Translations under genes and position numbers: made by a program
Source of the DNA: a virus
Taxonomy: Duplodnaviria; Heunggongvirae; Uroviricota; Caudoviricetes
Length of the DNA: 22,642 bases
Virus record (IMG/VR): IMGVR_UViG_2778261067_000001
Direction: 5' to 3' (one strand)
The notes under the pieces: generated by a model
What the model was told of the DNA's origin: nothing
What the model saw: the letters and a program-made list of their open reading frames with translations, nothing else
Database searches by the model: none
Part shown: in pieces, positions 1 to 22,642 of the stretch
How positions within the stretch are numbered: the first letter of the stretch is position 1
Layout of the letters: the number at the start of each line of letters is the position of its first letter

Positions 1-2777
<2,777 letters not shown>

Positions 2778-2796
2778 TCATCACGCTCCATAAACG

Positions 2797-2817
2797 ACAA
2801 AACCGCCCGGAGGCGGT
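2797..2817 (-). terminator. Hairpin between I and J (ACCGCC-loop-GGCGGT) followed by a T-rich run on the minus strand; possible intrinsic terminator or RNA-stabilising stem
   Basis: Perfect 6-bp inverted repeat at 2802-2817; minus-strand RNA would read ACCGCC UCCG GGCGGU UUUGUCGUUU. Confidence 0.4.
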
Positions 2818-2837
2818 TTCACATAAAATGTTTTGCA

Positions 2838-3485
2838 TCAGCGACCAATCACCACAACCTGACCACCATCCCCTTCGTCTGCCGTGCTGATCTCCTGAGA
2901 AACCACCCGTGACCCCACGCGCATTTCACCGTACAGAACGGGCAGAACATTGCCCTGGGCAACCATGTTATCCAGTGAGGAGAAATACGTGTTCTGTTTG
3001 CCGTTATCCGTTGTCTGTGTACGGGGAGTTCTGGCTTTCGGTGCCAGCATCTGCGCCACACCGCCCAGGATCATACTGGCCCCTGCCGCATACATACCCG
3101 ATACAGCCGCGGCTCCCAGCCAGCCCACAGGGTTCCACCATGCCACAGCCATCAGCGCCGCCCCCAGCACCACCTGAAAAACACCGCCACTTTTGGCACC
3201 CGCCAGACGCGGTACGATGTGGATCACGGCACCATTTGCCAGCGGCTCATTAAGACGGGCAGATAATTCGTTTTCGCCTGCATCACGCCCGGCAATGCGC
3301 ACCTGATACCAGCCCTCATTCAGTTTCTGGCGAAACGACGGTAGCTGCGTGGCCAGCGCCCGGATAGCTTCGGCTCCCGTTTTCACACGAAGGTCGATAC
3401 GGCGGCCAAATCGTTGTAAATCCCCGTAAAGGCAGATGCGAGCCATGCCTGGTGACGCCAGAGGGAGTGTGTGCGTCGCTGCCAT
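2838..3485 (-). CDS. I: Tail assembly protein I
   Basis: 215-aa ORF; N-terminus MAATHTLPLASPGMARICLYGDLQRFGRRIDLRVKTGAEAIRALATQLP... and C-terminus ...GNVLPVLYGEMRVGSRVVSQEISTADEGDGGQVVVIGR match lambda gpI as I recall it; overlaps K by ~100 nt as in lambda. Confidence 0.9.
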   Translation of the reverse strand: MAATHTLPLASPGMARICLYGDLQRFGRRIDLRVKTGAEAIRALATQLPSFRQKLNEGWYQVRIAGRDAGENELSARLNEPLANGAVIHIVPRLAGAKSGGVFQVVLGAALMAVAWWNPVGWLGAAAVSGMYAAGASMILGGVAQMLAPKARTPRTQTTDNGKQNTYFSSLDNMVAQGNVLPVLYGEMRVGSRVVSQEISTADEGDGGQVVVIGR

Positions 3486-4135
3486 TTGTCGGTGTACCTC
3501 TCTCGTTTGCTCAGTTGTTCAGGAATATGGTGCAGCAGCTCGCCGTCACCACAGTAAATGGCGGCATGATTCGGCACCGATGAACCAAAACAGCACAGCA
3601 GCACATCGCCCGGCTGCGCCGCTGACAACGGCACCTGATACAGCCCCGTGGCCTCCAGATTATCCAGATAGAGATTCTGACCGTTACGCCACCAGTCATC
3701 CTCGCGATGAAAATCCGGCATCTCAATCCCCGCCAGATGGTAAGCATCCCGGAACAGCGTGTAACAGTCCGTCACCCCGTGCTCAAAGCGCCGCCCGGAA
3801 AGATGTGGCACACAGCGGAACTTGTGAATCGCCCCCCGGCAAACCAGCCACCACGGCAAATCACTCTGCACCTGCAGCCGCCGGTCGGTCTCACTCAGCC
3901 AGGGCAGACCACCGGGGTGGCTGTGGACCAGCGCCACAATCTCACCCTGCATCTCTGCCCGCAGCCAGTCCTCCGGCGACATCCGGAAATACTCCTCCGG
4001 CTCACCGGAGATATTCACGCAGGGAAAATATCTTTCCCCCTCCGGTGTTCTCACCACGAAGCCGCACGACTCCGCTGGCGCACATCGCCGGGCGTGCGCC
4101 AGAATCGCTGATTCTGTCTCTGTCATGGGATTCAC
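3383..4135 (-). CDS. K: Tail assembly protein K (JAMM/MPN plus NlpC/P60-like domains)
   Basis: 250-aa ORF MNPMTETESAILAHARRCAPAESCGFVV... with HSHPGG motif (JAMM-type) and C-terminal Cys/His region; near-identical to lambda gpK from memory. Confidence 0.9.
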   Translation of the reverse strand: MNPMTETESAILAHARRCAPAESCGFVVRTPEGERYFPCVNISGEPEEYFRMSPEDWLRAEMQGEIVALVHSHPGGLPWLSETDRRLQVQSDLPWWLVCRGAIHKFRCVPHLSGRRFEHGVTDCYTLFRDAYHLAGIEMPDFHREDDWWRNGQNLYLDNLEATGLYQVPLSAAQPGDVLLCCFGSSVPNHAAIYCGDGELLHHIPEQLSKRERYTDKWQRRTHSLWRHQAWLASAFTGIYNDLAAVSTFV

Positions 4136-4830
4136 TGCGAAAGTTTGTTAATGGAAAGGAAGCCGCCAAAGTTGCCGACGTTATTGCGGAACTTACAGCC
4201 ACTCAGGCATTTGCTGCATTTATCCTTCGTGATATCGGACGTCGGCTGGTCATATTCATCCGCGACCGCCGGACCGTGATAACCGCACTCATCACCGCGA
4301 TAGGTCCAGGTGCAGGTATTAGCCAGCATGATGCGCCCCGGAAAAACAGCACCGTCCGTTTCCGTCGGCGTGGACAGTACAAAAGAGGCACTGACCGCGC
4401 TCAGTTCGCTGCACTGCTCGATGCGCCAGCGGCTGATCACCTCCTGCTCCGGATCGGCGTCACTGTTTCCGTTGACGAAGTTCACCGCATCCAGAAAACG
4501 GGCGTAAACCTTACGCCTGACCACCGTTCCGCCGACCAGACTCTGCAGGTCTTCCGCCATCCCGGTGACCATTCCGTGCAGGTTAGAAACCGTCAGTGTC
4601 GGACGGGCAGCACTGCCCTTGCCGTTCAGTTCAAATCCCGTCCCCTGAATGGGGTATGCCTGATACTGCCGCCCCTGCCAGGTAACCGGCTCACCTTTTT
4701 CGTTCTGCTCATTACAGAAAAAATAACGTTCACCACCGACCTCTGTCAGATCGATTTCCCAGAGCACCACCTGGGCTGACTGAGTGAGGCGTGTCGTCTC
4801 ATGATGTGTTTCCTGTGGAATATCCTGCAT
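4132..4830 (-). CDS. L: Minor tail protein L
   Basis: 232-aa ORF MQDIPQETHHETTRLTQSAQVVLWEIDLTEVGGERYFFCNEQNEKGEPVTWQGRQYQ...; C-terminal Cys cluster (CSKCLSGCKF); lambda gpL-like; start overlaps K stop. Confidence 0.9.
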   Translation of the reverse strand: MQDIPQETHHETTRLTQSAQVVLWEIDLTEVGGERYFFCNEQNEKGEPVTWQGRQYQAYPIQGTGFELNGKGSAARPTLTVSNLHGMVTGMAEDLQSLVGGTVVRRKVYARFLDAVNFVNGNSDADPEQEVISRWRIEQCSELSAVSASFVLSTPTETDGAVFPGRIMLANTCTWTYRGDECGYHGPAVADEYDQPTSDITKDKCSKCLSGCKFRNNVGNFGGFLSINKLSQ

Positions 4831-4839
4831 CAGAGCCTC

Positions 4840-5169
4840 CTATGCCACGACCTGTTCAAAATCTGCCGTTATGGTTACCCACAGCGCCCCCACGCTTGCC
4901 GACCATTTACGACAAACCACCCTGATCGGTTTCCAGTCATAAGGTGGCGTCCACTGAAATGCACGGACGCCACCGTGCCGTTCCAGAAAGGCTTTTAAAG
5001 ATGGGTGTTCACATTTACGAACACGTATCGTCACGCTGTAAGTCGACAACTGGTTATTCAGTCCCGCCGCACGACGCTGTTCATAACCATCGCCCAGCTT
5101 CACTGTCACCACTTTCGGCTCTGATACCACATTCATATCCGGGCGCACTTTCCAGTGAAACGTCTCCAT
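4840..5169 (-). CDS. M: Minor tail protein M
   Basis: 109-aa ORF METFHWKVRPDMNVVSEPKVV...FEQVVA, lambda gpM-like; ATG overlaps the stop of H by 1 nt. Confidence 0.9.
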   Translation of the reverse strand: METFHWKVRPDMNVVSEPKVVTVKLGDGYEQRRAAGLNNQLSTYSVTIRVRKCEHPSLKAFLERHGGVRAFQWTPPYDWKPIRVVCRKWSASVGALWVTITADFEQVVA

Positions 5170-8100
5170 TACCGATATGCTCCACTTAACCGACCACCAT
5201 CACGGGCCTGCTGTTGCATAAAGTCCGCTGCCGCTTTTTTCCCGAGGTCATAAACCGCCTTCAGGGCAGCCGGACCTATCTGCCCGTTCGTGCCATCGTT
5301 ATTGATCTCGATGTTGTACTGCGGGGAAAACATCGCCATACCTGAACCCCCAATATCCGCCACAACCCCCAGCTTACCGTCAGCACCACGACGCAATGGC
5401 AGAATGGCTTCAGGTCCCGCTTCCCCCATCACACCCGCGCCTTTTGCAAAAGCAAAAAACGTCGGACGGTTAACCACCGTGCCACTGTAACGACTCAAAT
5501 CAGCAGACTGATAAATCCCCCCATTGGCATTCAGGGAAAGGCTGCTGAGATCAAATCCCAGTACACTGCCAATCCCTTTTATCGATTTCATCATGGTTGC
5601 CTGCGCCAGGATTTTCGCCATATCTGACAGCACAGAAGAGGTGAAGGATTTGAAATTGAGTTTGCCGGTAGTGACAAAAGTTGCCAGGCCATTTCCCATG
5701 TTGCTGAAGGCTGACGAGAACACCTGTTCTGCTGTTTCTGCCGTATTATCTGCATCCACGGTAAAATCCTGAAATGCACGCAGGACTCCGTTTTTCCAGT
5801 TACCCTGCACAACTTCAAGCTGTTGCCAGTAACGGCGATTCTCATTCAGTTGTCGGTTCAGGCTCTCCGTCAGCGCCTGCTCGGCCTTTCTGTAGTCATC
5901 CGTGTTATATGTCCCTTTCTGCTCACTATCCCGCCTCAACTGCTCCAGCTGTTGCTGGTATTTCTGGCGAAGACTCAGTTGTACCTGATATCGCTGTCGC
6001 TGCTGATCACCCATACCCACCGTGGCGATATCCAGGTCATGTTGCTGACGCTGAGCGCGCTCTTCTTCAGCCAGTTGACTGGTCAGCTGAATTGTTTTTT
6101 TCTTCAGCTCGTTGAGTGCCGTCTGTTTCTGAAGCTCCTGCTGTTTTACATCCAGCAGCGTCAGTGCCTGAATCAGTTCATCTTTACGGGCCAGCACACT
6201 CTTTTCATCTGCCGTCAGTTTTTTCCCGTCCAGGTCGCTGATGCGCTGCTGCAGAGCCAGAAGCTGTTTATGCGCTTCTGTCATCCTTTCCGTGGCAATG
6301 CCTGCTGACTGTCTGGCAGCAGAAATCTGTCCTTCCACCTGTGCCTGTTGCTGACTGTACTGCAGCAATAACCGGGTGGCCTCATCATTACGGGTTTCGC
6401 GTGTTTTTTTCTTACCGGATGCCAGGGCTTTCTCGTAACGTTCATTTTCACGTTGTATCGCCGCATCCCTGACAGCCTGATCGGCGTACTGCATGGCATT
6501 AATACGTGCAATTTCACGCTGATGTCGTGCAGCTTCCGTTTCATTCATACGGTTCAGTGCAGCATTTTCAGCATTACGGCGTTTCTGTTGCTCCTGATAA
6601 TTCCGCTCTGCCTGCTCTTTTGCATCCTGCAAATCCTTCTGGCGTTTTTTCTCCTGAAGATCGTTAAGACGCTGCTGATCGTATTCAACCTGAGAAGATG
6701 ATGCCGTCCAGGGGAGTCTTTTCGCCCGCGACACTTTCTCCTGCAAAGTGGCAATCTGCGCATCCAGCGAATCTTCACGACCAATATTCATGGCCGCATC
6801 CCAGAACTGCTTCCACCAGTCAGACAAAGTTTGCAGCGTACTGCCCAGCGCATTGAGGTTATTATCAATATCCGCAGTACGCCGACCGGTTTCCTCTGCC
6901 AGTGCAGACATGGCTATCCGTGCCGCATCACTGGACCGCCCCTGCTCTCCAAGGACGCGTATCTGCTCAAGCTGAGTGGCAGTAAGAAAATGCAGCTCAT
7001 TGTCCAGAGACTTCGCGGCATTTACAGGATCATCCTTCAGCCGCTTAAACTGATTTATGGTATCGCTGACCGACTGGCCAACCGATCGCTCCATCTGTGC
7101 GGCAGCTCTCGCCACCATACCGATATCGTTTCCACGAAATGCACCACTCCCCACCACCTGAGCCAGCGCACCGGCTGCAGCATGTTGCGTGATACCATTC
7201 CCGGAAATAGCACGACTGAGCGTCCACAGCTGCCCGGCAGTGACTCCGGCATAATGCCCCGTCAGCGACAGCTGGCGGTTAAATTCTTCCCCCTCCTTCT
7301 GACCGTCATACCAGGCTTTACCCAGACCATAGACGGCCGCGGTAATACCGCCAATAACCCCGCCCAGCATCATGCCTTTCGGTGACATCAGTGTGTCTAT
7401 CCATCCGGCACGGTTAGCCAGCGTTATCCCGGATCCCCTCAGCGCCCCTAAATTGCCGCGGGCCAGTTCACCTATCAGAACGCCTATCTCCTGGCGGGCC
7501 GCTGCACTTTTCAGACCCAGCGAATGCGTGGCTTTTCCTGCCCGCTCCATTTTGCGGATATACACTTCTGCAGCACTGCTTACCCCCAGCTGGGCAGCCC
7601 TGGCACGAAGCAACTCAGAAGAAGAAAGATTCTGGCGGGTTGCCTGCTCTTTAAGCTGACGGATAAACGCCACTTTCTGTCGGGTAGCCTCTGCCTCAGC
7701 CTGCGTAAGAACACGGGTTTTCGCCGTAACCTCAGAAATCAGCGCCAGATAATCCTGCTGACCAATCCCGCCACTGTTTCTGGCCTGTCGGATCTGCTGC
7801 TGAATACGCTGTAATTCCTGCAGCCCCGCACTGGCCTGTTTCACACTGTCAATCTGACGATAAAACGCAGCAGCCGCTTTATCCTGAGCCTCCGCCAGAG
7901 CCATGGCCTGCGCCTGTTCCTCGCGCATTTTCTGGCTCAGTGCCTCCATGCGCTGGCGGGTTTTCTCCACCTCGCGGGCCATGCGTTCATGAGCCTGTGC
8001 GTTCTTCTCCACCGTCTGCGCATGGACGGATGCGGCTGTTGCAGCCGAAGAAGCTGCCTGCGTTGTCTGCCGGGCGGCCTGAGTCTGACGCTCCATAAAA

Positions 8101-8234
8101 CGCTGCATACGGGCAGAAGACCGTTCTGCATCGCTGGCTGCACCATTCAGAAGGTTTTTGATACGGGGAATTTCATTTTTAAACTCTGCCGCATCAATCC
8201 CCAAATCAATGACCAGGTTGGCTATCTGGTCCAT
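5169..8234 (-). CDS. H: Tail tape measure protein (gpH-like), ~1021 aa from ATG at 8234
   Basis: Long coiled-coil-rich ORF; C-terminus ...IEINNDGTNGQIGPAALKAVYDLGKKAAADFMQQQARDGGRLSGAYR resembles the lambda gpH C-terminus. The track start at 8264 is a TTG; the ATG at 8234 (MDQIANLVIDLGIDAAEF...) has a GGAGGTG Shine-Dalgarno and aligns with the lambda H N-terminus. Confidence 0.9.
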   Translation of the reverse strand: MDQIANLVIDLGIDAAEFKNEIPRIKNLLNGAASDAERSSARMQRFMERQTQAARQTTQAASSAATAASVHAQTVEKNAQAHERMAREVEKTRQRMEALSQKMREEQAQAMALAEAQDKAAAAFYRQIDSVKQASAGLQELQRIQQQIRQARNSGGIGQQDYLALISEVTAKTRVLTQAEAEATRQKVAFIRQLKEQATRQNLSSSELLRARAAQLGVSSAAEVYIRKMERAGKATHSLGLKSAAARQEIGVLIGELARGNLGALRGSGITLANRAGWIDTLMSPKGMMLGGVIGGITAAVYGLGKAWYDGQKEGEEFNRQLSLTGHYAGVTAGQLWTLSRAISGNGITQHAAAGALAQVVGSGAFRGNDIGMVARAAAQMERSVGQSVSDTINQFKRLKDDPVNAAKSLDNELHFLTATQLEQIRVLGEQGRSSDAARIAMSALAEETGRRTADIDNNLNALGSTLQTLSDWWKQFWDAAMNIGREDSLDAQIATLQEKVSRAKRLPWTASSSQVEYDQQRLNDLQEKKRQKDLQDAKEQAERNYQEQQKRRNAENAALNRMNETEAARHQREIARINAMQYADQAVRDAAIQRENERYEKALASGKKKTRETRNDEATRLLLQYSQQQAQVEGQISAARQSAGIATERMTEAHKQLLALQQRISDLDGKKLTADEKSVLARKDELIQALTLLDVKQQELQKQTALNELKKKTIQLTSQLAEEERAQRQQHDLDIATVGMGDQQRQRYQVQLSLRQKYQQQLEQLRRDSEQKGTYNTDDYRKAEQALTESLNRQLNENRRYWQQLEVVQGNWKNGVLRAFQDFTVDADNTAETAEQVFSSAFSNMGNGLATFVTTGKLNFKSFTSSVLSDMAKILAQATMMKSIKGIGSVLGFDLSSLSLNANGGIYQSADLSRYSGTVVNRPTFFAFAKGAGVMGEAGPEAILPLRRGADGKLGVVADIGGSGMAMFSPQYNIEINNDGTNGQIGPAALKAVYDLGKKAAADFMQQQARDGGRLSGAYR

Positions 8235-8556
8235 AACGCACACCTCCGGAAATACCTTCCCCAAGATGCATCAGTTCTTCGTCCGTTCGCTCCGGTATCC
8301 CGTTCTCTTCCGGTAAAAGGCTGAAATCAGCCACCGCAGCATCACTGCTGCCGGACACCATTCTCACGATCAATGCCTTCAGCGAGGCAAACTGCGCATC
8401 CATCCACACATCACTGAAGCTCTGCATCCGGAAATAATCGCCCCACTCACCAAGCTCAGTGGCCGACATTTCCGACAGCATCCGCCGCCAGTCTGCCCGC
8501 CGGAACTCCCGGGCAAGCCGCATGACAAACTGCATTTCCCGCGTCAGGACTTTTCC
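8206..8556 (-). CDS. T: gpT portion of the G-T tail assembly chaperone, expressed by -1 programmed frameshift from G
   Basis: The -1 frame relative to G is open from 8568 down to the stop at 8206 (...GKVLTREMQFVMRLAREFRRADWRRMLSEMSATELGEWGDYFRMQSF...); it overlaps the last codons of G, the canonical G/T arrangement in lambda-like phages. Candidate slip site GGAAAAG at 8550-8556. Confidence 0.7.
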   Translation of the reverse strand, partial: GKVLTREMQFVMRLAREFRRADWRRMLSEMSATELGEWGDYFRMQSFSDVWMDAQFASLKALIVRMVSGSSDAAVADFSLLPEENGIPERTDEELMHLGEGISGGVRYGPDSQPGH

Positions 8557-8933
8557 GGCGTCAGCGCCTCATGCTCATCATCCACGGCATTATCAATGGC
8601 CCCCATACCGCTCAGCGACAGAACCATCTCCGCCCCCGCACCCAGGGCATCATACGACCATGTTGTAATAACGGATGCGCAAAGCGTCTCTACATCCTTA
8701 GACTGATCCGCATTCCACAGTGAGCGGGAAACCAGCCAGGCATTGATATCCATCCCCATCCGCAGAAAAGCAATCTGTCGTTCAGCCTCCGGCAGTTCTC
8801 CCTCCCCGGCATCAAACTTTGCCGTTCGCTGCTGAACAAACGTCAGATATTCAATTCTCTGCAGCCCGGACAGCTCACTGAGCACCACGGACTGTTTTTC
8901 ATAATTAAACGTGTCCTGTTTCAGAAACATCAT
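8544..8933 (-). CDS. G: Tail assembly chaperone G
   Basis: ORF MMFLKQDTFNYEKQSVVLSELSGLQRIEYLTFVQQRTAKFDAGE..., lambda gpG-like; ATG pair at 8933/8930 preceded by GGAG; the upstream part of the track ORF (to 8972) overlaps a terminator hairpin. Confidence 0.8.
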   Translation of the reverse strand: MMFLKQDTFNYEKQSVVLSELSGLQRIEYLTFVQQRTAKFDAGEGELPEAERQIAFLRMGMDINAWLVSRSLWNADQSKDVETLCASVITTWSYDALGAGAEMVLSLSGMGAIDNAVDDEHEALTPEKS

Positions 8934-8946
8934 GTTCTCCACCTGC

Positions 8947-8970
8947 AAAAAAGCCCCGCATAACCGGGGC
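8947..8970 (-). terminator. Rho-independent terminator downstream of major tail gene V
   Basis: Minus-strand RNA GCCCCG GUUAUG CGGGGC followed by UUUUUU; perfect 6-bp GC stem. Confidence 0.65.
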
Positions 8971-8990
8971 AAATGATGAGTATCGTCCTG

Positions 8991-9734
8991 TTAACCTGCT
9001 GCGCTGACAGTCACCGCAGTCACAGCCACAAAATTCCCGTCAGCGGTCATGCCCACAATGCTGACACTGCCCTGCTTCACGCCTTTTACCGTGGCCACAA
9101 GTCCGTTCAGGGTAACCGTGGCAGTCTGTGGATCTGACGAATGCACACTGATCGCTTTGTCACTGGCTCCGTCAGGTTTTACTGTAAAGGTCAGCGTGGT
9201 GGTTGCTCCCACTTTTACACTGGCAGACGCCGGTGATACTGTCAGCCCGGTAACGCTCACGGTTTCAGTGCCTTCCTCTGCCAGATACGGACGCCCCACA
9301 CCGCTGATTTTCACAGTGCGGGTCATCACGTCTTTTGAGGCAATGGTTTTACCCAGTGAGCTCAGCCAGCCACGGAAAACATCAACAGTGCCGTTGGGAT
9401 ATTTGATACGAAACGCGCAGACTTCACCGGAGTCGAACAACTGAACCAGTTTTTTCTGCCCGCTGTCACCCGGACGCCAGGCCAGCGTCGCCGAAGTATC
9501 ACCAACGGATTTCTGCCCCTGGGTTGTCGTTTTCCAGTCTGCATCTTCATCATCGAGATAAGTGTCATCTTCTGCATCAGCGGTCATTTCGCCAGGTTGC
9601 AGATCCTTCACCATCGCAAGACGCAGCCAGTCAGTGTCCGACAAAGGGTTCGCAAACGCATCGCCGTTGCCGGTATACATCCAGAACGTCGTCCCCGCAC
9701 CTTTCGTCTTTGCCAGTGGATTTGGTGTGGTCAT
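8991..9734 (-). CDS. V: Major tail protein V with C-terminal Ig-like (Big_2-type) domain
   Basis: ATG at 9734 preceded by AAGGAGGT; MTTPNPLAKTKGAGTTFWMYTGNGDAFANPLSDTDWLRLAMVKDL...YLDDEDADW...NGTVDVFRGW resembles lambda gpV; C-terminal ~90 aa are Thr/Val/Ser-rich beta-strand sequence typical of Ig-like decoration domains. Confidence 0.9.
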   Translation of the reverse strand: MTTPNPLAKTKGAGTTFWMYTGNGDAFANPLSDTDWLRLAMVKDLQPGEMTADAEDDTYLDDEDADWKTTTQGQKSVGDTSATLAWRPGDSGQKKLVQLFDSGEVCAFRIKYPNGTVDVFRGWLSSLGKTIASKDVMTRTVKISGVGRPYLAEEGTETVSVTGLTVSPASASVKVGATTTLTFTVKPDGASDKAISVHSSDPQTATVTLNGLVATVKGVKQGSVSIVGMTADGNFVAVTAVTVSAAG

Positions 9735-9744
9735 TACCACCTCC

Positions 9745-10146
9745 TTAATTCGTGTACGTGATCTGGTACGTGATTTCCGCCATCGCCCAGGTGGCCATCT
9801 CATTATCACGTTGATAGTTAAAACCGAGTGGGATCAGGGTGTCGATGAGTCCGGAAAGTGCCGGTATATCATTCAGGGCAGGGGAAATGGTGCTCTCCAT
9901 CCACATATCCAGCTCTGAATCCGGTGCCTGTGCCCGGATGAAGACGGCAATATGCAGAACAGCCTGCCAGTCATCTTCATCCGTCATTTTTCCGGTGTAC
10001 TGAGCATCACTCAGCCACACCGCCACGGCAGGCAGTTCCTGCGCATCAATAAATGCCGGAAGCCCGTCAAAAAACGTGGCGCTGTCTCCACACTGTTCCC
10101 GAAGGCGTGCCAGTACGGCCTGGCGGATTTGTGTATGTCGGTTCAT
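9745..10146 (-). CDS. U: Tail terminator protein U
   Basis: MNRHTQIRQAVLARLREQCGDSATFFDGLPAFIDAQELPAVAVWLSDAQYTG... aligns with lambda gpU (…ATFFDGRPAVFDE…FPAVAVYL…); ATG at 10146 overlaps the Z stop (translational coupling). Confidence 0.85.
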   Translation of the reverse strand: MNRHTQIRQAVLARLREQCGDSATFFDGLPAFIDAQELPAVAVWLSDAQYTGKMTDEDDWQAVLHIAVFIRAQAPDSELDMWMESTISPALNDIPALSGLIDTLIPLGFNYQRDNEMATWAMAEITYQITYTN

Positions 10147-10721
10147 CGGGTCAGCCATAACCTCAGTTGTTGTTTCAGTGCATACCCCAGCTGTTTCGGC
10201 ATTTCCGCAGCAATGATGTGGTCGCGGGCATCTTCAAATGCCTGTGTCAGCGGTCCGGACAGCGGGATTTTCACCACATCAATGGGGTAACGATTTTTGC
10301 CATCAATACGTCGCATCACGTGCCAGCGACCATTCGCCAGTTGCTGAATAAACGCATCCCGGAAAAGATATTTACCCACCTTCAGCACACTGCCACGGTA
10401 CTGCAGTTTTCCACCACGCCGGGCCAGTCTGACCCGGGCTGTCCCCAGCTTAATGGCGGGCAGATTGCCCCGGTTAACGCGGATCCTGGCCGTCATTTTT
10501 CCTGACGGACTGGCTTTAAACACCCGGACACGCTGACGTACCAGTTTCAGGGGGATCCCTTTCACCTGGTTATCTCCCGCAACGGTATTCCCGGCAACCT
10601 GCCGGGTGGCAACCGAGACCGCTTTCTGTGCCACACGGTTTATCGCCCATGCGCTGGCCTGTGGCACCATACGGGTATCAAGGCTGTTCAGATTGCGGAT
10701 GGCATTCTCAAGCCCCTTCAT
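10143..10721 (-). CDS. Z: Tail completion protein Z
   Basis: 192-aa ORF MKGLENAIRNLNSL...AFIQQLANGRWHVMRRIDGKNRYPIDVVKIPLSGPL..., lambda gpZ-like. Confidence 0.85.
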   Translation of the reverse strand: MKGLENAIRNLNSLDTRMVPQASAWAINRVAQKAVSVATRQVAGNTVAGDNQVKGIPLKLVRQRVRVFKASPSGKMTARIRVNRGNLPAIKLGTARVRLARRGGKLQYRGSVLKVGKYLFRDAFIQQLANGRWHVMRRIDGKNRYPIDVVKIPLSGPLTQAFEDARDHIIAAEMPKQLGYALKQQLRLWLTR

Positions 10722-10732
10722 CCCACACCTCT

Positions 10733-11008
10733 TTACTCAATAAAGATCATTGGCTTACCGTTAAAGCGTTCATGCCGTGTGACCGTCCATTGTTGTCCGT
10801 CATAAACAACGCGATCCCCGCGCCGTGGGCGGTATCCCGAAGAAAACACCACCAGAGAGACCGCAGGTCCGGACAGAGCATTCAGCTCTGCCAGTGTTTC
10901 TCCCGGGATCACAGTCATATCGACATCATTAATCGAGGCTGTCTTTCCCATCTTTCTGACCGTGATCGCATCCATACGCGCTGCCAGCCGGGAAAAGGGA
11001 TCAGACAT
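10733..11008 (-). CDS. Head-tail joining protein (gpFII-like, head-tail attachment family)
   Basis: 91-aa ORF in the position of FII (immediately upstream of Z); weak resemblance to lambda FII; assignment rests on synteny and size. Confidence 0.6.
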   Translation of the reverse strand: MSDPFSRLAARMDAITVRKMGKTASINDVDMTVIPGETLAELNALSGPAVSLVVFSSGYRPRRGDRVVYDGQQWTVTRHERFNGKPMIFIE

Positions 11009-11324
11009 TGAGTTTTACCGGCACTTCTTCTGCACTGGTTCCGGCATCTGCCCAGACAACCCCGACCAGCGGATCAGAGCCGCTGTTAGTCAGCTGAACT
11101 TTTCCGGACTTCAGATAAACCTTCTTACCCGTTTTCATGTCATCCGTTTTCAGCTTAGGCAGCATAAACACACCTTCGGTCATGCCGTCGCCTGTTTCAC
11201 CCTGTGGAATATCGGTCAGCGCCACCGCAAAAACATCACCCACCTGCACCAGCTCTCCGCTGCTGATGGCTGCACTGGCAACAATCGCCACCGTTTTTCC
11301 TTCTTCTACAAAATTCTTTGCCAT
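11001..11324 (-). CDS. Hypothetical head protein (possible head decoration or head completion protein), 107 aa
   Basis: ATG at 11324 (MAKNFVEEGKTVAIVASAAISSGELVQVGDVFAVAL...) preceded by GGAGACAG; lies between the capsid gene and the FII-like gene. Function inferred from position only. Confidence 0.5.
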   Translation of the reverse strand: MAKNFVEEGKTVAIVASAAISSGELVQVGDVFAVALTDIPQGETGDGMTEGVFMLPKLKTDDMKTGKKVYLKSGKVQLTNSGSDPLVGVVWADAGTSAEEVPVKLNV

Positions 11325-11367
11325 AACTGTCTCCGCACAGCCCCGTTCAGGGGCTGATTTCAGGTAC

Positions 11368-11386
11368 AAAAAAAGCCCTTACGGGC
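11368..11386 (-). terminator. Rho-independent terminator immediately downstream of the capsid gene, with a second GC hairpin (11338-11356) before the next gene's SD
   Basis: Minus-strand RNA GCCC GUAA GGGC followed by UUUUUUU; second stem CAGCCCC/GGGGCUG at 11338-11356. Confidence 0.6.
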
Positions 11387-11410
11387 CATCAGAGTTGTTG
11401 TCTGCGACGT

Positions 11411-13369
11411 TTACGCCGTACATTTCACCAGACCGCGGTGATCAACTGGCGCGACACCGGCGTCAATACGCACTTTCGTTGTCACGCCATCCACACTGAA
11501 GCCCTCCATCTGATCAATATATGGCGTATCCACACCGTTGAGATAAGCCACTTCAATCGTATCGGAGCCTTTTGACGCAGCCAGGTAGAAGGTGGTCTGG
11601 CTGTTATCATCAAGACGAGGCTCTGCAATAACGGTCGCAAAATCTTTCACCGGGTTAATAATACCGGCGTTAATGTCAGCCCCCTTGACACTTGAGGAGC
11701 GAATGACCTGGTTAGCAACAGACTCCATCGCCGTCGGTACCAGTACGAACGCAGGACGAATATTCAGATGACGCTCCCCCTCTTTCTGAACGCGCATCAA
11801 CTGGCGGGCTTTATCCAGCGATGCCACGTCCATTGCAGCGCTCTCCAGTACGTTTGCATGTTTCGCTTTATCGAACAGACTTACATTATCTGTGGAGATT
11901 TTCGGGTTAGACGTCAGAATGGCATAAACCAGATCGGCAATAGTGGATTTCGCCGCACGGCCCAGTTTCATCGGGACATCGGTCAGCATATTCAGATCAT
12001 CATTGATAATGGCCTGACGGGTGATACTGAACAGCTCGCCATAGGTCGCCAGTGCAATAGTGGCCTGTTTATCTCCGGTGGTGACGTATTTATATTCCGC
12101 CCCTTCACGCACCTGACGCAGAGCACTGAAGCCCCCCATACCCACACGATGGGCAATTTTAAAATCAGACAACTGACCTTTCCGCGTCCATTGTTCATAG
12201 GTTTCAGGAGCATCTTCCCAGCCCTGCAGAATGGCTTTGTTCGCAACATCCAGCAGAATATTACCGAAGTCAGACGTACTGTGGGTGAACGCCGCACCGA
12301 CCATCTGCATCGGGTTATAACCGGAAACCCCAATACCCCGTTCAGTCAGTGACATACGGGCATATTCACGCAGGGTCATCCCGTTGTAGACATTATCACG
12401 TTCGGTTTTTTCAAATCCGGCACGCGCCATCAGCGCCTGGCGGATCCCGTCCCCCACAAAATTACCGTTACCAGCATAAATATGAGCCGGTGTATTTTTA
12501 TTGGATGGCGTGGACTCGCGCCCCATCTCGTTCAACAGCTTTTCGCGGGCCTGCTCCAGCGAACACTCAGGATCGGCAAGACACTGAGCCTGCAGCGTCT
12601 GATAACGCCCGCCAAACATGGCAAACAGATCATTAATACCGTTTACACGCGCTTTTTGCTCTGCCAGTACCTGCGCACGGATACTGTTTTCATCCACCAC
12701 GGGTGCTGCTGCCTGCACTGGCGTCCGGGAGGCTGCAGGTTCATCATCCTGTACGCGTGGAGCACTGTTGCGTGGCGGAGTAATCATGTTTCGAATGGAT
12801 TCCGGCATCTTTTTAAATTCCTCTGTACGTTTTGACTGAATACATGCCATTGCCTTAACGGCTGGCGTCACCTGATCAGCAAATCCATGTGCCAGACATT
12901 CGGCACCGGACATCCAGGTCTCATCCGCCAGCATGGCAGCAATTTCATCGGTGGTTTTCCCGGTTTTCTGTGCATAAGCGGGTAACAGAACCGCCTCAAC
13001 CTTATCGAGCAGGTCGGCATAGGTGCGCATGTCCTCCGCATCACCGCCCGTAAAGCCAAATGGTTTATGAATCATCATGAAGGTGTTTTCCGGCATAATG
13101 ACCGGGTTTCCCACCATCGCAATGACCGACGCCATTGACGCCGCCACACCGTCGACATAAACGGTAATGGACGCACCATGTGTTTTCAGCGCATTAAAAA
13201 TGGCGATGCCTTCAAAGACATCGCCACCCGGTGAATTGATATGGAGATTAATGTGGGTGATATCGCCCAGTGCATTCAGATCACTGATAAACTGCTTCGC
13301 TGTAACACCCCAGAAACCAATCTCGTCATAAATATAAATATCCGCGTCACTCTGGTGACCAGCCTGCAT
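11411..13369 (-). CDS. Prohead protease (ClpP/S14-like) fused to major capsid protein, ~652 aa from ATG at 13369
   Basis: N-terminal region has ClpP hallmarks: INSPGG, Ser nucleophile context GVAASMASV and His context MIHKPFGFTGG; the C-terminal ~400 aa is capsid-like. The track ORF extends to 13630 but overlaps the portal gene; ATG at 13369 lies 14 nt after the portal stop. Start is uncertain. Confidence 0.8.
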   Translation of the reverse strand: MQAGHQSDADIYIYDEIGFWGVTAKQFISDLNALGDITHINLHINSPGGDVFEGIAIFNALKTHGASITVYVDGVAASMASVIAMVGNPVIMPENTFMMIHKPFGFTGGDAEDMRTYADLLDKVEAVLLPAYAQKTGKTTDEIAAMLADETWMSGAECLAHGFADQVTPAVKAMACIQSKRTEEFKKMPESIRNMITPPRNSAPRVQDDEPAASRTPVQAAAPVVDENSIRAQVLAEQKARVNGINDLFAMFGGRYQTLQAQCLADPECSLEQAREKLLNEMGRESTPSNKNTPAHIYAGNGNFVGDGIRQALMARAGFEKTERDNVYNGMTLREYARMSLTERGIGVSGYNPMQMVGAAFTHSTSDFGNILLDVANKAILQGWEDAPETYEQWTRKGQLSDFKIAHRVGMGGFSALRQVREGAEYKYVTTGDKQATIALATYGELFSITRQAIINDDLNMLTDVPMKLGRAAKSTIADLVYAILTSNPKISTDNVSLFDKAKHANVLESAAMDVASLDKARQLMRVQKEGERHLNIRPAFVLVPTAMESVANQVIRSSSVKGADINAGIINPVKDFATVIAEPRLDDNSQTTFYLAASKGSDTIEVAYLNGVDTPYIDQMEGFSVDGVTTKVRIDAGVAPVDHRGLVKCTA

Positions 13370-13382
13370 CCTGAACCAGGAA

Positions 13383-14891
13383 TTATTCTTCGGACTGGTC
13401 GTCGGTGTGCTGCGGCTCCTGTCGTTTCGTTGCGGCACTGCTGCCTCCTTTATCACTGGCCGGATCGGTATCAAATACCAGATCCAGCTTGCGGTTTTCA
13501 TCAATTTCTGCCTTGCGCCGACGTTTGACATCATCCGGATTACGACCACCTGCACGTACCCAGTCTGATTCTGTCGCCGCTCCACCACGAATCTGAATTT
13601 TCCAGGCCTCAGCCTCCTTAACAGGGTCAATCCACGGCATCACCGGTCCGGAATACACCGCGGTATACAGTGAAGAACGGTCAAGATCGCGGGGTAGCCT
13701 GATAACACCGGATGCCACAGCCTGTTTCAGCCAGGCACGATACATCGGGCGGGTGACGGCACCAATAAACCAGTCCTGCAGGATCAGGTAGCCATCAGTG
13801 GATTCAACCAGCTCCTGACGCTGGGCGCTGTAAGTGCCGTTATAGTTGCGCGCTGTACTGGAAAAACTCAGACGACTGCCCGCCGCCACGGCACGCAACT
13901 GACCATTACGAAAAGTTTCAAGGTTAGGATTGGGGCGATCCGACTTCACCATTCCGATTTCTTCGCCGGGTTTCAGATCGTCGTAAATAATGCCTGGCTG
14001 AATGGTAAGCTCGCGTTCATTCTCCTTGCTGTCATTACCATCCGTTTCATAGCTCTGTCCGTCGCCTTTGCGGATGTACATCCCCAGAGCAGCAGCGATC
14101 CTTGCTGCAGTCAGCTCAGAATCTTCATATTCTTTCAGGGCACTGAGGCGGATCAGCACACCGGACAATAAAGACGTCCCGCGCATCTGGTGCAGACGGC
14201 GAACAAATTTAAGATGCAGCATTCGCTCTGCATCCACTTCTTTGGTTTCCATCTGCCGTCCGGATACAGGACGACTTTTATACACCAGATATTTTTCGGG
14301 ACGCCCCCAGTCATCAACAAACACGCCCTGATTCAGCCTGTTGCTCTCATCACTGGTCATGGGAATAAAGTCTGGCTCGAGTGCCTCCAGCCAGAAATGA
14401 ACACCGGCAGAAGGCGTCAGGCTGTTTATGCGCCCGGAAACCATCTGGGCAAACACCTCACCATCGCGCAGCCAAGTACGCAGCATCAGACGTTCCAGCA
14501 TCGGACGGGTAAACTGCCCGGTAACTTCCGGACTGACAGACCATTCACTCCATCGGGTGCGTATCTCCGCTGCCAGATCACGGGCAATGGCCCCATTGCG
14601 TAATACCGGATGTGGCTCGACAATAATCCCGTTTTTCCCCACCACCCGTTCTTCCAGCTTGTCAAATACACCAATGACCAGATCGTGGTTGTTATCAAGG
14701 TAACGGGCCTGCTCACGTAACGACACGGCCCCGTAGAGGCTTAACTGGTCGGCAGTTCGGTTTTCCCGCCGGGCTTTGTGTGTCCGCGTCGTTTTTACGG
14801 CCTCATAAGCCTGGATCACCGCCCGGGAACGCAGCCTTGCCGCTTTCCATCCTGGTGAAAAAACGCCAATCACATCATCAAGAATTGCCAT
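13383..14891 (-). CDS. B: Portal protein (lambda gpB family)
   Basis: ORF of ~500 aa directly downstream of the gpW-like gene; ATG at 14891 (MAILDDVIGVFSPGWKAARLRS...) overlaps the W stop (TGATG); size, position and acidic C-terminus fit a portal. Confidence 0.85.
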   Translation of the reverse strand: MAILDDVIGVFSPGWKAARLRSRAVIQAYEAVKTTRTHKARRENRTADQLSLYGAVSLREQARYLDNNHDLVIGVFDKLEERVVGKNGIIVEPHPVLRNGAIARDLAAEIRTRWSEWSVSPEVTGQFTRPMLERLMLRTWLRDGEVFAQMVSGRINSLTPSAGVHFWLEALEPDFIPMTSDESNRLNQGVFVDDWGRPEKYLVYKSRPVSGRQMETKEVDAERMLHLKFVRRLHQMRGTSLLSGVLIRLSALKEYEDSELTAARIAAALGMYIRKGDGQSYETDGNDSKENERELTIQPGIIYDDLKPGEEIGMVKSDRPNPNLETFRNGQLRAVAAGSRLSFSSTARNYNGTYSAQRQELVESTDGYLILQDWFIGAVTRPMYRAWLKQAVASGVIRLPRDLDRSSLYTAVYSGPVMPWIDPVKEAEAWKIQIRGGAATESDWVRAGGRNPDDVKRRRKAEIDENRKLDLVFDTDPASDKGGSSAATKRQEPQHTDDQSEE

Positions 14892-15103
14892 CAGAACCTC
14901 GCCAGCCGGTACCCGGGATGCCCCCGTCGTCGTGTAATCAGAGCCGCAAGGCGGCGCTCCCACTCCTGCCGTCCCTGCCGGATCTCAGATAAGTTTTCCA
15001 TGGTCATCTGCTGACCATTAAAGGTGACGGATTTTCCGTCCAGCACCGCCATTTCAGCTTCCGTATAACGCTGAATCATGGCTTCGATATCATTCTGGTT
15101 CAT
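14891..15103 (-). CDS. W: Head-tail connector / head completion protein (gpW-like)
   Basis: 70-aa ORF MNQNDIEAMIQRYTEAEMAVLDGKSVTFNGQQMTMENLSEI...RRRGHPGYRLARF; C-terminal RRRG motif and size match lambda gpW; ATG at 15103 overlaps the terminase stop (ATGA) and follows GGAGG. Confidence 0.7.
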   Translation of the reverse strand: MNQNDIEAMIQRYTEAEMAVLDGKSVTFNGQQMTMENLSEIRQGRQEWERRLAALITRRRGHPGYRLARF

Positions 15104-17199
15104 AACCATCCTCCGGAAGTCAGCCAGGGGTTAACATCGTCAGTTACTGTTTTCTTCCGTTTTTGTTTTTTAACAGGCGTGGATACCGGTTCCGGTGAGG
15201 GTGACGGTTCGGTACTGTCCGGGACACACTCCAGCCAGGTTTCCCGGCTCGCCCACTCCGGTGCATCCGGCCAGCGGATCTTTTCGTATCCATGCAGAAT
15301 GACCAGAGCCTCGGCATACACCATCAGGTCAAAAGCTTCGTTGGCACCGCGACCCGGCTTACTCCATTTCCCGTCACTGCTCCGCTCTTCATACGTCAAT
15401 TCGTCGTAAAACCAGCTCCCCAGCCAGTCAGGGAAATGCACATAGCCGGGACCTGGCGAGTCACGCCATAACGCGTTATTCACCCGGTCTTTCAGTGCAT
15501 CCGTCTGAAGAAGCCAGAGCGGCACATCACCTGCGGCCTGCGCCCGTCGGCCCGTTCGTCCGGTGTTATCAGGGAATGTACGGGTGATCAGTTTTGCGCG
15601 CCGGATGCTGTCGCCCTTAAACAGGTAAATACGTTTACCAAGGCCATCACGACGGCAACGACGCCAGAATTTATAGGCATTATCAGTGACCCCGTCTTCA
15701 CCGCCAGAGTCCACCGCCATTGCCATCAGTCGCATTTGTTGAGAAGGATCGGAGGCCAGCGGCCAGCTTTTATGAAAAACATCCGTCAGCAGGACATCCC
15801 AGTCTTCCGGATAGCTGGCCGGATCAATTCGCTGGCTCTCCCCGTCGCAGTCACTGCGCAATGACTGCGTGATATTGTAACGATCAATAATCCAGCGTTC
15901 GCCACGACTGCCATAGCCCGTTACCTGAACCACAAAACGGCGATGACGTCCCGCCTGCACATCCACTGTCGCCACAAGGAAATTAACGCCATCCGGCACA
16001 CTGCAGGAAGGAACTGGCTCTGCCCGCTGCTCAAGCAGTTCACTTTTTCGTTGCTCCATGCTGGCACGAGGAAGATAAGGCAATCCCCAGTCGGTGTTGA
16101 TAACCGCCCTGAGTGTTTCTTCGCTTCCTGTCGCTTCATACTCCTGTTCTGCAGTCAGTAATTTGTAAACCAGTTGCGCCCAGGTCTGATACGCAGCAGC
16201 TGGCCCTTCCATCCAGAAACTGGCGATACGGGAGCGGCGCGGTTCACCGGAAACGTTGCCGTTACGATCAATGACCTGACCTTCACGCAACCAGACTCCT
16301 GCACTATTGAGCTCACGCTTTTTCTCCGCAGTGATAATGCCGCTGCAGTGCGGGCAAAGTAGATACGCCGCCTCACTGGCTTTAAAGGGATCCGGTTCAT
16401 TACGGTAGCCGGTCATGGCATCCATAGCTGGCTGAAAATATTCACCGCAGTGCGGACATGGCCAGTACCAGCGGCGGCGGTCACCACGATTGTAAAGGGA
16501 AAGAATACCAGTCGTCGGTGGCGCTTCATGAGGCGACTTACGTCGCCATTTGCTGTCGCAGATGTCACGTCCCGGCGAGCTCTCCACCAGAGTCATCCCG
16601 GCGGACATAAATGTGGTGGTACGTTTTGAGGCCAGGGAGAAACCATCACCCTCGCTGTCGATATTCTCCGGAAAACGGTCGTAATCGGTTAAGGCGACAA
16701 ACCGGTAATCCGACGACGACATAATGTTGACCGAGGGCCAACCAATTTTAAGGAACGAGCCATCCCTGAACGTCTTATCATGGACATTATTGTCGTTACG
16801 ACGTGGACTCATTCTTTTCTTTACCGCCGCACTGCTTCTGAACGTTCTGTCGAGGCGCTTTTTAGAATGCTCGCGGGCCTTATCTTCGGTCATCTGCACA
16901 ACGAGCATGTCCGAAGGATCGCAAACGATGGTATAGACAATCCATCCATCGATCAGACCAATGGTCTTCCCTGTTCGCGCAGGACCAACAAAAATCACCG
17001 CATCGTATTCACGCGATGCCAGGCAGTTCATGGGCTCAATGATGTAGGGTGTCAGTTCAGGATCCCATGGCACCGAGTTACCAGCCCCCTTGGGAACACG
17101 CATGAATTTTTTAACAGCCTCCGAAATCGGCATGCGACGTGGTGGGGAAAATCCTGCCGATATGTCCCTTCCCAAATTTCGGGCTGATGAAAAACCCAT
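15100..17199 (-). CDS. A: Terminase large subunit (GpA family, cos-type)
   Basis: 699-aa ORF; ATG at 17199 preceded by AGGAGG with ~4-nt spacer; P-loop-like VGPARTGKT; Cys motifs WPCPHCGEY/LLCPHCSG similar to the lambda gpA ...ACPHCGEE... region. Confidence 0.9.
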   Translation of the reverse strand: MGFSSARNLGRDISAGFSPPRRMPISEAVKKFMRVPKGAGNSVPWDPELTPYIIEPMNCLASREYDAVIFVGPARTGKTIGLIDGWIVYTIVCDPSDMLVVQMTEDKAREHSKKRLDRTFRSSAAVKKRMSPRRNDNNVHDKTFRDGSFLKIGWPSVNIMSSSDYRFVALTDYDRFPENIDSEGDGFSLASKRTTTFMSAGMTLVESSPGRDICDSKWRRKSPHEAPPTTGILSLYNRGDRRRWYWPCPHCGEYFQPAMDAMTGYRNEPDPFKASEAAYLLCPHCSGIITAEKKRELNSAGVWLREGQVIDRNGNVSGEPRRSRIASFWMEGPAAAYQTWAQLVYKLLTAEQEYEATGSEETLRAVINTDWGLPYLPRASMEQRKSELLEQRAEPVPSCSVPDGVNFLVATVDVQAGRHRRFVVQVTGYGSRGERWIIDRYNITQSLRSDCDGESQRIDPASYPEDWDVLLTDVFHKSWPLASDPSQQMRLMAMAVDSGGEDGVTDNAYKFWRRCRRDGLGKRIYLFKGDSIRRAKLITRTFPDNTGRTGRRAQAAGDVPLWLLQTDALKDRVNNALWRDSPGPGYVHFPDWLGSWFYDELTYEERSSDGKWSKPGRGANEAFDLMVYAEALVILHGYEKIRWPDAPEWASRETWLECVPDSTEPSPSPEPVSTPVKKQKRKKTVTDDVNPWLTSGGWL

Positions 17200-17207
17200 T
17201 ATTCCTC

Positions 17208-17735
17208 CTAGAGACTCTCTCCTTCCTCATCAGGAATTAATTCAGCAGCACAAGCCTCGTAGGATTTTTCCTGAAGAGTGTATCGCAGGTCATCAATGGC
17301 CTGCTGTACAACGCCGACGGCCTGAGGAGTCAGAGCGCAATCGCGTTCAAGAACATCCGGAATTGTCTCCAGAACCTGGACGACAGCCTTTCTCATGGAC
17401 GAATAGACGATGACTACTTCATCAACTGGGATGAGTTTTCGCTGCTCCTTTTCCAGCTTGATCCTTTCATTTTCAGACTGGTACCAGTCCTTTCTCTCTT
17501 TCGGCTCCATACGGGATGGATCATGAACAGAGTCTGCTGCCTCATGCTTCACACTAAACAGGGCGGGCCCGACATGCTGCAGGGCGTAAACGGGGTTCCC
17601 CCTGACAGTCGCAGCCACAGGAGTGTTGGCCGCGAGGAGCCGTTTTTTTACTGTGTCCCGGTGAAGCCCAAAGGCCTCGGCGATTTTAAAAACACTCCAG
17701 TAATAAGCATCACCGATCCCGCTCACATTTGACAT
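17208..17735 (-). CDS. nu1: Terminase small subunit (Nu1-like, winged helix-turn-helix N-terminus)
   Basis: ORF directly upstream of the large terminase; MSNVSGIGDAYYWSVFKIAEAFGLHRDTVKKRLL... is a DNA-binding HTH-like N-terminus; ATG at 17735 has a GGAG ~7 nt upstream (alternative ATG at 17747). Confidence 0.8.
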   Translation of the reverse strand: MSNVSGIGDAYYWSVFKIAEAFGLHRDTVKKRLLAANTPVAATVRGNPVYALQHVGPALFSVKHEAADSVHDPSRMEPKERKDWYQSENERIKLEKEQRKLIPVDEVVIVYSSMRKAVVQVLETIPDVLERDCALTPQAVGVVQQAIDDLRYTLQEKSYEACAAELIPDEEGESL

Positions 17736-17747
17736 AAGCAACTCCAT

Positions 17748-17985
17748 CTGGCAGGTGAAAATCAGGTTTATTTATATATTTCAATTAATTGCAAACTGGT
17801 CTAATGACAGGAAGAAAAAAATATTGTACAGGTGAAAAGAGAAATAACTTTTAATTATCAATAAATTACCAAACATGCTGCCGCCGCCATGGAAATGCAA
17901 AAACTAGCCTTTTTCCGCGACGCTCCCGCCCCGTGGCAGGGGCCCCCACCGGGAGGACCCGACAGCCTGACAGCCTGACAGCCGT
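17748..17985. promoter_or_regulatory. cos: Candidate cos region (cosB / cosN / cosQ-like), ~180 bp upstream of the terminase small subunit
   Basis: Minus-strand sequence ACGGGGCGGGAGCGTCGCGG (plus coordinates ~17915-17935) resembles lambda cosN ACGGGGCGGCGACCTCGCGGG; AT-rich stretch between it and Nu1; two copies of CAGGTGAAAA (17752-17761 and 17829-17838); tandem GACAGCCT repeats at 17961-17983; spacing to the Nu1 start is similar to lambda. Confidence 0.5.
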
Positions 17986-18119
17986 GATGAGCATCTGATA
18001 CAGCGCTTTACATAATGGCATAGGAATAATTCAGAAGGACATCACAGCATGCCCACACAAATTAGTGTGAGTGTCCTGTTTCTTCCTACGCACAGGACTG
18101 ACGAGCATGAGGGGAAAAT

Positions 18120-18287
18120 ATGCGAACCATAAATGCCTCATCTTCAGCAATGCAACCGGCATCCGAACAGGACGATATTGTAAATTCACCTAATTACGAG
18201 GACATTGCAGTAGTTGAATTGCAGCTCTGTATTAGCCTGACAGTGACAGAATGCGATATTGACTCTGTCACAGGTGAAATAGTTTGA
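18120..18287 (+). CDS. Hypothetical small acidic protein, 55 aa (below the ORF-track size threshold)
   Basis: ATG at 18120 preceded by GAGGGG; translation MRTINASSSAMQPASEQDDIVNSPNYEDIAVVELQLCISLTVTECDIDSVTGEIV; no homology recognised; could be non-coding. Confidence 0.25.
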   Translation: MRTINASSSAMQPASEQDDIVNSPNYEDIAVVELQLCISLTVTECDIDSVTGEIV

Positions 18288-18307
18288 ATGATTAGCAGTT
18301 ATGGTGC

Positions 18308-18514
18308 TCAGTCAACCACCAGGGAATAATCCTTCGAATTCTTATCGTGCTTCACCAACGCTGCCTCAATTGCCCTGAATGCTTCCAGAGACACCTGATG
18401 TTCTATACATGCAATTACAACATCCGGGTAACTCATAGAAATGGTGCTATTAAGCATATTTTTTACACGAATCAGATCCAACGAGAGTTCATCAGCAGAT
18501 TGTTCTTTATTCAT
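18308..18514 (-). CDS. ybcW: Small prophage protein of unknown function, YbcW-like (68 aa)
   Basis: 68-aa [71 protein letters not shown]; resembles from memory the E. coli K-12 DLP12 protein YbcW, which also lies next to a terminase small-subunit gene. Confidence 0.6.
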
Positions 18515-18814
18515 TTTGTCGCTCCATGCGTTTGCTCGTCATCTAGCGGTTAAAATATTACTTCAAATCTTACTGCATAAAAGAGGAAAAGTATGAAAGT
18601 TTGAGTACATCGACCTTACATACATCTGTCGGTTGCATATCCCTCCTGGATGCCAGCAAGGCTCAATTTTGTTACGCAATCAACACTATTCATCAAAAAC
18701 AGGCTTAATATTTGACATAAATCATCAACAAAACACAAAGAGGTCAGACCAGATTGAAACAATAAACACGATAATGCTAACTACGCGCCATCGTATCACA
18801 TGGAAGGTTTACCA

Positions 18815-19225
18815 ATGGCTCAGGCTGCCATTTTTAAAGAAATATTCGATCAAGTGCGTAAAGATTTAAACTGTGAATTATTTTATTCTGAGCTAAAACG
18901 TCACAATGTCTCACTTTATATTTACTATTTAGCCACAGATAATATTCACATTGTGTTAGAAAACGACAACATAGTGTTAGTAAAAGGACTCAAAAAGGTT
19001 GTAAATGTTAAATTCTCCAGAAACAAGCATCTTATAGAGACCTCCTATAATAAGTTGAAATCAAAAGAAATCACATTTCAACAATATAGGGAAAATCTTG
19101 CTAAAGCAGGAGTTTTCCGATGGGTTACAAATATCCAGGAACACCAAAGATATTACTATGCCTTTGATAACTCATTACTATTTACTGAAAGCATCCAGAA
19201 AACTACACAGATCTTACCACGCTAA
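18815..19225 (+). CDS. ydfO: DUF1398 family protein (YdfO/YbcV-like), unknown function
   Basis: [54 protein letters not shown]...[39 protein letters not shown]; ATG at 18815 has GGAAGG 7 nt upstream (alternative ATG 18800); the only convincing plus-strand gene in the window. Confidence 0.65.
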
Positions 19226-19321
19226 ACCATAACGTCCGGCTTCTCTCACTCCTGAGCCGGACTGCATTGGTTTAATAAAAACCATCAACAATTGTGATTT
19301 AGATATTCGGAACCATTCAAA

Positions 19322-19347
19322 TATAACAAAACCCCGTAAAAACGAGG
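19322..19347 (-). terminator. Terminator-like hairpin downstream of the gnsB-like gene
   Basis: Minus-strand RNA CCUCG UUUUUA CGGGG followed by UUUUGUUAU (one G-U pair in the stem). Confidence 0.45.
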
Positions 19348-19376
19348 TTTATGGATAAATTTTATTATTGAATACA

Positions 19377-19553
19377 TCAGATTAAATTAATCTTGACATC
19401 ATAGCTTTCAAGACCCGTCATTTTTTCCCGTGCGGTAAACTGAATACTGGTAACTTCTTTCCCGGTCTTTTTCTTAAGTTCAATAATTTTTTTTGTTATA
19501 TATTCAGAAATATCTGCTTCTGCTTTTGTTTTTAAGTTTTCAATATTCATCAT
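19377..19553 (-). CDS. gnsB: GnsB-like small protein (Gns family), 58 aa
   Basis: Not in the ORF track (under 60 aa). Minus-strand translation MMNIENLKTKAEADISEYITKKIIELKKKTGKEVTSIQFTAREKMTGLESYDVKINLI; ATG preceded by AAGAGGAA; closely resembles E. coli GnsA/GnsB as I recall them (...TGKEVSEIRFTAREKMTGLESYDVKIKIM). Confidence 0.7.
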   Translation of the reverse strand: MMNIENLKTKAEADISEYITKKIIELKKKTGKEVTSIQFTAREKMTGLESYDVKINLI

Positions 19554-19721
19554 TTCCTCTTTTAGTCTGTTATGACTTTCCAGTTACACAGTAAGTCGAT
19601 TATATGGTGCAAACGTGTAAAAGATAAGATGAAACATCGCAATAATCAACATACGATAGTCTAAATTTTACACAAACAGACAAAGAGAATTTTCCTGAAT
19701 TATCAATACAATAGCATCAAA

Positions 19722-19994
19722 TCAACTCAAGAGCCTTATTGCTGCTTCCAGAATTTCTTCTGAAGTAACATGTCGATCCGCGGCTACATAAATGACTTTA
19801 TGATCTCCGGTCAGAGATGGAAACCCTGCGGCCATTACAGTAAGGTGTGTTTTTTCGCCATTTGGATATTCACGCATGATGGTGTTAACTCCAGTCATCG
19901 CTGGCACTACCACTGCTGGTTCAGAGTTAAAAAAAACTATGATTTTTTTCATGATGTTACCGTAGTATGTGAGTATCCATCGAATAGATACCAA
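19722..19994 (-). CDS. Hypothetical small protein (76-90 aa) between the cspI-like and gnsB-like genes; by synteny possibly the counterpart of Qin ynfN
   Basis: Track ORF begins at a TTG (19994) preceded by GGGAG; internal ATG at 19952 gives MKKIIVFFNSEPAVVVPAMTGVNTIMREYPNGEKTHLTVMAAGFPSLTGDHKVIYVAADRHVTSEEILEAAIRLLS. No recognised motifs; start and reality uncertain. Confidence 0.4.
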   Translation of the reverse strand: MVSIRWILTYYGNIMKKIIVFFNSEPAVVVPAMTGVNTIMREYPNGEKTHLTVMAAGFPSLTGDHKVIYVAADRHVTSEEILEAAIRLLS

Positions 19995-20016
19995 GCAAAA
20001 AAGCTCCCGAAGGAGC
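19995..20016 (-). terminator. Rho-independent terminator (GCUCC UUCG GGAGC + U6) downstream of the cspI-like gene
   Basis: Perfect 5-bp GC-rich stem with UUCG tetraloop followed by UUUUUUG on the minus strand. Confidence 0.6.
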
Positions 20017-20223
20017 CTTCATTTTCACTTTTTTAAATCCAACGACAGACGGCTGGCATTTAAGTATTGTGAAATATTATCAAATGTAATCATCATTGAT
20101 TTACAAAAGATACATTTTGCCCCGAAAGGATTCATGTCAGAAACATCAAAAGATGATGTTCTATACTGGGAACCATGACAACACGGGCATCTAAAGTGAA
20201 TATGGTTTGTAATATTGTCTACC

Positions 20224-20436
20224 TCAAAGCGCCACTACATGAACAGCGGCAGGACCTTTAGGTCCGTTCTCAATACCAAATTCAACTTCCTGATTCTCAG
20301 TTAATGTTTTGAAATCGTTGCTCTGAATTGCTGAGAAATGGACAAACACATCTTTGCTGCCATCTTTCGGCGTGATGAAACCAAAACCTTTTTCAGGGTT
20401 AAACCATTTCACTAAACCAGTCATTTTGTTAGACAT
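20224..20436 (-). CDS. cspI: Cold-shock protein, CspA family (CspI-like)
   Basis: 70-aa [73 protein letters not shown] with RNP1 (KGFGFI) and RNP2 (VFVHF) motifs. Confidence 0.92.
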
Positions 20437-20620
20437 AATTATTACCTTTTGAAGAAATTAGCCCTTGGGCAGAATGGTCCGAAAAAAAATATCAGAGAGA
20501 AAAACCAACAAGGAAATCTCAAGAGGTACAAATAATAAAATTATAACAATGACTGCTTCAGATAAATTTGTAACAAACCAGAACACCATTAACGCATGAT
20601 TAACCACCCATAGCAAGGAT
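20437..20620 (-). promoter_or_regulatory. Putative long AT-rich 5' UTR / promoter region of the cspI-like gene
   Basis: ~360-bp AT-rich non-coding gap upstream of cspI; CspA-family genes characteristically have ~150-nt regulatory leaders (established knowledge); boundaries not determinable from sequence alone. Confidence 0.35.
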
Positions 20621-20798
20621 TACTTTTGTAAAGAAAAACACAGCAATGAAAGAATAGCTTTATTTATTAATAAAACGTGTCATTCTGATTAAGACCTTTT
20701 ATCTTACCCTTAAGATTTCAGGAATTTTGGCTCATGGAAGAGTCCTTTTTATTTAAATTTTACATTCCGCGATGTAAATGTTCCGATTTAATATTACC

Positions 20799-21822
<1,024 letters not shown>

Positions 21823-21826
<4 letters not shown>

Positions 21827-22134
21827 ATATATTTATGATGAGGACGCTCGTGCTTATTGGCAGGATTTTCAATCTTAAAGGAGTACTGATGCTGCAGATA
21901 AGACTCAACTTTTTCTGACAATTTTTCTGCTACTTCCAGGAAGACTTGCCGGACGCTCCTTCTGGCTGCTGCCTCATAAAACTCCAGCGCAGCTCCTTCA
22001 ACACGGTCCATGGCGACATCCAGGTCAAAAATTTCACCGTCAAAGCGTTCCTTGTCCTGTAAGGCTACAGTTACCGTAACTTTATTCTCAAAATTACGGA
22101 CTCCTTTCACAACCAGTTCATAGTCTTGAGTCAT
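21823..22134 (-). CDS. ydfR: DUF1327-family protein (YdfR-like) inserted between holin and endolysin
   Basis: 103-aa ORF MTQDYELVVKGVRNFENKVTVTVALQDKERFDGEIFDLDVAMDRVEGAALEFYEAAARRSV...; GAGGAGAG Shine-Dalgarno; position matches ydfR in the K-12 Qin lysis cassette. Confidence 0.7.
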
Positions 22135-22138
22135 TGGA

Positions 22139-22354
22139 TTACTCTCCTCTCGCAGCCTTACGCCTGTCTTCTTTAATCTTGAAATAAAGATTTGTCAGAT
22201 ACGTCAGCAGGCCAAAAACCAGGCTACCCAGCACACCGATTGCAGCCCACTGTGACGGAGTTACTTTATCGAGTAACTGTAATGCCCAGAAACCAGCATT
22301 ACCCGCCGATGTGCCATAGGCAACACCTGTTGTTAACTTATCCATTGATTTCAT
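22139..22354 (-). CDS. S: Pinholin (phage 21 S / EssD-EssQ family), 71 aa with dual-start motif
   Basis: ATG at 22354 gives [71 protein letters not shown]; two TM segments and a charged C-terminus; Met1-Lys-Ser-Met4 dual start as in S21 (longer form antiholin, shorter form holin); the track ORF start at 22432 is upstream read-through. Confidence 0.9.
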
Positions 22355-22432
22355 ATCCTCACCCCGATGTACACGGATGGTGCAATATGTTTGAAAAAGA
22401 TCGGAGTCTACGGGGTAGTTTTGACAGCACAC

Positions 22433-22642
22433 GTTGTTCTCAACGGCGCTAAAGAAACATACACATTAAAAATGTGAGTAATTATTTTGAAAGAAAGTCA
22501 TATATAAAATAATAATACGAGAAATGTTTTCATATTTAGTGTACTGTATACGGCCATTTATACAGTGGATTTGCCCCTATATTTCCAGACACCTGTTATC
22601 ACTTAACCCATTACTGGCTTGCTGCCGTAGATATTCCCGTGG
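22433..22642 (-). promoter_or_regulatory. Putative late-gene regulatory region upstream of the lysis cassette (expected site of the Q-dependent late promoter, qut and leader)
   Basis: AT-rich non-coding sequence immediately upstream of the holin, containing a perfect 8-bp inverted repeat ACTGTATA-N8-TATACAGT (22543-22566); assignment by position in a lambdoid late operon; no promoter hexamers confidently identified. Confidence 0.35.

What the first reader, a model, noticed from the sequence alone, without database searches (positions are those of the whole stretch)
5169..8234. Tape measure protein ~170 aa longer than lambda gpH, with lambda-like similarity confined to the C-terminus
The ORF encodes ~1021 aa against my recollection of ~853 aa for lambda H. 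Tape measure length scales with tail length (established for lambda), so this phage is predicted to have a tail roughly 20% longer than lambda's. The C-terminal ~50 aa resemble lambda H closely while the remainder does not, and M, L, K and I downstream look near-identical to lambda, suggesting a recombination junction near the 3' end of H.
Basis: partly seen in the sequence, partly recalled or inferred. Interest (0 to 1): 0.4.

Follow-up and report, generated by a model that had tools for sequence, protein, structure and literature searches.

The report
Known long tape measure gene
This is an ordinary, already catalogued tail tape measure gene of a common E. coli prophage type (mEp460/cdtI/Tritos); it is 168 residues longer than lambda's, but published microscopy of a near-identical phage shows a tail only about 4% longer, and the real join to lambda-like sequence lies in gene L, not at the end of H.

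Summary
The ORF is real: window 5169-8234, minus strand, 1021 aa, a lambda-family tape measure protein (TMP), 168 aa longer than lambda H (853 aa). Almost all the extra length is one roughly 170-aa Ala/Gln/Arg/Glu-rich block (aa 57-227) between a conserved N-terminus and the TMP_2 domain.

- Similarity to lambda H is weak (19-34% by segment) but detectable over most of the protein. The last 50 aa are 64% identical, including a 20-aa identical motif.
- M is not near-identical to lambda (55.6% aa, 60% nt). L and K are (93%, 96%); I is 79%.
- The main mosaic junction is at codon 20/21 of L (window 4770/4771). G, T, H and M are closest to Salmonella Fels-1/Gifsy-2. A 45-60 nt lambda-like patch does sit in the 3' end of H.
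- The "20% longer tail" prediction is not borne out. Phage Tritos (TMP 1021 aa, 98% identical) has a 163.5 nm tail; Perceval (TMP 853 aa, 99% lambda H) measured 156.8 nm in the same study.

The gene is annotated in at least 16 phage records, and 1826 of 5426 complete E. coli genomes hold most of it. Verdict: already known, low interest.

The parts
5169..8234 (-). Tail length tape measure protein gene (lambda H homologue), 1021 aa
   Evidence: ORF. Pfam TMP_2, TMP_4 and Tape_meas_lam_C above cut-offs. TIGR01541 at 284 bits against a cut-off of 105. 97.7-98.5% identical to the annotated TMPs of Tritos, Ayreon and mEp460_ev081.
8067..8234 (-). Conserved N-terminal segment (aa 1-56), homologous to the lambda H N-terminus; fixes the start codon
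   Evidence: blastp aligns aa 2-56 with lambda 3-57, 32.7%, E 4e-8; phmmer domain 1 against 8iyk_H; GGAGG 8 nt upstream of the ATG at 8234.
7554..8066 (-). Extra block (aa 57-227) that accounts for nearly all of the 168-aa excess over lambda H; A/Q/R/E-rich, almost free of Gly/Pro, predicted helical
   Evidence: Domain offsets: TMP_2 at aa 228-426 here against 54-256 in lambda. Alignment gaps. Composition and G+P counts, no internal duplication. AF2 secondary structure gives helices 18-153 and 159-201, but at low confidence. The block is present in the Fels-1 and Gifsy-2 TMPs.
6957..7553 (-). TMP_2 domain (aa 228-426), including the hydrophobic segment at aa 287-305
   Evidence: Pfam PF06791, E 4.7e-49; hydropathy scan.
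5580..5804 (-). Tape_meas_lam_C domain (aa 811-885)
   Evidence: Pfam PF09718, E 4.7e-22; lambda equivalent at aa 627-701.
5247..5306 (-). 20-codon patch identical in protein to lambda H 809-828 (55/60 nt). Its core, 5257-5286, is 97% nt identical to lambda but 77% to Fels-1 and 53% to Gifsy-2.
   Evidence: the motif is conserved but variable in other lambdoid TMPs.
5184..5279 (-). Predicted C-terminal helix (aa 986-1017), equivalent to lambda gpH 818-849, which forms the three-helix coil seated on the gpI tripod in the tail tip
   Evidence: Alignment offset of 168; AF2 helix 988-1009; lambda structures described in PMC10721106 and PMC12617516; phmmer hit to the 32-aa TMP fragment 9e7m_Ha.
4840..5169 (-). 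M (distal tail protein) gene, 109 aa; not lambda-like (55.6% aa), closest to Fels-1 (68.5%)
   Evidence: Always found with this TMP in 14 phage records.
4132..4830 (-). L gene, 232 aa. The main mosaic junction with lambda lies at 4770/4771 (codon 20/21): upstream about 65% nt identity, downstream 93-97%.
   Evidence: (base-by-base alignment).
3383..4135 (-). K gene (JAB + NlpC/P60), 96% identical to lambda K over the 199 aa annotated in lambda
2838..3485 (-). I gene, 215 aa. The N-terminal and C-terminal parts are lambda-like; there is a divergent patch at codons ~64-139 (window ~3069-3296).
1..2777 (-). 5' 2.8 kb of J (central tail fibre), about 95% nt identical to lambda; runs off the window
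8544..8930 (-). G (tail assembly chaperone) gene
   Evidence: Pfam Phage_TAC_2, E 3.7e-40.
8206..8535 (-). T reading frame (the -1 frame relative to G); overlaps the start of H by 29 nt
   Evidence: Pfam Phage_tail_T; the frame is open from upstream of the heptamer.
8550..8556 (-). Putative G-T -1 frameshift heptamer G_GAA_AAG
   Evidence: Read directly from the sequence. Lambda has G_GGA_AAG at the equivalent place. Function is inferred.

Best explanation
Window 5169-8234 (minus strand) encodes the tail tape measure protein of a lambdoid prophage of the mEp460/cdtI/Tritos/Ayreon type. The protein sits in the canonical order Z-U-V-G-T-H-M-L-K-I-J. By homology with lambda gpH, it is held by the G and G-T chaperones while the V tube polymerises around it. 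Its C-terminal helix docks in the tip on the gpI tripod, and it is expelled at infection.

Its 168-aa excess over lambda H is almost entirely one helical block (aa 57-227) near the N-terminus. This block is ancestral to the Fels-1/Gifsy-2/cdtI lineage of TMPs and is missing from lambda H.

The tail module is a mosaic. G, T, H, M and the first 20 codons of L belong to the Fels-1/Gifsy-like lineage. L from codon 21, K, most of I, and J are lambda-type (93-97% nt). A separate 45-60 nt lambda-type patch lies within the tip-docking C-terminus of H.

The tail is expected to be only slightly longer than lambda's, roughly 160-165 nm against 150-157 nm, not 20% longer. This follows published measurements on a phage whose TMP is 98% identical and of equal length.

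Shown here: the sequence anatomy, the homologies and the breakpoints. Taken from the literature: the tail lengths and the lambda tip structure. Inferred: the assembly mechanism, the frameshift and tip docking in this particular phage.
For: - Gene identity: Pfam TMP_2, TMP_4 and Tape_meas_lam_C; TIGR01541 at 284 bits; phmmer to the lambda TMP chain 8iyk_H, E 1.8e-48; flanking G, T, M, L, K and I families.
- Known allele: 94.7-98.5% identity over the full length to the annotated TMPs of cdtI (1018 aa), Tritos, Ayreon and mEp460_ev081 (all 1021 aa). 1826 of 5426 complete E. coli genomes hold at least 80% of the gene.
- Location of the extra length: domain offsets, alignment, and the Fels-1 (1053 aa) and Gifsy-2 TMPs, which share the block. 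Non-lambda siphophage TMPs align from aa ~179-190 onward.
- Mosaic: sliding nt identity and base-level alignment; a gene-by-gene identity table against lambda, Fels-1 and Gifsy-2. Fels-1 and Gifsy-2 carry morons exactly between M and L.
- Tail length: Tritos 163.5 +/- 2.4 nm against Perceval 156.8 +/- 5.3 nm. The proxies were verified by sequence.
- Tip docking: lambda gpH 818-849 sits on gpI 134-223. The C-terminal domain of I here is 90-100% nt identical to lambda.
Against: - No experiment was done on this prophage itself; the tail length is extrapolated from Tritos and Ayreon.
- The TEM values are negative-stain measurements with no stated particle numbers, and Ayreon's 120 nm is a rough figure.
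- The AF2 model is low confidence (mean pLDDT 46.8), so 'helical block' rests mainly on composition.
- The frameshift heptamer G_GAA_AAG is non-canonical.
- Whether the lambda-like patch in H reflects gene conversion or unusually strong constraint cannot be settled on about 14 synonymous sites.
Confidence: 0.85

Rival explanations
1. One reading: tail length is strictly proportional to TMP length, so this phage makes a tail about 20% (about 25 nm, about 6 V rings) longer than lambda's.
For: Within one phage, in-frame deletions and duplications of the TMP change tail length by about 0.145-0.15 nm per residue. [quoted passage not shown] The extra block is nearly free of Gly/Pro and is predicted helical, so it could in principle add about 25 nm.
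Against: In the same laboratory and study, Tritos (TMP 1021 aa) measured 163.5 +/- 2.4 nm and Perceval (TMP 853 aa) 156.8 +/- 5.3 nm, a difference of 6.7 nm. The proxies are 98-99% identical to the window TMP and to lambda H respectively. Ayreon (1021 aa) was reported at about 120 nm. In TP901-1 about 127 terminal residues do not contribute to length, so comparisons between lineages need not be proportional.
Confidence: 0.1
2. The lambda-identical 20-aa stretch near the C-terminus of H reflects only purifying selection on a tip-docking motif, with no recombination in H at all.
For: The motif I(N/Q)NDGxNGxIGP...RDGGxxSG recurs in lambdoid TMPs of 853-1080 aa. It overlaps the helix that docks on gpI in lambda. 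All five nt differences in the 60-nt patch are synonymous.
Against: The motif varies within both lineages. Fels-1 has 4 aa changes, Gifsy-2 is largely different, and lambda-like YDC107 has 6 changes. The 30-nt core is 97% identical to lambda but 77% to Fels-1 and 53% to Gifsy-2, whereas the flanks show the opposite ranking. pS in the patch is 0.35, against 0.6-0.8 in the flanks.
Confidence: 0.3
3. The true protein is shorter or longer than 1021 aa because translation starts elsewhere: at the TTG at 8264 (giving 1031 aa) or at an internal start.
For: The mechanical ORF list extends to a TTG at 8264.
Against: The first 56 aa from the ATG at 8234 align with the lambda H and Fels-1 N-termini. A GGAGG lies 8 nt upstream of that ATG. 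Independent annotations of Tritos and Ayreon use the same start and give 1021 aa; cdtI is annotated at 1018 aa.
Confidence: 0.03

Closest known systems
Tape measure proteins of Escherichia phages Tritos (OV696610), Ayreon (MF807953), mEp460 / mEp460_ev081 (NC_019716, LR597641) and cdtI (NC_009514)
   Same: Same gene in the same context. Identity is 94.7-98.5% aa over the full length, and the length is the same (1021 aa; cdtI 1018 aa). M and L are 100% and 99.6% identical to Tritos, V 99.2%. The Gifsy-2-like head genes are also shared.
   Different: Only point substitutions (23 of 1021 against Tritos). The window is a different prophage copy; its best TMP DNA match is 99.9% in E. coli strain 2A.
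Bacteriophage lambda gpH (853 aa; PDB 8IYK/8IYL/8K35)
   Same: Same family and domain order: N-terminal segment, TMP_2, central coil, Tape_meas_lam_C / TIGR01541, then the C-terminal tip-docking helix. Same position between T and M. A 20-aa C-terminal motif is identical.
   Different: Only about 26-28% identical overall. Lambda lacks the ~170-aa block at aa 57-227. Lambda has a 21-aa Gly-rich stretch, in the region where gpH is cleaved to gpH*, that is absent here. The window protein has a GEAGPEAILPL motif that lambda lacks.
Tape measure proteins of Salmonella prophages Fels-1 (1053 aa) and Gifsy-2 (annotated 995 aa)
   Same: Closest relatives outside E. coli: 59-64% aa identity along the whole length, including the N-terminal block. 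G, T and M are also closest to these phages.
   Different: Fels-1 and Gifsy-2 have their own L, K and I (63-77% identical) and carry morons (lom; lom plus sodC) between M and L. The window instead has lambda-type L-K-I-J directly after M.

Membership tests
Lambda-family tail tape measure protein (Pfam TMP_2 + Tape_meas_lam_C; NCBIfam TIGR01541) | Profile matches above the curated cut-offs | tested here: met
   PF06791 167 bits (cut-off 30.2); PF09718 78 bits (cut-off 23); TIGR01541 284 bits (cut-off 104.75).
Lambda-family tail tape measure protein (Pfam TMP_2 + Tape_meas_lam_C; NCBIfam TIGR01541) | Gene position: immediately downstream of the G/T chaperone pair and upstream of M-L-K-I-J | tested here: met
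   G 8544-8930, T 8206-8535, H 5169-8234, M 4840-5169, L, K, I and J follow, all on the minus strand, each with its Pfam family.
Lambda-family tail tape measure protein (Pfam TMP_2 + Tape_meas_lam_C; NCBIfam TIGR01541) | Long, predominantly alpha-helical protein | tested here: inconclusive
   The AF2 single-sequence model is helical over aa 18-880, but its mean pLDDT is 46.8. Low Gly/Pro content over aa 50-250 and 450-850 is consistent with helix.
Lambda-family tail tape measure protein (Pfam TMP_2 + Tape_meas_lam_C; NCBIfam TIGR01541) | C-terminal helix that docks on the gpI trimer in the tail tip (lambda gpH 818-849) | tested here: met
   Met at sequence level only. Window aa 977-1021 aligns without gaps to lambda 809-853 at 71% identity; AF2 predicts a helix at 988-1009; there is a hit to the 32-aa TMP fragment 9e7m_Ha. 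Physical docking was not tested.
Lambda-family tail tape measure protein (Pfam TMP_2 + Tape_meas_lam_C; NCBIfam TIGR01541) | Acts as a ruler: tail length follows TMP length | not testable with these tools
   Only literature proxies are available: Tritos 163.5 nm against Perceval 156.8 nm. No deletion series exists for this allele.
Lambda-family tail tape measure protein (Pfam TMP_2 + Tape_meas_lam_C; NCBIfam TIGR01541) | Partner chaperone made by a programmed -1 frameshift (G-T) | tested here: inconclusive
   T is in the -1 frame and that frame is open across the heptamer G_GAA_AAG, 4 nt before the G stop. The heptamer departs from the X_XXY_YYZ pattern, and no expression data exist.
mEp460/cdtI/Tritos-type TMP allele | Near-identity over the full length and the same flanking M allele | tested here: met
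   97.7-98.5% aa identity to Tritos, Ayreon and mEp460_ev081, and 94.7% to cdtI. The segment spanning the H 3' end, M and the L 5' end is 98.5-99.6% nt identical in 14 phage records.

The most novel reading that the evidence does not exclude
The ~170-aa N-terminal helical block of this TMP lineage may not act as ruler. In the one available same-laboratory comparison, 168 extra residues add only about 7 nm (about 1.5 V rings) instead of about 25 nm. That would mean part of the TMP is folded back, lies in the neck or connector, or serves another role such as DNA-end handling or the trans-envelope channel. The 0.15 nm per residue rule would then fail between natural lambdoid alleles that share the same tip.
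Probability: 0.2. Interest if true: 0.35.

Novelty: already known. Interest (0 to 1): 0.1.

Why it matters
It matters little as a discovery. The gene, its length and its phage group are already in the databases, and the tail of a near-identical phage has been measured.

The useful outcome is corrective in two ways. First, the mosaic boundary between the Gifsy/Fels-like and lambda-like tail modules lies in the first 60 nt of L. This is the same M|L position where Fels-1 and Gifsy-2 carry morons. Second, the simple 'TMP residues x 0.15 nm' extrapolation from lambda over-predicts the tail length of this allele by about 18 nm. That is a caution for anyone predicting virion morphology from prophage sequence.

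Tried and rejected
- Internal duplication as the origin of the extra block: self-blastp of aa 57-228 against the whole protein gave only weak coiled-coil-type matches (E >= 0.015), and Tandem Repeats Finder found nothing in 5000-8600. Rejected.
- Alternative TTG start at 8264: rejected on N-terminal homology, the Shine-Dalgarno sequence and database annotations.
- Plus-strand ORFs overlapping the TMP gene (for example 5774-6115, 5823-6308, 6831-7385): no evidence that they are genes. They are antisense to a well-supported coding region and were not pursued.
- Chi-site enrichment: one site against 1.03 expected. Nothing there.
- AF2 single-sequence model: too low in confidence (pLDDT 46.8) to say whether the N-terminal block folds back. 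Only its secondary structure was used, and no fold search was run.
- Tail-length figures for cdtI (PMC1964815, not held) and phi458 (TEM shown but no length given): nothing usable.
- The large protein-database searches (search for homologous proteins, the search of protein representatives) were not run, because the phage, PDB and E. coli collections already answered the question.
Full report
**1. What is at the coordinates**

All tail genes in the window lie on the minus strand. The ORF at 5169-8234 (minus) starts at ATG and encodes 1021 aa. The mechanical ORF list extends it to a TTG at 8264. Three things support the ATG at 8234:
- a GGAGG lies 8 nt upstream;
- the first 56 aa align with the N-terminus of lambda H (32.7%, E 4e-8) and with Fels-1;
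- Tritos and Ayreon are annotated with the same start, giving 1021 aa.

Pfam finds TMP_2 (aa 228-426), TMP_4 (616-693) and Tape_meas_lam_C (811-885). NCBIfam finds TIGR01541 (656-981, 284 bits). The best solved-structure match is the lambda tape measure chain 8iyk_H (E 1.8e-48). The neighbouring genes are Z, U, V, G and T upstream and M, L, K, I and J downstream, each with its expected family. The ORF is therefore the tape measure gene.

**2. Where the extra length is**

| Feature | Window (aa) | Lambda (aa) |
|---|---|---|
| TMP_2 | 228-426 | 54-256 |
| Tape_meas_lam_C | 811-885 | 627-701 |
| TIGR01541 | 656-981 | 472-813 |

About 174 of the 168 net extra residues therefore lie in one block, between the conserved N-terminal ~56 aa and TMP_2 (aa 57-227, window nt 7554-8066). 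Small gains and losses elsewhere cancel out: +14 in the central coil and -16 after lam_C. The -16 includes the absence of lambda's 21-aa Gly-rich stretch.

The block is rich in Ala, Gln, Arg and Glu and almost free of Gly/Pro. It is not an internal duplication. A low-confidence AF2 model (mean pLDDT 46.8) draws it as helices 18-153 and 159-201. The block is present in the TMPs of Salmonella prophages Fels-1 (1053 aa, 59% identical) and Gifsy-2 (64%). TMPs of unrelated siphophages align from aa ~179-190 onward. Lambda H looks like the shortened form.

Lambdoid TMPs in the phage collection range from 853 to 1080 aa, so 1021 aa is unremarkable.

**3. Similarity to lambda along H**

| Segment | Identity to lambda H (aligned residues) |
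|---|---|
| N-terminus (aa 1-56) | 34% |
| TMP_2 | 27% |
| Central coil | 19-27% |
| Tape_meas_lam_C | 27% |
| Loop region (aa 886-976) | 30% |
| aa 977-996 | 100% (20/20) |
| Last 25 aa | 48% |
| Last 50 aa | 64% |

**4. The mosaic junction**

Protein identities (%) of the window genes to three phages:

| Gene | Lambda | Fels-1 | Gifsy-2 |
|---|---|---|---|
| Z | 50 | not compared | not compared |
| U | 54 | not compared | not compared |
| V | 55 | not compared | not compared |
| G | 32 | 55 | 57 |
| T | 38 | 66 | 52 |
| H | 26 | 59 | 64 |
| M | 55.6 | 69 | 61 |
| L | 93.1 | 71 | 66 |
| K | 96.0 | 77 | 75 |
| I | 78.9 | 64 | 64 |

Lambda values are; Fels-1 and Gifsy-2 values. G, T, H and M are closer to Fels-1/Gifsy-2, whereas L, K and I are closer to lambda.

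- A 60-nt sliding profile and the base-level alignment place the step to >90% nt identity at window 4770/4771 (lambda 13488/13489). This is codon 20/21 of L.
- M is 60% identical in nt, with saturated synonymous divergence (dS about 1.6). L downstream of codon 25 has dS 0.26 and K has dS 0.15.
- Fels-1 and Gifsy-2 carry morons (lom; lom plus sodC) exactly between M and L, so this boundary is a recurrent exchange point.
- The segment spanning the H 3' end, M and the L 5' end occurs at 98.5-99.6% identity in 14 phage records, and always with this TMP.
- I has a second divergent patch (codons ~64-139). Its C-terminal domain is 90-100% nt identical to lambda.

**5. The lambda-like patch inside H**

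Window 5247-5306 matches lambda at 55 of 60 nt, and all five differences are synonymous. The core, 5257-5286, is 97% identical to lambda, 77% to Fels-1 and 53% to Gifsy-2. On both flanks the ranking is reversed: 40-57% to lambda against 70-83% to Fels-1.

The motif is conserved across the family, but it varies within both lineages. In lambda, residues 818-849 form the three-helix coil that sits on the gpI tripod in the tip (PMC10721106, PMC12617516).

I read the patch as a short conversion tract in a tip-docking motif, possibly favoured because the tip partners here are lambda-type. Pure constraint cannot be excluded on about 14 synonymous sites. It is not the main junction.

**6. Tail length**

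The rule of about 0.145-0.15 nm per residue is established within single phages: lambda, TM4 and TP901-1. It would predict about +25 nm here.

A natural test already exists. In one study (PMC9928086) Tritos tails measured 163.5 +/- 2.4 nm and Perceval tails 156.8 +/- 5.3 nm. I checked both proxies by sequence:
- The Tritos TMP is 1021 aa and 998/1021 identical to the window's. Its V, M and L are 99.2%, 100% and 99.6% identical.
- The Perceval TMP is 853 aa and 843/853 identical to lambda H. Its V, M and L are 98.8-100% identical to lambda.

The difference is 6.7 nm (about 4%), or about 1.5 V rings, given that lambda has 32 rings. Ayreon (TMP 1021 aa, 97.9% identical) was reported with tails of about 120 nm, a rough value but not a long one.

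In TP901-1 about 127 terminal residues do not count toward length, so non-proportionality between lineages is plausible. The number of particles measured is not stated, so the exact increment is soft. Even so, +20% is not supported.

**7. How common it is**

- At least 80% of this gene is present in 1826 of 5426 complete E. coli genomes, where it is annotated 'phage tail tape measure protein'. The lambda-type H is in 3694.
- In the phage collection, 16 records carry it at >=90% protein identity.
- The whole window is 96-98% nt identical to Tritos, cdtI, mEp460, HannyBb and Ayreon from cos to J.

**8. Verdict**

This is a correctly spotted but ordinary gene. The length observation is right. The junction is misplaced by about 480 nt because M was misjudged. 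The tail-length inference is contradicted by existing measurements.

The only mildly interesting residue is that roughly 120 of the 168 extra residues appear not to add tail length. That would need a controlled experiment.

Noticed in passing
window 3383-4135 (-); L001 (lambda) 14126-14875: The K ORF here is about 247-250 aa, with a complete JAB domain followed by NlpC/P60. In the lambda reference the 150 nt upstream of the annotated 199-aa K are about 95% identical in nt but out of frame with a stop, which implies a 1-nt indel difference (an alignment gap near window 3974-4033).
   Followed up: partly
window 8550-8556 (-): The likely G-T -1 frameshift site is G_GAA_AAG, 4 nt before the G stop. 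It departs from the canonical X_XXY_YYZ pattern and from lambda's G_GGA_AAG. The T frame is open across it.
   Followed up: partly
window 5580-5500 region (TMP aa ~886-976) vs lambda H 702-808: The window TMP lacks lambda's 21-aa Gly-rich stretch, in the region where gpH is cleaved to gpH*. It carries a GEAGPEAILPL motif that lambda lacks but Fels-1 and Gifsy-2 share. Whether this TMP is processed like lambda H is unknown.
   Followed up: no
L011 (Fels-1) 5025-5543; L012 (Gifsy-2) 5006-6168: Fels-1 and Gifsy-2 carry morons (lom; lom plus sodC) inserted exactly between M and L. This is the same position as the Gifsy-like/lambda-like junction in the window.
   Followed up: partly
window ~3069-3296 (-), gene I codons ~64-139: A second mosaic patch lies inside I (29-76% nt identity to lambda), flanked by sequence 86-100% identical. 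The C-terminal, gpH-binding domain of I is lambda-type.
   Followed up: partly
window 11411-13630 (-): A single 739-aa ORF fuses a ClpP-type protease domain (aa 95-255) to a major capsid protein domain (aa 441-736). This is the Gifsy-2-type head arrangement, unlike lambda's C/Nu3/D/E genes.
   Followed up: partly
window ~18000-20800: A low-GC island (34-38% against ~55% in the structural genes) lies between the lysis genes and cos/terminase. It holds a plus-strand DUF1398 gene (18800-19225) and a CspA-like cold-shock gene (20224-20436, minus). These are probable morons.
   Followed up: no
window 20799-22432 (-): Lysis cassette: P21-type holin (22139-22432), DUF1327 (21823-22134), a phage lysozyme with an apparently hydrophobic N-terminal stretch (not analysed further) (21293-21826), and DUF2514 (20799-21296) with an embedded ORF in another frame (20849-21121); their position after the lysozyme gene suggests Rz/Rz1-type spanin genes, which was not tested. 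Together with cos at ~17931, this shows the window spans the joined ends of a prophage.
   Followed up: no

What the first reader, a model, noticed from the sequence alone, without database searches (positions are those of the whole stretch)
8206..8933. G-T programmed -1 frameshift with an atypical candidate slip site
The T reading frame is open only from 8568 downward and overlaps the last ~8 codons of G, so T can only be made as a G-T fusion by a -1 shift, as in lambda (established for lambda). The only heptamer available in the overlap is G GAA AAG (8550-8556), not lambda's G GGA AAG; the P-site tRNA would re-pair with a mismatch, so efficiency may differ or the slip may occur on a different motif.
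Basis: partly seen in the sequence, partly recalled or inferred. Interest (0 to 1): 0.4.

Follow-up and report, generated by a model that had tools for sequence, protein, structure and literature searches.

The report
Lambda-type tail chaperone G-T frameshift site
This is the ordinary lambda-style programmed -1 frameshift that makes the G-T tail-assembly chaperone of a common E. coli prophage; its GGAAAAG slip site differs from lambda's but is the commonest one in this gene family and is already annotated in phages N15, phi80 and LLS.

Summary
On the minus strand, gene G (8930/8933..8544) ends ...ACG CCG GAA AAG TCC TGA. The -1 frame, which carries the Pfam T domain, is closed by TGA at 8571-8569 and open from 8568 to 8206. 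The only in-phase slip motif in the 25-nt overlap is G GAA AAG (8556..8550).

The reading as a lambda-like G-T -1 frameshift is strongly supported by comparison, though not by experiment. In 36 clusters of homologous loci, T is always in the -1 frame and the slip-site Lys is invariant. T-frame conservation starts right after that Lys, and the annotated ATG 8535 is neither conserved nor preceded by a usable ribosome-binding site.

"Atypical" holds only against lambda and the X XXY YYZ rule. GGAAAAG is used by 28 of the 36 clusters, and GenBank records for N15, phi80 and LLS already mark it as the slippery sequence. Heptamer base 1, a synonymous third position, never changed, while neighbouring third positions changed at least 9-13 times. 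That favours a two-tRNA slip in which tRNA-Glu re-pairs on GGA through a G.U pair.

No conserved downstream RNA structure exists. An SD-like GAGG about 10 nt upstream occurs only in some lineages. Verdict: real, ordinary, essentially already known. The practical point is that G-T is left unjoined in this clade's records.

The parts
8544..8933 (-). Gene G, tail assembly chaperone. Two adjacent ATGs at 8933 and 8930; 8930 is the likelier start (product MFLK..., 128 aa, 14.2 kDa). 0-frame stop TGA at 8546-8544.
   Evidence: Translation. Pfam PF06894 Phage_TAC_2, 3.8e-40. Homologues start MFLK. SD AGGUGGAGA lies 5 nt before ATG 8930. Mass.
8550..8556 (-). Slip heptamer G GAA AAG (0 frame: Glu-Lys; -1 frame: GGA AAA).
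   Evidence: Sequence. Identical in all 90 fetched copies of the clade and in 28/36 homologue clusters. Zero parsimony changes at all seven bases within those 28 clusters. The same 7 bases are annotated as the slippery sequence in N15, phi80 and LLS.
8569..8571 (-). TGA that closes the -1 (T) frame upstream. It sets the 5' limit of where the shift can occur.
8206..8550 (-). T segment read in the -1 frame after base 8550 is read twice (VLTREMQF...PGH, stop 8208-8206). Predicted G-T = complement join(8930..8550, 8550..8206), 241 aa, 27.1 kDa.
   Evidence: Translation. Pfam PF06223 Phage_tail_T, 5.1e-15. PHROG 39 and the full-length PHROG 32165. Alignment of fusion proteins. Mass.
8533..8535 (-). 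ATG used by GenBank/RefSeq records as the start of a stand-alone T. Probably not a real start.
   Evidence: Annotations. It aligns with Leu in the five relatives. Best anti-SD pairing is -4.3 kcal/mol at zero spacing, against -12.6 for V, -10.8 for H and -6.4 for G.
8565..8570 (-). SD-like GAGGCG (GAGGTG in 55 of 90 clade copies); its GAGG core is followed by a 10-nt spacer before the heptamer. Possible weak stimulator; inferred only.
   Evidence: Duplex energy -5.6 kcal/mol. Variant counts. Present at the same spacing in Gifsy-2 and a few other clusters but absent in the N15/phi80 types.
8946..8970 (-). Terminator-like hairpin plus T-run between V and G (context).
   Evidence: Annotated as a terminator in the mEp460 and N15 records.
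8991..9734 (-). Gene V, major tail tube protein (upstream neighbour).
   Evidence: Pfam Phage_TTP_12, 1.1e-66, plus Big_2. SD AAGGAGGUG before ATG 9734.
5169..8234 (-). Gene H, tape measure protein (downstream neighbour). It overlaps the end of T by 29 nt.
   Evidence: Pfam TMP_2, 4.7e-49, and Tape_meas_lam_C, 4.7e-22. SD CCGGAGGUG before ATG 8234.

Best explanation
This is the G/G-T tail assembly chaperone pair of a cdtI/mEp460-type lambdoid prophage. Most ribosomes translate G to its stop at 8546-8544 and make the 14-kDa chaperone. A small fraction slip back one base on G GAA AAG (8556..8550) and continue in the -1 frame to 8206. That yields a 27-kDa G-T fusion with the junction ...ALTPEK|VLTREMQF.... 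By analogy with lambda, the G part binds the tape measure H and the T part recruits the tube protein V. The most likely slip is a tandem two-tRNA shift. tRNA-Lys moves from AAG to the better-paired AAA. tRNA-Glu moves from GAA to GGA and keeps G:C at codon position 1 and A:U at position 3, with a G.U pair at position 2. Shown here: the gene order, the frames, the position of the site and its evolutionary conservation. Inferred: that the fusion is made, its level, and the tandem rather than single-tRNA route.
For: Pfam identities and the V-G-T-H order. The -1 relation with a short overlap holds in every complete homologous locus. In Providencia heimbachae and Edwardsiella the overlap is only 16 nt and holds the heptamer. 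In the fusion-protein alignment K128 is invariant and T-frame conservation (E133, F136, LARE) starts directly after it; the window's Met134 (the ATG 8535 codon) aligns with Leu. There is no usable SD before ATG 8535. PHROG 32165 matches residues 2-238 of the fusion in one stretch. GGAAAAG is found in 28/36 clusters; AAG is used 28/28 against a 35% background and GAA 28/28 against 57%. Heptamer base 1 is G in 28/28 although its codon is GCG, CCG, CTG, TTG, GTG or ACG; it shows 0 Fitch changes, against at least 9-13 at neighbouring third positions and at least 5 and 4 at the same codon's first two bases. GGA and GAA interchanged at least 5 times on the tree. N15, phi80 and LLS records annotate these exact 7 bases as the -1 slippery sequence, with joined CDSs in phi80 and LLS. 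Mechanistic precedent comes from PEMV G_GAU_UUU: changing it to G_GGU_UUU gave 112% of wild type, and abolishing P-site re-pairing gave 36-40% (PMC4737148). The lambda G:GT ratio is about 30:1, so only a few percent of shifting is needed (PMC5009743).
Against: I found no protein-level evidence for this clade or, in the papers I could read, for any GGAAAAG site. In a reconstituted E. coli system G GAA AAG was the 'less slippery' control and gave mainly 0-frame product (PMC6924986). A_AAG-type tetramers without stimulators are near background in vivo (0.147% against 0.112%; PMC4066793). I found no conserved downstream structure, so the level may be well below lambda's. All database records of this clade, including PGAP, call T as a separate gene. 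Two clusters use G GCA AAA TAG, where P-site re-pairing is poor, so re-pairing is not strictly needed in this family.
Confidence: 0.85

Rival explanations
1. The same G-T fusion is made, but by slippage of tRNA-Lys alone on the A_AAG tetramer (an A-site or P-site single-tRNA shift). tRNA-Glu re-pairing plays no role, and the upstream G and GAA are conserved for other reasons.
For: A_AA.G is by far the most shift-prone tetramer in E. coli, reaching 5.6% with a stimulator (PMC4066793). The relatives with G GCA AAA TAG have almost no P-site re-pairing potential. [quoted passage not shown]
Against: Heptamer base 1 is a synonymous third position that never changed in 28 clusters, while flanking third positions changed at least 9-13 times. 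A tetramer model predicts no constraint there. Tetramers without a stimulator are at background, and no conserved stimulator exists here. In PEMV, removing P-site re-pairing on the analogous G_GAU_UUU cut shifting to 36-40%.
Confidence: 0.25
2. T is an independent 109-aa protein translated from ATG 8535, as annotated in the mEp460, PhiR55_1 and RefSeq/PGAP records. No frameshift is needed.
For: An in-frame ATG exists 11 nt after the G stop, and all records of this clade annotate it.
Against: The ATG aligns with Leu in Gifsy-2, phi80, lambda, CP-1639 and an Stx2a phage, and conserved T-frame residues (V/A-L/F-x-x-E) lie upstream of it. Its anti-SD pairing is -4.3 kcal/mol at zero spacing, while V, H and G have real SDs. 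Ayreon's annotators chose a different ATG. In lambda the T domain works only as part of gpGT (PMC5009743).
Confidence: 0.05
3. The junction is an artefact or a decayed gene: a sequencing error in a canonical GGGAAAG, a frameshift mutation in a once-continuous gene, or RNA polymerase slippage on the A run.
For: None beyond the one-base difference from lambda's heptamer.
Against: All 90 fetched copies of the clade carry the same heptamer, and the region matches in 1847 complete E. coli genomes. The same heptamer occurs in 28 divergent clusters. G has its own conserved stop and the arrangement is the family norm. A run of four A is, to my knowledge, far too short for transcriptional slippage.
Confidence: 0.01

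Closest known systems
Bacteriophage lambda G / G-T programmed -1 frameshift (Levin, Hendrix and Casjens 1993; Xu, Hendrix and Duda 2004, 2013, 2014, as summarised in PMC5009743)
   Same: Same Pfam families (Phage_TAC_2, Phage_tail_T) and the same V-G-T-H order. T is in the -1 frame with no start of its own. The slip site is near the 3' end of G, in the same phase and at the homologous Lys codon. No conserved downstream structure.
   Different: The heptamer is G GAA AAG rather than G GGA AAG, so the P-site tRNA is tRNA-Glu with a mid-codon G.U instead of fully re-pairing tRNA-Gly. The G stop is 1 codon after the heptamer instead of 5. The G proteins are only about 32% identical by tblastn; the predicted G-T fusions are 35% identical.
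N15 gp14/gp15, phi80 G/G-T and phage LLS genes 11/12 (GenBank AF064539, FN582354, PQ299149)
   Same: The identical heptamer GGAAAAG in the identical phase, explicitly annotated as the slippery sequence for a -1 translational frameshift.
   Different: A different sub-lineage: the GT proteins are about 39% identical. The preceding codon is GCG or GTG, not CCG. The G stop is 5 codons downstream. There is no SD-like GAGG 10 nt upstream.
Gifsy-2 STM1039 / STM1041.1n 'G+G' frameshift hybrid protein'
   Same: The closest distinct relative (G 56% identical) with an identical junction: ACG CCG GAA AAG TCC TGA, GAGG 10 nt upstream and a stop one codon after the site. The record notes the frameshift.
   Different: A Salmonella prophage. 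T is still entered as a separate partial CDS rather than a join.
G_GAU_UUU slip sites of Pea enation mosaic virus 2 and other umbra-, diantho- and totiviruses
   Same: The same non-canonical architecture, G_GAN_NNZ. The A-site tRNA re-pairs fully, while the P-site GAN codon re-pairs on GGA with only partial pairing. A 0-frame stop lies one codon after the heptamer. Experiments show GGA is roughly equivalent to GGG there (112%).
   Different: Eukaryotic ribosomes, tRNA-Asp and tRNA-Phe, and strong dependence on downstream RNA structures. There is no homology; the resemblance is in mechanism only.
E. coli dnaX A AAA AAG frameshift
   Same: It uses the weak AAG to AAA re-pairing of the single tRNA-Lys. 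In the window clade an SD-like GAGG(C/T)G lies at about the dnaX spacing (10-11 nt) upstream.
   Different: dnaX needs a strong downstream hairpin and reaches very high efficiency. Here there is no conserved hairpin, the SD-like element is weak and lineage-specific, and the expected efficiency is low.

Membership tests
Lambda-type tail assembly chaperone G/G-T with conserved -1 frameshift | Two overlapping ORFs placed between the major tail (tube) gene and the tape measure gene | tested here: met
   V at 9734..8991, G at 8930..8544, T frame at 8568..8206 and H at 8234..5169, all on the minus strand.
Lambda-type tail assembly chaperone G/G-T with conserved -1 frameshift | The upstream ORF is a gpG homologue and the downstream frame a gpT homologue | tested here: met
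   PF06894, 3.8e-40, and PF06223, 5.1e-15. PHROG 42, 39 and 32165.
Lambda-type tail assembly chaperone G/G-T with conserved -1 frameshift | The downstream frame is -1 relative to G, overlaps its 3' end and lacks a conserved start codon or RBS of its own | tested here: met
   25-nt overlap, with -1 in all complete homologous loci. ATG 8535 is not conserved and has no usable SD.
Lambda-type tail assembly chaperone G/G-T with conserved -1 frameshift | A conserved slippery sequence in the right phase inside the overlap | tested here: met
   G GAA AAG at 8556..8550. It is in 28/36 clusters, with all seven bases invariant within those 28.
Lambda-type tail assembly chaperone G/G-T with conserved -1 frameshift | A G-T fusion protein is made at a low fixed ratio to G and is required for tail assembly | not testable with these tools
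   Needs a western blot, mass spectrometry or genetics. I found no published data for this clade.
Canonical X_XXY_YYZ tandem-slippage heptamer | The first three bases are identical, so the P-site tRNA re-pairs with at most a wobble mismatch | tested here: not met
   The bases are G-G-A. tRNA-Glu on GGA has a second-position G.U (sequence; stated as unfavourable in PMC6924986).
Canonical X_XXY_YYZ tandem-slippage heptamer | The A-site codon YYZ re-pairs cognately as YYY | tested here: met
   AAG to AAA, read by the single E. coli tRNA-Lys (PMC4066793).
dnaX/IS-type stimulated -1 frameshift | A downstream hairpin or pseudoknot 5-9 nt after the heptamer | tested here: not met
   RNAalifold consensus of -1.28 kcal/mol with 0 covarying pairs over 29 sequences. 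Per-cluster z-scores from -2.4 to +1.9. The window's 97-nt fold has z = -1.96, but it pairs the heptamer itself.
dnaX/IS-type stimulated -1 frameshift | An upstream SD-like element about 10-14 nt before the heptamer | tested here: inconclusive
   GAGGCG or GAGGTG is present in the window clade, and GAGG at the same spacing in Gifsy-2 and a few other clusters. It is absent from the N15/phi80-type clusters.
G_GAN_NNZ non-canonical heptamers (PEMV type) | A P-site GAN codon preceded by G, a fully re-pairing A-site codon, and a 0-frame stop one codon downstream | tested here: met
   G GAA AAG UCC UGA, compared with G_GAU_UUU_UGG_UAG. This is a resemblance in sequence only; function was not tested.

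The most novel reading that the evidence does not exclude
G GAA AAG may be a genuine two-tRNA heptamer in bacteria rather than a poor copy of lambda's site. It may be the dominant and probably ancestral slip site of lambda-family tail chaperones in Enterobacterales, kept by selection on all seven bases, with tRNA-Glu re-pairing on GGA through a mid-codon G.U. If so, a sequence used as the non-slippery control in vitro is a working recoding signal in vivo, motif searches limited to X_XXZ_ZZN miss a whole natural class, and the GAA/GGA choice could be a tuning knob for the G:GT ratio.
Probability: 0.45. Interest if true: 0.35.

Novelty: already known. Interest (0 to 1): 0.18.

Why it matters
There is little new biology here. 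The G-T frameshift is textbook, and this heptamer is already marked in the N15, phi80 and LLS records.

Two modest points remain. First, annotation: this tail module is in about a third of complete E. coli genomes (1847 of 5426). There, and in the mEp460, cdtI, PhiR55_1 and Ayreon records, T is entered as a stand-alone ORF from a non-conserved ATG, and the 241-aa G-T protein is missing.

Second, recoding rules. The family mostly uses a heptamer that breaks the X XXY YYZ rule and that biophysicists use as a low-slippage control, yet every base of it, including a synonymous one, is conserved. Measuring its efficiency against GGGAAAG would show how much P-site mismatch bacterial ribosomes tolerate at a low-level frameshift site.

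Tried and rejected
1. Downstream stimulatory RNA. I ran a single-sequence fold of the window, per-cluster folds against shuffles and RNAalifold on 29 aligned junctions. Nothing is conserved, so I rejected it.

2. An upstream SD-like stimulator as a general feature. It is present in the window clade, Gifsy-2 and a few others but absent in the N15/phi80 types. I kept it only as a lineage-specific possibility.

3. Rfam scan of 8000-9200. It returned only two chance-level hits (E about 0.7) to eukaryotic or archaeal families.

4. Plus-strand ORFs 7989-8324, 8459-8668 and 8571-8723. They have no Pfam family and are treated as antisense noise.

5. Literature. A full-text search for GGAAAAG or 'G GAA AAG' with frameshift found no phage paper, only the Rodnina study. 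A phi80/N15 search found nothing relevant. Xu, Hendrix and Duda 2004 is not held, so I could not check whether it lists or tests this heptamer.

6. Circularity check on the base-1 statistic. No cluster has [A/C/T]GAAAAG, so the 28/28 figure is not produced by the selection.

7. The naive probability of 4.5e-13 for base 1 ignores shared ancestry. I therefore replaced it with Fitch counts on a neighbour-joining tree.
Full report
**What is there.** The window is the late (morphogenesis) region of a cdtI/mEp460-type lambdoid E. coli phage. The 851-nt G-T region is 100% identical to phage PhiR55_1 and 97.6-99.9% identical to mEp460, Tritos, cdtI, Ayreon and the other matching phage records. The whole window aligns at 95-98% to these phages over 75-81% of its length.

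The genes lie on the minus strand:
- V, the tube protein, at 9734..8991.
- A terminator-like hairpin at 8970..8946.
- G at 8930/8933..8544.
- The T frame at 8568..8206.
- H, the tape measure, at 8234..5169.

Pfam confirms V (Phage_TTP_12, 1.1e-66), G (Phage_TAC_2, 3.8e-40), T (Phage_tail_T, 5.1e-15) and H (TMP_2, 4.7e-49).

**The observation.** G ends GAG GCG CTG ACG CCG GAA AAG TCC TGA. The -1 frame has a TGA at 8571-8569 and is open from 8568, so it overlaps G by 25 nt. The only in-phase slip motif in that overlap is G GAA AAG at 8556..8550.

**Is T made by frameshifting?** I collected homologous loci from annotated phages, from one genome per bacterial species and from viral contigs. Several lines of evidence agree:
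- In every complete locus the T frame is -1 relative to G, with an overlap of 16 to 163 nt.
- In Providencia heimbachae (ACT GAA TCA CTG GAA AAG TAG) and Edwardsiella anguillarum (CAT GAT GCG GGA AAG TTT TAG) the overlap is only 16 nt. That leaves essentially the heptamer as the only place to shift.
- I spliced the fusion proteins at the heptamer and aligned them. The slip-site Lys (K128) is invariant and T-frame conservation begins immediately after it (V/A-L/F-x-x-E-h-x-F-x-x-x-LARE). The window's Met134 (the ATG 8535 codon), which the database records use as the T start, aligns with Leu in all five relatives.
- ATG 8535 has no usable Shine-Dalgarno: -4.3 kcal/mol at zero spacing. V scores -12.6, H -10.8 and G -6.4, all with normal spacing.
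- PHROG 32165, a family of full-length fusion-type proteins, matches residues 2-238 of the predicted 241/242-aa product in a single stretch.

The predicted products are G at 14.2 kDa and G-T at 27.1 kDa, with the junction ...ALTPEK|VLTREMQF. None of this is protein-level proof. It is the same kind of evidence on which the family-wide frameshift is accepted.

**Is the heptamer atypical?** It is atypical only against lambda and the X XXY YYZ rule. I clustered the GT proteins at 90% identity, which gave 36 clusters:

| Heptamer | Clusters | Examples |
|---|---|---|
| GGAAAAG | 28 | see the list below |
| GGGAAAG | 4 | lambda, Stx phages, Serratia/Symbiopectobacterium, Edwardsiella |
| GGCAAAA | 2 | Kluyvera genomosp. 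1, Ewingella |
| GGGAAAA | 1 | Providencia rustigianii |
| AAAAAAG | 1 | CP-1639 |

The GGAAAAG clusters come from prophages of Escherichia, Salmonella (Gifsy-2), Citrobacter, Kosakonia, Leclercia, Kluyvera, Atlantibacter, Klebsiella, Enterobacter, Trabulsiella, Phytobacter, Pluralibacter, Providencia, Sodalis and Symbiopectobacterium, plus phi80 and N15.

Public records already mark exactly these seven bases. N15 AF064539 has a misc_feature at 10027-10033, 'slippery sequence for -1 translational frameshift'. phi80 FN582354 marks 10194-10200 and has a joined gpG-T CDS. Phage LLS PQ299149 reads 'minus-one programmed translational frameshift site GGAAAAG' and also has a joined CDS. Gifsy-2, whose junction is identical to the window's, is annotated as a 'G+G' frameshift hybrid'. 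The variant is therefore known. What is missing is the join in this clade's own records (mEp460, PhiR55_1, Ayreon) and in RefSeq/PGAP, although the module is present in 1847 of 5426 complete E. coli genomes.

**How it probably works.**
- *The A-site half is classical.* The single E. coli tRNA-Lys pairs better with AAA than with AAG, and A_AA.G is the most shift-prone tetramer (PMC4066793). At the site, AAG is used in 28/28 clusters against 35% elsewhere in the same genes, and GAA in 28/28 against 57%.
- *The P-site half is the interesting part.* tRNA-Glu would move from GAA to GGA. That keeps position 1 (G:C) and position 3 (A:U) and puts a G.U pair at position 2.
- *Comparative data argue that this re-pairing matters.* Heptamer base 1 is the synonymous third base of the preceding codon, which is GCG (12), CCG (8), CTG (5), TTG, GTG or ACG, and it is G in 28/28. 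The background G3 for these amino acids is 25-53%.
- *The signal survives a tree-based test.* On a neighbour-joining tree of the GT proteins, base 1 shows 0 Fitch changes. The third positions of the four preceding codons show at least 10, 10, 13 and 9 changes. The first two bases of the same codon show at least 5 and 4.
- *The two heptamers look interchangeable.* Heptamer base 3 (A in GAA, G in GGA, C in GCA) changed at least 5 times over the 36 clusters, which suggests the two sites are functionally equivalent.
- *This matches experiments on the analogous plant-virus site.* For G_GAU_UUU, changing it to G_GGU_UUU gave 112% of wild type, and blocking P-site re-pairing gave 36-40% (PMC4737148). 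That site also has a 0-frame stop one codon downstream that matters (PMC5009743), as G GAA AAG UCC UGA has here.

**Caveats on mechanism and level.** In a reconstituted E. coli system G GAA AAG was chosen as the 'unfavourable / less slippery' sequence and gave mainly 0-frame peptide (PMC6924986). Tetramers without stimulators are at background in vivo. I found no conserved downstream structure: RNAalifold gave -1.28 kcal/mol with no covarying pair, and per-cluster z-scores centre on zero.

An SD-like GAGGCG lies upstream of the heptamer at roughly the dnaX spacing (a 10-nt spacer follows its GAGG core); it is GAGGTG in 55 of 90 clade copies. It recurs in Gifsy-2 and a few other clusters but is missing from the N15/phi80-type clusters, so at most it is a lineage-specific helper.

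The two G GCA AAA TAG clusters show that the family can do without good P-site re-pairing when a stop follows directly. A single-tRNA slip therefore remains a live alternative, which I put at about 0.25. It would give the same protein. Because lambda needs only about one G-T per 30 G, even a weak site could suffice.

**Other rivals.** An independent T from ATG 8535 is unlikely (about 0.05) for the reasons given above. A sequencing error, pseudogenisation or transcriptional slippage is excluded for practical purposes, because the site is identical in every fetched copy of the clade, the region is widespread in complete E. coli genomes, the site is conserved in divergent lineages, and the A run is only four bases long.

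**Verdict.** This is a real, correctly located and correctly interpreted lambda-type G-T frameshift. The 'atypical' heptamer is the family's commonest and is already annotated elsewhere, so the finding is ordinary and essentially known. The residual value is twofold: an annotation correction (join 8930..8550 with 8550..8206) and a clean natural test case for how much P-site mismatch a low-level bacterial -1 site tolerates.

**Basis of statements from memory.** These are not from a tool: the anticodon of E. coli tRNA-Glu (mnm5s2U-U-C), the 10-14 nt optimum for SD stimulation of -1 shifts (Larsen et al. 1994), and that four A's are too few for RNA polymerase slippage.

Noticed in passing
L052-L064 and L073-L076 (genome-contig hits): G-T loci whose junction region is base-for-base lambda's sit on short contigs (several with coverage near 1 in the contig name) in assemblies of unrelated taxa: Pseudomonas, Kitasatospora, Oceanobacillus, Neobacillus, Shewanella, Leeuwenhoekiella, Chromatium, Pseudoxanthomonas, Paenibacillus and Enterococcus. 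This is almost certainly lambda DNA contamination of those assemblies.
   Followed up: no
L012, L017, L043: Enterobacterial prophage G-T loci appear in MAGs labelled Bacillota, Proteobacteria (soil) and Geobacteraceae. L012 and L017 are copies of the window's own clade. Probably mis-binned or contaminant contigs.
   Followed up: no
window 8930-8933 (minus strand): G has two adjacent ATGs. Homologues begin MFLK with a single Met, and the SD AGGUGGAGA is 5 nt from ATG 8930 but only 2 nt from ATG 8933. PhiR55_1 and PGAP use the equivalent of 8930.
   Followed up: partly
window 8946-8970 (minus strand): A G+C-rich hairpin (GCCCCGGTTATGCGGGGC) followed by T6 lies in the V-G intergenic space and looks like an intrinsic terminator. 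The same place is annotated as a terminator in mEp460 and N15. It may lower G/GT/H transcription relative to the abundant tube protein V.
   Followed up: partly
window 8206-8250 (minus strand): The H start (ATG 8234) and its strong SD GGAGGUG are embedded in the codons of T's conserved C-terminal GGVRYG motif. T and H overlap by 29 nt, which suggests translational coupling of H to the rare G-T ribosomes or to an independent entry site.
   Followed up: no
L019, L021, L050, L035, L067: A sub-group of homologues places the 0-frame stop directly after the slip site: G GCA AAA TAG (Kluyvera genomosp. 1, Ewingella), G GGA AAA TAG (Providencia rustigianii) and G GAA AAG TAG (Providencia huashanensis and P. 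heimbachae). The GCA version has almost no P-site re-pairing and uses AAA, not AAG, so it may work by a stop-codon-assisted single-tRNA slip.
   Followed up: partly
all 36 clusters, bases +1 to +21 after the heptamer: The 0-frame stop of G falls only 0, 1 or 5 codons after the heptamer. The stops at +1 (TCC/CCC TGA) and +5 (AGC TGA) appear to come from conserved T-frame Leu codons (CTG followed by A) rather than being placed freely.
   Followed up: no
NZ_CP010171.1 419737-420461 and 1847 of 5426 complete E. coli genomes: RefSeq/PGAP annotates 'phage tail assembly chaperone G' and 'phage tail assembly protein T' as two separate CDSs with no ribosomal slippage. The G-T protein is therefore absent from the protein set of about a third of complete E. 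coli genomes.
   Followed up: partly

What the first reader, a model, noticed from the sequence alone, without database searches (positions are those of the whole stretch)
11411..13369. Single ORF encoding a ClpP-like prohead protease fused to the major capsid protein
In lambda the protease (C), scaffold (Nu3), decoration (D) and capsid (E) proteins are separate genes; here one ~650-740-aa ORF has an N-terminal ClpP/S14-type protease (INSPGG, Ser in GVAASMAS, His in MIHKPFGFTGG) joined through a low-complexity linker to a capsid domain. This implies a self-processing capsid precursor and a head module of different ancestry from the lambda-like tail module, so the prophage is mosaic. The true start is uncertain because the long ORF overlaps the portal gene.
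Basis: partly seen in the sequence, partly recalled or inferred. Interest (0 to 1): 0.5.

Follow-up and report, generated by a model that had tools for sequence, protein, structure and literature searches.

The report
Fused protease-scaffold-capsid gene of a prophage
This is a real single phage gene that joins a ClpP-type head-maturation protease, a scaffold-like segment and the major capsid protein, but it is a well-known, curated protein family found in about 40% of complete E. coli genomes, so it is ordinary.

Summary
One uninterrupted minus-strand ORF (stop at 11411) encodes an N-terminal ClpP/S14 protease domain and a C-terminal HK97-fold capsid domain. Ser101, His124 and an acidic residue at 173 are conserved. 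The capsid domain matches Pfam Phage_capsid_4 and is Mu gpT-like.

Two corrections:
- The start is most likely GTG 13438, giving 675 aa, not ATG 13369. It has an AAGGAGG Shine-Dalgarno site, it is conserved in ten homologs at 71-88% nucleotide identity, and the peptide SWFR upstream of the ATG is under protein-level selection.
- Between the disordered linker and the capsid domain lies a conserved three-helix module that is probably a scaffold. The gene is therefore a protease-scaffold-capsid triple fusion.

The protein scores 986 bits (cutoff 475) on NCBIfam NF045540, [quoted passage not shown]. RefSeq gives it that name. It is 98-99.8% identical to genes of isolated phages (mEp460, cdtI, Tritos, Ayreon, phi458). 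Such fusions are described in the literature.

Autoproteolytic maturation is a sound inference but was not tested here. I found no experimental mapping of the cleavage site. The mosaic claim holds only for the block that replaces lambda C-Nu3-D-E. Terminase, portal and tail belong to lambda families.

Verdict: already known, low interest.

The parts
13444..13450 (-). Shine-Dalgarno AAGGAGG, 5 nt upstream of the GTG start; lies inside the 3' end of the portal gene
   Evidence: Read directly from the sequence. Duplex energy with the anti-SD is -10.0 kcal/mol, against -2.7 for the ATG at 13369. AAAGGAGG (AAAGGGGG in L011) followed by the start codon sits at the same position in 10 homologs of 71-88% nucleotide identity.
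11411..13438 (-). Protease-scaffold-major capsid protein fusion gene. Preferred model: GTG start, 675 aa, 73.5 kDa, stop codon at 11411-11413. The first 56 nt overlap the portal gene out of frame.
   Evidence: ORF list. RefSeq PGAP uses this start for WP_001136590.1. NF045540 scores 986 bits. The start is conserved and is ATG instead of GTG in L014. Synonymous diversity drops to 0.13-0.18 in codons 1-16, against 0.46 overall, as expected for dual coding.
13367..13369 (-).
   Evidence: No SD. The SWFR codons upstream of it change synonymously among homologs (AGG/CGC/CGT/CGG; TCC/TCG; TTC/TTT). The motif W-[FY]-x-[MILV]-x-A is present in many distant homologs in which this position is not Met. 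Residues 22-26 form a predicted beta strand.
13382..13438 (-). Residues 1-19: basic, variable, disordered N-terminal tail
   Evidence: pLDDT below 50. Low conservation and frequent gaps.
12854..13381 (-). Residues 20-195: ClpP/S14-fold protease domain. Ser101 = 13136-13138, His124 = 13067-13069, Glu173 = 12920-12922.
12779..12853 (-). Residues 196-220: short helical connector with the conserved motif F208-x-x-M-P212; holds Met211, a weak candidate internal start
   Evidence: AF2 helices 203-207 and 213-219. F 77/91, P 82/91, M 43/91. SD-like GAGGAA scores -5.8 kcal/mol. There is only a mild dip in synonymous diversity, to 0.28.
12698..12778 (-). Residues 221-247: Pro/Ala-rich, variable-length, disordered linker
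   Evidence: Length polymorphism among close homologs. Gap fraction up to 0.49 and conservation 0.15. pLDDT below 50. Composition P6 A6 of 27 residues.
12515..12691 (-). Residues 250-308: conserved three-helix module; inferred internal scaffolding (delta-domain-like) segment
   Evidence: AF2 helices 250-273, 280-288 and 294-308 with pLDDT 84-95. R264 is invariant; I268, C286, D289, A297 and L302 are at least 90% conserved. The scaffold function is inferred from position and from the MD8 analysis in PMC8508860.
12467..12514 (-). Residues 309-324: disordered junction; candidate zone for the maturation cleavage that frees the capsid domain
   Evidence: pLDDT below 50 for residues 310-324. Low conservation apart from P311, 87/91. 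Unfused relatives of the capsid domain begin near here (P0218). The cleavage itself is not shown.
11414..12466 (-). Residues 325-675: major capsid protein domain with HK97 fold, Mu gpT-like (about 38-40 kDa if released)
11364..11387 (-). Terminator-like GC hairpin plus T-run immediately after the fusion gene
   Evidence: Consensus scan gives GGCCCGTAAGGGCT followed by TTTTTTT. A rho-independent terminator is annotated at the equivalent place in mEp460.
13383..14891 (-). Upstream neighbour: portal protein, lambda family (502 aa)
   Evidence: Pfam Phage_portal_2 E=9.5e-82. 21% identity to lambda gpB, E=1e-9.
11001..11324 (-). Downstream neighbour: capsid cement/decoration protein (107 aa, DUF2190)
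   Evidence: Pfam Phage_cement_2 E=1.5e-20. PHROG 122 'head decoration'. It is the downstream neighbour of the fusion gene in all 8 homologous contigs fetched.

Best explanation
The gene encodes a 675-aa capsid precursor of a lambdoid prophage of the mEp460/cdtI type, integrated at the Qin locus.

From N- to C-terminus the precursor has:
- a short basic tail;
- a ClpP-fold serine protease domain;
- a flexible Pro/Ala-rich linker;
- a three-helix scaffold-like module;
- a short disordered junction;
- an HK97-fold major capsid domain.

SHOWN here: the single ORF, the two folds, the conserved Ser-His-acid residues, the domain boundaries, the conserved start, the conserved gene order portal - fusion - cement protein, and near-identity to isolated phages.

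INFERRED mechanism: translation starts at GTG 13438, inside the end of the portal gene. About 415 copies, assuming T=7 for a genome of about 45 kb, co-assemble on the portal into a procapsid. The capsid domains form the shell. The scaffold module and the protease domain point inward, so every subunit brings its own scaffold and protease. This would replace the separate lambda genes C, Nu3 and E. Once the shell closes, the crowded protease domains would cut the linker and the junction near residues 309-324, and would degrade themselves and the scaffold. The fragments would leave, and a capsid protein of about 38-40 kDa would remain. That shell would expand on DNA packaging and be stabilised by the cement protein encoded downstream.
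For: - Single ORF.
- Full-length match to the curated fusion family NF045540, 986 bits against a cutoff of 475, and to PHROG 133.
- Domain matches in Pfam.
- ClpP alignment covering the catalytic Ser and His, with Ser101 and His124 invariant and an acidic residue at 173 in 89/91 homologs.
- AF2 model at pLDDT 81.5 that gives the domain boundaries.
- The same gene is present in 2125 of 5426 complete E. coli genomes.
- It is 98-99.8% identical in isolated phages mEp460, cdtI, Tritos, Ayreon and phi458.
- Ten homologs at 71-88% nucleotide identity keep one ORF, the same SD and start, and the portal/cement neighbours.
- No other MCP gene was seen among the head-to-tail genes scanned (portal, fusion, cement protein, Gifsy-2 family, Z, U, V).
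- The same architecture is interpreted the same way in the literature: MD8 in PMC8508860, Paracoccus prophages in PMC6536676, and actinobacteriophages in PMC5513430 and PMC7302621.
Against: No experiment on this protein was found. The cleavage sites, the stoichiometry, and whether the protease domain acts in cis or in trans are all unknown. My literature searches found only sequence-based descriptions.

ClpP normally works as a stack of heptameric rings. How a domain tethered to hexamers and pentamers becomes active is not explained.

The scaffold role of residues 250-308 rests on position, helicity and conservation alone. hhalign found no similarity to lambda Nu3.

The T number and copy number are assumed from genome size.
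Confidence: 0.85

Rival explanations
1. Gene-model rival: translation starts at ATG 13369 (652 aa), as the first reader and the mEp460 and cdtI records have it, perhaps by re-initiation after the portal stop codon 13 nt upstream.
For: The ATG lies just after the portal stop at 13383-13385, so translational coupling is conceivable. Several deposited records use this start. The NF045540 model aligns only from about residue 9 of the 652-aa form.
Against: The ATG has no SD: -2.7 against -10.0 kcal/mol for the GTG. AAAGGAGG and the upstream start are kept in all 10 diverged homologs (AAAGGGGG in L011), and the start is ATG in one of them. The SWFR codons upstream of the ATG vary only synonymously. 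The W-[FY] motif is present in distant homologs in which the equivalent of Met24 is I, L or V. Residues 22-26 are a modelled beta strand.
Confidence: 0.1
2. Two products from one gene: besides the full-length precursor, an internal start at Met211 (12806-12808) makes a protease-less scaffold-capsid protein of 465 aa and 50.7 kDa. This would set the protease:capsid ratio, as the nested genes Nu3 in C (lambda) and Z in I (Mu) do.
For: A GAGGAA motif lies upstream of Met211, -5.8 kcal/mol. The 39 nt around it are identical in a homolog of 77% overall nucleotide identity. Synonymous diversity dips to 0.28 at codons 197-208, against 0.46 overall. Met occupies this column in 43/91 homologs, next to the conserved Pro212. 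Lambda has a nested scaffold gene, nu3 within C; the Mu I/Z case is from general knowledge.
Against: The SD-like site is weak and widely spaced. Dips of similar depth (0.28-0.32) occur at several other places in the gene. Met is absent from this column in about half of the family, so an internal start cannot be a general requirement. The local conservation can be explained by the protein motif F-x-x-M-P.
Confidence: 0.1
3. The ClpP-like domain is catalytically dead or purely structural (a cargo or scaffold extension), and a host or other phage protease, or nothing, processes the precursor.
For: The third triad position is Glu rather than the canonical Asp in this protein and in 73/91 homologs. 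No biochemical data were found.
Against: Ser101, His124 and Gly71-Gly72 (the position of the ClpP oxyanion-hole glycine, from general knowledge) are invariant across 91 homologs of 41-96% identity to this protein. That pattern is expected only if catalysis is under selection. No other protease was found among the genes scanned from the large terminase to the major tail protein.
Confidence: 0.04
4. Artefact: two adjacent genes (protease-scaffold and capsid) are joined by a sequencing or assembly frameshift or by decay of a prophage pseudogene.
For: Some database entries with this domain are clearly chimeric or truncated, for example the 1027-1135 aa entries that also carry terminase or portal domains, and the partial entries. 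Decayed copies exist, namely KD602 and the IS629-disrupted VT1-Sakai copy.
Against: The identical ORF is found in hundreds of independent complete genomes and in isolated phages. Ten homologs that differ at 12-29% of nucleotides all keep one frame. Most of the best 150 relatives of the capsid domain, from a library clustered at 50% identity, are 600-800 aa with the capsid match at the C-terminus. Curated family models of the fusion exist.
Confidence: 0.01

Closest known systems
gp05 of Enterobacteria phage mEp460 (YP_007112079) and the equivalent genes of phages cdtI, Tritos, Ayreon, phi458, HannyBb and PhiR47_1; RefSeq WP_001136590.1
   Same: Essentially the same gene: 98.3-99.8% nucleotide identity over the 2040-nt query, which covers the whole gene. 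Neighbours are the same, and the whole structural region is 95-98% identical. RefSeq names it 'ClpP-like prohead protease/major capsid protein fusion protein'.
   Different: Only the annotation differs. Phage records call it variously 'head maturation protease', 'protease/scaffold protein', 'major capsid protein' or 'Nu3', and mEp460 and cdtI use the later ATG start.
Pseudomonas phage MD8 gp5 (PMC8508860) and the ClpP + Mu-gpT fused proteins of about 700 aa in Paracoccus prophages (PMC6536676)
   Same: Same architecture and the same interpretation: an N-terminal ClpP-type protease, a middle scaffold-like region and a C-terminal Mu-gpT-like HK97-fold capsid domain in one gene of about 650-700 aa.
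   Different: Different hosts. Their sequence relationship to this protein was not measured here; diverse fused ClpP-type relatives in the protein collections are about 34-59% identical. Those papers are also based on sequence only.
HK97 gp4/gp5 and Pseudomonas phage D3
   Same: The scaffold is an N-terminal domain of the capsid protein, present 1:1 with it, and a phage protease removes it after assembly. The cleavage region is flexible. The capsid has the HK97 fold.
   Different: In HK97 and D3 the protease is a separate gene. HK97 gp4 belongs to the S78 family (general knowledge). Here the protease is ClpP/S14 and is covalently attached upstream of the scaffold. This capsid domain is of the Mu-gpT/Phage_capsid_4 type rather than the HK97 gp5 type.
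Lambda head genes C (S49 protease), Nu3 (nested scaffold), D (decoration) and E (capsid)
   Different: The capsid protein is also fused here. No similarity to gpE was detected and none to the Nu3 part of C. The decoration protein is a DUF2190 cement protein encoded after the capsid gene, not a gpD homolog encoded before it.
NCBIfam NF045541 and other fused relatives that carry S78 or S49 proteases
   Same: The capsid and scaffold parts are homologous: NF045541 matches residues 197-649 at 402 bits. Relatives P0143, P0182 and P0200 carry S78 + Phage_capsid_4, and P0238 carries S49 + Phage_capsid_4.
   Different: The N-terminal protease belongs to a different family. The score is below the NF045541 cutoff of 525, so this protein is not a member.
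Protease-capsid fusions of small actinobacteriophages (Arthrobacter clusters AM, AU and AN; Microbacterium cluster EE)
   Same: Protease, scaffold and capsid functions sit in one gene.
   Different: The hosts are unrelated. No sequence comparison with this protein was made here, so the likeness is in architecture only.

Membership tests
NCBIfam NF045540: ClpP-like prohead protease/major capsid protein fusion protein | Full-length HMM score above the curated cutoff | tested here: met
   985.9 bits against a cutoff of 475; the alignment covers model positions 2-651 of 652.
NCBIfam NF045540: ClpP-like prohead protease/major capsid protein fusion protein | Protease and capsid domains in one uninterrupted reading frame | tested here: met
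   ORF 11411-13630 has no stop. The same single frame is kept in 10 homologs at 71-88% nucleotide identity.
NCBIfam NF045540: ClpP-like prohead protease/major capsid protein fusion protein | Located in a phage head-gene cluster, next to the portal gene | tested here: met
   Order: terminase GpA, head-tail adaptor, lambda-family portal, fusion, cement protein, then Z, U and V tail genes. The portal and cement neighbours are present in all 8 contigs fetched.
Peptidase family S14 (ClpP) | ClpP fold | tested here: met
Peptidase family S14 (ClpP) | Catalytic Ser-His-Asp triad at the canonical positions | tested here: met
   The Ser of AASM and the His of MIH-P align with the same motifs in ClpP. 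Ser101 and His124 are 91/91. The third position is acidic in 89/91 homologs but is Glu here, not Asp.
Peptidase family S14 (ClpP) | Double heptameric ring that works with a Clp ATPase | not testable with these tools
   No oligomer prediction was made. The family cutoffs for cellular ClpP are not reached, for example TIGR00493 at 59.7 bits against 308.6. This is a ClpP-related phage protease, not a cellular ClpP.
Peptidase family S14 (ClpP) | Proteolytic activity | not testable with these tools
   Needs biochemistry or a Ser101Ala mutant.
HK97-fold major capsid proteins, Mu gpT-like group (Pfam PF25209 Phage_capsid_4 and PF10124) | Profile match above the curated threshold | tested here: met
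   PF25209: 187.3 bits against 27. PF10124: 33.5 bits against 20.1.
HK97-fold major capsid proteins, Mu gpT-like group (Pfam PF25209 Phage_capsid_4 and PF10124) | HK97 fold and homology to capsid proteins seen in solved capsids | tested here: met
HK97-fold major capsid proteins, Mu gpT-like group (Pfam PF25209 Phage_capsid_4 and PF10124) | Is the main shell protein of the virion | not testable with these tools
   No other MCP-like gene was found among the head-to-tail genes scanned. No virion proteomics for this phage group was found.
Lambda-type head module (C/Nu3/D/E) | S49 (SppA-type) protease gpC | tested here: not met
   Pfam assigns S14 and gives no S49 hit. hhalign to gpC gives only E=5e-4 and probability 31%, restricted to the protease core.
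Lambda-type head module (C/Nu3/D/E) | gpE-type capsid protein and gpD decoration protein | tested here: not met
   No similarity to gpE, E=0.39. The decoration gene is a Phage_cement_2/DUF2190 protein.
Lambda-type head module (C/Nu3/D/E) | Scaffold made from a nested in-frame internal start | tested here: inconclusive
   There is only a weak candidate at Met211. It has no clear signal in synonymous-site conservation.
HK97-type assembly (scaffold domain fused to the capsid protein) | N-terminal scaffolding domain contiguous with the capsid domain and removed by proteolysis | tested here: inconclusive
   A conserved three-helix module (residues 250-308) followed by a disordered junction (309-324) lies directly upstream of the capsid domain. 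Its scaffold function and its removal are inferred.
HK97-type assembly (scaffold domain fused to the capsid protein) | Separate S78 protease gene | tested here: not met
   The protease is S14 and lies in the same ORF.

The most novel reading that the evidence does not exclude
The maturation pathway of this very common E. coli prophage head type may be unusual and, as far as I could find, is uncharacterised. Two readings remain open. In the first, every one of the roughly 415 shell subunits carries its own ClpP-fold protease, which must become active while tethered to hexamers and pentamers rather than in the canonical heptameric rings. That would be a new way of activating a ClpP-fold enzyme. 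In the second, the gene also makes a protease-less scaffold-capsid protein from an internal start near Met211, which would set the protease dose as the nested genes of lambda (C/Nu3) and Mu (I/Z) do. A related open point: the same fused capsid gene carries S14, S78 or S49 proteases in different phages. This implies repeated swapping of the protease inside a fused gene.
Probability: 0.12. Interest if true: 0.45.

Novelty: already known. Interest (0 to 1): 0.12.

Why it matters
For genome annotation it matters little, because the gene is already named correctly by RefSeq/NCBIfam and similar fusions are described in several papers.

The useful by-products are:
- a better-supported start codon (GTG 13438, overlapping the portal gene by 56 nt);
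- an explicit domain map with a candidate cleavage zone, which would guide mass-spectrometry or mutagenesis work;
- a reminder that many phage records label this gene misleadingly as only 'protease', 'Nu3' or 'major capsid protein'.

Biologically, a 1:1:1 covalent protease-scaffold-capsid precursor is the most compact known way to encode head assembly. It is carried by about 40% of complete E. coli genomes and by some Stx- and Cdt-converting phages. An experimental description of its maturation would fill a small gap.

Tried and rejected
1. AlphaFold on a shallow alignment of close homologs (A1, 19 sequences at 75-96% identity) gave pLDDT 36 and was discarded. A second run on 91 sequences obtained through a profile search gave pLDDT 81.5.
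3. Hit H69 (strain KD602, annotated as a stand-alone 'head maturation protease') looked like a natural unfused variant. It is only a deletion remnant in a decayed prophage at the Qin locus.
4. Internal initiation. I scanned every in-frame ATG/GTG/TTG for SD pairing, checked Met conservation and computed sliding-window synonymous diversity over 10 codon-aligned homologs. Only the portal-overlap region stands out. Met211 is not convincing.
5. Relationship to lambda head proteins. hhalign to gpC gave only a weak match to the protease core, with none to the Nu3 part, and hhalign to gpE gave nothing.
6. Literature searches for experimental cleavage mapping or virion proteomics of this fused family found only bioinformatic descriptions. 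Two older key papers (Cheng et al. 2004; Liu & Mushegian 2004) are not held in the library.
7. Sequencing artefact or pseudogene: rejected on conservation.
Full report
**What is in the sequence.** The feature lies on the minus strand. A single open reading frame with no internal stop runs from 13630 down to the stop codon at 11411-11413 (739 codons from the first possible TTG). The portal gene ends at 13383, so any earlier start overlaps it.

**Domain content.**
- Pfam places CLP_protease at residues 23-168 (E=4.5e-36) and Phage_capsid_4 (PF25209) at 352-649 (E=8.3e-55), with a weaker Mu-like_gpT match.
- NCBIfam's full-length model NF045540, named 'ClpP-like prohead protease/major capsid protein fusion protein', scores 985.9 bits against a curated cutoff of 475. 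The domain model NF045542, 'head maturation protease, ClpP-related', scores 215.8 against 120. Models for cellular ClpP stay far below their cutoffs.
- PHROG 133 matches end to end.
- PDB sequences matched by the single protein are all ClpP.
- In 91 homologs that are 41-96% identical to this protein, Ser101 and His124 (675-aa numbering) are invariant. Position 173, which aligns with the ClpP catalytic Asp, is Glu or Asp in 89 of 91. Gly71-Gly72 are invariant.

**It is a known gene.**
- Megablast finds the gene in 2125 of 5426 complete E. coli genomes, 1426 of them at 99% identity or more. RefSeq annotates it as 'ClpP-like prohead protease/major capsid protein fusion protein'.
- It is 98.3-99.8% identical in isolated phages (mEp460, cdtI, Tritos, Ayreon, phi458, HannyBb and the PhiR phages). 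It is about 78% identical in Stx-converting and related phages (VT1-Sakai, CP-1639, 1720a-02).
- Most of the window is 95-98% identical to such phages and 98-99% identical to an E. coli prophage next to Qin-type genes (essQ, rrrQ, cspI, gnsB).
- Fused protease-(scaffold)-capsid genes have been described for Pseudomonas phage MD8 (PMC8508860). They have also been described for about a third of the Paracoccus siphoviral prophages, as proteins of about 700 aa with ClpP and Mu-gpT domains (PMC6536676), and for small actinobacteriophages (PMC5513430, PMC7302621).

**Start codon.** The evidence favours GTG at 13436-13438 (675 aa, 73.5 kDa), which is the start PGAP uses.
- The GTG is preceded by AAGGAGG with a 5-nt spacer. 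Pairing energy with the anti-SD is -10.0 kcal/mol, against -2.7 for the ATG at 13369.
- In ten homologs of 71-88% nucleotide identity (E. coli, Salmonella, Klebsiella, Raoultella, Enterobacter, Kosakonia and metagenomic contigs), AAAGGAGG (AAAGGGGG in L011) plus a start codon sits at the same position. In one homolog the codon is ATG instead of GTG.
- The codons for Ser-Trp-Phe-Arg just upstream of the ATG differ only synonymously among these homologs (AGG/CGC/CGT/CGG, TCC/TCG, TTC/TTT). That shows protein-level selection on them.
- Many homologs at 34-59% identity have the same K-x-W-[FY]-x-[MILV]-x-A motif. The residue equivalent to Met24 is often Ile, Leu or Val.
- The structure model places residues 22-26 in a beta strand paired with strand 31-36.
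- Synonymous diversity is 0.13-0.18 in codons 1-16, against 0.46 for the whole gene, as expected for the 56-nt out-of-frame overlap with the portal gene.

**Anatomy.** A first AlphaFold run on close homologs failed (pLDDT 36). A second run on 91 diverse fused homologs gave pLDDT 81.5. Together with the conservation profile, it gives this map in 675-aa numbering:

| Residues | Feature |
|---|---|
| 1-19 | Disordered basic tail |
| 20-195 | ClpP fold, pLDDT above 90 over most of the domain |
| 196-220 | Two short helices with the conserved motif F-x-x-M-P |
| 221-247 | Pro/Ala-rich disordered linker of variable length |
| 250-308 | Well-predicted, conserved three-helix module (R264 invariant) |
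| 309-324 | Disordered, poorly conserved junction, apart from P311 (87/91) |
| 325-675 | Capsid domain |

- A profile of the C-terminal part finds solved 'Mu GpT domain-containing' capsid proteins (8rkc and 8rkx, E=7e-12) and capsid protein 9jod (E=4.6e-8).
- BFVD matches are viral ClpP-like proteases and major capsid proteins.
The gene is a protease-scaffold-capsid triple fusion, as was argued for MD8.

**Context.** Along the minus strand the order is:
- lambda-family large terminase (GpA ATPase and nuclease domains);
- a 72-aa head-tail adaptor;
- lambda-family portal (only 21% identical to lambda gpB);
- the fusion gene;
- a terminator-like hairpin at 11387-11374, also annotated in mEp460;
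- a DUF2190/Phage_cement_2 decoration protein;
- a 91-aa Gifsy-2-family protein;
- lambda-type Z, U and V.

No similarity to lambda gpE was detected. Similarity to gpC is weak and confined to the protease core, and there is none to Nu3. The mosaic claim therefore holds for the block that replaces C-Nu3-D-E, not for the head and packaging region as a whole.

**How it most likely works.**
- *Shown:* one ORF; two folds; conserved catalytic residues; a flexible linker and junction; a conserved helical module; conserved synteny; and near-identity to isolated phages.
- *Inferred, from the established biology of HK97, D3, lambda and Mu (and general knowledge):* the 73.5-kDa precursor assembles on the portal. 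The capsid domains form the shell. The scaffold module and protease domain lie inside, one of each per subunit. After assembly the proteases cut the linker and the junction and degrade the internal parts. This leaves a capsid protein of about 38-40 kDa, which expands on packaging and is reinforced by the cement protein.
- I put 0.85 on this overall picture. The exact cleavage sites, cis versus trans action and the oligomeric state of the protease are unknown.

**Rivals.**
- The ATG start (0.1) is disfavoured by the comparative data above.
- An internal start at Met211 that would make a protease-less scaffold-capsid protein (0.1) has only weak support. The support is a GAGGAA motif, 39 identical nucleotides in a homolog of 77% identity, a mild synonymous dip to 0.28, and Met in 43/91 homologs. 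Comparable dips occur elsewhere in the gene, and half of the family lacks the Met.
- A dead protease domain (0.04) is hard to reconcile with the invariant Ser, His and Gly-Gly.
- An assembly or frameshift artefact (0.01) is excluded by conservation.

**Wider family.** The capsid part has 10,652 relatives at E<=1e-3 in a library clustered at 50% identity. Most of the best 150 are 600-800 aa long with the capsid match at the C-terminus, so the fused form is the norm in this capsid family. The N-terminal protease is not always ClpP. Some relatives carry Peptidase_S78 and one carries Peptidase_S49, and a few appear unfused. NCBIfam has a second model, NF045541, for non-ClpP fusions. It matches only residues 197-649 of this protein and scores below its cutoff.

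**Verdict.** Interest is low. What remains open is experimental: no cleavage map or procapsid structure for this fused family turned up in the searches I could run.

Noticed in passing
window 13383-13438 (minus strand): The fusion gene overlaps the 3' end of the portal gene by 56 nt, out of frame. The overlap, the SD and the start are kept in homologs from several enterobacterial genera. Synonymous diversity there is 0.13-0.18, against 0.46 across the gene.
   Followed up: yes
relatives P0143, P0182, P0200 (S78), P0238 (S49), P0218 and P0133 (no protease domain found); The same Phage_capsid_4 capsid domain is found fused to three different prohead-protease families (ClpP/S14, S78, S49), and occasionally without a protease domain. 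This suggests repeated replacement of the protease within a fused gene.
   Followed up: partly
window 11364-11387 (minus strand): A GC-rich hairpin plus T-run lies directly after the fusion gene and before the cement-protein gene. It matches the rho-independent terminator annotated in mEp460. It may act as an attenuator that lowers expression of downstream genes relative to the capsid gene.
   Followed up: partly
window about 18000-21000: A low-GC stretch (0.34-0.39, against 0.50-0.60 in the structural genes). Part of it, 19379-21836, aligns at 92.6% with a region of the Ecol_316 prophage that holds Qin-type lysis genes (rrrQ, rzpQ) and the small genes cspI, ynfQ, ynfN and gnsB. The window's segment 18591-19379 has almost no match to that prophage.
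   Followed up: partly
L005 (E. coli KD602, NZ_CM145715.1) 6013-6846; phage VT1-Sakai AP000400.1 23257-26588: Decayed copies of the gene. In KD602 it is cut off after about 278 codons by a deletion that runs into the tail-fibre region at the Qin locus. In VT1-Sakai an IS629 interrupts it.
   Followed up: partly
window 10733-11008 (minus strand): A 91-aa protein of Pfam family PF13856 (Gifsy-2). It carries conflicting names: Pfam 'ATP-binding sugar transporter from pro-phage', RefSeq 'DNA breaking-rejoining protein', PHROG 'minor tail protein'. Its position between the cement protein and gpZ suggests a head-completion or head-tail joining role, so the names look like misnomers.
   Followed up: no
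database proteins P0006, P0033, P0034, P0061, P0064, P0080: Several entries of 750-1135 aa join this protein to terminase, portal, tail-L or tail-fibre domains. They are probably assembly or gene-calling chimeras, or rearranged and decayed prophages, rather than real larger fusions.
   Followed up: no
phage records: The same gene is annotated inconsistently across GenBank phage records: 'head-tail preconnector protein Nu3', 'protease C', 'major capsid protein', 'head maturation protease', 'scaffolding protein'. This can hide the capsid gene from annotation-based surveys.
   Followed up: no

Follow-up and report, generated by a model that had tools for sequence, protein, structure and literature searches.

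Does the DNA immediately upstream of the terminase genes of this virus hold a cos site of the lambda type and, if so, which of its repeated sequences take part in packaging? The question concerns positions 17748-17985 of a 22,642-nucleotide stretch of viral DNA (IMG/VR record IMGVR_UViG_2778261067_000001), which is called the window below. The composition of this segment is uneven, with a GC content of 0.28 between 17748 and 17880 and of 0.68 between 17881 and 17985, compared to 0.52 for the whole window. A cos site had been proposed here from the letters alone, and when the motifs listed in this original prediction were checked, all of them were found where they had been placed.

Layout of the predicted cos site

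Read on the minus strand, positions 17752-17960 very probably correspond to the cos packaging site of a lambdoid E. coli prophage of the Tritos/cdtI type. This assignment is based on sequence comparison, from which the homology, the conserved positions, the ends of public records at the junction and the families and fold of the proteins were established. The predicted subsites are in the same order as in lambda cos (cosQ, cosN, I2 and a cosB with an IHF site), with cosQ at 17954-17960 and cosN at 17915-17936, followed by an I2-like block, an IHF consensus at 17856-17868 and an AT-rich cosB that reaches up to terS. When the locus was aligned with lambda cos, cosQ was identical, cosN matched at 16/22 bases and I2 was similar. 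The proposal of a lambda-type site was thus borne out, both by record ends at the predicted nick and by the lambda-like cosQ, CG flanks, I2 and distance to terS.

The arrangement is shared by a large group of prophages. Dozens of those that combine a TerS of the DUF1441 family with a gpA-type TerL carry CG, 12 nt and CGCGG about 150-220 bp upstream of terS. The cos region itself was found in 778 of 5426 complete E. coli genomes (~14%), some of the copies being variant or truncated forms.

The cosN junction and the putative cohesive end

The minus strand reads ACGGGGCGGGAGCGTCGCGG at 17934..17915, a sequence that had been described as resembling lambda cosN without being the same. The complete cosN, CCACG/GGGCGGGAGCGT/CGCGG (17915..17936, minus strand, with slashes at the predicted nicks), agrees with this description, as 16 of its 22 bases are those of lambda, including the GGGCGG left half. 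CG dinucleotides flank both nicks as in lambda, with ACG/.../CGCGG conserved, and the partial two-fold symmetry of lambda cosN is also present, at 12/22 positions here and 10/22 in lambda by the same count. The nicks would fall at 17932/17931 on the minus strand and at 17920/17919 on the plus strand, leaving a putative 12-nt cohesive end, GGGCGGGAGCGT (17920..17931, minus strand), for which the nick chemistry and the 5' polarity of the overhang are presumed. This 12-mer was seen in 80 of the 81 copies with the same TerS. Positions within the site are given below with 17931 as +1.

The cohesive end had been expected to be unlike that of lambda, and it is so at positions 7, 8, 9 and 11: GGGCGGGAGCGT and lambda GGGCGGCGACCT are identical at 8/12 positions, with 1-6 the same. 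Compared to GGGCGGCAGCGT of Gifsy-1, position 7 is the sole mismatch (11/12). According to a published rule, bp 7-12 vary freely, in contrast to cosQ and the flanking CGs (PMC4669245). As judged from the alignments, the differences in GGGCGGGAGCGT fit this rule and are within known natural variation. A literature query with the exact 12-mer returned unrelated papers only.

The ends of public phage records were then compared with the predicted junction. The linear GenBank record of Tritos has its last base at window 17932 (...CCACG) and also starts at the junction, and the first base of the cdtI record is window 17931 (GGGCGGGAGCGTCGCGG...); in both records, terS is ~185-197 nt from position 1. 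The 16/22 match of cosN is validated by these ends of public phage records, which coincide exactly with the predicted nick. The ends of the Tritos and cdtI records may have been chosen after the model of lambda rather than determined by experiment, and cos mapping is not described in the paper on Tritos, a phage that forms virions and plaques (PMC9928086). Among the relatives, LLS has an annotated 5' cohesive site of 12 nt, GGGCGGCGCGCT, at the homologous place, and the record of Hafnia phage yong2 starts directly after the 12-mer.

cosQ and the adjacent tandem repeat

The GC-rich segment beyond the core had been put forward as a possible cosQ. Inside it, the heptamer GGGTCCT, the packaging-termination signal, is present at 17954..17960 (minus strand) and is identical to lambda 48473-48479; the suggestion is retained for this heptamer and not for the segment as a whole. 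It is at -29..-23 compared to -30..-24 in lambda, that is, 1 nt closer to cosN. GGGTCCT was invariant in the 81 copies with the same TerS, and 51 of 56 non-identical family loci had either GGGTCCT (mostly at -26..-32) or the variant GGTACTCC (-26..-30). High conservation of cosQ among lambda-like phages has been described by the Feiss laboratory (PMC4669245).

The tandem repeat of GACAGCCT was detected at 17961..17983 (plus strand; 2.9 copies by TRF), abutting cosQ and outside the conserved cos module. Sequences with the same TerS contained 3, 2, 1 or 0 copies (8, 7, 34 and 32 sequences, respectively), and ~2 copies are present upstream of cosQ in HannyBb. Just 5' of cosQ, the upstream sequence turns unrelated in many haplotypes, as at a mosaic junction. 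The repeat was rejected as a cos subsite because 0-3 copies accompany an identical TerS and because of this junction; it is present as predicted, but as a neighbour of cos and not as a part of it.

The terminase genes

The small terminase gene, terS, is encoded on the minus strand at 17208..17735; counted from the second ATG, the protein has 175 aa. An alternative start of the ORF is at 17747, and 17735 is likely the true one, which places the small-terminase ATG at +197, compared to +191 for Nu1 in lambda. The protein had been taken for Nu1, an identification that has to be corrected, as its Pfam family is DUF1441, not Phage_Nu1, and no significant sequence similarity to Nu1 was detected. The predicted fold is the winged-helix fold of Nu1, with an N-terminal winged helix-turn-helix (HTH) followed by helical oligomerisation regions. 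Against solved structures, the TerS sequence gave only a weak match of the MarR type (E = 0.04), and among the papers on DUF1441, none with experiments on TerS binding sites was found.

The large terminase gene, terL (15100..17199, minus strand), encodes a gpA-family protein with ATPase and endonuclease domains (GpA_ATPase, PF05876, E = 5e-81; GpA_nuclease, PF20454, E = 2.3e-86), which would be the enzyme that nicks cosN. It is just 24% identical to lambda gpA (E = 7e-22).

I2, the R3 position and the IHF site

The I2-like block, AAAAAGGCTAGTTTTTGCATTTCCAT (17889..17914, +18 to +43, minus strand), aligns with lambda GGTTTTCGCTATTTATGAAAATTTTCC and shows the highest conservation among the single-copy blocks of the family. 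Next to it is a GC-rich block with trinucleotide periodicity, GGCGGCGGCAGCATG (17874..17888, +44 to +58, minus strand), at the position equivalent to R3, which spans bp 50-65 in lambda and bp 48-59 in N15 (PMC9026076, PMC4669245). The block varies in sequence with the recognition helix of TerS: GGCGGCGGCAGCATG was found with HRDTVKKRL, GGGACACCACCA with DRK.V, GCTGTCAGCAGCAGG with NRGTV and CATCA(C/T)CA with DRATV.

An exact match to the IHF consensus, TATCAATAAATTA (WATCAANNNNTTR), is present at 17856..17868 (+64 to +76, plus strand), as the equivalent of lambda I1. For this window alone, chance produced such a match in 105 of 3000 shuffled sequences; in the family, the exact consensus was found at +62..+66 and on a constant strand in 22 of 56 non-identical loci. 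The candidate IHF site is between the R3 and R2 positions, as in the complex cosB of lambda, 21, phi80, Gifsy-1 and Monarch, in which the order is R3-I1-R2-R1 and a single R sequence is present three times, R2 being inverted with respect to R3 and R1.

Repeated elements in cosB

The sequence CAGGTGAAAA is present at 17752-17761 and 17829-17838, with no further exact copy in the 22.6-kb window. On the minus strand, both copies read TTTTCACCTG, the distal candidate element (17829..17838, +94 to +103) being at an R2-like position and the proximal one (17752..17761, +171 to +180) at an R1-like position. A degenerate middle element, CTGTCATTAGACCAG (17796..17810, minus strand), is at the +124 site TGTCACCTC of the relatives in the cosB alignment and site map. 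Unlike lambda with its 16-bp R sequence, the window thus has two direct copies of TTTTCACCTG and no clear copy at R3.

When the 183-bp AT-rich stretch was shuffled with its dinucleotides preserved, a direct repeat of at least 10 nt appeared in 122 of 3000 shuffles (~4%, p ~0.04). As the 10-mer repeat alone is of marginal significance, the weight rests on the comparison with relatives. In the family, TCACCT/AGGTGA is the top enriched 6-mer of cosB (46 observed vs 3.7 expected), and the relatives have four TCACCTG-type sites, with their orientations, at +55(<), +98(<), +124(>) and +173(>). The site at +98 reads CAGGTGA or GAGGTGA, and TCACCTG is found at +173/+174 in most relatives with a TerS 53-100% identical. 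The two exact copies in the window are at +97 and +174 in direct orientation, with the degenerate element at +125 and no clear copy at +50..65. The proximal element was present in 79 of the 81 copies with the same TerS; at the distal one, 11 copies with this TerS have CAGCTG and 9 have TACCTG as natural variants. The reading considered most likely is that both TTTTCACCTG copies are plausible small-terminase binding elements in R2-like and R1-like positions; for these two, the earlier suggestion of cosB elements is upheld by the conserved coordinates and the enriched TCACCT.

The same suggestion had included a third near-copy, CAGGTGAAAT, at 18271-18280. Its lambda counterpart reads TTTAGTCTG, and the TTTCACCTG version was found upstream of terS genes of the Nu1 (15), mEp460 (11) and cdtI (25) types. 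As it occurs alike with all three types, the near-copy is unrelated to this small terminase and was rejected as a remote TerS site.

It is possible, if on the whole unlikely, that the cos site is real and the TTTTCACCTG repeats have an accessory role or none, the specificity of TerS coming from the +44..+60 block GGCGGCGGCAGCATGTT, the counterpart of R3 in lambda and N15, which would anchor TerL for the bottom-strand nick. In both phages, R3 at this distance from cosN is critical, as is its spacing (PMC9026076, PMC4669245), and this is the position at which the window lacks TCACCTG. The block is also specific to the recognition-helix class, and in the population sample it hardly varies, in contrast to the distal repeat. 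However, it has no clear sequence in common with the repeats, so a single HTH would have to read two sequences. Moreover, the +55 site of the NRG class contains CAGGTGA, the core common to the other sites, which speaks for a single common motif that has degenerated at +55 in this phage. The co-variation of block and helix may be mere linkage, and the same could hold for the co-variation of cosB with TerS class in general, as plain linkage of adjacent DNA. The flanks of the sites differ by recognition-helix class as a class-level trend; a clean co-variation of the recognition helix with the two repeat sequences was not obtained, two relatives (L178 and L179) sharing a helix and differing at the sites.

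More tentatively still, the cosB of DUF1441-type TerS may have an undescribed layout, composed of E-box-like CA(C/G)CTG elements at the fixed positions +55/+98/+124/+173, a bend made by IHF and, at the R3 position, a class-specific block with trinucleotide periodicity; of the E-box-like elements, only the direct copies at +97 and +174 would be left here. The geometry of TerL anchoring would then be unlike that of the inverted R3/R2 pair of lambda, and in such a layout the GC-rich +44..58 block might be recognised by TerL itself or through a different surface of TerS.

It is doubtful that the two CAGGTGAAAA copies arose by chance, as a repeat in AT-rich DNA, or that they have a role other than terminase binding, for instance in terS translation or in the binding of a host protein. 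The frequency of such repeats in the shuffles, the third near-copy with its indifference to TerS type and the polymorphism of the distal copy are in keeping with chance or another role; so is the proximal element, which borders the Shine-Dalgarno sequence, stops 16 nt short of the likely terS start codon and is kept from one recognition-helix class to another. Both copies nevertheless fall on the conserved site coordinates of the family, the multi-copy motif is the most enriched 6-mer of cosB, and lambda R1 is at the equivalent place relative to Nu1. In addition, a search of the AT-rich tract for promoters, terminators and structured RNA (Rfam) gave no match. Binding of the small terminase thus remains the preferred role for the two copies.

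Functional state of the site

Defective prophages are numerous in E. coli, some of the 778 genomic cos copies are variant or truncated, and terL is fragmented in one relative (L183), as would be expected if the site were a relic in a defective prophage, never cut in this host. This is very unlikely, as the 199-nt segment from cosN up to the terS start codon has 100% identity with that of the infectious Tritos (PMC9928086) and 4 differences from cdtI, and as the identical genome NZ_CP102244 has intact ORFs for terS, terL, portal and protease/capsid. Headful (pac) packaging with a coincidental lambda-like motif is extremely improbable: no evidence in its favour was found, TerL belongs to the gpA family, cosQ, cosN and I2 are kept at a fixed distance from terS throughout a large family, and the relative LLS has an annotated cohesive end.

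Proposed packaging mechanism

On a concatemer, the DUF1441-type TerS would bind cosB through its N-terminal winged HTH, and IHF would bend the DNA at +64..+76, the DNA elements bound by each being presumed. This would position the gpA-family TerL on cosN, with the class-specific GC-rich block at +44..58 in the R3-like anchoring position. Nicking of the strands by TerL 12 bp apart would generate the 5' overhangs GGGCGGGAGCGT. Packaging would proceed toward terS and terL, that is, toward lower window coordinates, and would stop at the next cos, where cosQ GGGTCCT, cosN and I2 would be required.

Comparison with known phages

The same element, with a TerS 100% identical, is present in cdtI (AB285204), Tritos (OV696610) and the relative HannyBb, whose records have no annotation of cos or its subsites. 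A gpA-type TerL and a DUF1441 TerS are likewise found in mEp460, mEp043/213, LLS, Hafnia yong2, Gifsy-2, Fels-1 and VT1-Sakai, and in phages of the mEp460 type, the cosQ-cosN region and the cohesive end GGGCGGGAGCGT are identical to those of the window. The TerS proteins of this second group are, in contrast, 35-42% identical, and CATCAC/CATCATCAT-type elements replace TCACCTG. In Gifsy-2, a cosN-like site, CCACGGGTGGCTTCGGGCTCGCGGG, was observed with a different spacing and no confident alignment.

Salmonella phage Gifsy-1, counted among the lambda-like cos phages by the Feiss laboratory (PMC4669245), resembles the window in its cohesive end, in the same cosQ and in the same ...ACG/.../CGC flanks. 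It has, however, a Nu1-type TerS, a 21-like TerL and a lambda-style cosB (PMC9026076), whereas the DUF1441 TerS of the window is accompanied by an unrelated cosB.

With N15, the window shares a lambda-like cosQ and cosN next to a divergent cosB, and from N15 the critical site would be expected ~48-60 bp from the end (PMC4669245). N15 has a single R3 and an inverted remote rR2 inside gene 1. When terS (17208-17747) was searched for an rR2-like copy, no 10-mer match with at most one mismatch was detected; the 7-nt core TCACCTG had one 1-mismatch match within the gene, TCACCGG at +268. Instead of the simple cosB of the N15 type, two repeats and an IHF site precede terS in the window.

Significance

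The feature is genuine but ordinary, a cos site with a 12-base sticky end slightly altered compared to that of lambda, and it leaves current understanding unchallenged. Its value for annotation is that it provides exact predicted genome ends, the direction of packaging and the cos subsites for a type of prophage present in ~14% of complete E. coli genomes; the Cdt-I toxin-converting phage and Tritos, the phage of LF82, belong to this type. Despite 24% identity in TerL and a TerS of another family, almost no change is seen in cosQ, in I2 and in the left half of cosN. Such constancy extends the rule that subsites contacted by the terminase are conserved and positions 7-12 of the cohesive end drift. 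For an uncharacterised class of small terminases, the comparison also provides a concrete map of candidate binding sites.

Terminase genes beside the cos site

All relevant genes lie on the minus strand. The small terminase gene terS (17747..17208) encodes a DUF1441 protein (PF07278, E = 1.7e-44; PHROG 141 'terminase small subunit'), and terL (17199..15100) encodes a large subunit with gpA ATPase and gpA nuclease domains. The neighbouring genes were taken from the RefSeq annotation of an E. coli genome that matches window 17700-18020, a 321-nt query across cos, at every base. Upstream it has holin, lysozyme and Rz-like genes, a cold-shock/moron cluster and a ybcW-like gene; terS, terL, a W-like gene, the portal and a protease/capsid fusion lie downstream. 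This is the order of a normal lambdoid late operon, with cos between the lysis and terminase genes. No promoter-like, terminator-like or Rfam features competing for the cos region were found.

The longest terS ORF begins at ATG 17747 (MELLMSNV...), the form given in the record of phage cdtI; the second ATG, at 17735 (MSNV...), has GGAG 6 nt upstream and is the start used in homologues, RefSeq and the record of phage Tritos. A 51-aa minus-strand ORF at 17866-18021 spans cosQ and cosN; it carries a 'hypothetical protein' annotation in phage HannyBb, had no family match and is probably spurious.

TerL aligns with lambda gpA over 627 residues at 24% identity (E = 7e-22). TerS had no significant sequence similarity to Nu1 or to solved structures. 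In its AlphaFold model (pLDDT 80) the N-terminal part is a helix-turn-helix with a beta-hairpin wing, and three long helices come after it, which argues that its predicted DNA-reading head is of the same kind as that of lambda Nu1 without membership of the Nu1 family by sequence. At this level of analysis the families and fold of both subunits are assigned.

Predicted nick positions and comparison with lambda

The original prediction had proposed a diverged lambda-like cosN, and the minus strand indeed reads ACGGGGCGGGAGCGTCGCGG at 17934..17915. When the junction was located by megablast against GenBank phages, the linear Tritos record was found to end at window 17932 (...CCTGCCACG) and the cdtI record to begin at 17931 (GGGCGGGAGCGTCGCGGAAAAAGG...). 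The record of Tritos, an infectious phage, also begins at this junction, its first 199 nt to the terS ATG being identical to the window, and cdtI shows 4 differences between cosN and that ATG. Lambda ends ...ACGGGTCCTTTCCGGTGATCCGACAGGTTACG and begins GGGCGGCGACCTCGCGGGTTTTCGCTATTTATGAAAATTTTCCGG, whereas the window reads ...GTCGGGTCCTCCCGGTGGGGGCCCCTGCCACG / GGGCGGGAGCGT / CGCGGAAAAAGGCTAGTTTTTGCATTTCCATGG across the junction. The cosQ heptamer GGGTCCT is identical in both, although 1 nt nearer cosN in the window, the nick flanks ACG and CGCGG are identical, the I2 block is recognisably alike, and the 22-bp cosN matches at 16/22 positions; its symmetric positions number 12/22 in the window and 10/22 in lambda. 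The record ends and the lambda homology of cosQ, cosN and I2, together with the position relative to terS, thus bear out the call of a cos site, whose nick positions can be placed, as judged from sequence, from these ends and the lambda comparison.

The 12-nt cohesive end was predicted to be unlike that of lambda, and the putative end, GGGCGGGAGCGT, departs from it at positions 7, 8, 9 and 11. Among lambda-like phages bp 7-12 are reported to vary (N15 at 9 and 12; Gifsy-1 at 8, 9 and 11) while cosQ and the flanking CGs stay constant (PMC4669245), and the differences fit within this variation. The Gifsy-1 end, GGGCGGCAGCGT, read directly, is one base off that of the window.

Repeated elements and the IHF consensus in cosB

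The AT-rich tract reported between cosN and terS was confirmed (G+C 28% at 17748-17880, against 68% at 17881-17985 and 52% in the whole window), as were two plus-strand copies of CAGGTGAAAA (17752-17761 and 17829-17838), the only exact ones in the window. A direct repeat of at least 10 nt arose in this 183-bp AT-rich stretch in 122/3000 dinucleotide shuffles, and the CAGGTGAAAA repeat taken alone is little proof.

Positions are hereafter counted from the first base of the inferred cohesive end, positive towards terS. The terS ATG stands at +196..+200 in every relative examined (lambda Nu1 ATG, +191). An exact IHF consensus, TATCAATAAATTA, lies at 17856-17868 (+64..+76), and the same consensus occurs on the same strand at +62..+66 in 22/56 non-identical family loci. 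In an unbiased 6-mer comparison of cosB with the rest of each locus (37 loci), AGGTGA/TCACCT ranked first (46 observed vs 3.7 expected), CACCTG also being high (35 vs 3.0). Phages of Providencia, Proteus, Morganella, Yersinia, Rahnella and Xenorhabdus, with TerS ~55% identical, carry TCACCTG-type sites at +55 and +98 (inverted) and at +124 and +173 (direct). In the window the exact sites are at +97 and +174, both direct, with degenerate sequences at +55 (CATGTTT) and +125 (TCATTAG). The IHF-consensus and repeated-element coordinates are, at the sequence level, conserved. The site flanks follow the predicted TerS recognition helix, being GGTGACA/TGTCACC in NRGTV phages, GGTGTCC/GGACAGG/GGACACC in DRK.V phages and TTTTCACCTG in the HRDTV class of the window.

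Because of these coordinates, the 6-mer enrichment and the helix-linked flanks, the two CAGGTGAAAA repeats are supported as candidate small-terminase elements, the role first proposed for them, with cautions on position, polymorphism and co-variation. The two repeats occupy R2-like and R1-like positions, whereas the critical site of lambda and N15 is R3 (bp 48-65), at a spacing from cosN that is itself critical (PMC9026076, PMC4669245). Among phages with the same TerS the distal copy varies (CAGCTG in 11 copies, TACCTG in 9). The helix/site co-variation is not clean, loci L178 and L179 sharing a helix but differing at the sites, and linkage could also account for it. The R3-equivalent block (+44..58, 17874-17888) is class-specific by recognition helix. 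This block is also trinucleotide-periodic, reading GGCGGCGGCAGCATG in the window and CACCACCA, CAGCAGCAGG or CATCATCATCA in relatives (L007-L183).

Sequences outside the cos subsites

The cos region was present in 778/5426 complete E. coli genomes (at least 80% coverage of the 321-nt query). Among 81 copies with essentially identical TerS (63 haplotypes), cosQ and its spacing to cosN were invariant and the 12-mer GGGCGGGAGCGT was kept in 80. The tandem repeat seen beyond cosN was recovered by Tandem Repeats Finder as GACAGCCT x2.9 at 17961-17983. This GGCTGTC repeat, which adjoins cosQ, was found in 3, 2, 1 and 0 copies in 8, 7, 34 and 32 sequences, and in many haplotypes the sequence is unrelated from just 5' of cosQ. 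Its variable copy number and the unrelated upstream sequence rule it out as a cos subsite and point to a slippage-prone junction sequence.

The near-copy CAGGTGAAAT does lie at 18271-18280. The corresponding lambda site reads TTTAGTCTG, within a stretch that is otherwise conserved, and in exact-pattern scans of IMG/VR the TTTCACCTG version stood upstream of three terS types (Nu1-type, 15 loci; mEp460-type, 11; cdtI-type, 25), so that the near-copy is part of a mosaic module of its own and was rejected as an element of this terminase. Window 18270-18287 is otherwise near-identical to lambda 47970-47990, with a 3-nt cluster of differences (CAC in the window, AGT in lambda); the CAC change removes a TAA stop and gives a longer plus-strand ORF (18120-18287, 55 aa, phrog_4035, unknown function).

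The cos site in the DUF1441 family

TerS is ~100% identical in cdtI, Tritos and HannyBb and 35-56% identical in Gifsy-2, Fels-1, mEp460, mEp043, mEp213 and VT1-Sakai, as well as in phages of Providencia, Hafnia, Aeromonas and Vibrio. When one genome was scanned per species, 80 loci were obtained, many of which had CG-(12-14 nt)-CGCGG ~150-220 bp upstream of terS, in a motif with GGGTCCT or the variant GGTACTCC before it and the block GGCTAGTTTTTG.ATTT.CAT after it. In phage LLS (TerS 41% identical) the homologous 12-mer is annotated '5' extended single-strand cohesive site GGGCGGCGCGCT'. In Hafnia phage yong2 the record opens directly after the 12-mer, and an mEp460-like record starts 5 nt ahead of it.

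Phages of the mEp460 type share the cosQ-cosN and 12-mer of the window but have another cosB and TerS; conversely, loci with TerS 84-93% identical and the cosB of the window have a different cosN type. These converse combinations imply that the cosQ-cosN module reassorts relative to the cosB-terS module. Gifsy-2 (L008) has a cosN-like CCACGGGTGGCTTCGGGCTCGCGGG ~150 nt upstream of its DUF1441 terS, differing in spacing and in its internal sequence; after it, in place of the TCACCTG elements, comes an inverted pair, TTCAGTGTCGAA / TTCGACACTGAA.

Several other features were observed in these loci. A second cosN type, CACCG-AGGGGGCGAGGACA-CGCGG, lies ~190 nt upstream of terS in L011, L175, L183, L015, L026, L070 and L086, accompanied by the same cosB/TerS or a close relative of it; its CG flanks are 14 rather than 12 nt apart, and its overhang may differ. 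Many relatives (e.g. L020-L030) carry AAAGGTACTCC at -26..-30, where lambda and the window have GGGTCCT; it may represent another allele of cosQ. In the last ~220 nt of L006 (LR597641.1, mEp460_ev081), cosB appears as two direct ~95-nt copies (GGCTAGTTTTTGAAATTTCATCCG...TTTTTTGT), probably through misassembly at the genome ends, although the duplication could be real. The relative prophage L178 has, between the lysis genes and cos, a gene (369-617) matching the Acb2/Tad1-hairpin Pfam family of anti-CBASS/anti-Thoeris sponges. L010 (JAGZPX010000007.1), with TerS 99% identical, holds this E. coli prophage region in a MAG binned as Veillonella parvula, probably in error.

Discussion

By analogy with established lambda biology, TerS and IHF would assemble on cosB and TerL would nick 12 bp apart to leave 5' overhangs; packaging would then head to terS and terL and terminate via cosQ, cosN and I2. 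No account of the subsites of this cos was found in the literature, nor of how DUF1441 small terminases recognise DNA. Public records in effect already contain the cos of this phage type, since the cdtI and Tritos genomes are cut there, and neither record carries a cos annotation. The site is an ordinary feature, correctly identified, and the main use of the analysis is improved annotation and a testable site map.

Follow-up and report, generated by a model that had tools for sequence, protein, structure and literature searches.

In the Qin prophage of Escherichia coli K-12, the genes rzpQ-cspI-ynfQ-ynfR-ynfN-gnsB-(ydfO) follow one another, and the right end of lambda and of the DLP12 prophage reads Rz-bor-ybcV(lambdap78)-ybcW(lambdap79)-(ylcI)-cos/nohD. 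A paralogous cassette, cspG-ymcF-ymcE-gnsA, lies in the K-12 chromosome with no recognisable prophage around it. K-12 cspI is induced by temperature downshift (Wang et al. 1999, as cited in a later paper), strains mutated in cspI are outcompeted in long-term stationary phase, and Csp proteins are able to promote antitermination. Co-regulation has been reported for cspI, ynfQ and ynfN, and tagged YnfR (YnfR-SPA) is induced as a protein by cold shock. GnsA and GnsB raise the level of unsaturated fatty acids; they also rescue growth defects seen at low temperature, the GnsB phenotypes coming from overexpression. Finally, Tritos (OV696610), which is prophage 3 of the adherent-invasive E. coli strain LF82, is a plaque-forming phage shown by imaging to be a siphovirus; on the basis of RNA-seq, its cspI and gnsB/ynfN have been described as morons, the paper naming CspI and 'YnfN'.

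We analysed a stretch of viral DNA of 22,642 nucleotides, hereafter the window, in which the 2.87 kb from the Rz stop codon (20799) to cosN (~17931) form an island of small genes (Table 1). The first-pass annotation had described this interval between Rz/Rz1 and cos as AT-rich, and the composition bears this out. Across 500-nt intervals, the GC content falls from 0.50-0.60 in the flanks to 0.32-0.45 over ~17750-21000, the lowest value being 0.316 (19251-19750). Positions 17932-20798 have a GC content of 0.370 compared to 0.546 for positions 1-17931 and 0.456 for positions 20799-22642, i.e. the island differs from the phage genes in nucleotide composition in the manner of a phage moron; the corresponding values are 0.55 for the genes of head and tail and 0.37 from the Rz stop codon to cosN, and individual genes in the island range from 0.30 (gnsB) to 0.42. 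At the left border, the records of Tritos and of phage cdtI both begin precisely at the cosN-like site of the window. This site agrees at 8 of 12 bases with the lambda sequence GGGCGGCGACCT, and CGCGG is common to both.

All seven ORFs of the island (cspI, ynfQ, ynfR, ynfN, gnsB, the DUF1398 gene and the ybcW-like gene) are intact in the window. The mixed orientation reported by the first-pass annotation is real but comes down to one plus-strand gene, DUF1398; all others lie on the strand of the late operon. The genes it had named (cspI, a 76-aa gene that is ynfN, gnsB, DUF1398 and a ybcW-like gene) are present and had been placed in the correct families; however, the list was incomplete, lacking the 21-aa ynfR as well as ynfQ, the ATT start of which is invisible to a mechanical ORF list. 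Similarly, the statement that the genes have their own terminators holds after ynfQ, gnsB and DUF1398, where a hairpin is followed by a U-run, but not after ybcW, where the hairpin has no U-run.

Table 1. Features of the island and its borders (positions in the window)
Feature	Position	Strand	Evidence or remarks
Small terminase gene (DUF1441)	17208..17747	-	PF07278, 151.7 bits; phrog_141; first gene beyond cos
cosN-like cohesive-end site	17920..17931	-	GGGCGGGAGCGT then CGCGG; left border of island
55-aa acidic ORF (rejected as a gene)	18120..18287	+	phrog_4035 match; no RefSeq annotation
Inverted repeat just downstream of ybcW	18236..18273	-	TGTGACAGAG...TCTGTCAC, no U-run
ybcW-like gene (68 aa)	18308..18514	-	phrog_657, 5e-47
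DUF1398 gene (136 aa, YbcV/YdfO family)	18815..19225	+	PF07166, 147.9 bits
Hairpin after DUF1398, likely terminator	19234..19262	+	-19.7 kcal/mol, z -5.1
Intrinsic terminator after gnsB	19329..19350	-	Terminator scan; -11 kcal/mol, z -2.7, then U-run
gnsB (57 aa)	19377..19550	-	PF08178, 120.2 bits over residues 2-55
Candidate gnsB promoter	19599..19627	-	TTATCT-17 nt-TATAAT; from reading the sequence
ynfN, full-length 76-aa form	19722..19952	-	RefSeq annotation; phrog_3425, 7e-54
ynfR (21 aa)	19957..20022	-	RefSeq annotation; overlaps terminator hairpin
Intrinsic terminator/attenuator between ynfQ and ynfN	19995..20020	-	GAAGGCUCC-UUCG-GGAGCUUUU and U-run
ynfQ (62 aa)	20025..20213	-	ATT start, CxxC...CxxC; PF23641 YmcF-like, 111.8 bits
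cspI (70 aa)	20224..20436	-	PF00313, 108.4 bits over residues 5-69
cspA-type 5' UTR of cspI (thermosensor), ~146 nt	20437..20582	-	Rfam RF01766
Candidate cspI promoter	20588..20616	-	TTGCTA-17 nt-(TGc)GTTAAT, AT-rich upstream; read off the sequence
Rz spanin gene (DUF2514)	20799..21296	-	Right border of island
Rz1	20849-21121		Embedded in Rz gene

CspI is 100% identical to K-12 CspI, and its cold-shock domain contains the RNP1 and RNP2 motifs (KGFGFI and VFVHF). The match to RF01766 extends over 20197-20582 with 112.8 bits (gathering score 78; E 4e-29) and covers model positions 1-428, i.e. the full model. The candidate cspI promoter lies 6-7 nt upstream of the base that aligns to the start of this Rfam cspA mRNA model. 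The cspI stop codon, which is overlapped by a GAGG, is separated by 7 nt from the ATT start of ynfQ. YnfQ is 100% identical to K-12 YnfQ, has the zinc-ribbon-like motifs CPCC and CIFC, and is named 'cold shock small protein YmcF' in RefSeq. The crude pN/pS between ynfQ and ymcF is 0.25, and we infer an ATT start in 25 of 36 homologous ymcF-like loci.

The hairpin between ynfQ and ynfN folds at -14.9 kcal/mol (z -2.9), and a GC hairpin followed by a T-run, with differing sequences, is present at the equivalent position in 17 of 35 related loci. YnfR, the ORF of which overlaps this hairpin, agrees with K-12 YnfR at 20 of 21 residues; in diverged cassettes that retain the hairpin, the ynfR ORF is missing. 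The C-terminal 51 aa of YnfN are 100% identical to K-12 YnfN, which a -1 frameshift in a T8 run has left with 51 aa. An AF2 model of YnfN (pLDDT 87.6) contains five strands plus a C-terminal helix; a structure search with this model returned no structural neighbour. Among 46 species genomes with YnfN homologues, a csp gene lies upstream in 37, a ymcF-like gene lies between in 36, and gnsB lies downstream in 17; moreover, YnfN together with csp and ymcF-like genes is found across the Enterobacteriaceae, also outside prophages.

GnsB is 100% identical to K-12 GnsB and matches the GnsA structures 4XO1 and 4XO2 (E ~1e-20). The gap between ynfN and gnsB is 171 nt and contains the candidate gnsB promoter. 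A consensus promoter scan flagged neither this candidate nor that of cspI, in the case of gnsB because the -35 element agrees at only 3 of 6 positions. The candidate gnsB promoter is consistent with the expression of gnsB in LF82, which is 5-fold over that of the upstream ynfN.

The DUF1398 gene is antisense to late transcription. Its product is 90% identical to YbcV and 78% to YdfO, and it matches the YdfO structure (PDB 2HH8) with an E of 8e-67 over 136 residues. The divergently oriented YbcW-like protein is 91% identical to K-12 YbcW and belongs to a narrow family (165 representatives). Nothing in Pfam or PDB matched it; its AF2 model is all-alpha (pLDDT 67.6), and Foldseek with this model gave zero matches. 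The repeat 3' of ybcW folds at -15.8 kcal/mol (z -2.6) and is kept in lambda, DLP12, 2H10, mEp460 and PhiR30_1.

The possible gene for a 55-aa acidic protein in the first-pass annotation did not survive this comparison. The ORF is open only in the window and in the near-identical Tritos, whereas 2H10, mEp460_ev081 and PhiR30_1 have a 1-nt deletion and/or stop codons, and in lambda and DLP12 nothing corresponds to the 5' third of the ORF. Given these frameshifts or interruptions in relatives, we rejected it as a gene.

Compared to Qin, the window has the same gene order and orientation and is 96.7% identical in DNA sequence over 18737-21300. Qin is truncated, whereas the window has an intact prophage context that includes cos, terminase, heads and tails, and its ynfN has the full length of 76 aa in place of the 51 aa left by the frameshift in K-12. 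The DUF1398 gene in the window is the DLP12/lambda allele rather than that of Qin, the ybcW-like gene stands where Qin has ynfO, and the packaging gene is of the DUF1441 type instead of Nu1/Noh. In lambda and DLP12, the divergent DUF1398-ybcW pair and the downstream repeat are 89-90% identical to the window over 18162-19244; bor and ylcI were not found in the window, and the cold-shock module takes the place that bor has in lambda and DLP12. The K-12 cspG cluster is 73-74% identical to the window in DNA sequence (CspI/CspG, 79%; YnfQ/YmcF, 66%, both with ATT starts; GnsB/GnsA, 65%). In that cluster, ymcE overlaps both neighbours, whereas the window has the terminator, ynfR and ynfN instead, with gnsB as a separate unit. 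Thus, the proposal that these families survive in K-12 only in Qin and DLP12 does not hold, since the K-12 chromosome has cspG-ymcF-ymcE-gnsA and lambda has DUF1398 and ybcW.

Tritos carries the same island and is 99.7% identical to the window over 17932-22565, differing by a few point changes only, and its structural genes are 97.9% identical; in the Tritos record, a short ynfN (156 nt) is annotated and ynfR is left out. As this near-identical relative forms plaques, the late region is of the functional phage type, as had been proposed. The slot between Rz and cos is variable. PhiR47_1 matches the window at 1-17103, at 17835-18136 and then from 21293, and therefore misses the island, while it is 95.7% identical over heads and tails and has the same lysis genes. 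mEp460_ev081 is without 18690-19277 and hence without DUF1398, and mEp460_ev081, lambda and phage cdtI carry other gene combinations in this slot. Moreover, the same four-gene cassette is found between Rz and unrelated terminase types, and at least 80% of the island is present in ~438 complete E. coli genomes. These observations support the earlier suggestion of an accessory moron insertion and, judged from the genomes of PhiR47_1 and mEp460_ev081, the island appears to be dispensable for the phage.

Transcription from a lysogen, which the first-pass annotation had set as a point on which its proposal could fail, is documented in the literature for Tritos. For the lysogen of this 99.7% identical relative, grown at 37 C and not in the cold, RNA-seq gave normalised read counts of 955 for cspI, 274 for gnsB (174 nt), 51 for ynfN and 32 for ybcW; DUF1398 had 8.9 (LB), compared to a prophage median of 10.3, 8 for Rz and 14 for terS. 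The ybcW level in LF82/Tritos rises from log2 ~5 in LB to ~9-10 in DMEM (6 h) and in macrophages.

Altogether, we consider it likely that the island is a cold- and stress-responsive moron set that a lambda-like prophage of Tritos/mEp460 type carries in its variable Rz/Rz1-to-cos slot. It would be a mosaic of two known modules. In the first (19329-20616), which is of the Qin type, cspI would be transcribed from its own promoter with the long cspA-type 5' UTR in response to cold or stress, and the terminator inside the ynfR ORF may pass only a fraction of the transcripts on to ynfN; gnsB would form a separate unit with its own promoter and terminator. In a lysogen, expression of this module would not depend on the late operon, which is repressed. 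CspI may provide extra RNA-chaperone and antiterminator capacity and GnsB may shift the membrane lipids to more unsaturated fatty acids, a combination that would benefit the host in the cold and during long-term stationary phase. The second module (18236-19262), of the lambda/DLP12 type, would consist of the divergent DUF1398 (ybcV-like) and ybcW-like genes, with ybcW induced in host-like media. Of this picture, the gene identities, the match to the thermosensor RNA, the hairpins and the distribution among relatives are observed, while expression in the lysogen and the K-12 phenotypes of CspI and GnsB are taken from the literature; we infer the promoter positions, the operon boundaries, the Csp-assisted read-through of the terminator and any benefit from this prophage. 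A more far-reaching idea, which we regard as improbable, is that csp, the ymcF-like gene with its AUU start, the terminator, ynfN and gnsB are a self-contained mobile unit for cold acclimation, in which cold-induced CspI or the CspA of the host would antiterminate the hairpin inside ynfR to turn on the small, beta-rich YnfN, and the conserved non-AUG start would tie synthesis of the YmcF-like protein to how the translation-initiation machinery stands in the cold.

Because the minus-strand genes all point the same way as the late operon, a role in lytic growth has some, albeit low, probability. These genes, from cspI to ybcW, all lie on the late strand from Rz to cos and could be carried on the Q-antiterminated late transcript; CspI, with the cspB located upstream of the holin gene in relatives, would then serve as an RNA chaperone or antiterminator and sustain late transcription and translation in the cold, and GnsB would prepare the membrane for lysis or assembly. 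Both the reported antitermination by Csp proteins and the second csp gene directly upstream of the holin gene in Tritos and Qin fit with such a role. However, PhiR47_1 is recorded as a complete phage in spite of missing the island, and its structural and lysis genes are the same; moreover, the minus-strand genes come with a thermosensor UTR and terminators of their own, and in the uninduced Tritos lysogen they are transcribed 5- to 90-fold over the silent late genes. It is less likely still that the ybcW-like gene, DUF1398 and ynfN are cargo for anti-phage defence, superinfection exclusion or anti-defence. All three lack an assigned function, ybcW is strongly induced in DMEM and macrophages, and the interval from Rz to cos is a known site of morons, which often protect against other phages. 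As the first-pass annotation had noted, no defence-system domain was found: PADLOC gave no significant match, the best being a generic CSD model for CspI and REase_II below threshold at 18.8 bits, followed by a weak match at 12.5 bits, and Pfam and NCBIfam searches gave no nuclease, NTPase, TIR, SIR2 or membrane-pore domains. Moreover, the link of YnfN to csp and ymcF-like genes extends beyond prophages, and transcription of DUF1398 in LB is not over background.

The title of PF08178, 'GnsA/GnsB toxin of bacterial toxin-antitoxin system', the listing of ymcE-gnsA among E. coli type II toxin-antitoxin pairs and the position of ynfN, which encodes 76 aa like YmcE, upstream of gnsB would suggest that GnsB is the toxin of an addiction module that stabilises the prophage, with the small upstream protein as the antitoxin. 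We find this quite improbable: YnfN is unrelated to YmcE, and no YmcE homologue was found in the window (best tblastn E 2.5); ymcE and gnsA share an 11-nt overlap, but ynfN and gnsB are 171 nt apart, with the ynfQ-ynfN terminator upstream of both; 29 of the 46 genomes with YnfN homologues are without gnsB; gnsB is expressed 5-fold over ynfN in the lysogen, harmlessly; and gnsB on a plasmid rescues growth rather than blocking it. Finally, that the island is decaying, functionless AT-rich DNA silenced by H-NS is hardly credible. While its GC content is low (0.37), the K-12 copies are decayed, as seen in the ynfN frameshift, and IS elements interrupt the island in some strains, all seven ORFs are intact here, several being 100% identical to K-12 over distant strains, pN/pS between paralogues is ~0.2-0.3, the cassette is syntenic across genera, and it is transcribed in the Tritos lysogen. 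We favour the cold- and stress-responsive moron set.

The island is the intact form of a cluster that is already annotated in Qin and DLP12 of K-12, and it is already known. The first-pass annotation had singled it out as a region of undescribed function; yet all genes but one are named in K-12 or RefSeq, and for CspI and GnsB, the 100% identical K-12 proteins have been characterised. Because the cluster is annotated in K-12 and expressed from a near-identical live prophage, the island is ordinary, and as it also occurs widely in E. coli and has been described as the moron cargo of a live phage, it carries little weight as a discovery. In terms of bookkeeping, one spurious ORF is removed, and small genes that ORF scanners miss (ynfQ with its ATT start, and ynfR) are flagged. 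If the cassette were a self-contained mobile unit, lambdoid phages would spread a regulatory circuit and not just an additional csp copy. What the window presents is the Qin locus in an undecayed state, with YnfN at its full 76 aa and with cos and a functioning packaging module adjoining, and it demonstrates that a cold-shock module of the Qin type and a ybcV-ybcW module of the lambda/DLP12 type can combine in one phage.

Windowed GC content falls from 0.50-0.60 to 0.32-0.45 between the Rz stop codon and the cohesive-end site, and mean GC is 0.370 in the island (17932-20798) compared with 0.546 in the structural genes. Therefore, the AT-rich island reported in the first-pass annotation is real, with the Rz stop codon and the cosN-like site as its borders. 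Eight of the 12 bases of this site, as well as the motif CGCGG, are shared with the lambda cosN sequence. Moreover, the records of Tritos (OV696610), the plaque-forming prophage 3 of E. coli LF82, and of phage cdtI have their first base exactly at this site. The small terminase is a DUF1441 protein and not of the Nu1/Noh type, despite the lambda-like cosN.

Genes and sequence elements of the island and its flanks, in window coordinates
Feature	Coordinates	Strand	Remarks
Holin	22139-22354/22432	-	upstream flank
YdfR/DUF1327 gene	21823-22134	-	upstream flank
Lysozyme	21293-21826	-	upstream flank
Rz (DUF2514), Rz1 embedded	20799-21296	-	upstream flank
cspI	20224-20436	-	70 aa; CSD profile, 108 bits
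ynfQ	20025-20213	-	62 aa; YmcF-like PF23641 profile, 112 bits
Hairpin and U-run GAAGGCUCC-UUCG-GGAGCUUUU	~19995-20020	-	-14.9 kcal/mol, z -2.9
ynfR	19957-20022	-	21 aa
ynfN	19722-19952	-	76 aa; phrog_3425
gnsB	19377-19550	-	57 aa; GnsAB profile, 120 bits
gnsB terminator, clear	19329-19350	-	terminator scan and fold
Strong hairpin at DUF1398 gene end	19234-19262	+	z -5.1
DUF1398 gene	18815-19225	+	136 aa; DUF1398 profile, 148 bits
ybcW-like gene	18308-18514	-	68 aa; phrog_657
Inverted repeat TGTGACAGAG..TCTGTCAC	18236-18273		just downstream of ybcW; no U-run
cosN-like site GGGCGGGAGCGT	17920-17931	-	left border of island
Small terminase, DUF1441	17208-17747		after island
Large terminase	15100-17199		after island

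Seven genes were mapped to the island from the RefSeq annotation of E. coli D3, which is 99.9% identical. The earlier gene list was incomplete: ynfR was missing, and ynfQ had been overlooked because its ATT start leaves only a 36-aa fragment in the mechanical ORF list. The 55-aa acidic ORF (18120-18287, plus strand) previously proposed as a possible gene was rejected after alignment with six relatives, in which it was open only in the window and Tritos. In 2H10, mEp460_ev081 and PhiR30_1 the region has lost 1 nt and contains stop codons, its first third is unrelated sequence in lambda and DLP12, and the PHROG that it matches is composed of ORF calls. What is conserved here is DNA, including the inverted repeat, which is kept from lambda and DLP12 to the window phage. 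Similarly, the 52-aa ORFs at 18031-18189 and 20458-20616, the latter within the cspI 5' UTR, had no credible family match in profile searches. An Rfam search with E up to 1 returned, apart from the cspA element, nothing but one spurious hit to a snoRNA (26 bits; gathering score 55), and no tRNA genes were found.

The PHROG label 'head protein' for the DUF1398 gene was rejected because of its location beyond the structural module, its opposite orientation and its silence in lysogens. For the YbcW-like protein, the predicted structure was of low confidence (pLDDT 67.6) without a Foldseek match in PDB, and an exhaustive HMMER search gave close lambdoid relatives and fragments only, i.e. a narrow family. 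The searches also returned hundreds of error-laden YbcW variants (P0088-P0180) on ENA contigs of ~3.5 kb, which most likely stem from the sequencing or assembly of lambda control DNA, and a 90% identical copy filed under the plant genome Dovyalis caffra (P0092), which is probably contamination.

In the cryptic K-12 prophage Qin, CspI, YnfQ and GnsB are each 100% identical to the window proteins, YnfR matches in 20 of 21 residues, and the DNA is 96.7% identical to window 18737-21300. By contrast, the DUF1398 protein resembles YbcV of the cryptic prophage DLP12 (90%) more than Qin YdfO (78%), DLP12 YbcW shares 91% identity with the ybcW-like protein, and window 18162-19244 is 89-90% identical to DLP12 and lambda (47023-48090). 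Because one part is Qin-like and the other DLP12/lambda-like, the island is a mosaic of a Qin-type cold-shock module and a lambda/DLP12-type ybcV-ybcW module; bor, ylcI and ymcE are absent from it. The K-12 chromosome carries a paralogous cassette, cspG-ymcF-ymcE-gnsA, with 73-74% DNA identity to the island and a crude pN/pS of 0.2-0.3 between the two; YnfQ is 66% identical to YmcF, both with an ATT start, and GnsB is 65% identical to GnsA. A T run in ynfN is T8 in the window (19936-19943) and T7 in K-12 Qin (L003 ~5110-5190). The annotated 51-aa K-12 ynfN is thus what remains of a 76-aa gene after a -1 frameshift that cost it its 25 N-terminal codons; Citrobacter and other genera conserve the 76-aa form.

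Of 5426 complete E. coli genomes, 3423 contain part of a 3.3-kb island query and 438 contain at least 80% of it. Among phage records, Tritos carries the island at 99.7% identity, mEp460_ev081 has it without the DUF1398 gene, and PhiR47_1, whose heads and tails show 95.7% identity, lacks it entirely. Elsewhere, the Rz-to-cos cargo consists of bor, ybcV and ybcW (lambda) or another ORF (cdtI). Since the cargo differs or is missing among relatives, the Rz-to-cos interval is a slot for variable cargo, and the phage can do without the island. A variable cargo slot together with dispensability is the pattern that defines morons.

YnfN homologues were sought in species-representative genomes, giving loci in 46 genomes across Enterobacteriaceae, in genera including Escherichia, Citrobacter, Klebsiella, Raoultella, Kluyvera, Enterobacter and Scandinavium. 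A co-oriented csp gene preceded the ynfN homologue in 37 of the 46 genomes, with a YmcF-like ORF between the two in 36, gnsB downstream in 17 and phage lysis genes nearby in ~13. The inferred first codon of the 36 YmcF-like ORFs was ATT in 25, ATC in three and ATG in five, so that a start other than AUG is conserved in a cold-shock operon. The ATT of YmcF-like genes, among them ynfQ (20211-20213) and ymcF (L004, 1685-1687), follows a good Shine-Dalgarno sequence. In prophages of E. coli and Citrobacter, the four-gene cassette lies between Rz and quite different terminases, and in other prophages the cold-shock cassette adjoins at least three terminase types.

Three further observations concern individual assemblies. 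Two diverged YnfN paralogues (3037-3264 and 4001-4228; 35% and 60% identical) in one enterobacterial assembly (L019-L021) flank a csp-ymcF-like pair beside a gene of the isocitrate dehydrogenase family (Iso_dh), and phage lysis genes are not visible there. A contig filed as a Veillonella parvula MAG (L022) is 100% identical to the E. coli prophage island, and an enterobacterial csp-ymcF-ynfN locus is filed under Chryseobacterium sp. (L049); both seem to stem from misbinning or contamination of public assemblies.

A match to the cspA thermoregulator model of Rfam covers 20197-20582 (112.8 bits; gathering score 78), which puts the cspI mRNA start near 20582, with a 5' UTR of ~146 nt. A candidate cspI promoter, TTGCTA-17 nt-(TGc)GTTAAT (20616-20588, minus strand), is preceded by an AT-rich stretch, and TTATCT-17 nt-TATAAT (19627-19599, minus strand) is a possible gnsB promoter. 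A sigma-70 consensus scan did not call the cspI candidate and found fewer promoter-like sites than in shuffled sequences (6 versus 10.7); therefore, the promoters are inferred by eye only. The ynfQ start is 7 nt downstream of the cspI stop codon, which overlaps the GAGG before ynfQ. Directly 3' of ynfQ and within the ynfR reading frame lies the strong hairpin with a U-run. A GC-rich hairpin and T-run directly follow the YmcF-like stop codon in 17 of 35 loci with differing stem sequences, and the ynfR ORF is restricted to Escherichia-type copies, in one of which it is cut to 12 codons; it is therefore the terminator that is conserved. ynfR looks like a young ORF that overlaps it and may be a by-product, even though cold-shocked K-12 yields a detectable tagged YnfR product.

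The Tritos prophage of LF82 yields virions and plaques, and CspI and 'YnfN' were reported among its morons. In the Tritos sheet of Supplementary S1 of that study (PMC9928086), product labels are one row off relative to the coordinates: by position and length 'YnfN' (LF82_0907, 174 nt, 27-fold above background) is gnsB, and the rows 'YbcV' and 'GnsB' are the 207-nt ybcW and the 426-nt DUF1398 gene, respectively; the study's other supplementary table labels these genes differently. Assigned by coordinates and gene length, normalised RNA-seq read counts in the Tritos lysogen were 955 for cspI, 51 for ynfN (156 nt), 274 for gnsB (174 nt), 32 for ybcW and 9 for the DUF1398 gene, against a prophage median of 10.3 (Rz 8, endolysin 6, terS 14). 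The lower count of ynfN relative to cspI is consistent with a leaky terminator, and the higher count of gnsB with a separate promoter. ybcW was up ~30-fold in DMEM at 6 h and in macrophages. In K-12, cspI, ynfQ and ynfN are induced together and all depend on SspA, and cspI mutants are outcompeted in long-term stationary phase. Supplied on a plasmid, gnsA or gnsB increased unsaturated fatty acids and rescued low-temperature growth defects.

Altogether, we consider it likely that the island is lysogenic-conversion cargo, with less confidence in the individual steps. A cold- and stress-responsive cspI-ynfQ transcript would supply RNA-chaperone capacity and a small zinc-ribbon-like protein; the leaky terminator would gate ynfN, and Csp proteins, for which antitermination activity has been noted, may help read-through into ynfN; GnsB would adjust the unsaturation of membrane lipids. 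ybcV and ybcW form a lambda-type module of their own, in which only ybcW is clearly expressed in a condition-dependent way.

The late genes of the window are on the minus strand, and the co-oriented island genes could serve the lytic cycle, which we regard as unlikely. An exclusion or defence role of the ynfN, DUF1398 and ybcW-like genes is somewhat less probable again, and a PADLOC search for defence systems gave nothing significant. We give still less weight to a toxin-antitoxin role of GnsB, for which a YmcE-like partner was sought in the window and not found, and scarcely any to the island being junk DNA.

Thus, the interpretation as a moron island stands in substance; the proposed undescribed function does not at the level of the locus, as the genes have already been annotated and their expression as morons has been described for a near-identical phage. 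We conclude that this already known island is an intact mosaic version of the late-region cargo of Qin and DLP12/lambda.

What the first reader, a model, noticed from the sequence alone, without database searches (positions are those of the whole stretch)
19377..19553. gnsB-like small gene missed by the six-frame ORF track
A 58-aa minus-strand ORF with a strong Shine-Dalgarno and a downstream hairpin plus T-run encodes a protein closely resembling GnsA/GnsB. It falls below the track's size cut-off and would be missed by length-filtered annotation. Gns-family proteins are linked in E. coli to membrane lipid unsaturation and suppression of secG/cold-sensitivity phenotypes (established knowledge, mechanism poorly understood), so together with the adjacent cspI-like gene it forms a cold-adaptation mini-cluster carried by the phage.
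Basis: seen in the sequence. Interest (0 to 1): 0.4.

Follow-up and report, generated by a model that had tools for sequence, protein, structure and literature searches.

The report
Known E. coli prophage gene gnsB
The small ORF is real, but it is simply gnsB, a long-known 57-residue gene of Qin-type lambdoid prophages of E. coli that is already annotated in thousands of genomes, so the finding is correct and ordinary.

Summary
The ORF at 19377..19553 (-) exists as described. It is not merely gnsB-like. Protein and DNA, including 321 nt with flanks, are 100% identical to E. coli K-12 gnsB (b1550, Qin prophage). RefSeq annotates it in about 2,150 of 5,426 complete E. coli genomes and in isolated phages (Tritos, PhiR42_1). 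The conserved start is the second ATG (19550), which gives 57 aa rather than 58. The GAGG Shine-Dalgarno, the hairpin plus T-run and strong purifying selection (dN/dS 0.04-0.22) are confirmed. The gene lies in an AT-rich accessory-gene ("moron") block between the lysis cassette and the terminase: cspI-ynfQ-ynfR-ynfN-gnsB. It is therefore linked to cspI but not adjacent to it. The order csp, ymcF/ynfQ, gns held in all 15 loci fetched from Escherichia, Shigella and Citrobacter. Published work shows that overexpressed GnsB raises unsaturated fatty acids and rescues cold-sensitive mutants; the molecular target is unknown. Published RNA-seq of an LF82 lysogen shows this exact gene transcribed while the lysis genes are silent. 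Cold induction of gnsB itself is not shown. The RefSeq label "addiction module toxin" is doubtful for GnsB, because no conserved partner gene exists. Verdict: already known, low interest.

The parts
19377..19550 (-). gnsB coding sequence: 57 aa plus a TGA stop, starting at the second ATG
   Evidence: 100% identical to K-12 b1550. RefSeq coordinates in ATCC 25922, LF82 and 20KM0223N map here. Pfam PF08178 E = 3.3e-35. Matches PDB GnsA 4XO2 at E = 5e-20. dN/dS 0.04-0.22.
19551..19553 (-). Extra in-frame ATG that gives the mechanical 58-aa ORF; probably not the start
   Evidence: It lies only 2 nt after GAGG. It is replaced by ATA or ACA in the Citrobacter and gnsA-type homologues. Some gene callers do use it, for example P0002 at 58 aa.
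19556..19561 (-). Shine-Dalgarno AAGAGG (core GAGG at 19559..19556), 5 nt before the start codon
   Evidence: Coordinates checked. GAGG at 5-6 nt from the start is conserved in all 16 sequences compared. The leader is unstructured, so the ribosome-binding site is open.
19599..19627 (-). Candidate gnsB promoter of its own: perfect -10 TATAAT (19604..19599), weak -35 TTATCT (19627..19622), 17-nt spacer
   Evidence: Read from the sequence. The TATAAT is kept in the 93% alleles L011 and L012. It did not pass the consensus scan because the -35 matches only 3 of 6. This part is inferred, not shown. Support comes from gnsB mRNA greatly exceeding ynfN mRNA in LF82.
19315..19350 (-). Intrinsic-terminator-like hairpin AAACCTCGT-TTTT-ACGGGGTTT plus a T-rich tail
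   Evidence: Scan hit. Fold of -13.1 kcal/mol, z = -2.3. Every GnsB-type homologue has a hairpin plus T-run at the same place with a different sequence.
19722..19952 (-). ynfN, intact 76-aa form, 171 nt upstream of gnsB
   Evidence: RefSeq annotation. PHROG 3425. No Pfam hit. Not homologous to YmcE (16/106).
19957..20022 (-). ynfR, 21-aa small protein
   Evidence: RefSeq annotation. 20/21 identical to K-12 YnfR. The K-12 protein is listed as identified in PMC6001520.
20025..20213 (-). ynfQ, 62 aa, ATT start, with cysteine motifs CPCC...CIFC; paralogue of YmcF
   Evidence: Translation. Identical to K-12 YnfQ and 41/62 identical to YmcF. Present in all 15 related loci.
20224..20436 (-). cspI cold-shock protein gene
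   Evidence: 70/70 identical to K-12 CspI. Pfam CSD E = 1.6e-31.
20197..20582 (-). cspA-type thermoregulator RNA (cspI 5' leader plus coding region)
   Evidence: Rfam RF01766, 112.8 bits against a gathering score of 78, E = 1.6e-28, full model 1-428.

Best explanation
This is gnsB, the prophage-borne paralogue of the chromosomal gnsA.

Shown here: it encodes a 57-residue cytoplasmic protein, predicted as one long helix packed on a beta-hairpin, the same fold as the GnsA crystal structure. It sits as the last gene of a 30-36% GC accessory-gene ("moron") block, cspI-ynfQ-ynfR-ynfN-gnsB. The block is inserted between the lysis cassette (essD-ydfR-rrrQ-rzpQ/rzoQ) and the terminase of a Qin/Tritos-type lambdoid prophage. 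The gene has an open ribosome-binding site and its own terminator.

Shown in the literature for the identical sequence or protein: in an LF82 lysogen the gene is transcribed at high level while the flanking lysis and packaging genes are silent. When overproduced, GnsB, like GnsA, raises the share of unsaturated fatty acids (16:1 and 18:1 at the expense of 16:0). It thereby rescues mutants that fail at low temperature or when unsaturated fatty acids are short (secG null, fabA6, relA fadR).

Inferred: GnsB acts by binding and modulating a host lipid-synthesis or phospholipid-synthesis protein, not as an enzyme; at 57 aa it has no catalytic fold. In the lysogen it helps keep the membrane fluid in the cold, alongside the RNA chaperone CspI, whose mRNA carries a cold-sensing leader. 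It is probably transcribed from a promoter of its own (perfect -10 at 19604..19599), and also by read-through from cspI and from the phage late promoter.
For: Identity: 57/57 aa and 321/321 nt match K-12 gnsB. The gene is annotated in K-12 Qin, and the 1.3-kb block is present in 2,151 of 5,426 complete E. coli genomes. Pfam PF08178 E = 3.3e-35.

Coding constraint: dN/dS 0.04-0.22, length invariant.

Context: prophage late region, and the same block in phages Tritos and PhiR42_1. gnsB is 29.9% GC against 51.6% for the window. Terminator; conserved SD; open leader.

Synteny: csp, ymcF/ynfQ, gns in 15 of 15 loci from Escherichia, Shigella and Citrobacter. cspA thermoregulator on cspI.

Transcription: LF82_0907 at 1610202..1610375 (-), 174 nt, is gnsB by coordinates. 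It has log2 fpkm of 7.6-12.3, against about 3 for rzpQ and the lysozyme gene and 4.8-8.4 for ynfN (PMC9928086 S1 and S4 tables).

Function: plasmid-borne gnsA and gnsB both rescue relA fadR at 25 C, and gnsA restores 16:1/18:1 (bioRxiv 10.1101/2024.03.27.586906). Sugai et al. 2001 and 2004 are summarised in PMC10607373.
Against: The physiological role is known only from overexpression. I found no report of a phenotype for a gnsB deletion, nor of cold induction of gnsB. gnsB's own leader shows no structure that could sense temperature (z = +0.55). The AZT data for K-12 list cspI, ynfQ and ynfN as co-induced but not gnsB, so gnsB may be regulated apart from the cold-shock genes. The proposed promoter has a poor -35 and failed the consensus scan. 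The molecular target is unknown; PMC10607373 says so explicitly. The fold search gave no functional lead.
Confidence: 0.8

Rival explanations
1. GnsB is the toxin of a type II toxin-antitoxin (addiction) module, as its RefSeq and Pfam names say. The upstream gene ynfN would be its antitoxin, and the pair would stabilise the prophage or promote persistence.
For: The Pfam family is named 'GnsA/GnsB toxin of bacterial toxin-antitoxin system', and RefSeq uses 'addiction module toxin'. ymcE-gnsA is listed among E. coli type II TA pairs with reference to Wei et al. 2015 (PMC8484670). Overexpressed gnsB raised ampicillin and gentamicin persisters 10- to 100-fold or more and lowered ATP in UTI89 (bioRxiv 10.1101/310961).
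Against: YnfN is unrelated to YmcE (16/106 identity). It lies 171 nt upstream rather than overlapping gnsB. The slot between ymcF/ynfQ and gns holds ynfN, ymcE or nothing (L018) in different genomes, while gns stays intact. ynfN is split by IS903B in one E. coli with an identical gnsB, and it is frameshifted at its 5' end in K-12. ymcE is frameshifted or stopped in 3 of 3 non-K-12 gnsA loci fetched. In LF82 gnsB mRNA exceeds ynfN mRNA by about 4- to 60-fold without harm. ASKA plasmid clones of gnsA and gnsB rescue growth rather than stop it.
Confidence: 0.08
2. The gene serves the phage rather than the lysogen. As the tail of the late operon just after the holin, endolysin and spanin genes, it would adjust membrane lipid fluidity during lytic growth, so that lysis or assembly still works at low temperature.
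For: It lies directly downstream of the lysis cassette on the same strand, with no terminator-like site found on that strand between cspI and gnsB. It is kept in plaque-forming phages (Tritos was isolated as a plaque, PMC9928086). The known effect is on membrane lipids.
Against: The gene is expressed strongly in the uninduced lysogen while the late genes are silent, which is the signature of a host-directed moron. The paralogous module cspG-ymcF-ymcE-gnsA sits in the chromosome without any phage genes. No data link Gns proteins to lysis.
Confidence: 0.08
3. The ORF is a chance or decaying reading frame with no protein product.
For: It is short (57 aa), very AT-rich (29.9% GC) and sits in a prophage. 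NCBIfam has no model for it.
Against: dN/dS is 0.04-0.22 with saturated synonymous change, the length is invariant at 57 aa, and the SD is conserved. The paralogue has a solved structure. Gns-family peptides were detected by proteomics (PMC9927464 and PMC10178689; CFT073 GnsA). The cloned gene has phenotypes.
Confidence: 0.01

Closest known systems
GnsB (YdfY, b1550) of the cryptic prophage Qin, E. coli K-12
   Same: The protein is identical (57/57), and so are the 321 nt around the gene, including the SD, the -10 element and the terminator. The neighbours are the same: ydfO-type DUF1398 gene, ynfN, ynfR, ynfQ, cspI, rzpQ/rzoQ, rrrQ, ydfR, ess.
   Different: Here the prophage is intact on the packaging side: terminase, portal, capsid and tail genes follow, where K-12 Qin has only nohA, stfQ and tfaQ remnants. 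ynfN is the full 76-aa form, whereas K-12 has a 1-nt deletion that leaves 51 aa. YnfR differs by one residue.
GnsA (YccL, b4517) in the chromosomal cluster cspG-ymcF-ymcE-gnsA
   Different: gnsA overlaps ymcE and starts with GTG, whereas gnsB stands alone 171 nt after the unrelated ynfN. gnsA is chromosomal, next to yccM; gnsB is phage-borne.
Lambdoid prophage morons placed after the lysis genes (for example lambda bor; own knowledge)
   Same: An AT-rich accessory gene with its own terminator, lying between the lysis cassette and cos/terminase, and transcribed in the lysogen independently of the late genes.
   Different: bor and lom encode outer-membrane proteins that act on serum resistance or adhesion. 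GnsB is a small soluble protein that acts on lipid composition.
Type II toxin-antitoxin toxins (the label carried by PF08178 and RefSeq)
   Same: Small size, a prophage location, and reported effects on persistence when overexpressed.
   Different: There is no conserved, overlapping partner gene. The partner slot is variable, empty or disrupted while gns persists. Overexpression rescues growth in several settings.

Membership tests
GnsA/GnsB family (Pfam PF08178) | Significant full-length match to the family profile, above the curated cut-off | tested here: met
   E = 3.3e-35, 120.2 bits against a cut-off of 27, profile positions 1-54 of 54. PHROG 2301 E = 7e-39.
GnsA/GnsB family (Pfam PF08178) | Single-domain protein of about 57 aa with the invariant C-terminal motif TGKEV..F.AR.KMTGLE..D.KI | tested here: met
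   57 aa in all 16 sequences. The invariant columns are listed.
GnsA/GnsB family (Pfam PF08178) | The helix plus beta-hairpin fold of the GnsA crystal structure (4XO1/4XO2) | tested here: met
GnsA/GnsB family (Pfam PF08178) | Multicopy expression raises unsaturated fatty acids and suppresses secG-null and fabA6 defects | not testable with these tools
   Reported for K-12 GnsB, which is identical in sequence (Sugai et al. 2001 as cited). pCA-gnsB rescue of relA fadR at 25 C is.
Type II toxin-antitoxin module (toxin member) | A cognate antitoxin gene immediately adjacent, usually overlapping or co-translated, and conserved together with the toxin | tested here: not met
   The upstream ynfN is 171 nt away and unrelated to YmcE. 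The slot is occupied by ynfN, ymcE or nothing. ynfN is disrupted by IS903B with gnsB intact. IS1A separates the two genes in another strain. ymcE is broken in 3 gnsA loci.
Type II toxin-antitoxin module (toxin member) | Expression of the toxin alone arrests growth, and the partner neutralises it | not testable with these tools
   The literature is mixed. Plasmid clones rescue growth. Persister and ATP effects appear on arabinose induction. I could not read the GnsA-YmcE claim of Wei et al. 2015.
Prophage moron | Accessory gene inside a prophage, not part of the lytic programme, with composition unlike its surroundings | tested here: met
   It lies between rzpQ and the terminase in a lambdoid late region. 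GC is 29.9% against 51.6%. The paralogous module exists outside phages.
Prophage moron | Own promoter and terminator | tested here: inconclusive
   The terminator is present and positionally conserved. The promoter is only a perfect -10 with a weak -35, and the consensus scan did not call it.
Prophage moron | Transcribed in the lysogen while neighbouring phage genes are silent | tested here: met
   This rests on published data re-read by coordinates. LF82_0907 is gnsB, with log2 fpkm 7.6-12.3 against about 3 for the lysis genes. The LF82 sequence is identical to window 19200..20500 (H15).
CspA-type cold-shock regulon | Long structured 5' leader of the cspA thermoregulator type | tested here: not met
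   Present on cspI (RF01766, 112.8 bits) but not on gnsB, whose leader is unstructured (z = +0.55). gnsB could share cold control only by read-through from cspI.
CspA-type cold-shock regulon | mRNA or protein induced on temperature downshift | not testable with these tools
   I found no data set with gnsB at low temperature. The chromosomal gnsA mRNA was unchanged between 23 C and 37 C in CFT073.

The most novel reading that the evidence does not exclude
The invariant trio csp, ymcF/ynfQ (a cysteine-rich, probably zinc-binding small protein) and gns may be one mobile functional unit that moves between phage and chromosome. Gns would act together with the other two, not alone and not as a toxin. 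In that case the database-wide label 'addiction module toxin' is wrong for the whole family, and the phage copy exists to tune host membrane fluidity in the cold for the benefit of the lysogen or of phage lysis.
Probability: 0.15. Interest if true: 0.4.

Novelty: already known. Interest (0 to 1): 0.08.

Why it matters
As a discovery it matters little. gnsB has been named since 2001, is in every K-12 annotation, and is called automatically by RefSeq.

Three small points have practical value. First, annotation pipelines disagree on its start: products of 57, 58, 70, 82 and 88 aa are on record. Conservation settles it at 57 aa. Second, the "addiction module toxin" name that RefSeq spreads to thousands of genomes is not supported by gene context for GnsB. 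Third, a published moron table for E. coli LF82 appears to list this gene under the neighbouring name YnfN.

The open biological question is not advanced by sequence analysis. It is what a 57-residue protein binds in order to shift fatty-acid unsaturation.

Tried and rejected
- NCBIfam has no model that hits GnsB, YnfN or the 68-aa YbcW-like protein.
- PADLOC defence models gave nothing for GnsB, YnfN or YnfQ.
- The sigma-70 scan found no qualifying promoter upstream of gnsB. The -10 I report was read by eye.
- Folding the gnsB leader to look for a thermosensor or an occluded ribosome-binding site gave no structure.
- The plasmid collection gave 5 records. Three are chromosome-sized (4.8-4.9 Mb) and two are small non-mobilizable records, so gnsB is not a plasmid gene.
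I repeated it with database homologues.
- Sugai et al. 2001 (PMC95442) is not held, and Wei et al. 2015 is not in the library. Their content is cited only through papers that summarise them.
It confirmed only 15 loci, so the synteny count comes from a sample.
- The CFT073 temperature-shift supplement is cut off and did not contain the prophage gnsB.

Full report
**1. The observation.**
The window has a 58-aa ATG ORF at 19377..19553 on the minus strand, exactly as reported. It reads MMNIENLKTKAEADISEYITKKIIELKKKTGKEVTSIQFTAREKMTGLESYDVKINLI. The sequence AAGAGG lies at 19561..19556. A terminator-like hairpin, AAACCTCGT/ACGGGGTTT, lies at 19350..19329 and is followed by a T-rich tail. The hairpin region folds at -13.1 kcal/mol, z = -2.3 against shuffles. 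The ORF is below the 60-aa default of the ORF lister, so the remark about a length filter is fair for that track.

**2. What it is.**
Pfam PF08178 (GnsAB_toxin) matches end to end at E = 3.3e-35. The 1.3 kb around the ORF is 100% identical to many complete E. coli chromosomes, where RefSeq annotates gnsB, ynfN, ynfR, ynfQ/ymcF and cspI. In all, 2,151 of 5,426 genomes carry the block. Against E. coli K-12 MG1655 the protein is 57/57 identical to GnsB (b1550, cryptic prophage Qin). The 321 nt including both flanks are identical base for base. It is 37/57 identical to the chromosomal paralogue GnsA, whose crystal structure it matches at E = 5e-20 (4XO1/4XO2). So this is gnsB itself, not a gnsB-like gene.

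**3. The start codon.**
RefSeq places the gene at 19377..19550, which gives 57 aa. I compared 15 homologous loci from Escherichia, Shigella and Citrobacter.
- All encode exactly 57 aa and start with ATG or GTG at the position of the second ATG.
- All have GAGG 5-6 nt upstream of that start.
- In the 10 loci that are not of the E. coli Qin type, the preceding triplet is ATA or ACA.

In the window, GAGG is only 2 nt from the first ATG. Public gene calls vary widely, at 57, 58, 59, 70, 82, 86 and 88 aa.

**4. It is a real coding gene.**

**5. Context.**
The window is the late region of an intact lambdoid prophage, 98.4% identical over 22.6 kb to several E. coli chromosomes. All of these genes lie on the minus strand of the window except the DUF1398 gene, which is on the plus strand. 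By window coordinate the order is:
- tail genes, capsid, portal and terminase;
- a YbcW-like gene, then the DUF1398 gene, which is convergent with gnsB;
- gnsB, ynfN, ynfR, ynfQ and cspI;
- the lysis cassette rzpQ, rrrQ, ydfR and essD.

The same block is present in isolated phages: Tritos and PhiR42_1 at 100% GnsB identity, and 2H10, mEp460, HannyBb and PhiR63_1 at 93%. gnsB is 29.9% GC against 51.6% for the window. cspI carries a full-length match to the cspA thermoregulator RNA (RF01766, 112.8 bits). Three small genes separate gnsB from cspI, so the two are linked rather than adjacent.

**6. The cluster is conserved and has a chromosomal twin.**
K-12 has cspG-ymcF-ymcE-gnsA. The paralogue identities are CspI/CspG 55/70, YnfQ/YmcF 41/62 and GnsB/GnsA 37/57. 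YnfN and YmcE are unrelated (16/106). In all 15 loci fetched the order is csp, ymcF/ynfQ, a variable slot, gns. The slot holds ynfN, ymcE or nothing, the last in L018.

**7. Expression.**
Misson et al. (PMC9928086) sequenced RNA of E. coli LF82, whose prophage Tritos is 100% identical to window 19200..20500 (H15). Their locus LF82_0907 spans 1610202..1610375 on the minus strand and is 174 nt long. Those are exactly the RefSeq coordinates of gnsB and correspond to window 19377..19550.
- Its log2 fpkm values are 7.6/8.5 in overnight LB, then 10.2/9.7, 12.3/12.2, 11.2/11.3 and 10.1/9.9 in the other four conditions.
- The adjacent rzpQ and lysozyme genes are at about 3.
- The 156-nt ynfN locus is at 4.8-8.4.

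In the paper's Table 1 and S1 sheet this row is labelled YnfN. The differential-expression table (supplementary file 5) labels it GnsB, and the lengths show that the S1 labels are shifted by one row. So this exact gene is strongly and autonomously transcribed in a lysogen. An excess of roughly 4- to 60-fold over ynfN argues for a promoter of its own or a much more stable 3' transcript. A perfect TATAAT lies at 19604..19599 with a weak -35, TTATCT, 17 nt upstream. It is kept in the 93% alleles, but it did not pass the consensus scan. In K-12, AZT induces cspI, ynfQ and ynfN by near-equal factors (6.5, 5.9 and 5.8) without gnsB being listed (PMC11228462). That again suggests gnsB is a separate unit.

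**8. Function.**
This section rests on the literature for the identical protein. Overexpressed gnsA and gnsB raise unsaturated fatty acids and suppress fabA6(Ts) and the cold-sensitive secG null. gnsA also lowers phosphatidylethanolamine synthesis at low temperature. Both results are from Sugai et al. 2001 and 2004, as summarised in PMC10607373. That paper states that the molecular basis is not known. Independently, pCA-gnsA and pCA-gnsB both rescue a relA fadR mutant at 25 C, and gnsA restores 16:1 and 18:1 (bioRxiv 10.1101/2024.03.27.586906). gnsB was also reported as up-regulated in E. coli L-forms and at the onset of persister formation. Gns-family peptides are seen in proteomes. I found no report of cold induction of gnsB, and its leader is unstructured. 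The cold-adaptation reading is therefore reasonable, but for gnsB it rests on overexpression phenotypes and on linkage to csp genes.

**9. The toxin label.**
RefSeq and Pfam call the protein an addiction-module toxin, following the proposed YmcE-GnsA pair (PMC8484670 citing Wei et al. 2015). Gene context does not support this for GnsB.
- The upstream gene is unrelated to ymcE and lies 171 nt away.
- The slot is empty in one Citrobacter locus.
- ynfN is cut by IS903B in one E. coli, and IS1A sits between ynfN and gnsB in another. gnsB is identical in both.
- K-12's own ynfN has lost its first 25 codons to a 1-nt deletion.
- ymcE is frameshifted or stopped in all three non-K-12 gnsA loci fetched, while gnsA is intact.

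I rate the toxin-antitoxin reading at about 0.08.

**10. Verdict.**
Interest is low.

Noticed in passing
window 19722..19952 (-), T-run near 19925..19932: ynfN is the intact 76-aa form here. K-12 MG1655 has a 1-nt deletion in a run of eight T, which leaves only the 51-aa C-terminal ORF that K-12 annotates.
   Followed up: yes
PMC9928086 Table 1 and S1 table; LF82 chromosome 1610202..1610375 = window 19377..19550: The moron listed as 'YnfN' (LF82_0907, 27-fold above background) is gnsB by coordinates and length (174 nt). The product labels in the S1 sheet are shifted by one row relative to the coordinates.
   Followed up: yes
L020:2285-2508, L021:2290-2508, L022:2282-2508: The ymcE reading frame upstream of gnsA is frameshifted in Escherichia sp. 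E1V33 and E. whittamii. It carries an in-frame stop in E. coli SCPM-O-B-8794. gnsA is intact in all three. This raises doubt that ymcE is a conserved protein gene or an antitoxin.
   Followed up: partly
window 20025..20213 (-): ynfQ starts with ATT, so the ORF lister shows only its last 36 codons. The 62-aa product has CPCC...CIFC motifs that suggest a zinc ribbon. It is the most constant neighbour of gns genes, present in 15 of 15 loci.
   Followed up: partly
window 20197..20582 (-): A full-length match to the Rfam cspA thermoregulator covers the cspI leader and coding region (112.8 bits).
   Followed up: no
L023 (NZ_OW848980.1) and L024 (NZ_CP074012.1): There are natural IS insertions in this block: IS903B inside ynfN, and IS1A in the ynfN-gnsB spacer. 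The gnsB product is unchanged in both.
   Followed up: yes
window 20849..21121 (-), inside rzpQ (20799..21296): A 90-aa ORF in another frame of rzpQ resembles a lipoprotein (…[14 protein letters not shown]…) and lies where K-12 annotates rzoQ, the embedded Rz1-type spanin gene. RefSeq does not annotate it in the closest genome.
   Followed up: no
L009 (JAGZPX010000007.1): A 22.9-kb contig filed as a Veillonella parvula metagenome-assembled genome carries this E. coli prophage block with 100% identical proteins. This is almost certainly a binning error.
   Followed up: no
window 18800..19225 (+): A DUF1398 gene (YdfO/YbcV type) is convergent with gnsB. Its PHROG label is 'head protein' (phrog_413), and it has a weak PADLOC hit to a type II restriction enzyme model (E = 3e-4), which is probably noise.
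   Followed up: no
window 19200..20600: The cspI-gnsB block is 35.8% GC and gnsB is 29.9%, against 51.6% for the whole window. That fits a foreign insert in the late operon.
   Followed up: partly

Follow-up and report, generated by a model that had tools for sequence, protein, structure and literature searches.

The closest described relative of the locus analyzed here is ynfN (b1551) of the Qin cryptic prophage in Escherichia coli K-12, a gene listed as uncharacterised and with no reported function (PMC11551758). K-12 also carries a chromosomal cassette, cspG-ymcF-ymcE-gnsA, with a comparable arrangement of genes. Two kinds of described system place an intrinsic terminator next to translated sequence: a translating ribosome represses almost completely those terminators that are positioned a few base pairs past a stop codon, as in the tR2 position series (Li et al. 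2016, PMC4824070), and in leader-peptide attenuators such as those of pyrBI and trp a short translated ORF overlaps the terminator.

Our sequence, called the window, is the whole 22,642-nt stretch of a virus of the Caudoviricetes (IMG/VR record IMGVR_UViG_2778261067_000001). An ORF at 19722-19994 on its minus strand encodes 90 amino acids from a TTG, its longest form, and 76 from its first ATG (19952), as the initial annotation had recorded. Judged by sequence and synteny, which bear out an earlier guess made from gene order, the ORF is ynfN of a Qin-type lambdoid prophage in its intact 76-aa allele. We give a probability of about 0.8 to the reading that ynfN is the ATG-started distal cistron of a cold-shock moron, cspI-ynfQ-ynfR-ynfN, and that it is reached by read-through of a terminator. 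The gene is already named and annotated, and no new gene is described here.

The window protein is 100% identical to the 76-aa YnfN of RefSeq, and PHROG 3425, a family of unknown function, matches it over residues 1-76 of 76 (E 7.2e-54). The surrounding region is identical to the RefSeq-annotated ynfN region of ATCC 25922 and 100% identical to that of many E. coli chromosomes, whose annotation reads gnsB-ynfN-ynfR-ynfQ-cspI; it is carried by 2150 of 5426 complete E. coli genomes. ynfN is also found in Tritos, 2H10, mEp460 and other active or inducible lambdoid phages. The order rrrQ-rzpQ-cspI-ynfQ-ynfR-ynfN-gnsB-ydfO is common to the window and loci L005-L009, and in the window ynfN occupies the family’s position in a moron of the lambdoid lysis region, with a csp/ymcF-like pair on one side and gnsB on the other. 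Assemblies L009 and L017, with homopolymer indels across the cassette, were left out as evidence. The flanking genes cspI and gnsB had been named correctly in the initial annotation, but the space towards cspI holds two genes, ynfQ and ynfR, of which it had missed ynfR. The features of the cassette are as follows.

20197-20582, minus strand: cspA-type thermoregulator, comprising a long 5' UTR and the cspI coding region (Rfam RF01766, 112.8 bits, E 1.2e-29)
20224-20436, minus strand: cspI, the cold-shock protein gene heading the cassette (Pfam CSD, E 1.6e-31; RefSeq)
20025-20213, minus strand: ynfQ, YmcF-like, 62 aa with four cysteines, AUU start (RefSeq; Pfam PF23641 YmcF-like, E 7e-32)
19957-20022, minus strand: ynfR, a small ORF of 21 codons (MKAPSGAFLLGIYSMDTHILR; RefSeq ‘small protein YnfR’)
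19995-20019, minus strand: intrinsic terminator, with an extended stem (20019-20012 / 20007-20000) around a GC core (20016-20012 / 20007-20003), from folding and Term-seq
19722-19952, minus strand: ynfN coding sequence, intact 76-aa allele with ATG start (MKKIIVFFNSEP...RLLS; RefSeq ‘protein YnfN’, WP_000720962.1)
19377-19553, minus strand: gnsB, the downstream cassette gene (Pfam GnsAB_toxin, E 3e-35)
19350-19329, minus strand: strong terminator after gnsB (terminator scan)

The gaps between cspI, ynfQ, ynfR and ynfN are 10, 2 and 4 nt, respectively, with gnsB 168 nt further downstream. The UGA of ynfQ is followed after 2 nt by the AUG of ynfR, and the UAA of ynfR after 4 nt by the AUG of ynfN, so that a stop codon a few nucleotides before the next start, the geometry of reinitiation, is found at both junctions. 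Of 24 distinct ynfQ contexts, 21 keep the ATT start. The thermoregulator probably marks the start of the transcript that reaches ynfN.

The K-12 Qin prophage has the same locus and flanking genes as the window, and the two differ by two substitutions and one indel in the 531-nt stretch from ynfQ to ynfN. The indel matters for the product: K-12 ynfN has a 1-bp deletion in a T8 run (window 19929-19936), which reduces its annotated protein to a 51-aa C-terminal fragment, whereas the window allele is intact. Since the K-12 allele is frameshifted, ynfN must be dispensable in the laboratory, and functional work on the gene should use strains such as ATCC 25922 or LF82. The deletion in K-12 and its relatives, together with many truncated YnfN variants in the protein database and the lack of a reported function, would fit a functionless, decaying prophage remnant kept by recent common descent only. 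We regard this as highly improbable, and it is largely refuted by the pattern of substitution. ORF length alone is not decisive for ynfN, because an antisense shadow ORF of 88 aa (19770-20036, plus strand) overlaps it; conservation settles it as a real gene. Among 62 ynfN-related loci from many genera, intact orthologues of 75-78 aa occur in more than 15 enterobacterial genera, and codon comparison places YnfN under purifying selection, with a median dN/dS of 0.11 over 234 pairs at which synonymous sites are saturated. The family alignment has ~23 invariant columns, the structure model is confident, and the gene is present in inducible phages, all of which speak against decay.

In the AlphaFold2 model (pLDDT 88.5), YnfN is a soluble domain of five strands and one helix. 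The initial annotation had recognised no motifs in the protein, and homology and HMM searches agree: YnfN belongs to no Pfam, NCBIfam or PADLOC family, PHROG 3425 being the only match. A YnfN profile returned nothing below E = 1 from PDB sequences, and no fold match was found despite the confident model. Against 1.84 billion representative proteins the profile gave only 47 hits; almost all of these were small proteins of comparable length with a single domain, and thus no distant annotated relatives emerged. In ~55 of the 62 ynfN loci the gene is preceded, on its own strand, by a csp gene, and this constant place suggests, from gene order, a role for YnfN alongside the cold-shock protein. gnsB lies downstream in only ~19 of the 62.

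The chromosomal cspG-ymcF-ymcE-gnsA cassette of K-12 has the same order as the window cassette, and its cspG, ymcF and gnsA are homologous to window genes. The same hairpin and T-tract lie 4 nt after the ymcF stop codon, and ymcE reads through the hairpin as RLPRGAFF where YnfR has KAPSGAFL. The segment from the hairpin to gnsA is ~280 nt shorter in the cspG cassette, and YmcE is not significantly similar to YnfN (blastp found no hit, and the hmmsearch score was -0.3). We rejected as unproven the idea that ymcE is a decayed ynfN paralogue, the hairpin and an ‘FFN’ patch being all that they have in common. A YmcE-like role for YnfN as an antitoxin for the GnsA/GnsB ‘toxin’ was also rejected, given its dissimilarity to YmcE and the small share of loci with gnsB.

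The hairpin between ynfQ and ynfN is a genuine intrinsic terminator, and a leaky one. On the minus strand, a T6 run (U6 in the RNA, 19997-20002) comes directly after the palindrome GCTCC-TTCG-GGAGC at 20003-20016, and folding gives a stem of 9 pairs capped by a cUUCGg tetraloop (20011-20008), with energies of -12.4 kcal/mol at 37 C and -18.3 at 15 C and a fold z of -3.4 for the hairpin region. A pattern scan listed the palindrome on the plus strand only, as the stem extension takes up part of the T-tract and the minus-strand copy was therefore missed. In K-12, which is identical to the window across the hairpin, Term-seq maps an RNA 3' end to 1638226(-), equivalent to window 19995, in the sequence ...GGGAGCTTTTTTGC (PMC7815308 supplementary file 1, M63 sheet). 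This end falls exactly after UUUUUUGC (PMC7815308 supplement), bearing out the initial annotation’s view of the hairpin as a terminator; it was called in one of three conditions only (M63) and not in LB (PMC7815308). The hairpin and T-tract form the best-conserved part of the spacer in Escherichia, in Citrobacter and at the K-12 cspG-ymcF locus, and the hairpin is kept with loop and wobble changes in Citrobacter and in that paralogous locus. Its position is likewise constant: 5 nt separate the ynfQ UGA from the first paired base, and alignment and sequence reading put this distance at 4-7 nt for the window, for the Citrobacter loci and for the ymcF locus.

Two further features bear on where YnfN begins.

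19953-19994, minus strand: the 14-codon N-terminal extension of the initial annotation, opening with TTG 19994-19992 and most likely outside the translated YnfN
19959-19961, minus strand: weak Shine-Dalgarno-like GGU at -9 to -7, 6 nt before the ynfN ATG and overlapping the ynfR stop codon (sequence reading)

On comparative sequence grounds, translation of ynfN starts at ATG 19952 and not at the upstream TTG. Homologues of 76 or 75 aa from more than 15 genera all align from the ATG (MKK/MIK), the N-terminal extensions found in homologue gene calls are mutually unrelated, and in most distinct upstream contexts an in-frame stop precedes any upstream start codon. The initial annotation had proposed instead a 90-aa YnfN from TTG 19994, with GGGAG in the hairpin as its Shine-Dalgarno sequence and initiation dependent on whether the hairpin folds. 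GGGAG does lie 9 nt upstream of the TTG, every Escherichia allele retains an in-frame TTG or GTG, and Prodigal-type gene calls giving 89-90 aa occur frequently in public assemblies (688 member sequences in P0002, 613 in P0003). In addition, four of the six variable sites in the 42-nt extension within Escherichia are third positions of the ynfN frame, which is weak evidence given so few sites and one allele with a nonsense change. The extension is not conserved outside Escherichia, however, being absent or stop-blocked in Citrobacter and all more distant homologues. Within E. coli, TTA replaces TTG in a ynfN allele of ~92% identity found in ~570 genomes, about a quarter of carriers, and in allele L070 a TAA stands four codons upstream of the ATG, although the annotation of ynfN is retained there. 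GGGAG is part of the terminator stem, as had been noted; it spans the loop and the 3' arm, and its four stem nucleotides are essentially always paired in the -12.4 kcal/mol fold. Moreover, terminated RNA stops 1 nt before the TTG, the extension nucleotides serve in another frame to encode YnfR, which has been detected experimentally, and RefSeq curators use the ATG. Together these observations speak against a TTG start and hairpin-controlled initiation, which we consider very unlikely.

The ATG itself had been described as lacking an obvious Shine-Dalgarno sequence. This holds insofar as the window offers only the weak GGU, but a G-rich element (GGT, GGAG, GGGG or AGG) is positionally conserved: almost every distinct upstream context listed for ynfN homologues has one at an equal distance.

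Passage of the transcription machinery and of ribosomes beyond the hairpin is documented by YnfR. The AUG of ynfR abuts the hairpin, which spans codons 2-7, and the frame reads through it. A YnfR-SPA fusion was detected in K-12 and was strongly induced by cold shock (PMC6001520); its tag lies downstream of the terminator. A preprint on ribosome profiling of small proteins does not mention these genes. Most of the 92% alleles have ynfR cut to 12 codons, and most Citrobacter lack its AUG, so translational coupling to ynfR is not a general requirement for ynfN.

The mRNAs of the cassette are regulated together. AZT induces cspI 6.5-fold, ynfQ 5.9-fold and ynfN 5.8-fold, and their dependence on SspA is 38-, 42- and 51-fold, respectively (PMC11228462); cspI and ynfN mRNA also track each other across growth phases (PMC7406224). 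Taken with the cold induction of the adjacent YnfR-SPA and the thermoregulator at the head of the cassette, this makes ynfN a candidate, by indirect evidence, for the cold-shock regulon. The near-identical ratios for these genes in two independent RNA-seq studies argue against a promoter of its own for ynfN, with or without gnsB, downstream of or within ynfQ, an arrangement that would make the hairpin the mere end of a cspI-ynfQ operon. A scan of this strand from cspI to ynfN found one promoter-like site (TTGTCA-17-CATCAT, 20181-20153, inside ynfQ), which could be read in favor of such a promoter. The match is weak, however (9/12; 2 such matches found vs. 6.7 expected in shuffled sequence), and a promoter there, upstream of the terminator, would offer no way around it; the U-tract and the ynfN ATG are only 42 nt apart. 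The same arrangement could also account for the Term-seq pattern in LB, with abundant 3' ends past gnsB and none called at the hairpin. The gnsB 3' end (K-12 1637558(-), approximately window 19326) was seen under each of the three conditions and is far more abundant than the hairpin 3' end in each (PMC7815308), and part of the downstream transcription therefore comes from another promoter. This is probably that of gnsB, as a perfect TATAAT at 19604-19599, downstream of ynfN, explains these ends better. A separate ynfN promoter is, in our estimate, unlikely.

Under the preferred reading of ynfN as a distal cistron reached by read-through, the hairpin and U6 would end part of the cspI-ynfQ transcripts, and ynfN would be expressed only from those that read through. 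With 5 nt between the ynfQ stop codon and the terminator, a ribosome completing ynfQ would sit over the 5' arm of the stem and thereby suppress termination, and CspA-family proteins may melt the stem in the cold. On the read-through RNA, ynfN probably uses the weak, positionally conserved GGU, and in Escherichia termination-reinitiation from ynfR, with its stop codon 4 nt upstream, may help.

The terminator resembles operon-internal terminators placed shortly past a stop codon, as in the tR2 position series (PMC4824070): it has a GC-rich stem with a UUCG tetraloop and U6, 5 nt past the stop codon of ynfQ, its 3' end has been mapped in vivo, and products of read-through have been detected. Unlike them, it lies inside a second translated ORF (ynfR), and its dependence on translation is putative. 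The overlap of a short translated ORF with an intrinsic terminator is also seen in the pyrBI and trp attenuators, and because of it ribosome position could decide whether the hairpin forms. In contrast to pyrBI and trp, no antiterminator pairing is evident in the folds and no regulatory codons were identified; furthermore, the AUG and frame of ynfR are not conserved beyond Escherichia, whereas the hairpin is. We accordingly did not classify the locus as a leader-peptide attenuator, and the ribosome that matters is more likely one that terminates on ynfQ.

No component of this layout is new, and its value lies mostly in correcting the ynfN start. Gene callers are split on the start of ynfN (76 vs. 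89-90 aa), and the comparative and Term-seq evidence decides the matter for the ATG. The compact succession of an AUU-start ynfQ, a terminator, a mini-ORF and ynfN offers a convenient natural case for ribosome-dependent read-through in cold shock. More speculatively, YnfN might be an unrecognised partner of phage-borne CspA-family proteins, its dosage set by a terminator that registers how tightly ribosomes trail RNA polymerase along ynfQ and that a Csp protein could melt; we give this a low probability. If true, the cassette would act as a feed-forward gate, with ynfN and gnsB opened only while the cold-shock programme is being translated.

The minus-strand ORF that the initial annotation had placed between cspI-like and gnsB-like genes, with a TTG at 19994 and a first ATG at 19952, was reproduced from the sequence, and the suggestion from synteny that it may be ynfN of Qin is correct according to the RefSeq annotation of the same cassette in E. 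coli ATCC 25922. The flanking genes are as described; the spacer on the cspI side is not empty and is filled by the annotated genes ynfQ and ynfR. In the ATCC 25922 annotation rzpQ and rrrQ come after cspI.

Features of the cassette (genes as annotated by RefSeq in ATCC 25922)
19377-19550, minus strand: gnsB, GnsA/GnsB family protein
19722-19952, minus strand: ynfN, 76 aa, ATG start (WP_000720962.1)
19722-19994, minus strand: long form of the ORF, 90 aa, TTG start
19957-20022, minus strand: ynfR, 21 aa
20003-20016: palindrome GCTCC-TTCG-GGAGC, followed in the minus-strand reading by T6 (19997-20002), G, C and TTG
20025-20213, minus strand: ynfQ, 62 aa
20224-20436, minus strand: cspI, cold-shock protein

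Positions 19300-20500 were matched by megablast in 2150 of 5426 complete E. coli genomes, mostly at an identity of at least 99%, and the same cassette occurs in lambdoid phages including Tritos, 2H10, mEp460_ev081, HannyBb, PhiR42_1 and PhiR63_1. In K-12 MG1655 ynfN is annotated at just 51 aa because one T is lost from a T8 run in codons 6-8 (window 19929-19936); the alignment identifies the window as the intact allele. The T7 form, present in MG1655 and other strains, shifts the ynfN frame after codon 7 and could reflect homopolymer slippage. Alignments shorter by 1 base were seen in about 8 of 40 evenly spaced rows of genome matches, and an indel in the T8 run may be common. An 88-aa antisense shadow ORF (19770-20036, plus strand) overlaps ynfN and makes ORF length alone unconvincing, so the case for a real gene must rest on genome comparison.

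A search of 5.8 billion proteins found only close relatives of YnfN (lowest identity 52%), and a profile search of 1.84 billion representative proteins returned 47 matches, nearly all of about 75 aa. Scanning one genome per species located 62 ynfN loci, in Escherichia, Shigella, Citrobacter, Enterobacter, Klebsiella, Kluyvera, Leclercia, Scandinavium, Phytobacter, Atlantibacter, Trabulsiella, Yokenella, Siccibacter, Silvania, Kosakonia and others. The 47 distinct YnfN proteins are 75-78 aa long and align from residue 1 (MKK, MIK or MSxK), with the motifs VFFN, YPNGE, SLTGDH, VAxDR and SxEEI invariant or nearly so in the family alignment. The median pairwise dN/dS is 0.11 (234 pairs with unsaturated dS); judged by sequence comparison, YnfN is a protein under purifying selection.

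The TTG start considered in the initial annotation is not supported by these homologs, which align from the ATG. In the E. coli variant at about 92% identity to the window (571 records in the 90-95% identity band), TTA replaces the TTG and a GTG occurs one codon later. In E. coli CB209, a C-to-A change at the equivalent of window 19965 puts an in-frame TAA into the extension, four codons upstream of the ynfN ATG, and ynfN is still a 76-aa CDS in RefSeq despite this stop. An in-frame stop precedes any ATG, GTG or TTG 5' of the conserved ATG in most distinct upstream contexts, and the N-terminal extensions in some YnfN gene calls are unrelated to one another. The sole point favoring the long form is that 4 of the 6 variable sites in the 42-nt extension (19953-19994) fall at third positions of the ynfN frame, and six sites are too few to outweigh the rest. 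The ATG had been described as lacking an obvious Shine-Dalgarno. The GGU at -9 to -7 is indeed weak, but its position is conserved: a G-rich element (GGT, GGTG, GGAG, GGGG or AGG) is kept at the same distance in nearly all distinct upstream contexts printed, which makes it a weak, positionally conserved Shine-Dalgarno. The ambiguity noticed initially is a real inconsistency among public annotations, as an upstream GTG/TTG start giving 89-90 aa is used in the automated call clusters P0002 (688 members) and P0003 (613 members) and the ATG in RefSeq.

The GGGAG assigned to the TTG does belong to the GCTCC-TTCG-GGAGC stem, comprising the last loop base and four bases of the 3' arm. In isolation, AUGAAGGCUCCUUCGGGAGCUUUUUUGC folds into a stem of 9 pairs capped by a cUUCGg tetraloop (-12.4 kcal/mol at 37 C, -18.3 at 15 C). 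The 101-nt region around the hairpin has a fold z of -3.4, and in a read-through context of 271 nt pairing of the four GGGAG bases that belong to the stem is essentially complete. K-12 Term-seq data include a minus-strand 3' end at 1638226 (flank ...GAAGGCTCCTTCGGGAGCTTTTTTGC), with 35,795 reads in M63 glucose and uncalled in two LB conditions (Adams et al. 2021, PMC7815308, supplementary file 1). Converted with an offset of 1618231 anchored on the ynfR coordinates, this is window 19995, one base before the TTG. The hairpin and T-tract are the best-conserved part of the ynfQ-ynfN spacer among Escherichia and seven Citrobacter species; from the T-tract to the ynfN ribosome-binding region no alignment was possible between the two genera. 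The loop varies from TTCG to TTAT or TTTAT in this comparison, and stem changes are one-sided (G-U to G-C, C-G to U-G). The same hairpin lies 3' of ymcF in the paralogous K-12 cassette cspG-ymcF-ymcE-gnsA. Kept across Escherichia, Citrobacter and the ymcF locus, and marked by the K-12 3' end, the hairpin is therefore a real, conserved terminator, as had been supposed; the proposal that it gates initiation at the TTG through the Shine-Dalgarno is not supported. Public annotation or published supplementary data already contain ynfN starting at the ATG, the small ORFs upstream of it and the RNA 3' end that maps to the hairpin.

Upstream of the terminator, ynfQ matches Pfam YmcF-like (E = 7e-32) and starts at an ATT (20211-20213, minus strand), 7 nt after a GAGG overlapping the cspI stop. 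Among 24 distinct contexts from several genera (loci L008-L064 of the compared genomes), 21 keep the ATT, one has ATG and one has ATC in its place, and the GAGG/AAGG overlaps the csp stop codon across these loci. It is unusual for a cold-shock cassette to contain a conserved AUU start, which may have a regulatory role, e.g., through IF3 discrimination. The ynfQ UGA (20027-20025) is 5 nt from the first paired base of the terminator; judged from the alignment and sequence, the corresponding spacing in the Citrobacter loci and at ymcF is 4-7 nt. The ynfR AUG (20022-20020) adjoins the stem; its frame crosses the hairpin and U-tract, encoding KAPSGAFL, and terminates with a UAA 4 nt upstream of the ynfN AUG. 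Chromosomally SPA-tagged YnfR was detected at a very low level at 37 C, with a strong rise after cold shock (VanOrsdel et al. 2018, PMC6001520). The tag is encoded beyond the terminator, so its detection shows that transcripts extend past the hairpin in the cold and are translated across it in the ynfR frame, not in that of the TTG. ynfR is poorly conserved, with a TAG cutting it to 12 codons in most 92% alleles and the AUG absent from most Citrobacter.

The statement that the ORF carries no recognizable motifs was borne out, as YnfN belongs to no Pfam, NCBIfam or PADLOC family in searches of each; it falls in PHROG 3425, a group of unknown function. An AlphaFold2 model from a 14-sequence alignment (pLDDT 88.5, pTM 0.76) has strands at 2-7, 14-18, 24-28, 34-45 and 53-58 and a C-terminal helix at 64-74. 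Foldseek found no structural match to it in PDB (best E 0.5) or BFVD (best E 0.06), and the YnfN profile matched no PDB sequence (best E 1.2). The calculated pI is 6.25 and the mass 8.3 kDa. ynfN is uncharacterized in a 2024 y-ome survey (PMC11551758) and was among the oxidizing-agent resistance genes in an ASKA overexpression screen that gives no mechanism (PMC8228696); the ASKA clone is the truncated K-12 form.

A same-strand csp gene lies upstream of ynfN in about 55 of the 62 loci, often with a ymcF/ynfQ homolog between, and this is the one robust association of YnfN, a genomic one. gnsB is downstream in just about 19 of 62, which argues against YnfN as a dedicated GnsB partner or antitoxin. 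In Enterobacter, Leclercia and Klebsiella-type loci (L021-L044) ynfN follows a divergent cspH-like/cspG-like pair. In 45 loci a 56-aa CxxC...CxxC ORF is found on the opposite strand, about 1.2 kb upstream of ynfN; in 16, an H-NS/StpA-like gene lies downstream (L033 and others, at about +730).

YmcE holds the position equivalent to YnfN in cspG-ymcF-ymcE-gnsA, adjoining gnsA, and has no detectable relation to YnfN. The annotated 76-aa ymcE (1848-2078 of the K-12 ymcE locus, L068) begins within ymcF and, like ynfR, crosses the shared terminator hairpin (about 1884-1910), giving RLPRGAFF in YmcE and KAPSGAFL in YnfR. Compared with ynfR plus ynfN, the ymcE region is shorter by about 280 nt, and it has no significant YnfN similarity, so ymcE may be either a true gene or an ORF formed when a ynfR/ynfN-like segment decayed.

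A much stronger K-12 3' end, at 1637558 (about window 19326), follows gnsB; it has 177,000-311,000 reads in each of the three conditions (PMC7815308), 5-9 times as many as the ynfQ-terminator 3' end called in M63. Its abundance in LB implies a further promoter, and a candidate for gnsB is the perfect TATAAT at 19604-19599 (minus strand), which has a poor -35 and lies downstream of ynfN, about 45 nt upstream of gnsB. This hexamer and the presence of gnsB 3' ends in all three conditions suggest that gnsB has its own constitutive promoter. Another K-12 3' end (M63) maps to window 20543, minus strand, 107 nt upstream of the cspI start codon and inside the cspA-type 5' UTR, and may be an attenuation or processing site in the thermoregulator. 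K-12 plus-strand 3' ends at 1638981/2 (about window 20750), present in all three conditions, fall at a terminator-like plus-strand hairpin (20729-20754) that is antisense to sequence immediately downstream of rzpQ; this implies an antisense transcript ending there.

The Rfam cspA thermoregulator match (20197-20582, 112.8 bits) covers the long cspI 5' UTR and coding region, and a scan of the coding strand from cspI to ynfN gave a single promoter-like site, which lies within ynfQ, upstream of the terminator, and matches weakly (9/12). In K-12 RNA-seq, AZT induces cspI 6.5-fold, ynfQ 5.9-fold and ynfN 5.8-fold, and SspA dependence is 38-, 42- and 51-fold, respectively (PMC11228462). Across K-12 growth phases, cspI (2.61/5.82/3.76/2.01) and ynfN (2.01/5.59/3.92/2.16) track each other (PMC7406224). 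The translating ribosome represses an intrinsic terminator almost completely when it follows the stop codon by a few bp, and termination efficiency does not peak until the distance exceeds about 30 bp (Li et al. 2016, PMC4824070). ynfN would thus be a distal cistron of a cspI-headed transcript whose terminator is probably leaky because the ribosome finishing ynfQ covers the 5' arm of the stem. On the read-through RNA, ynfN would be translated from its own weak Shine-Dalgarno, and in Escherichia it may also gain from termination-reinitiation after ynfR. CspA-family proteins were reportedly described by Bae et al. in 2000 as transcription antiterminators that melt hairpins; melting of this hairpin by Csp proteins could add a cold-specific component to ynfN expression.
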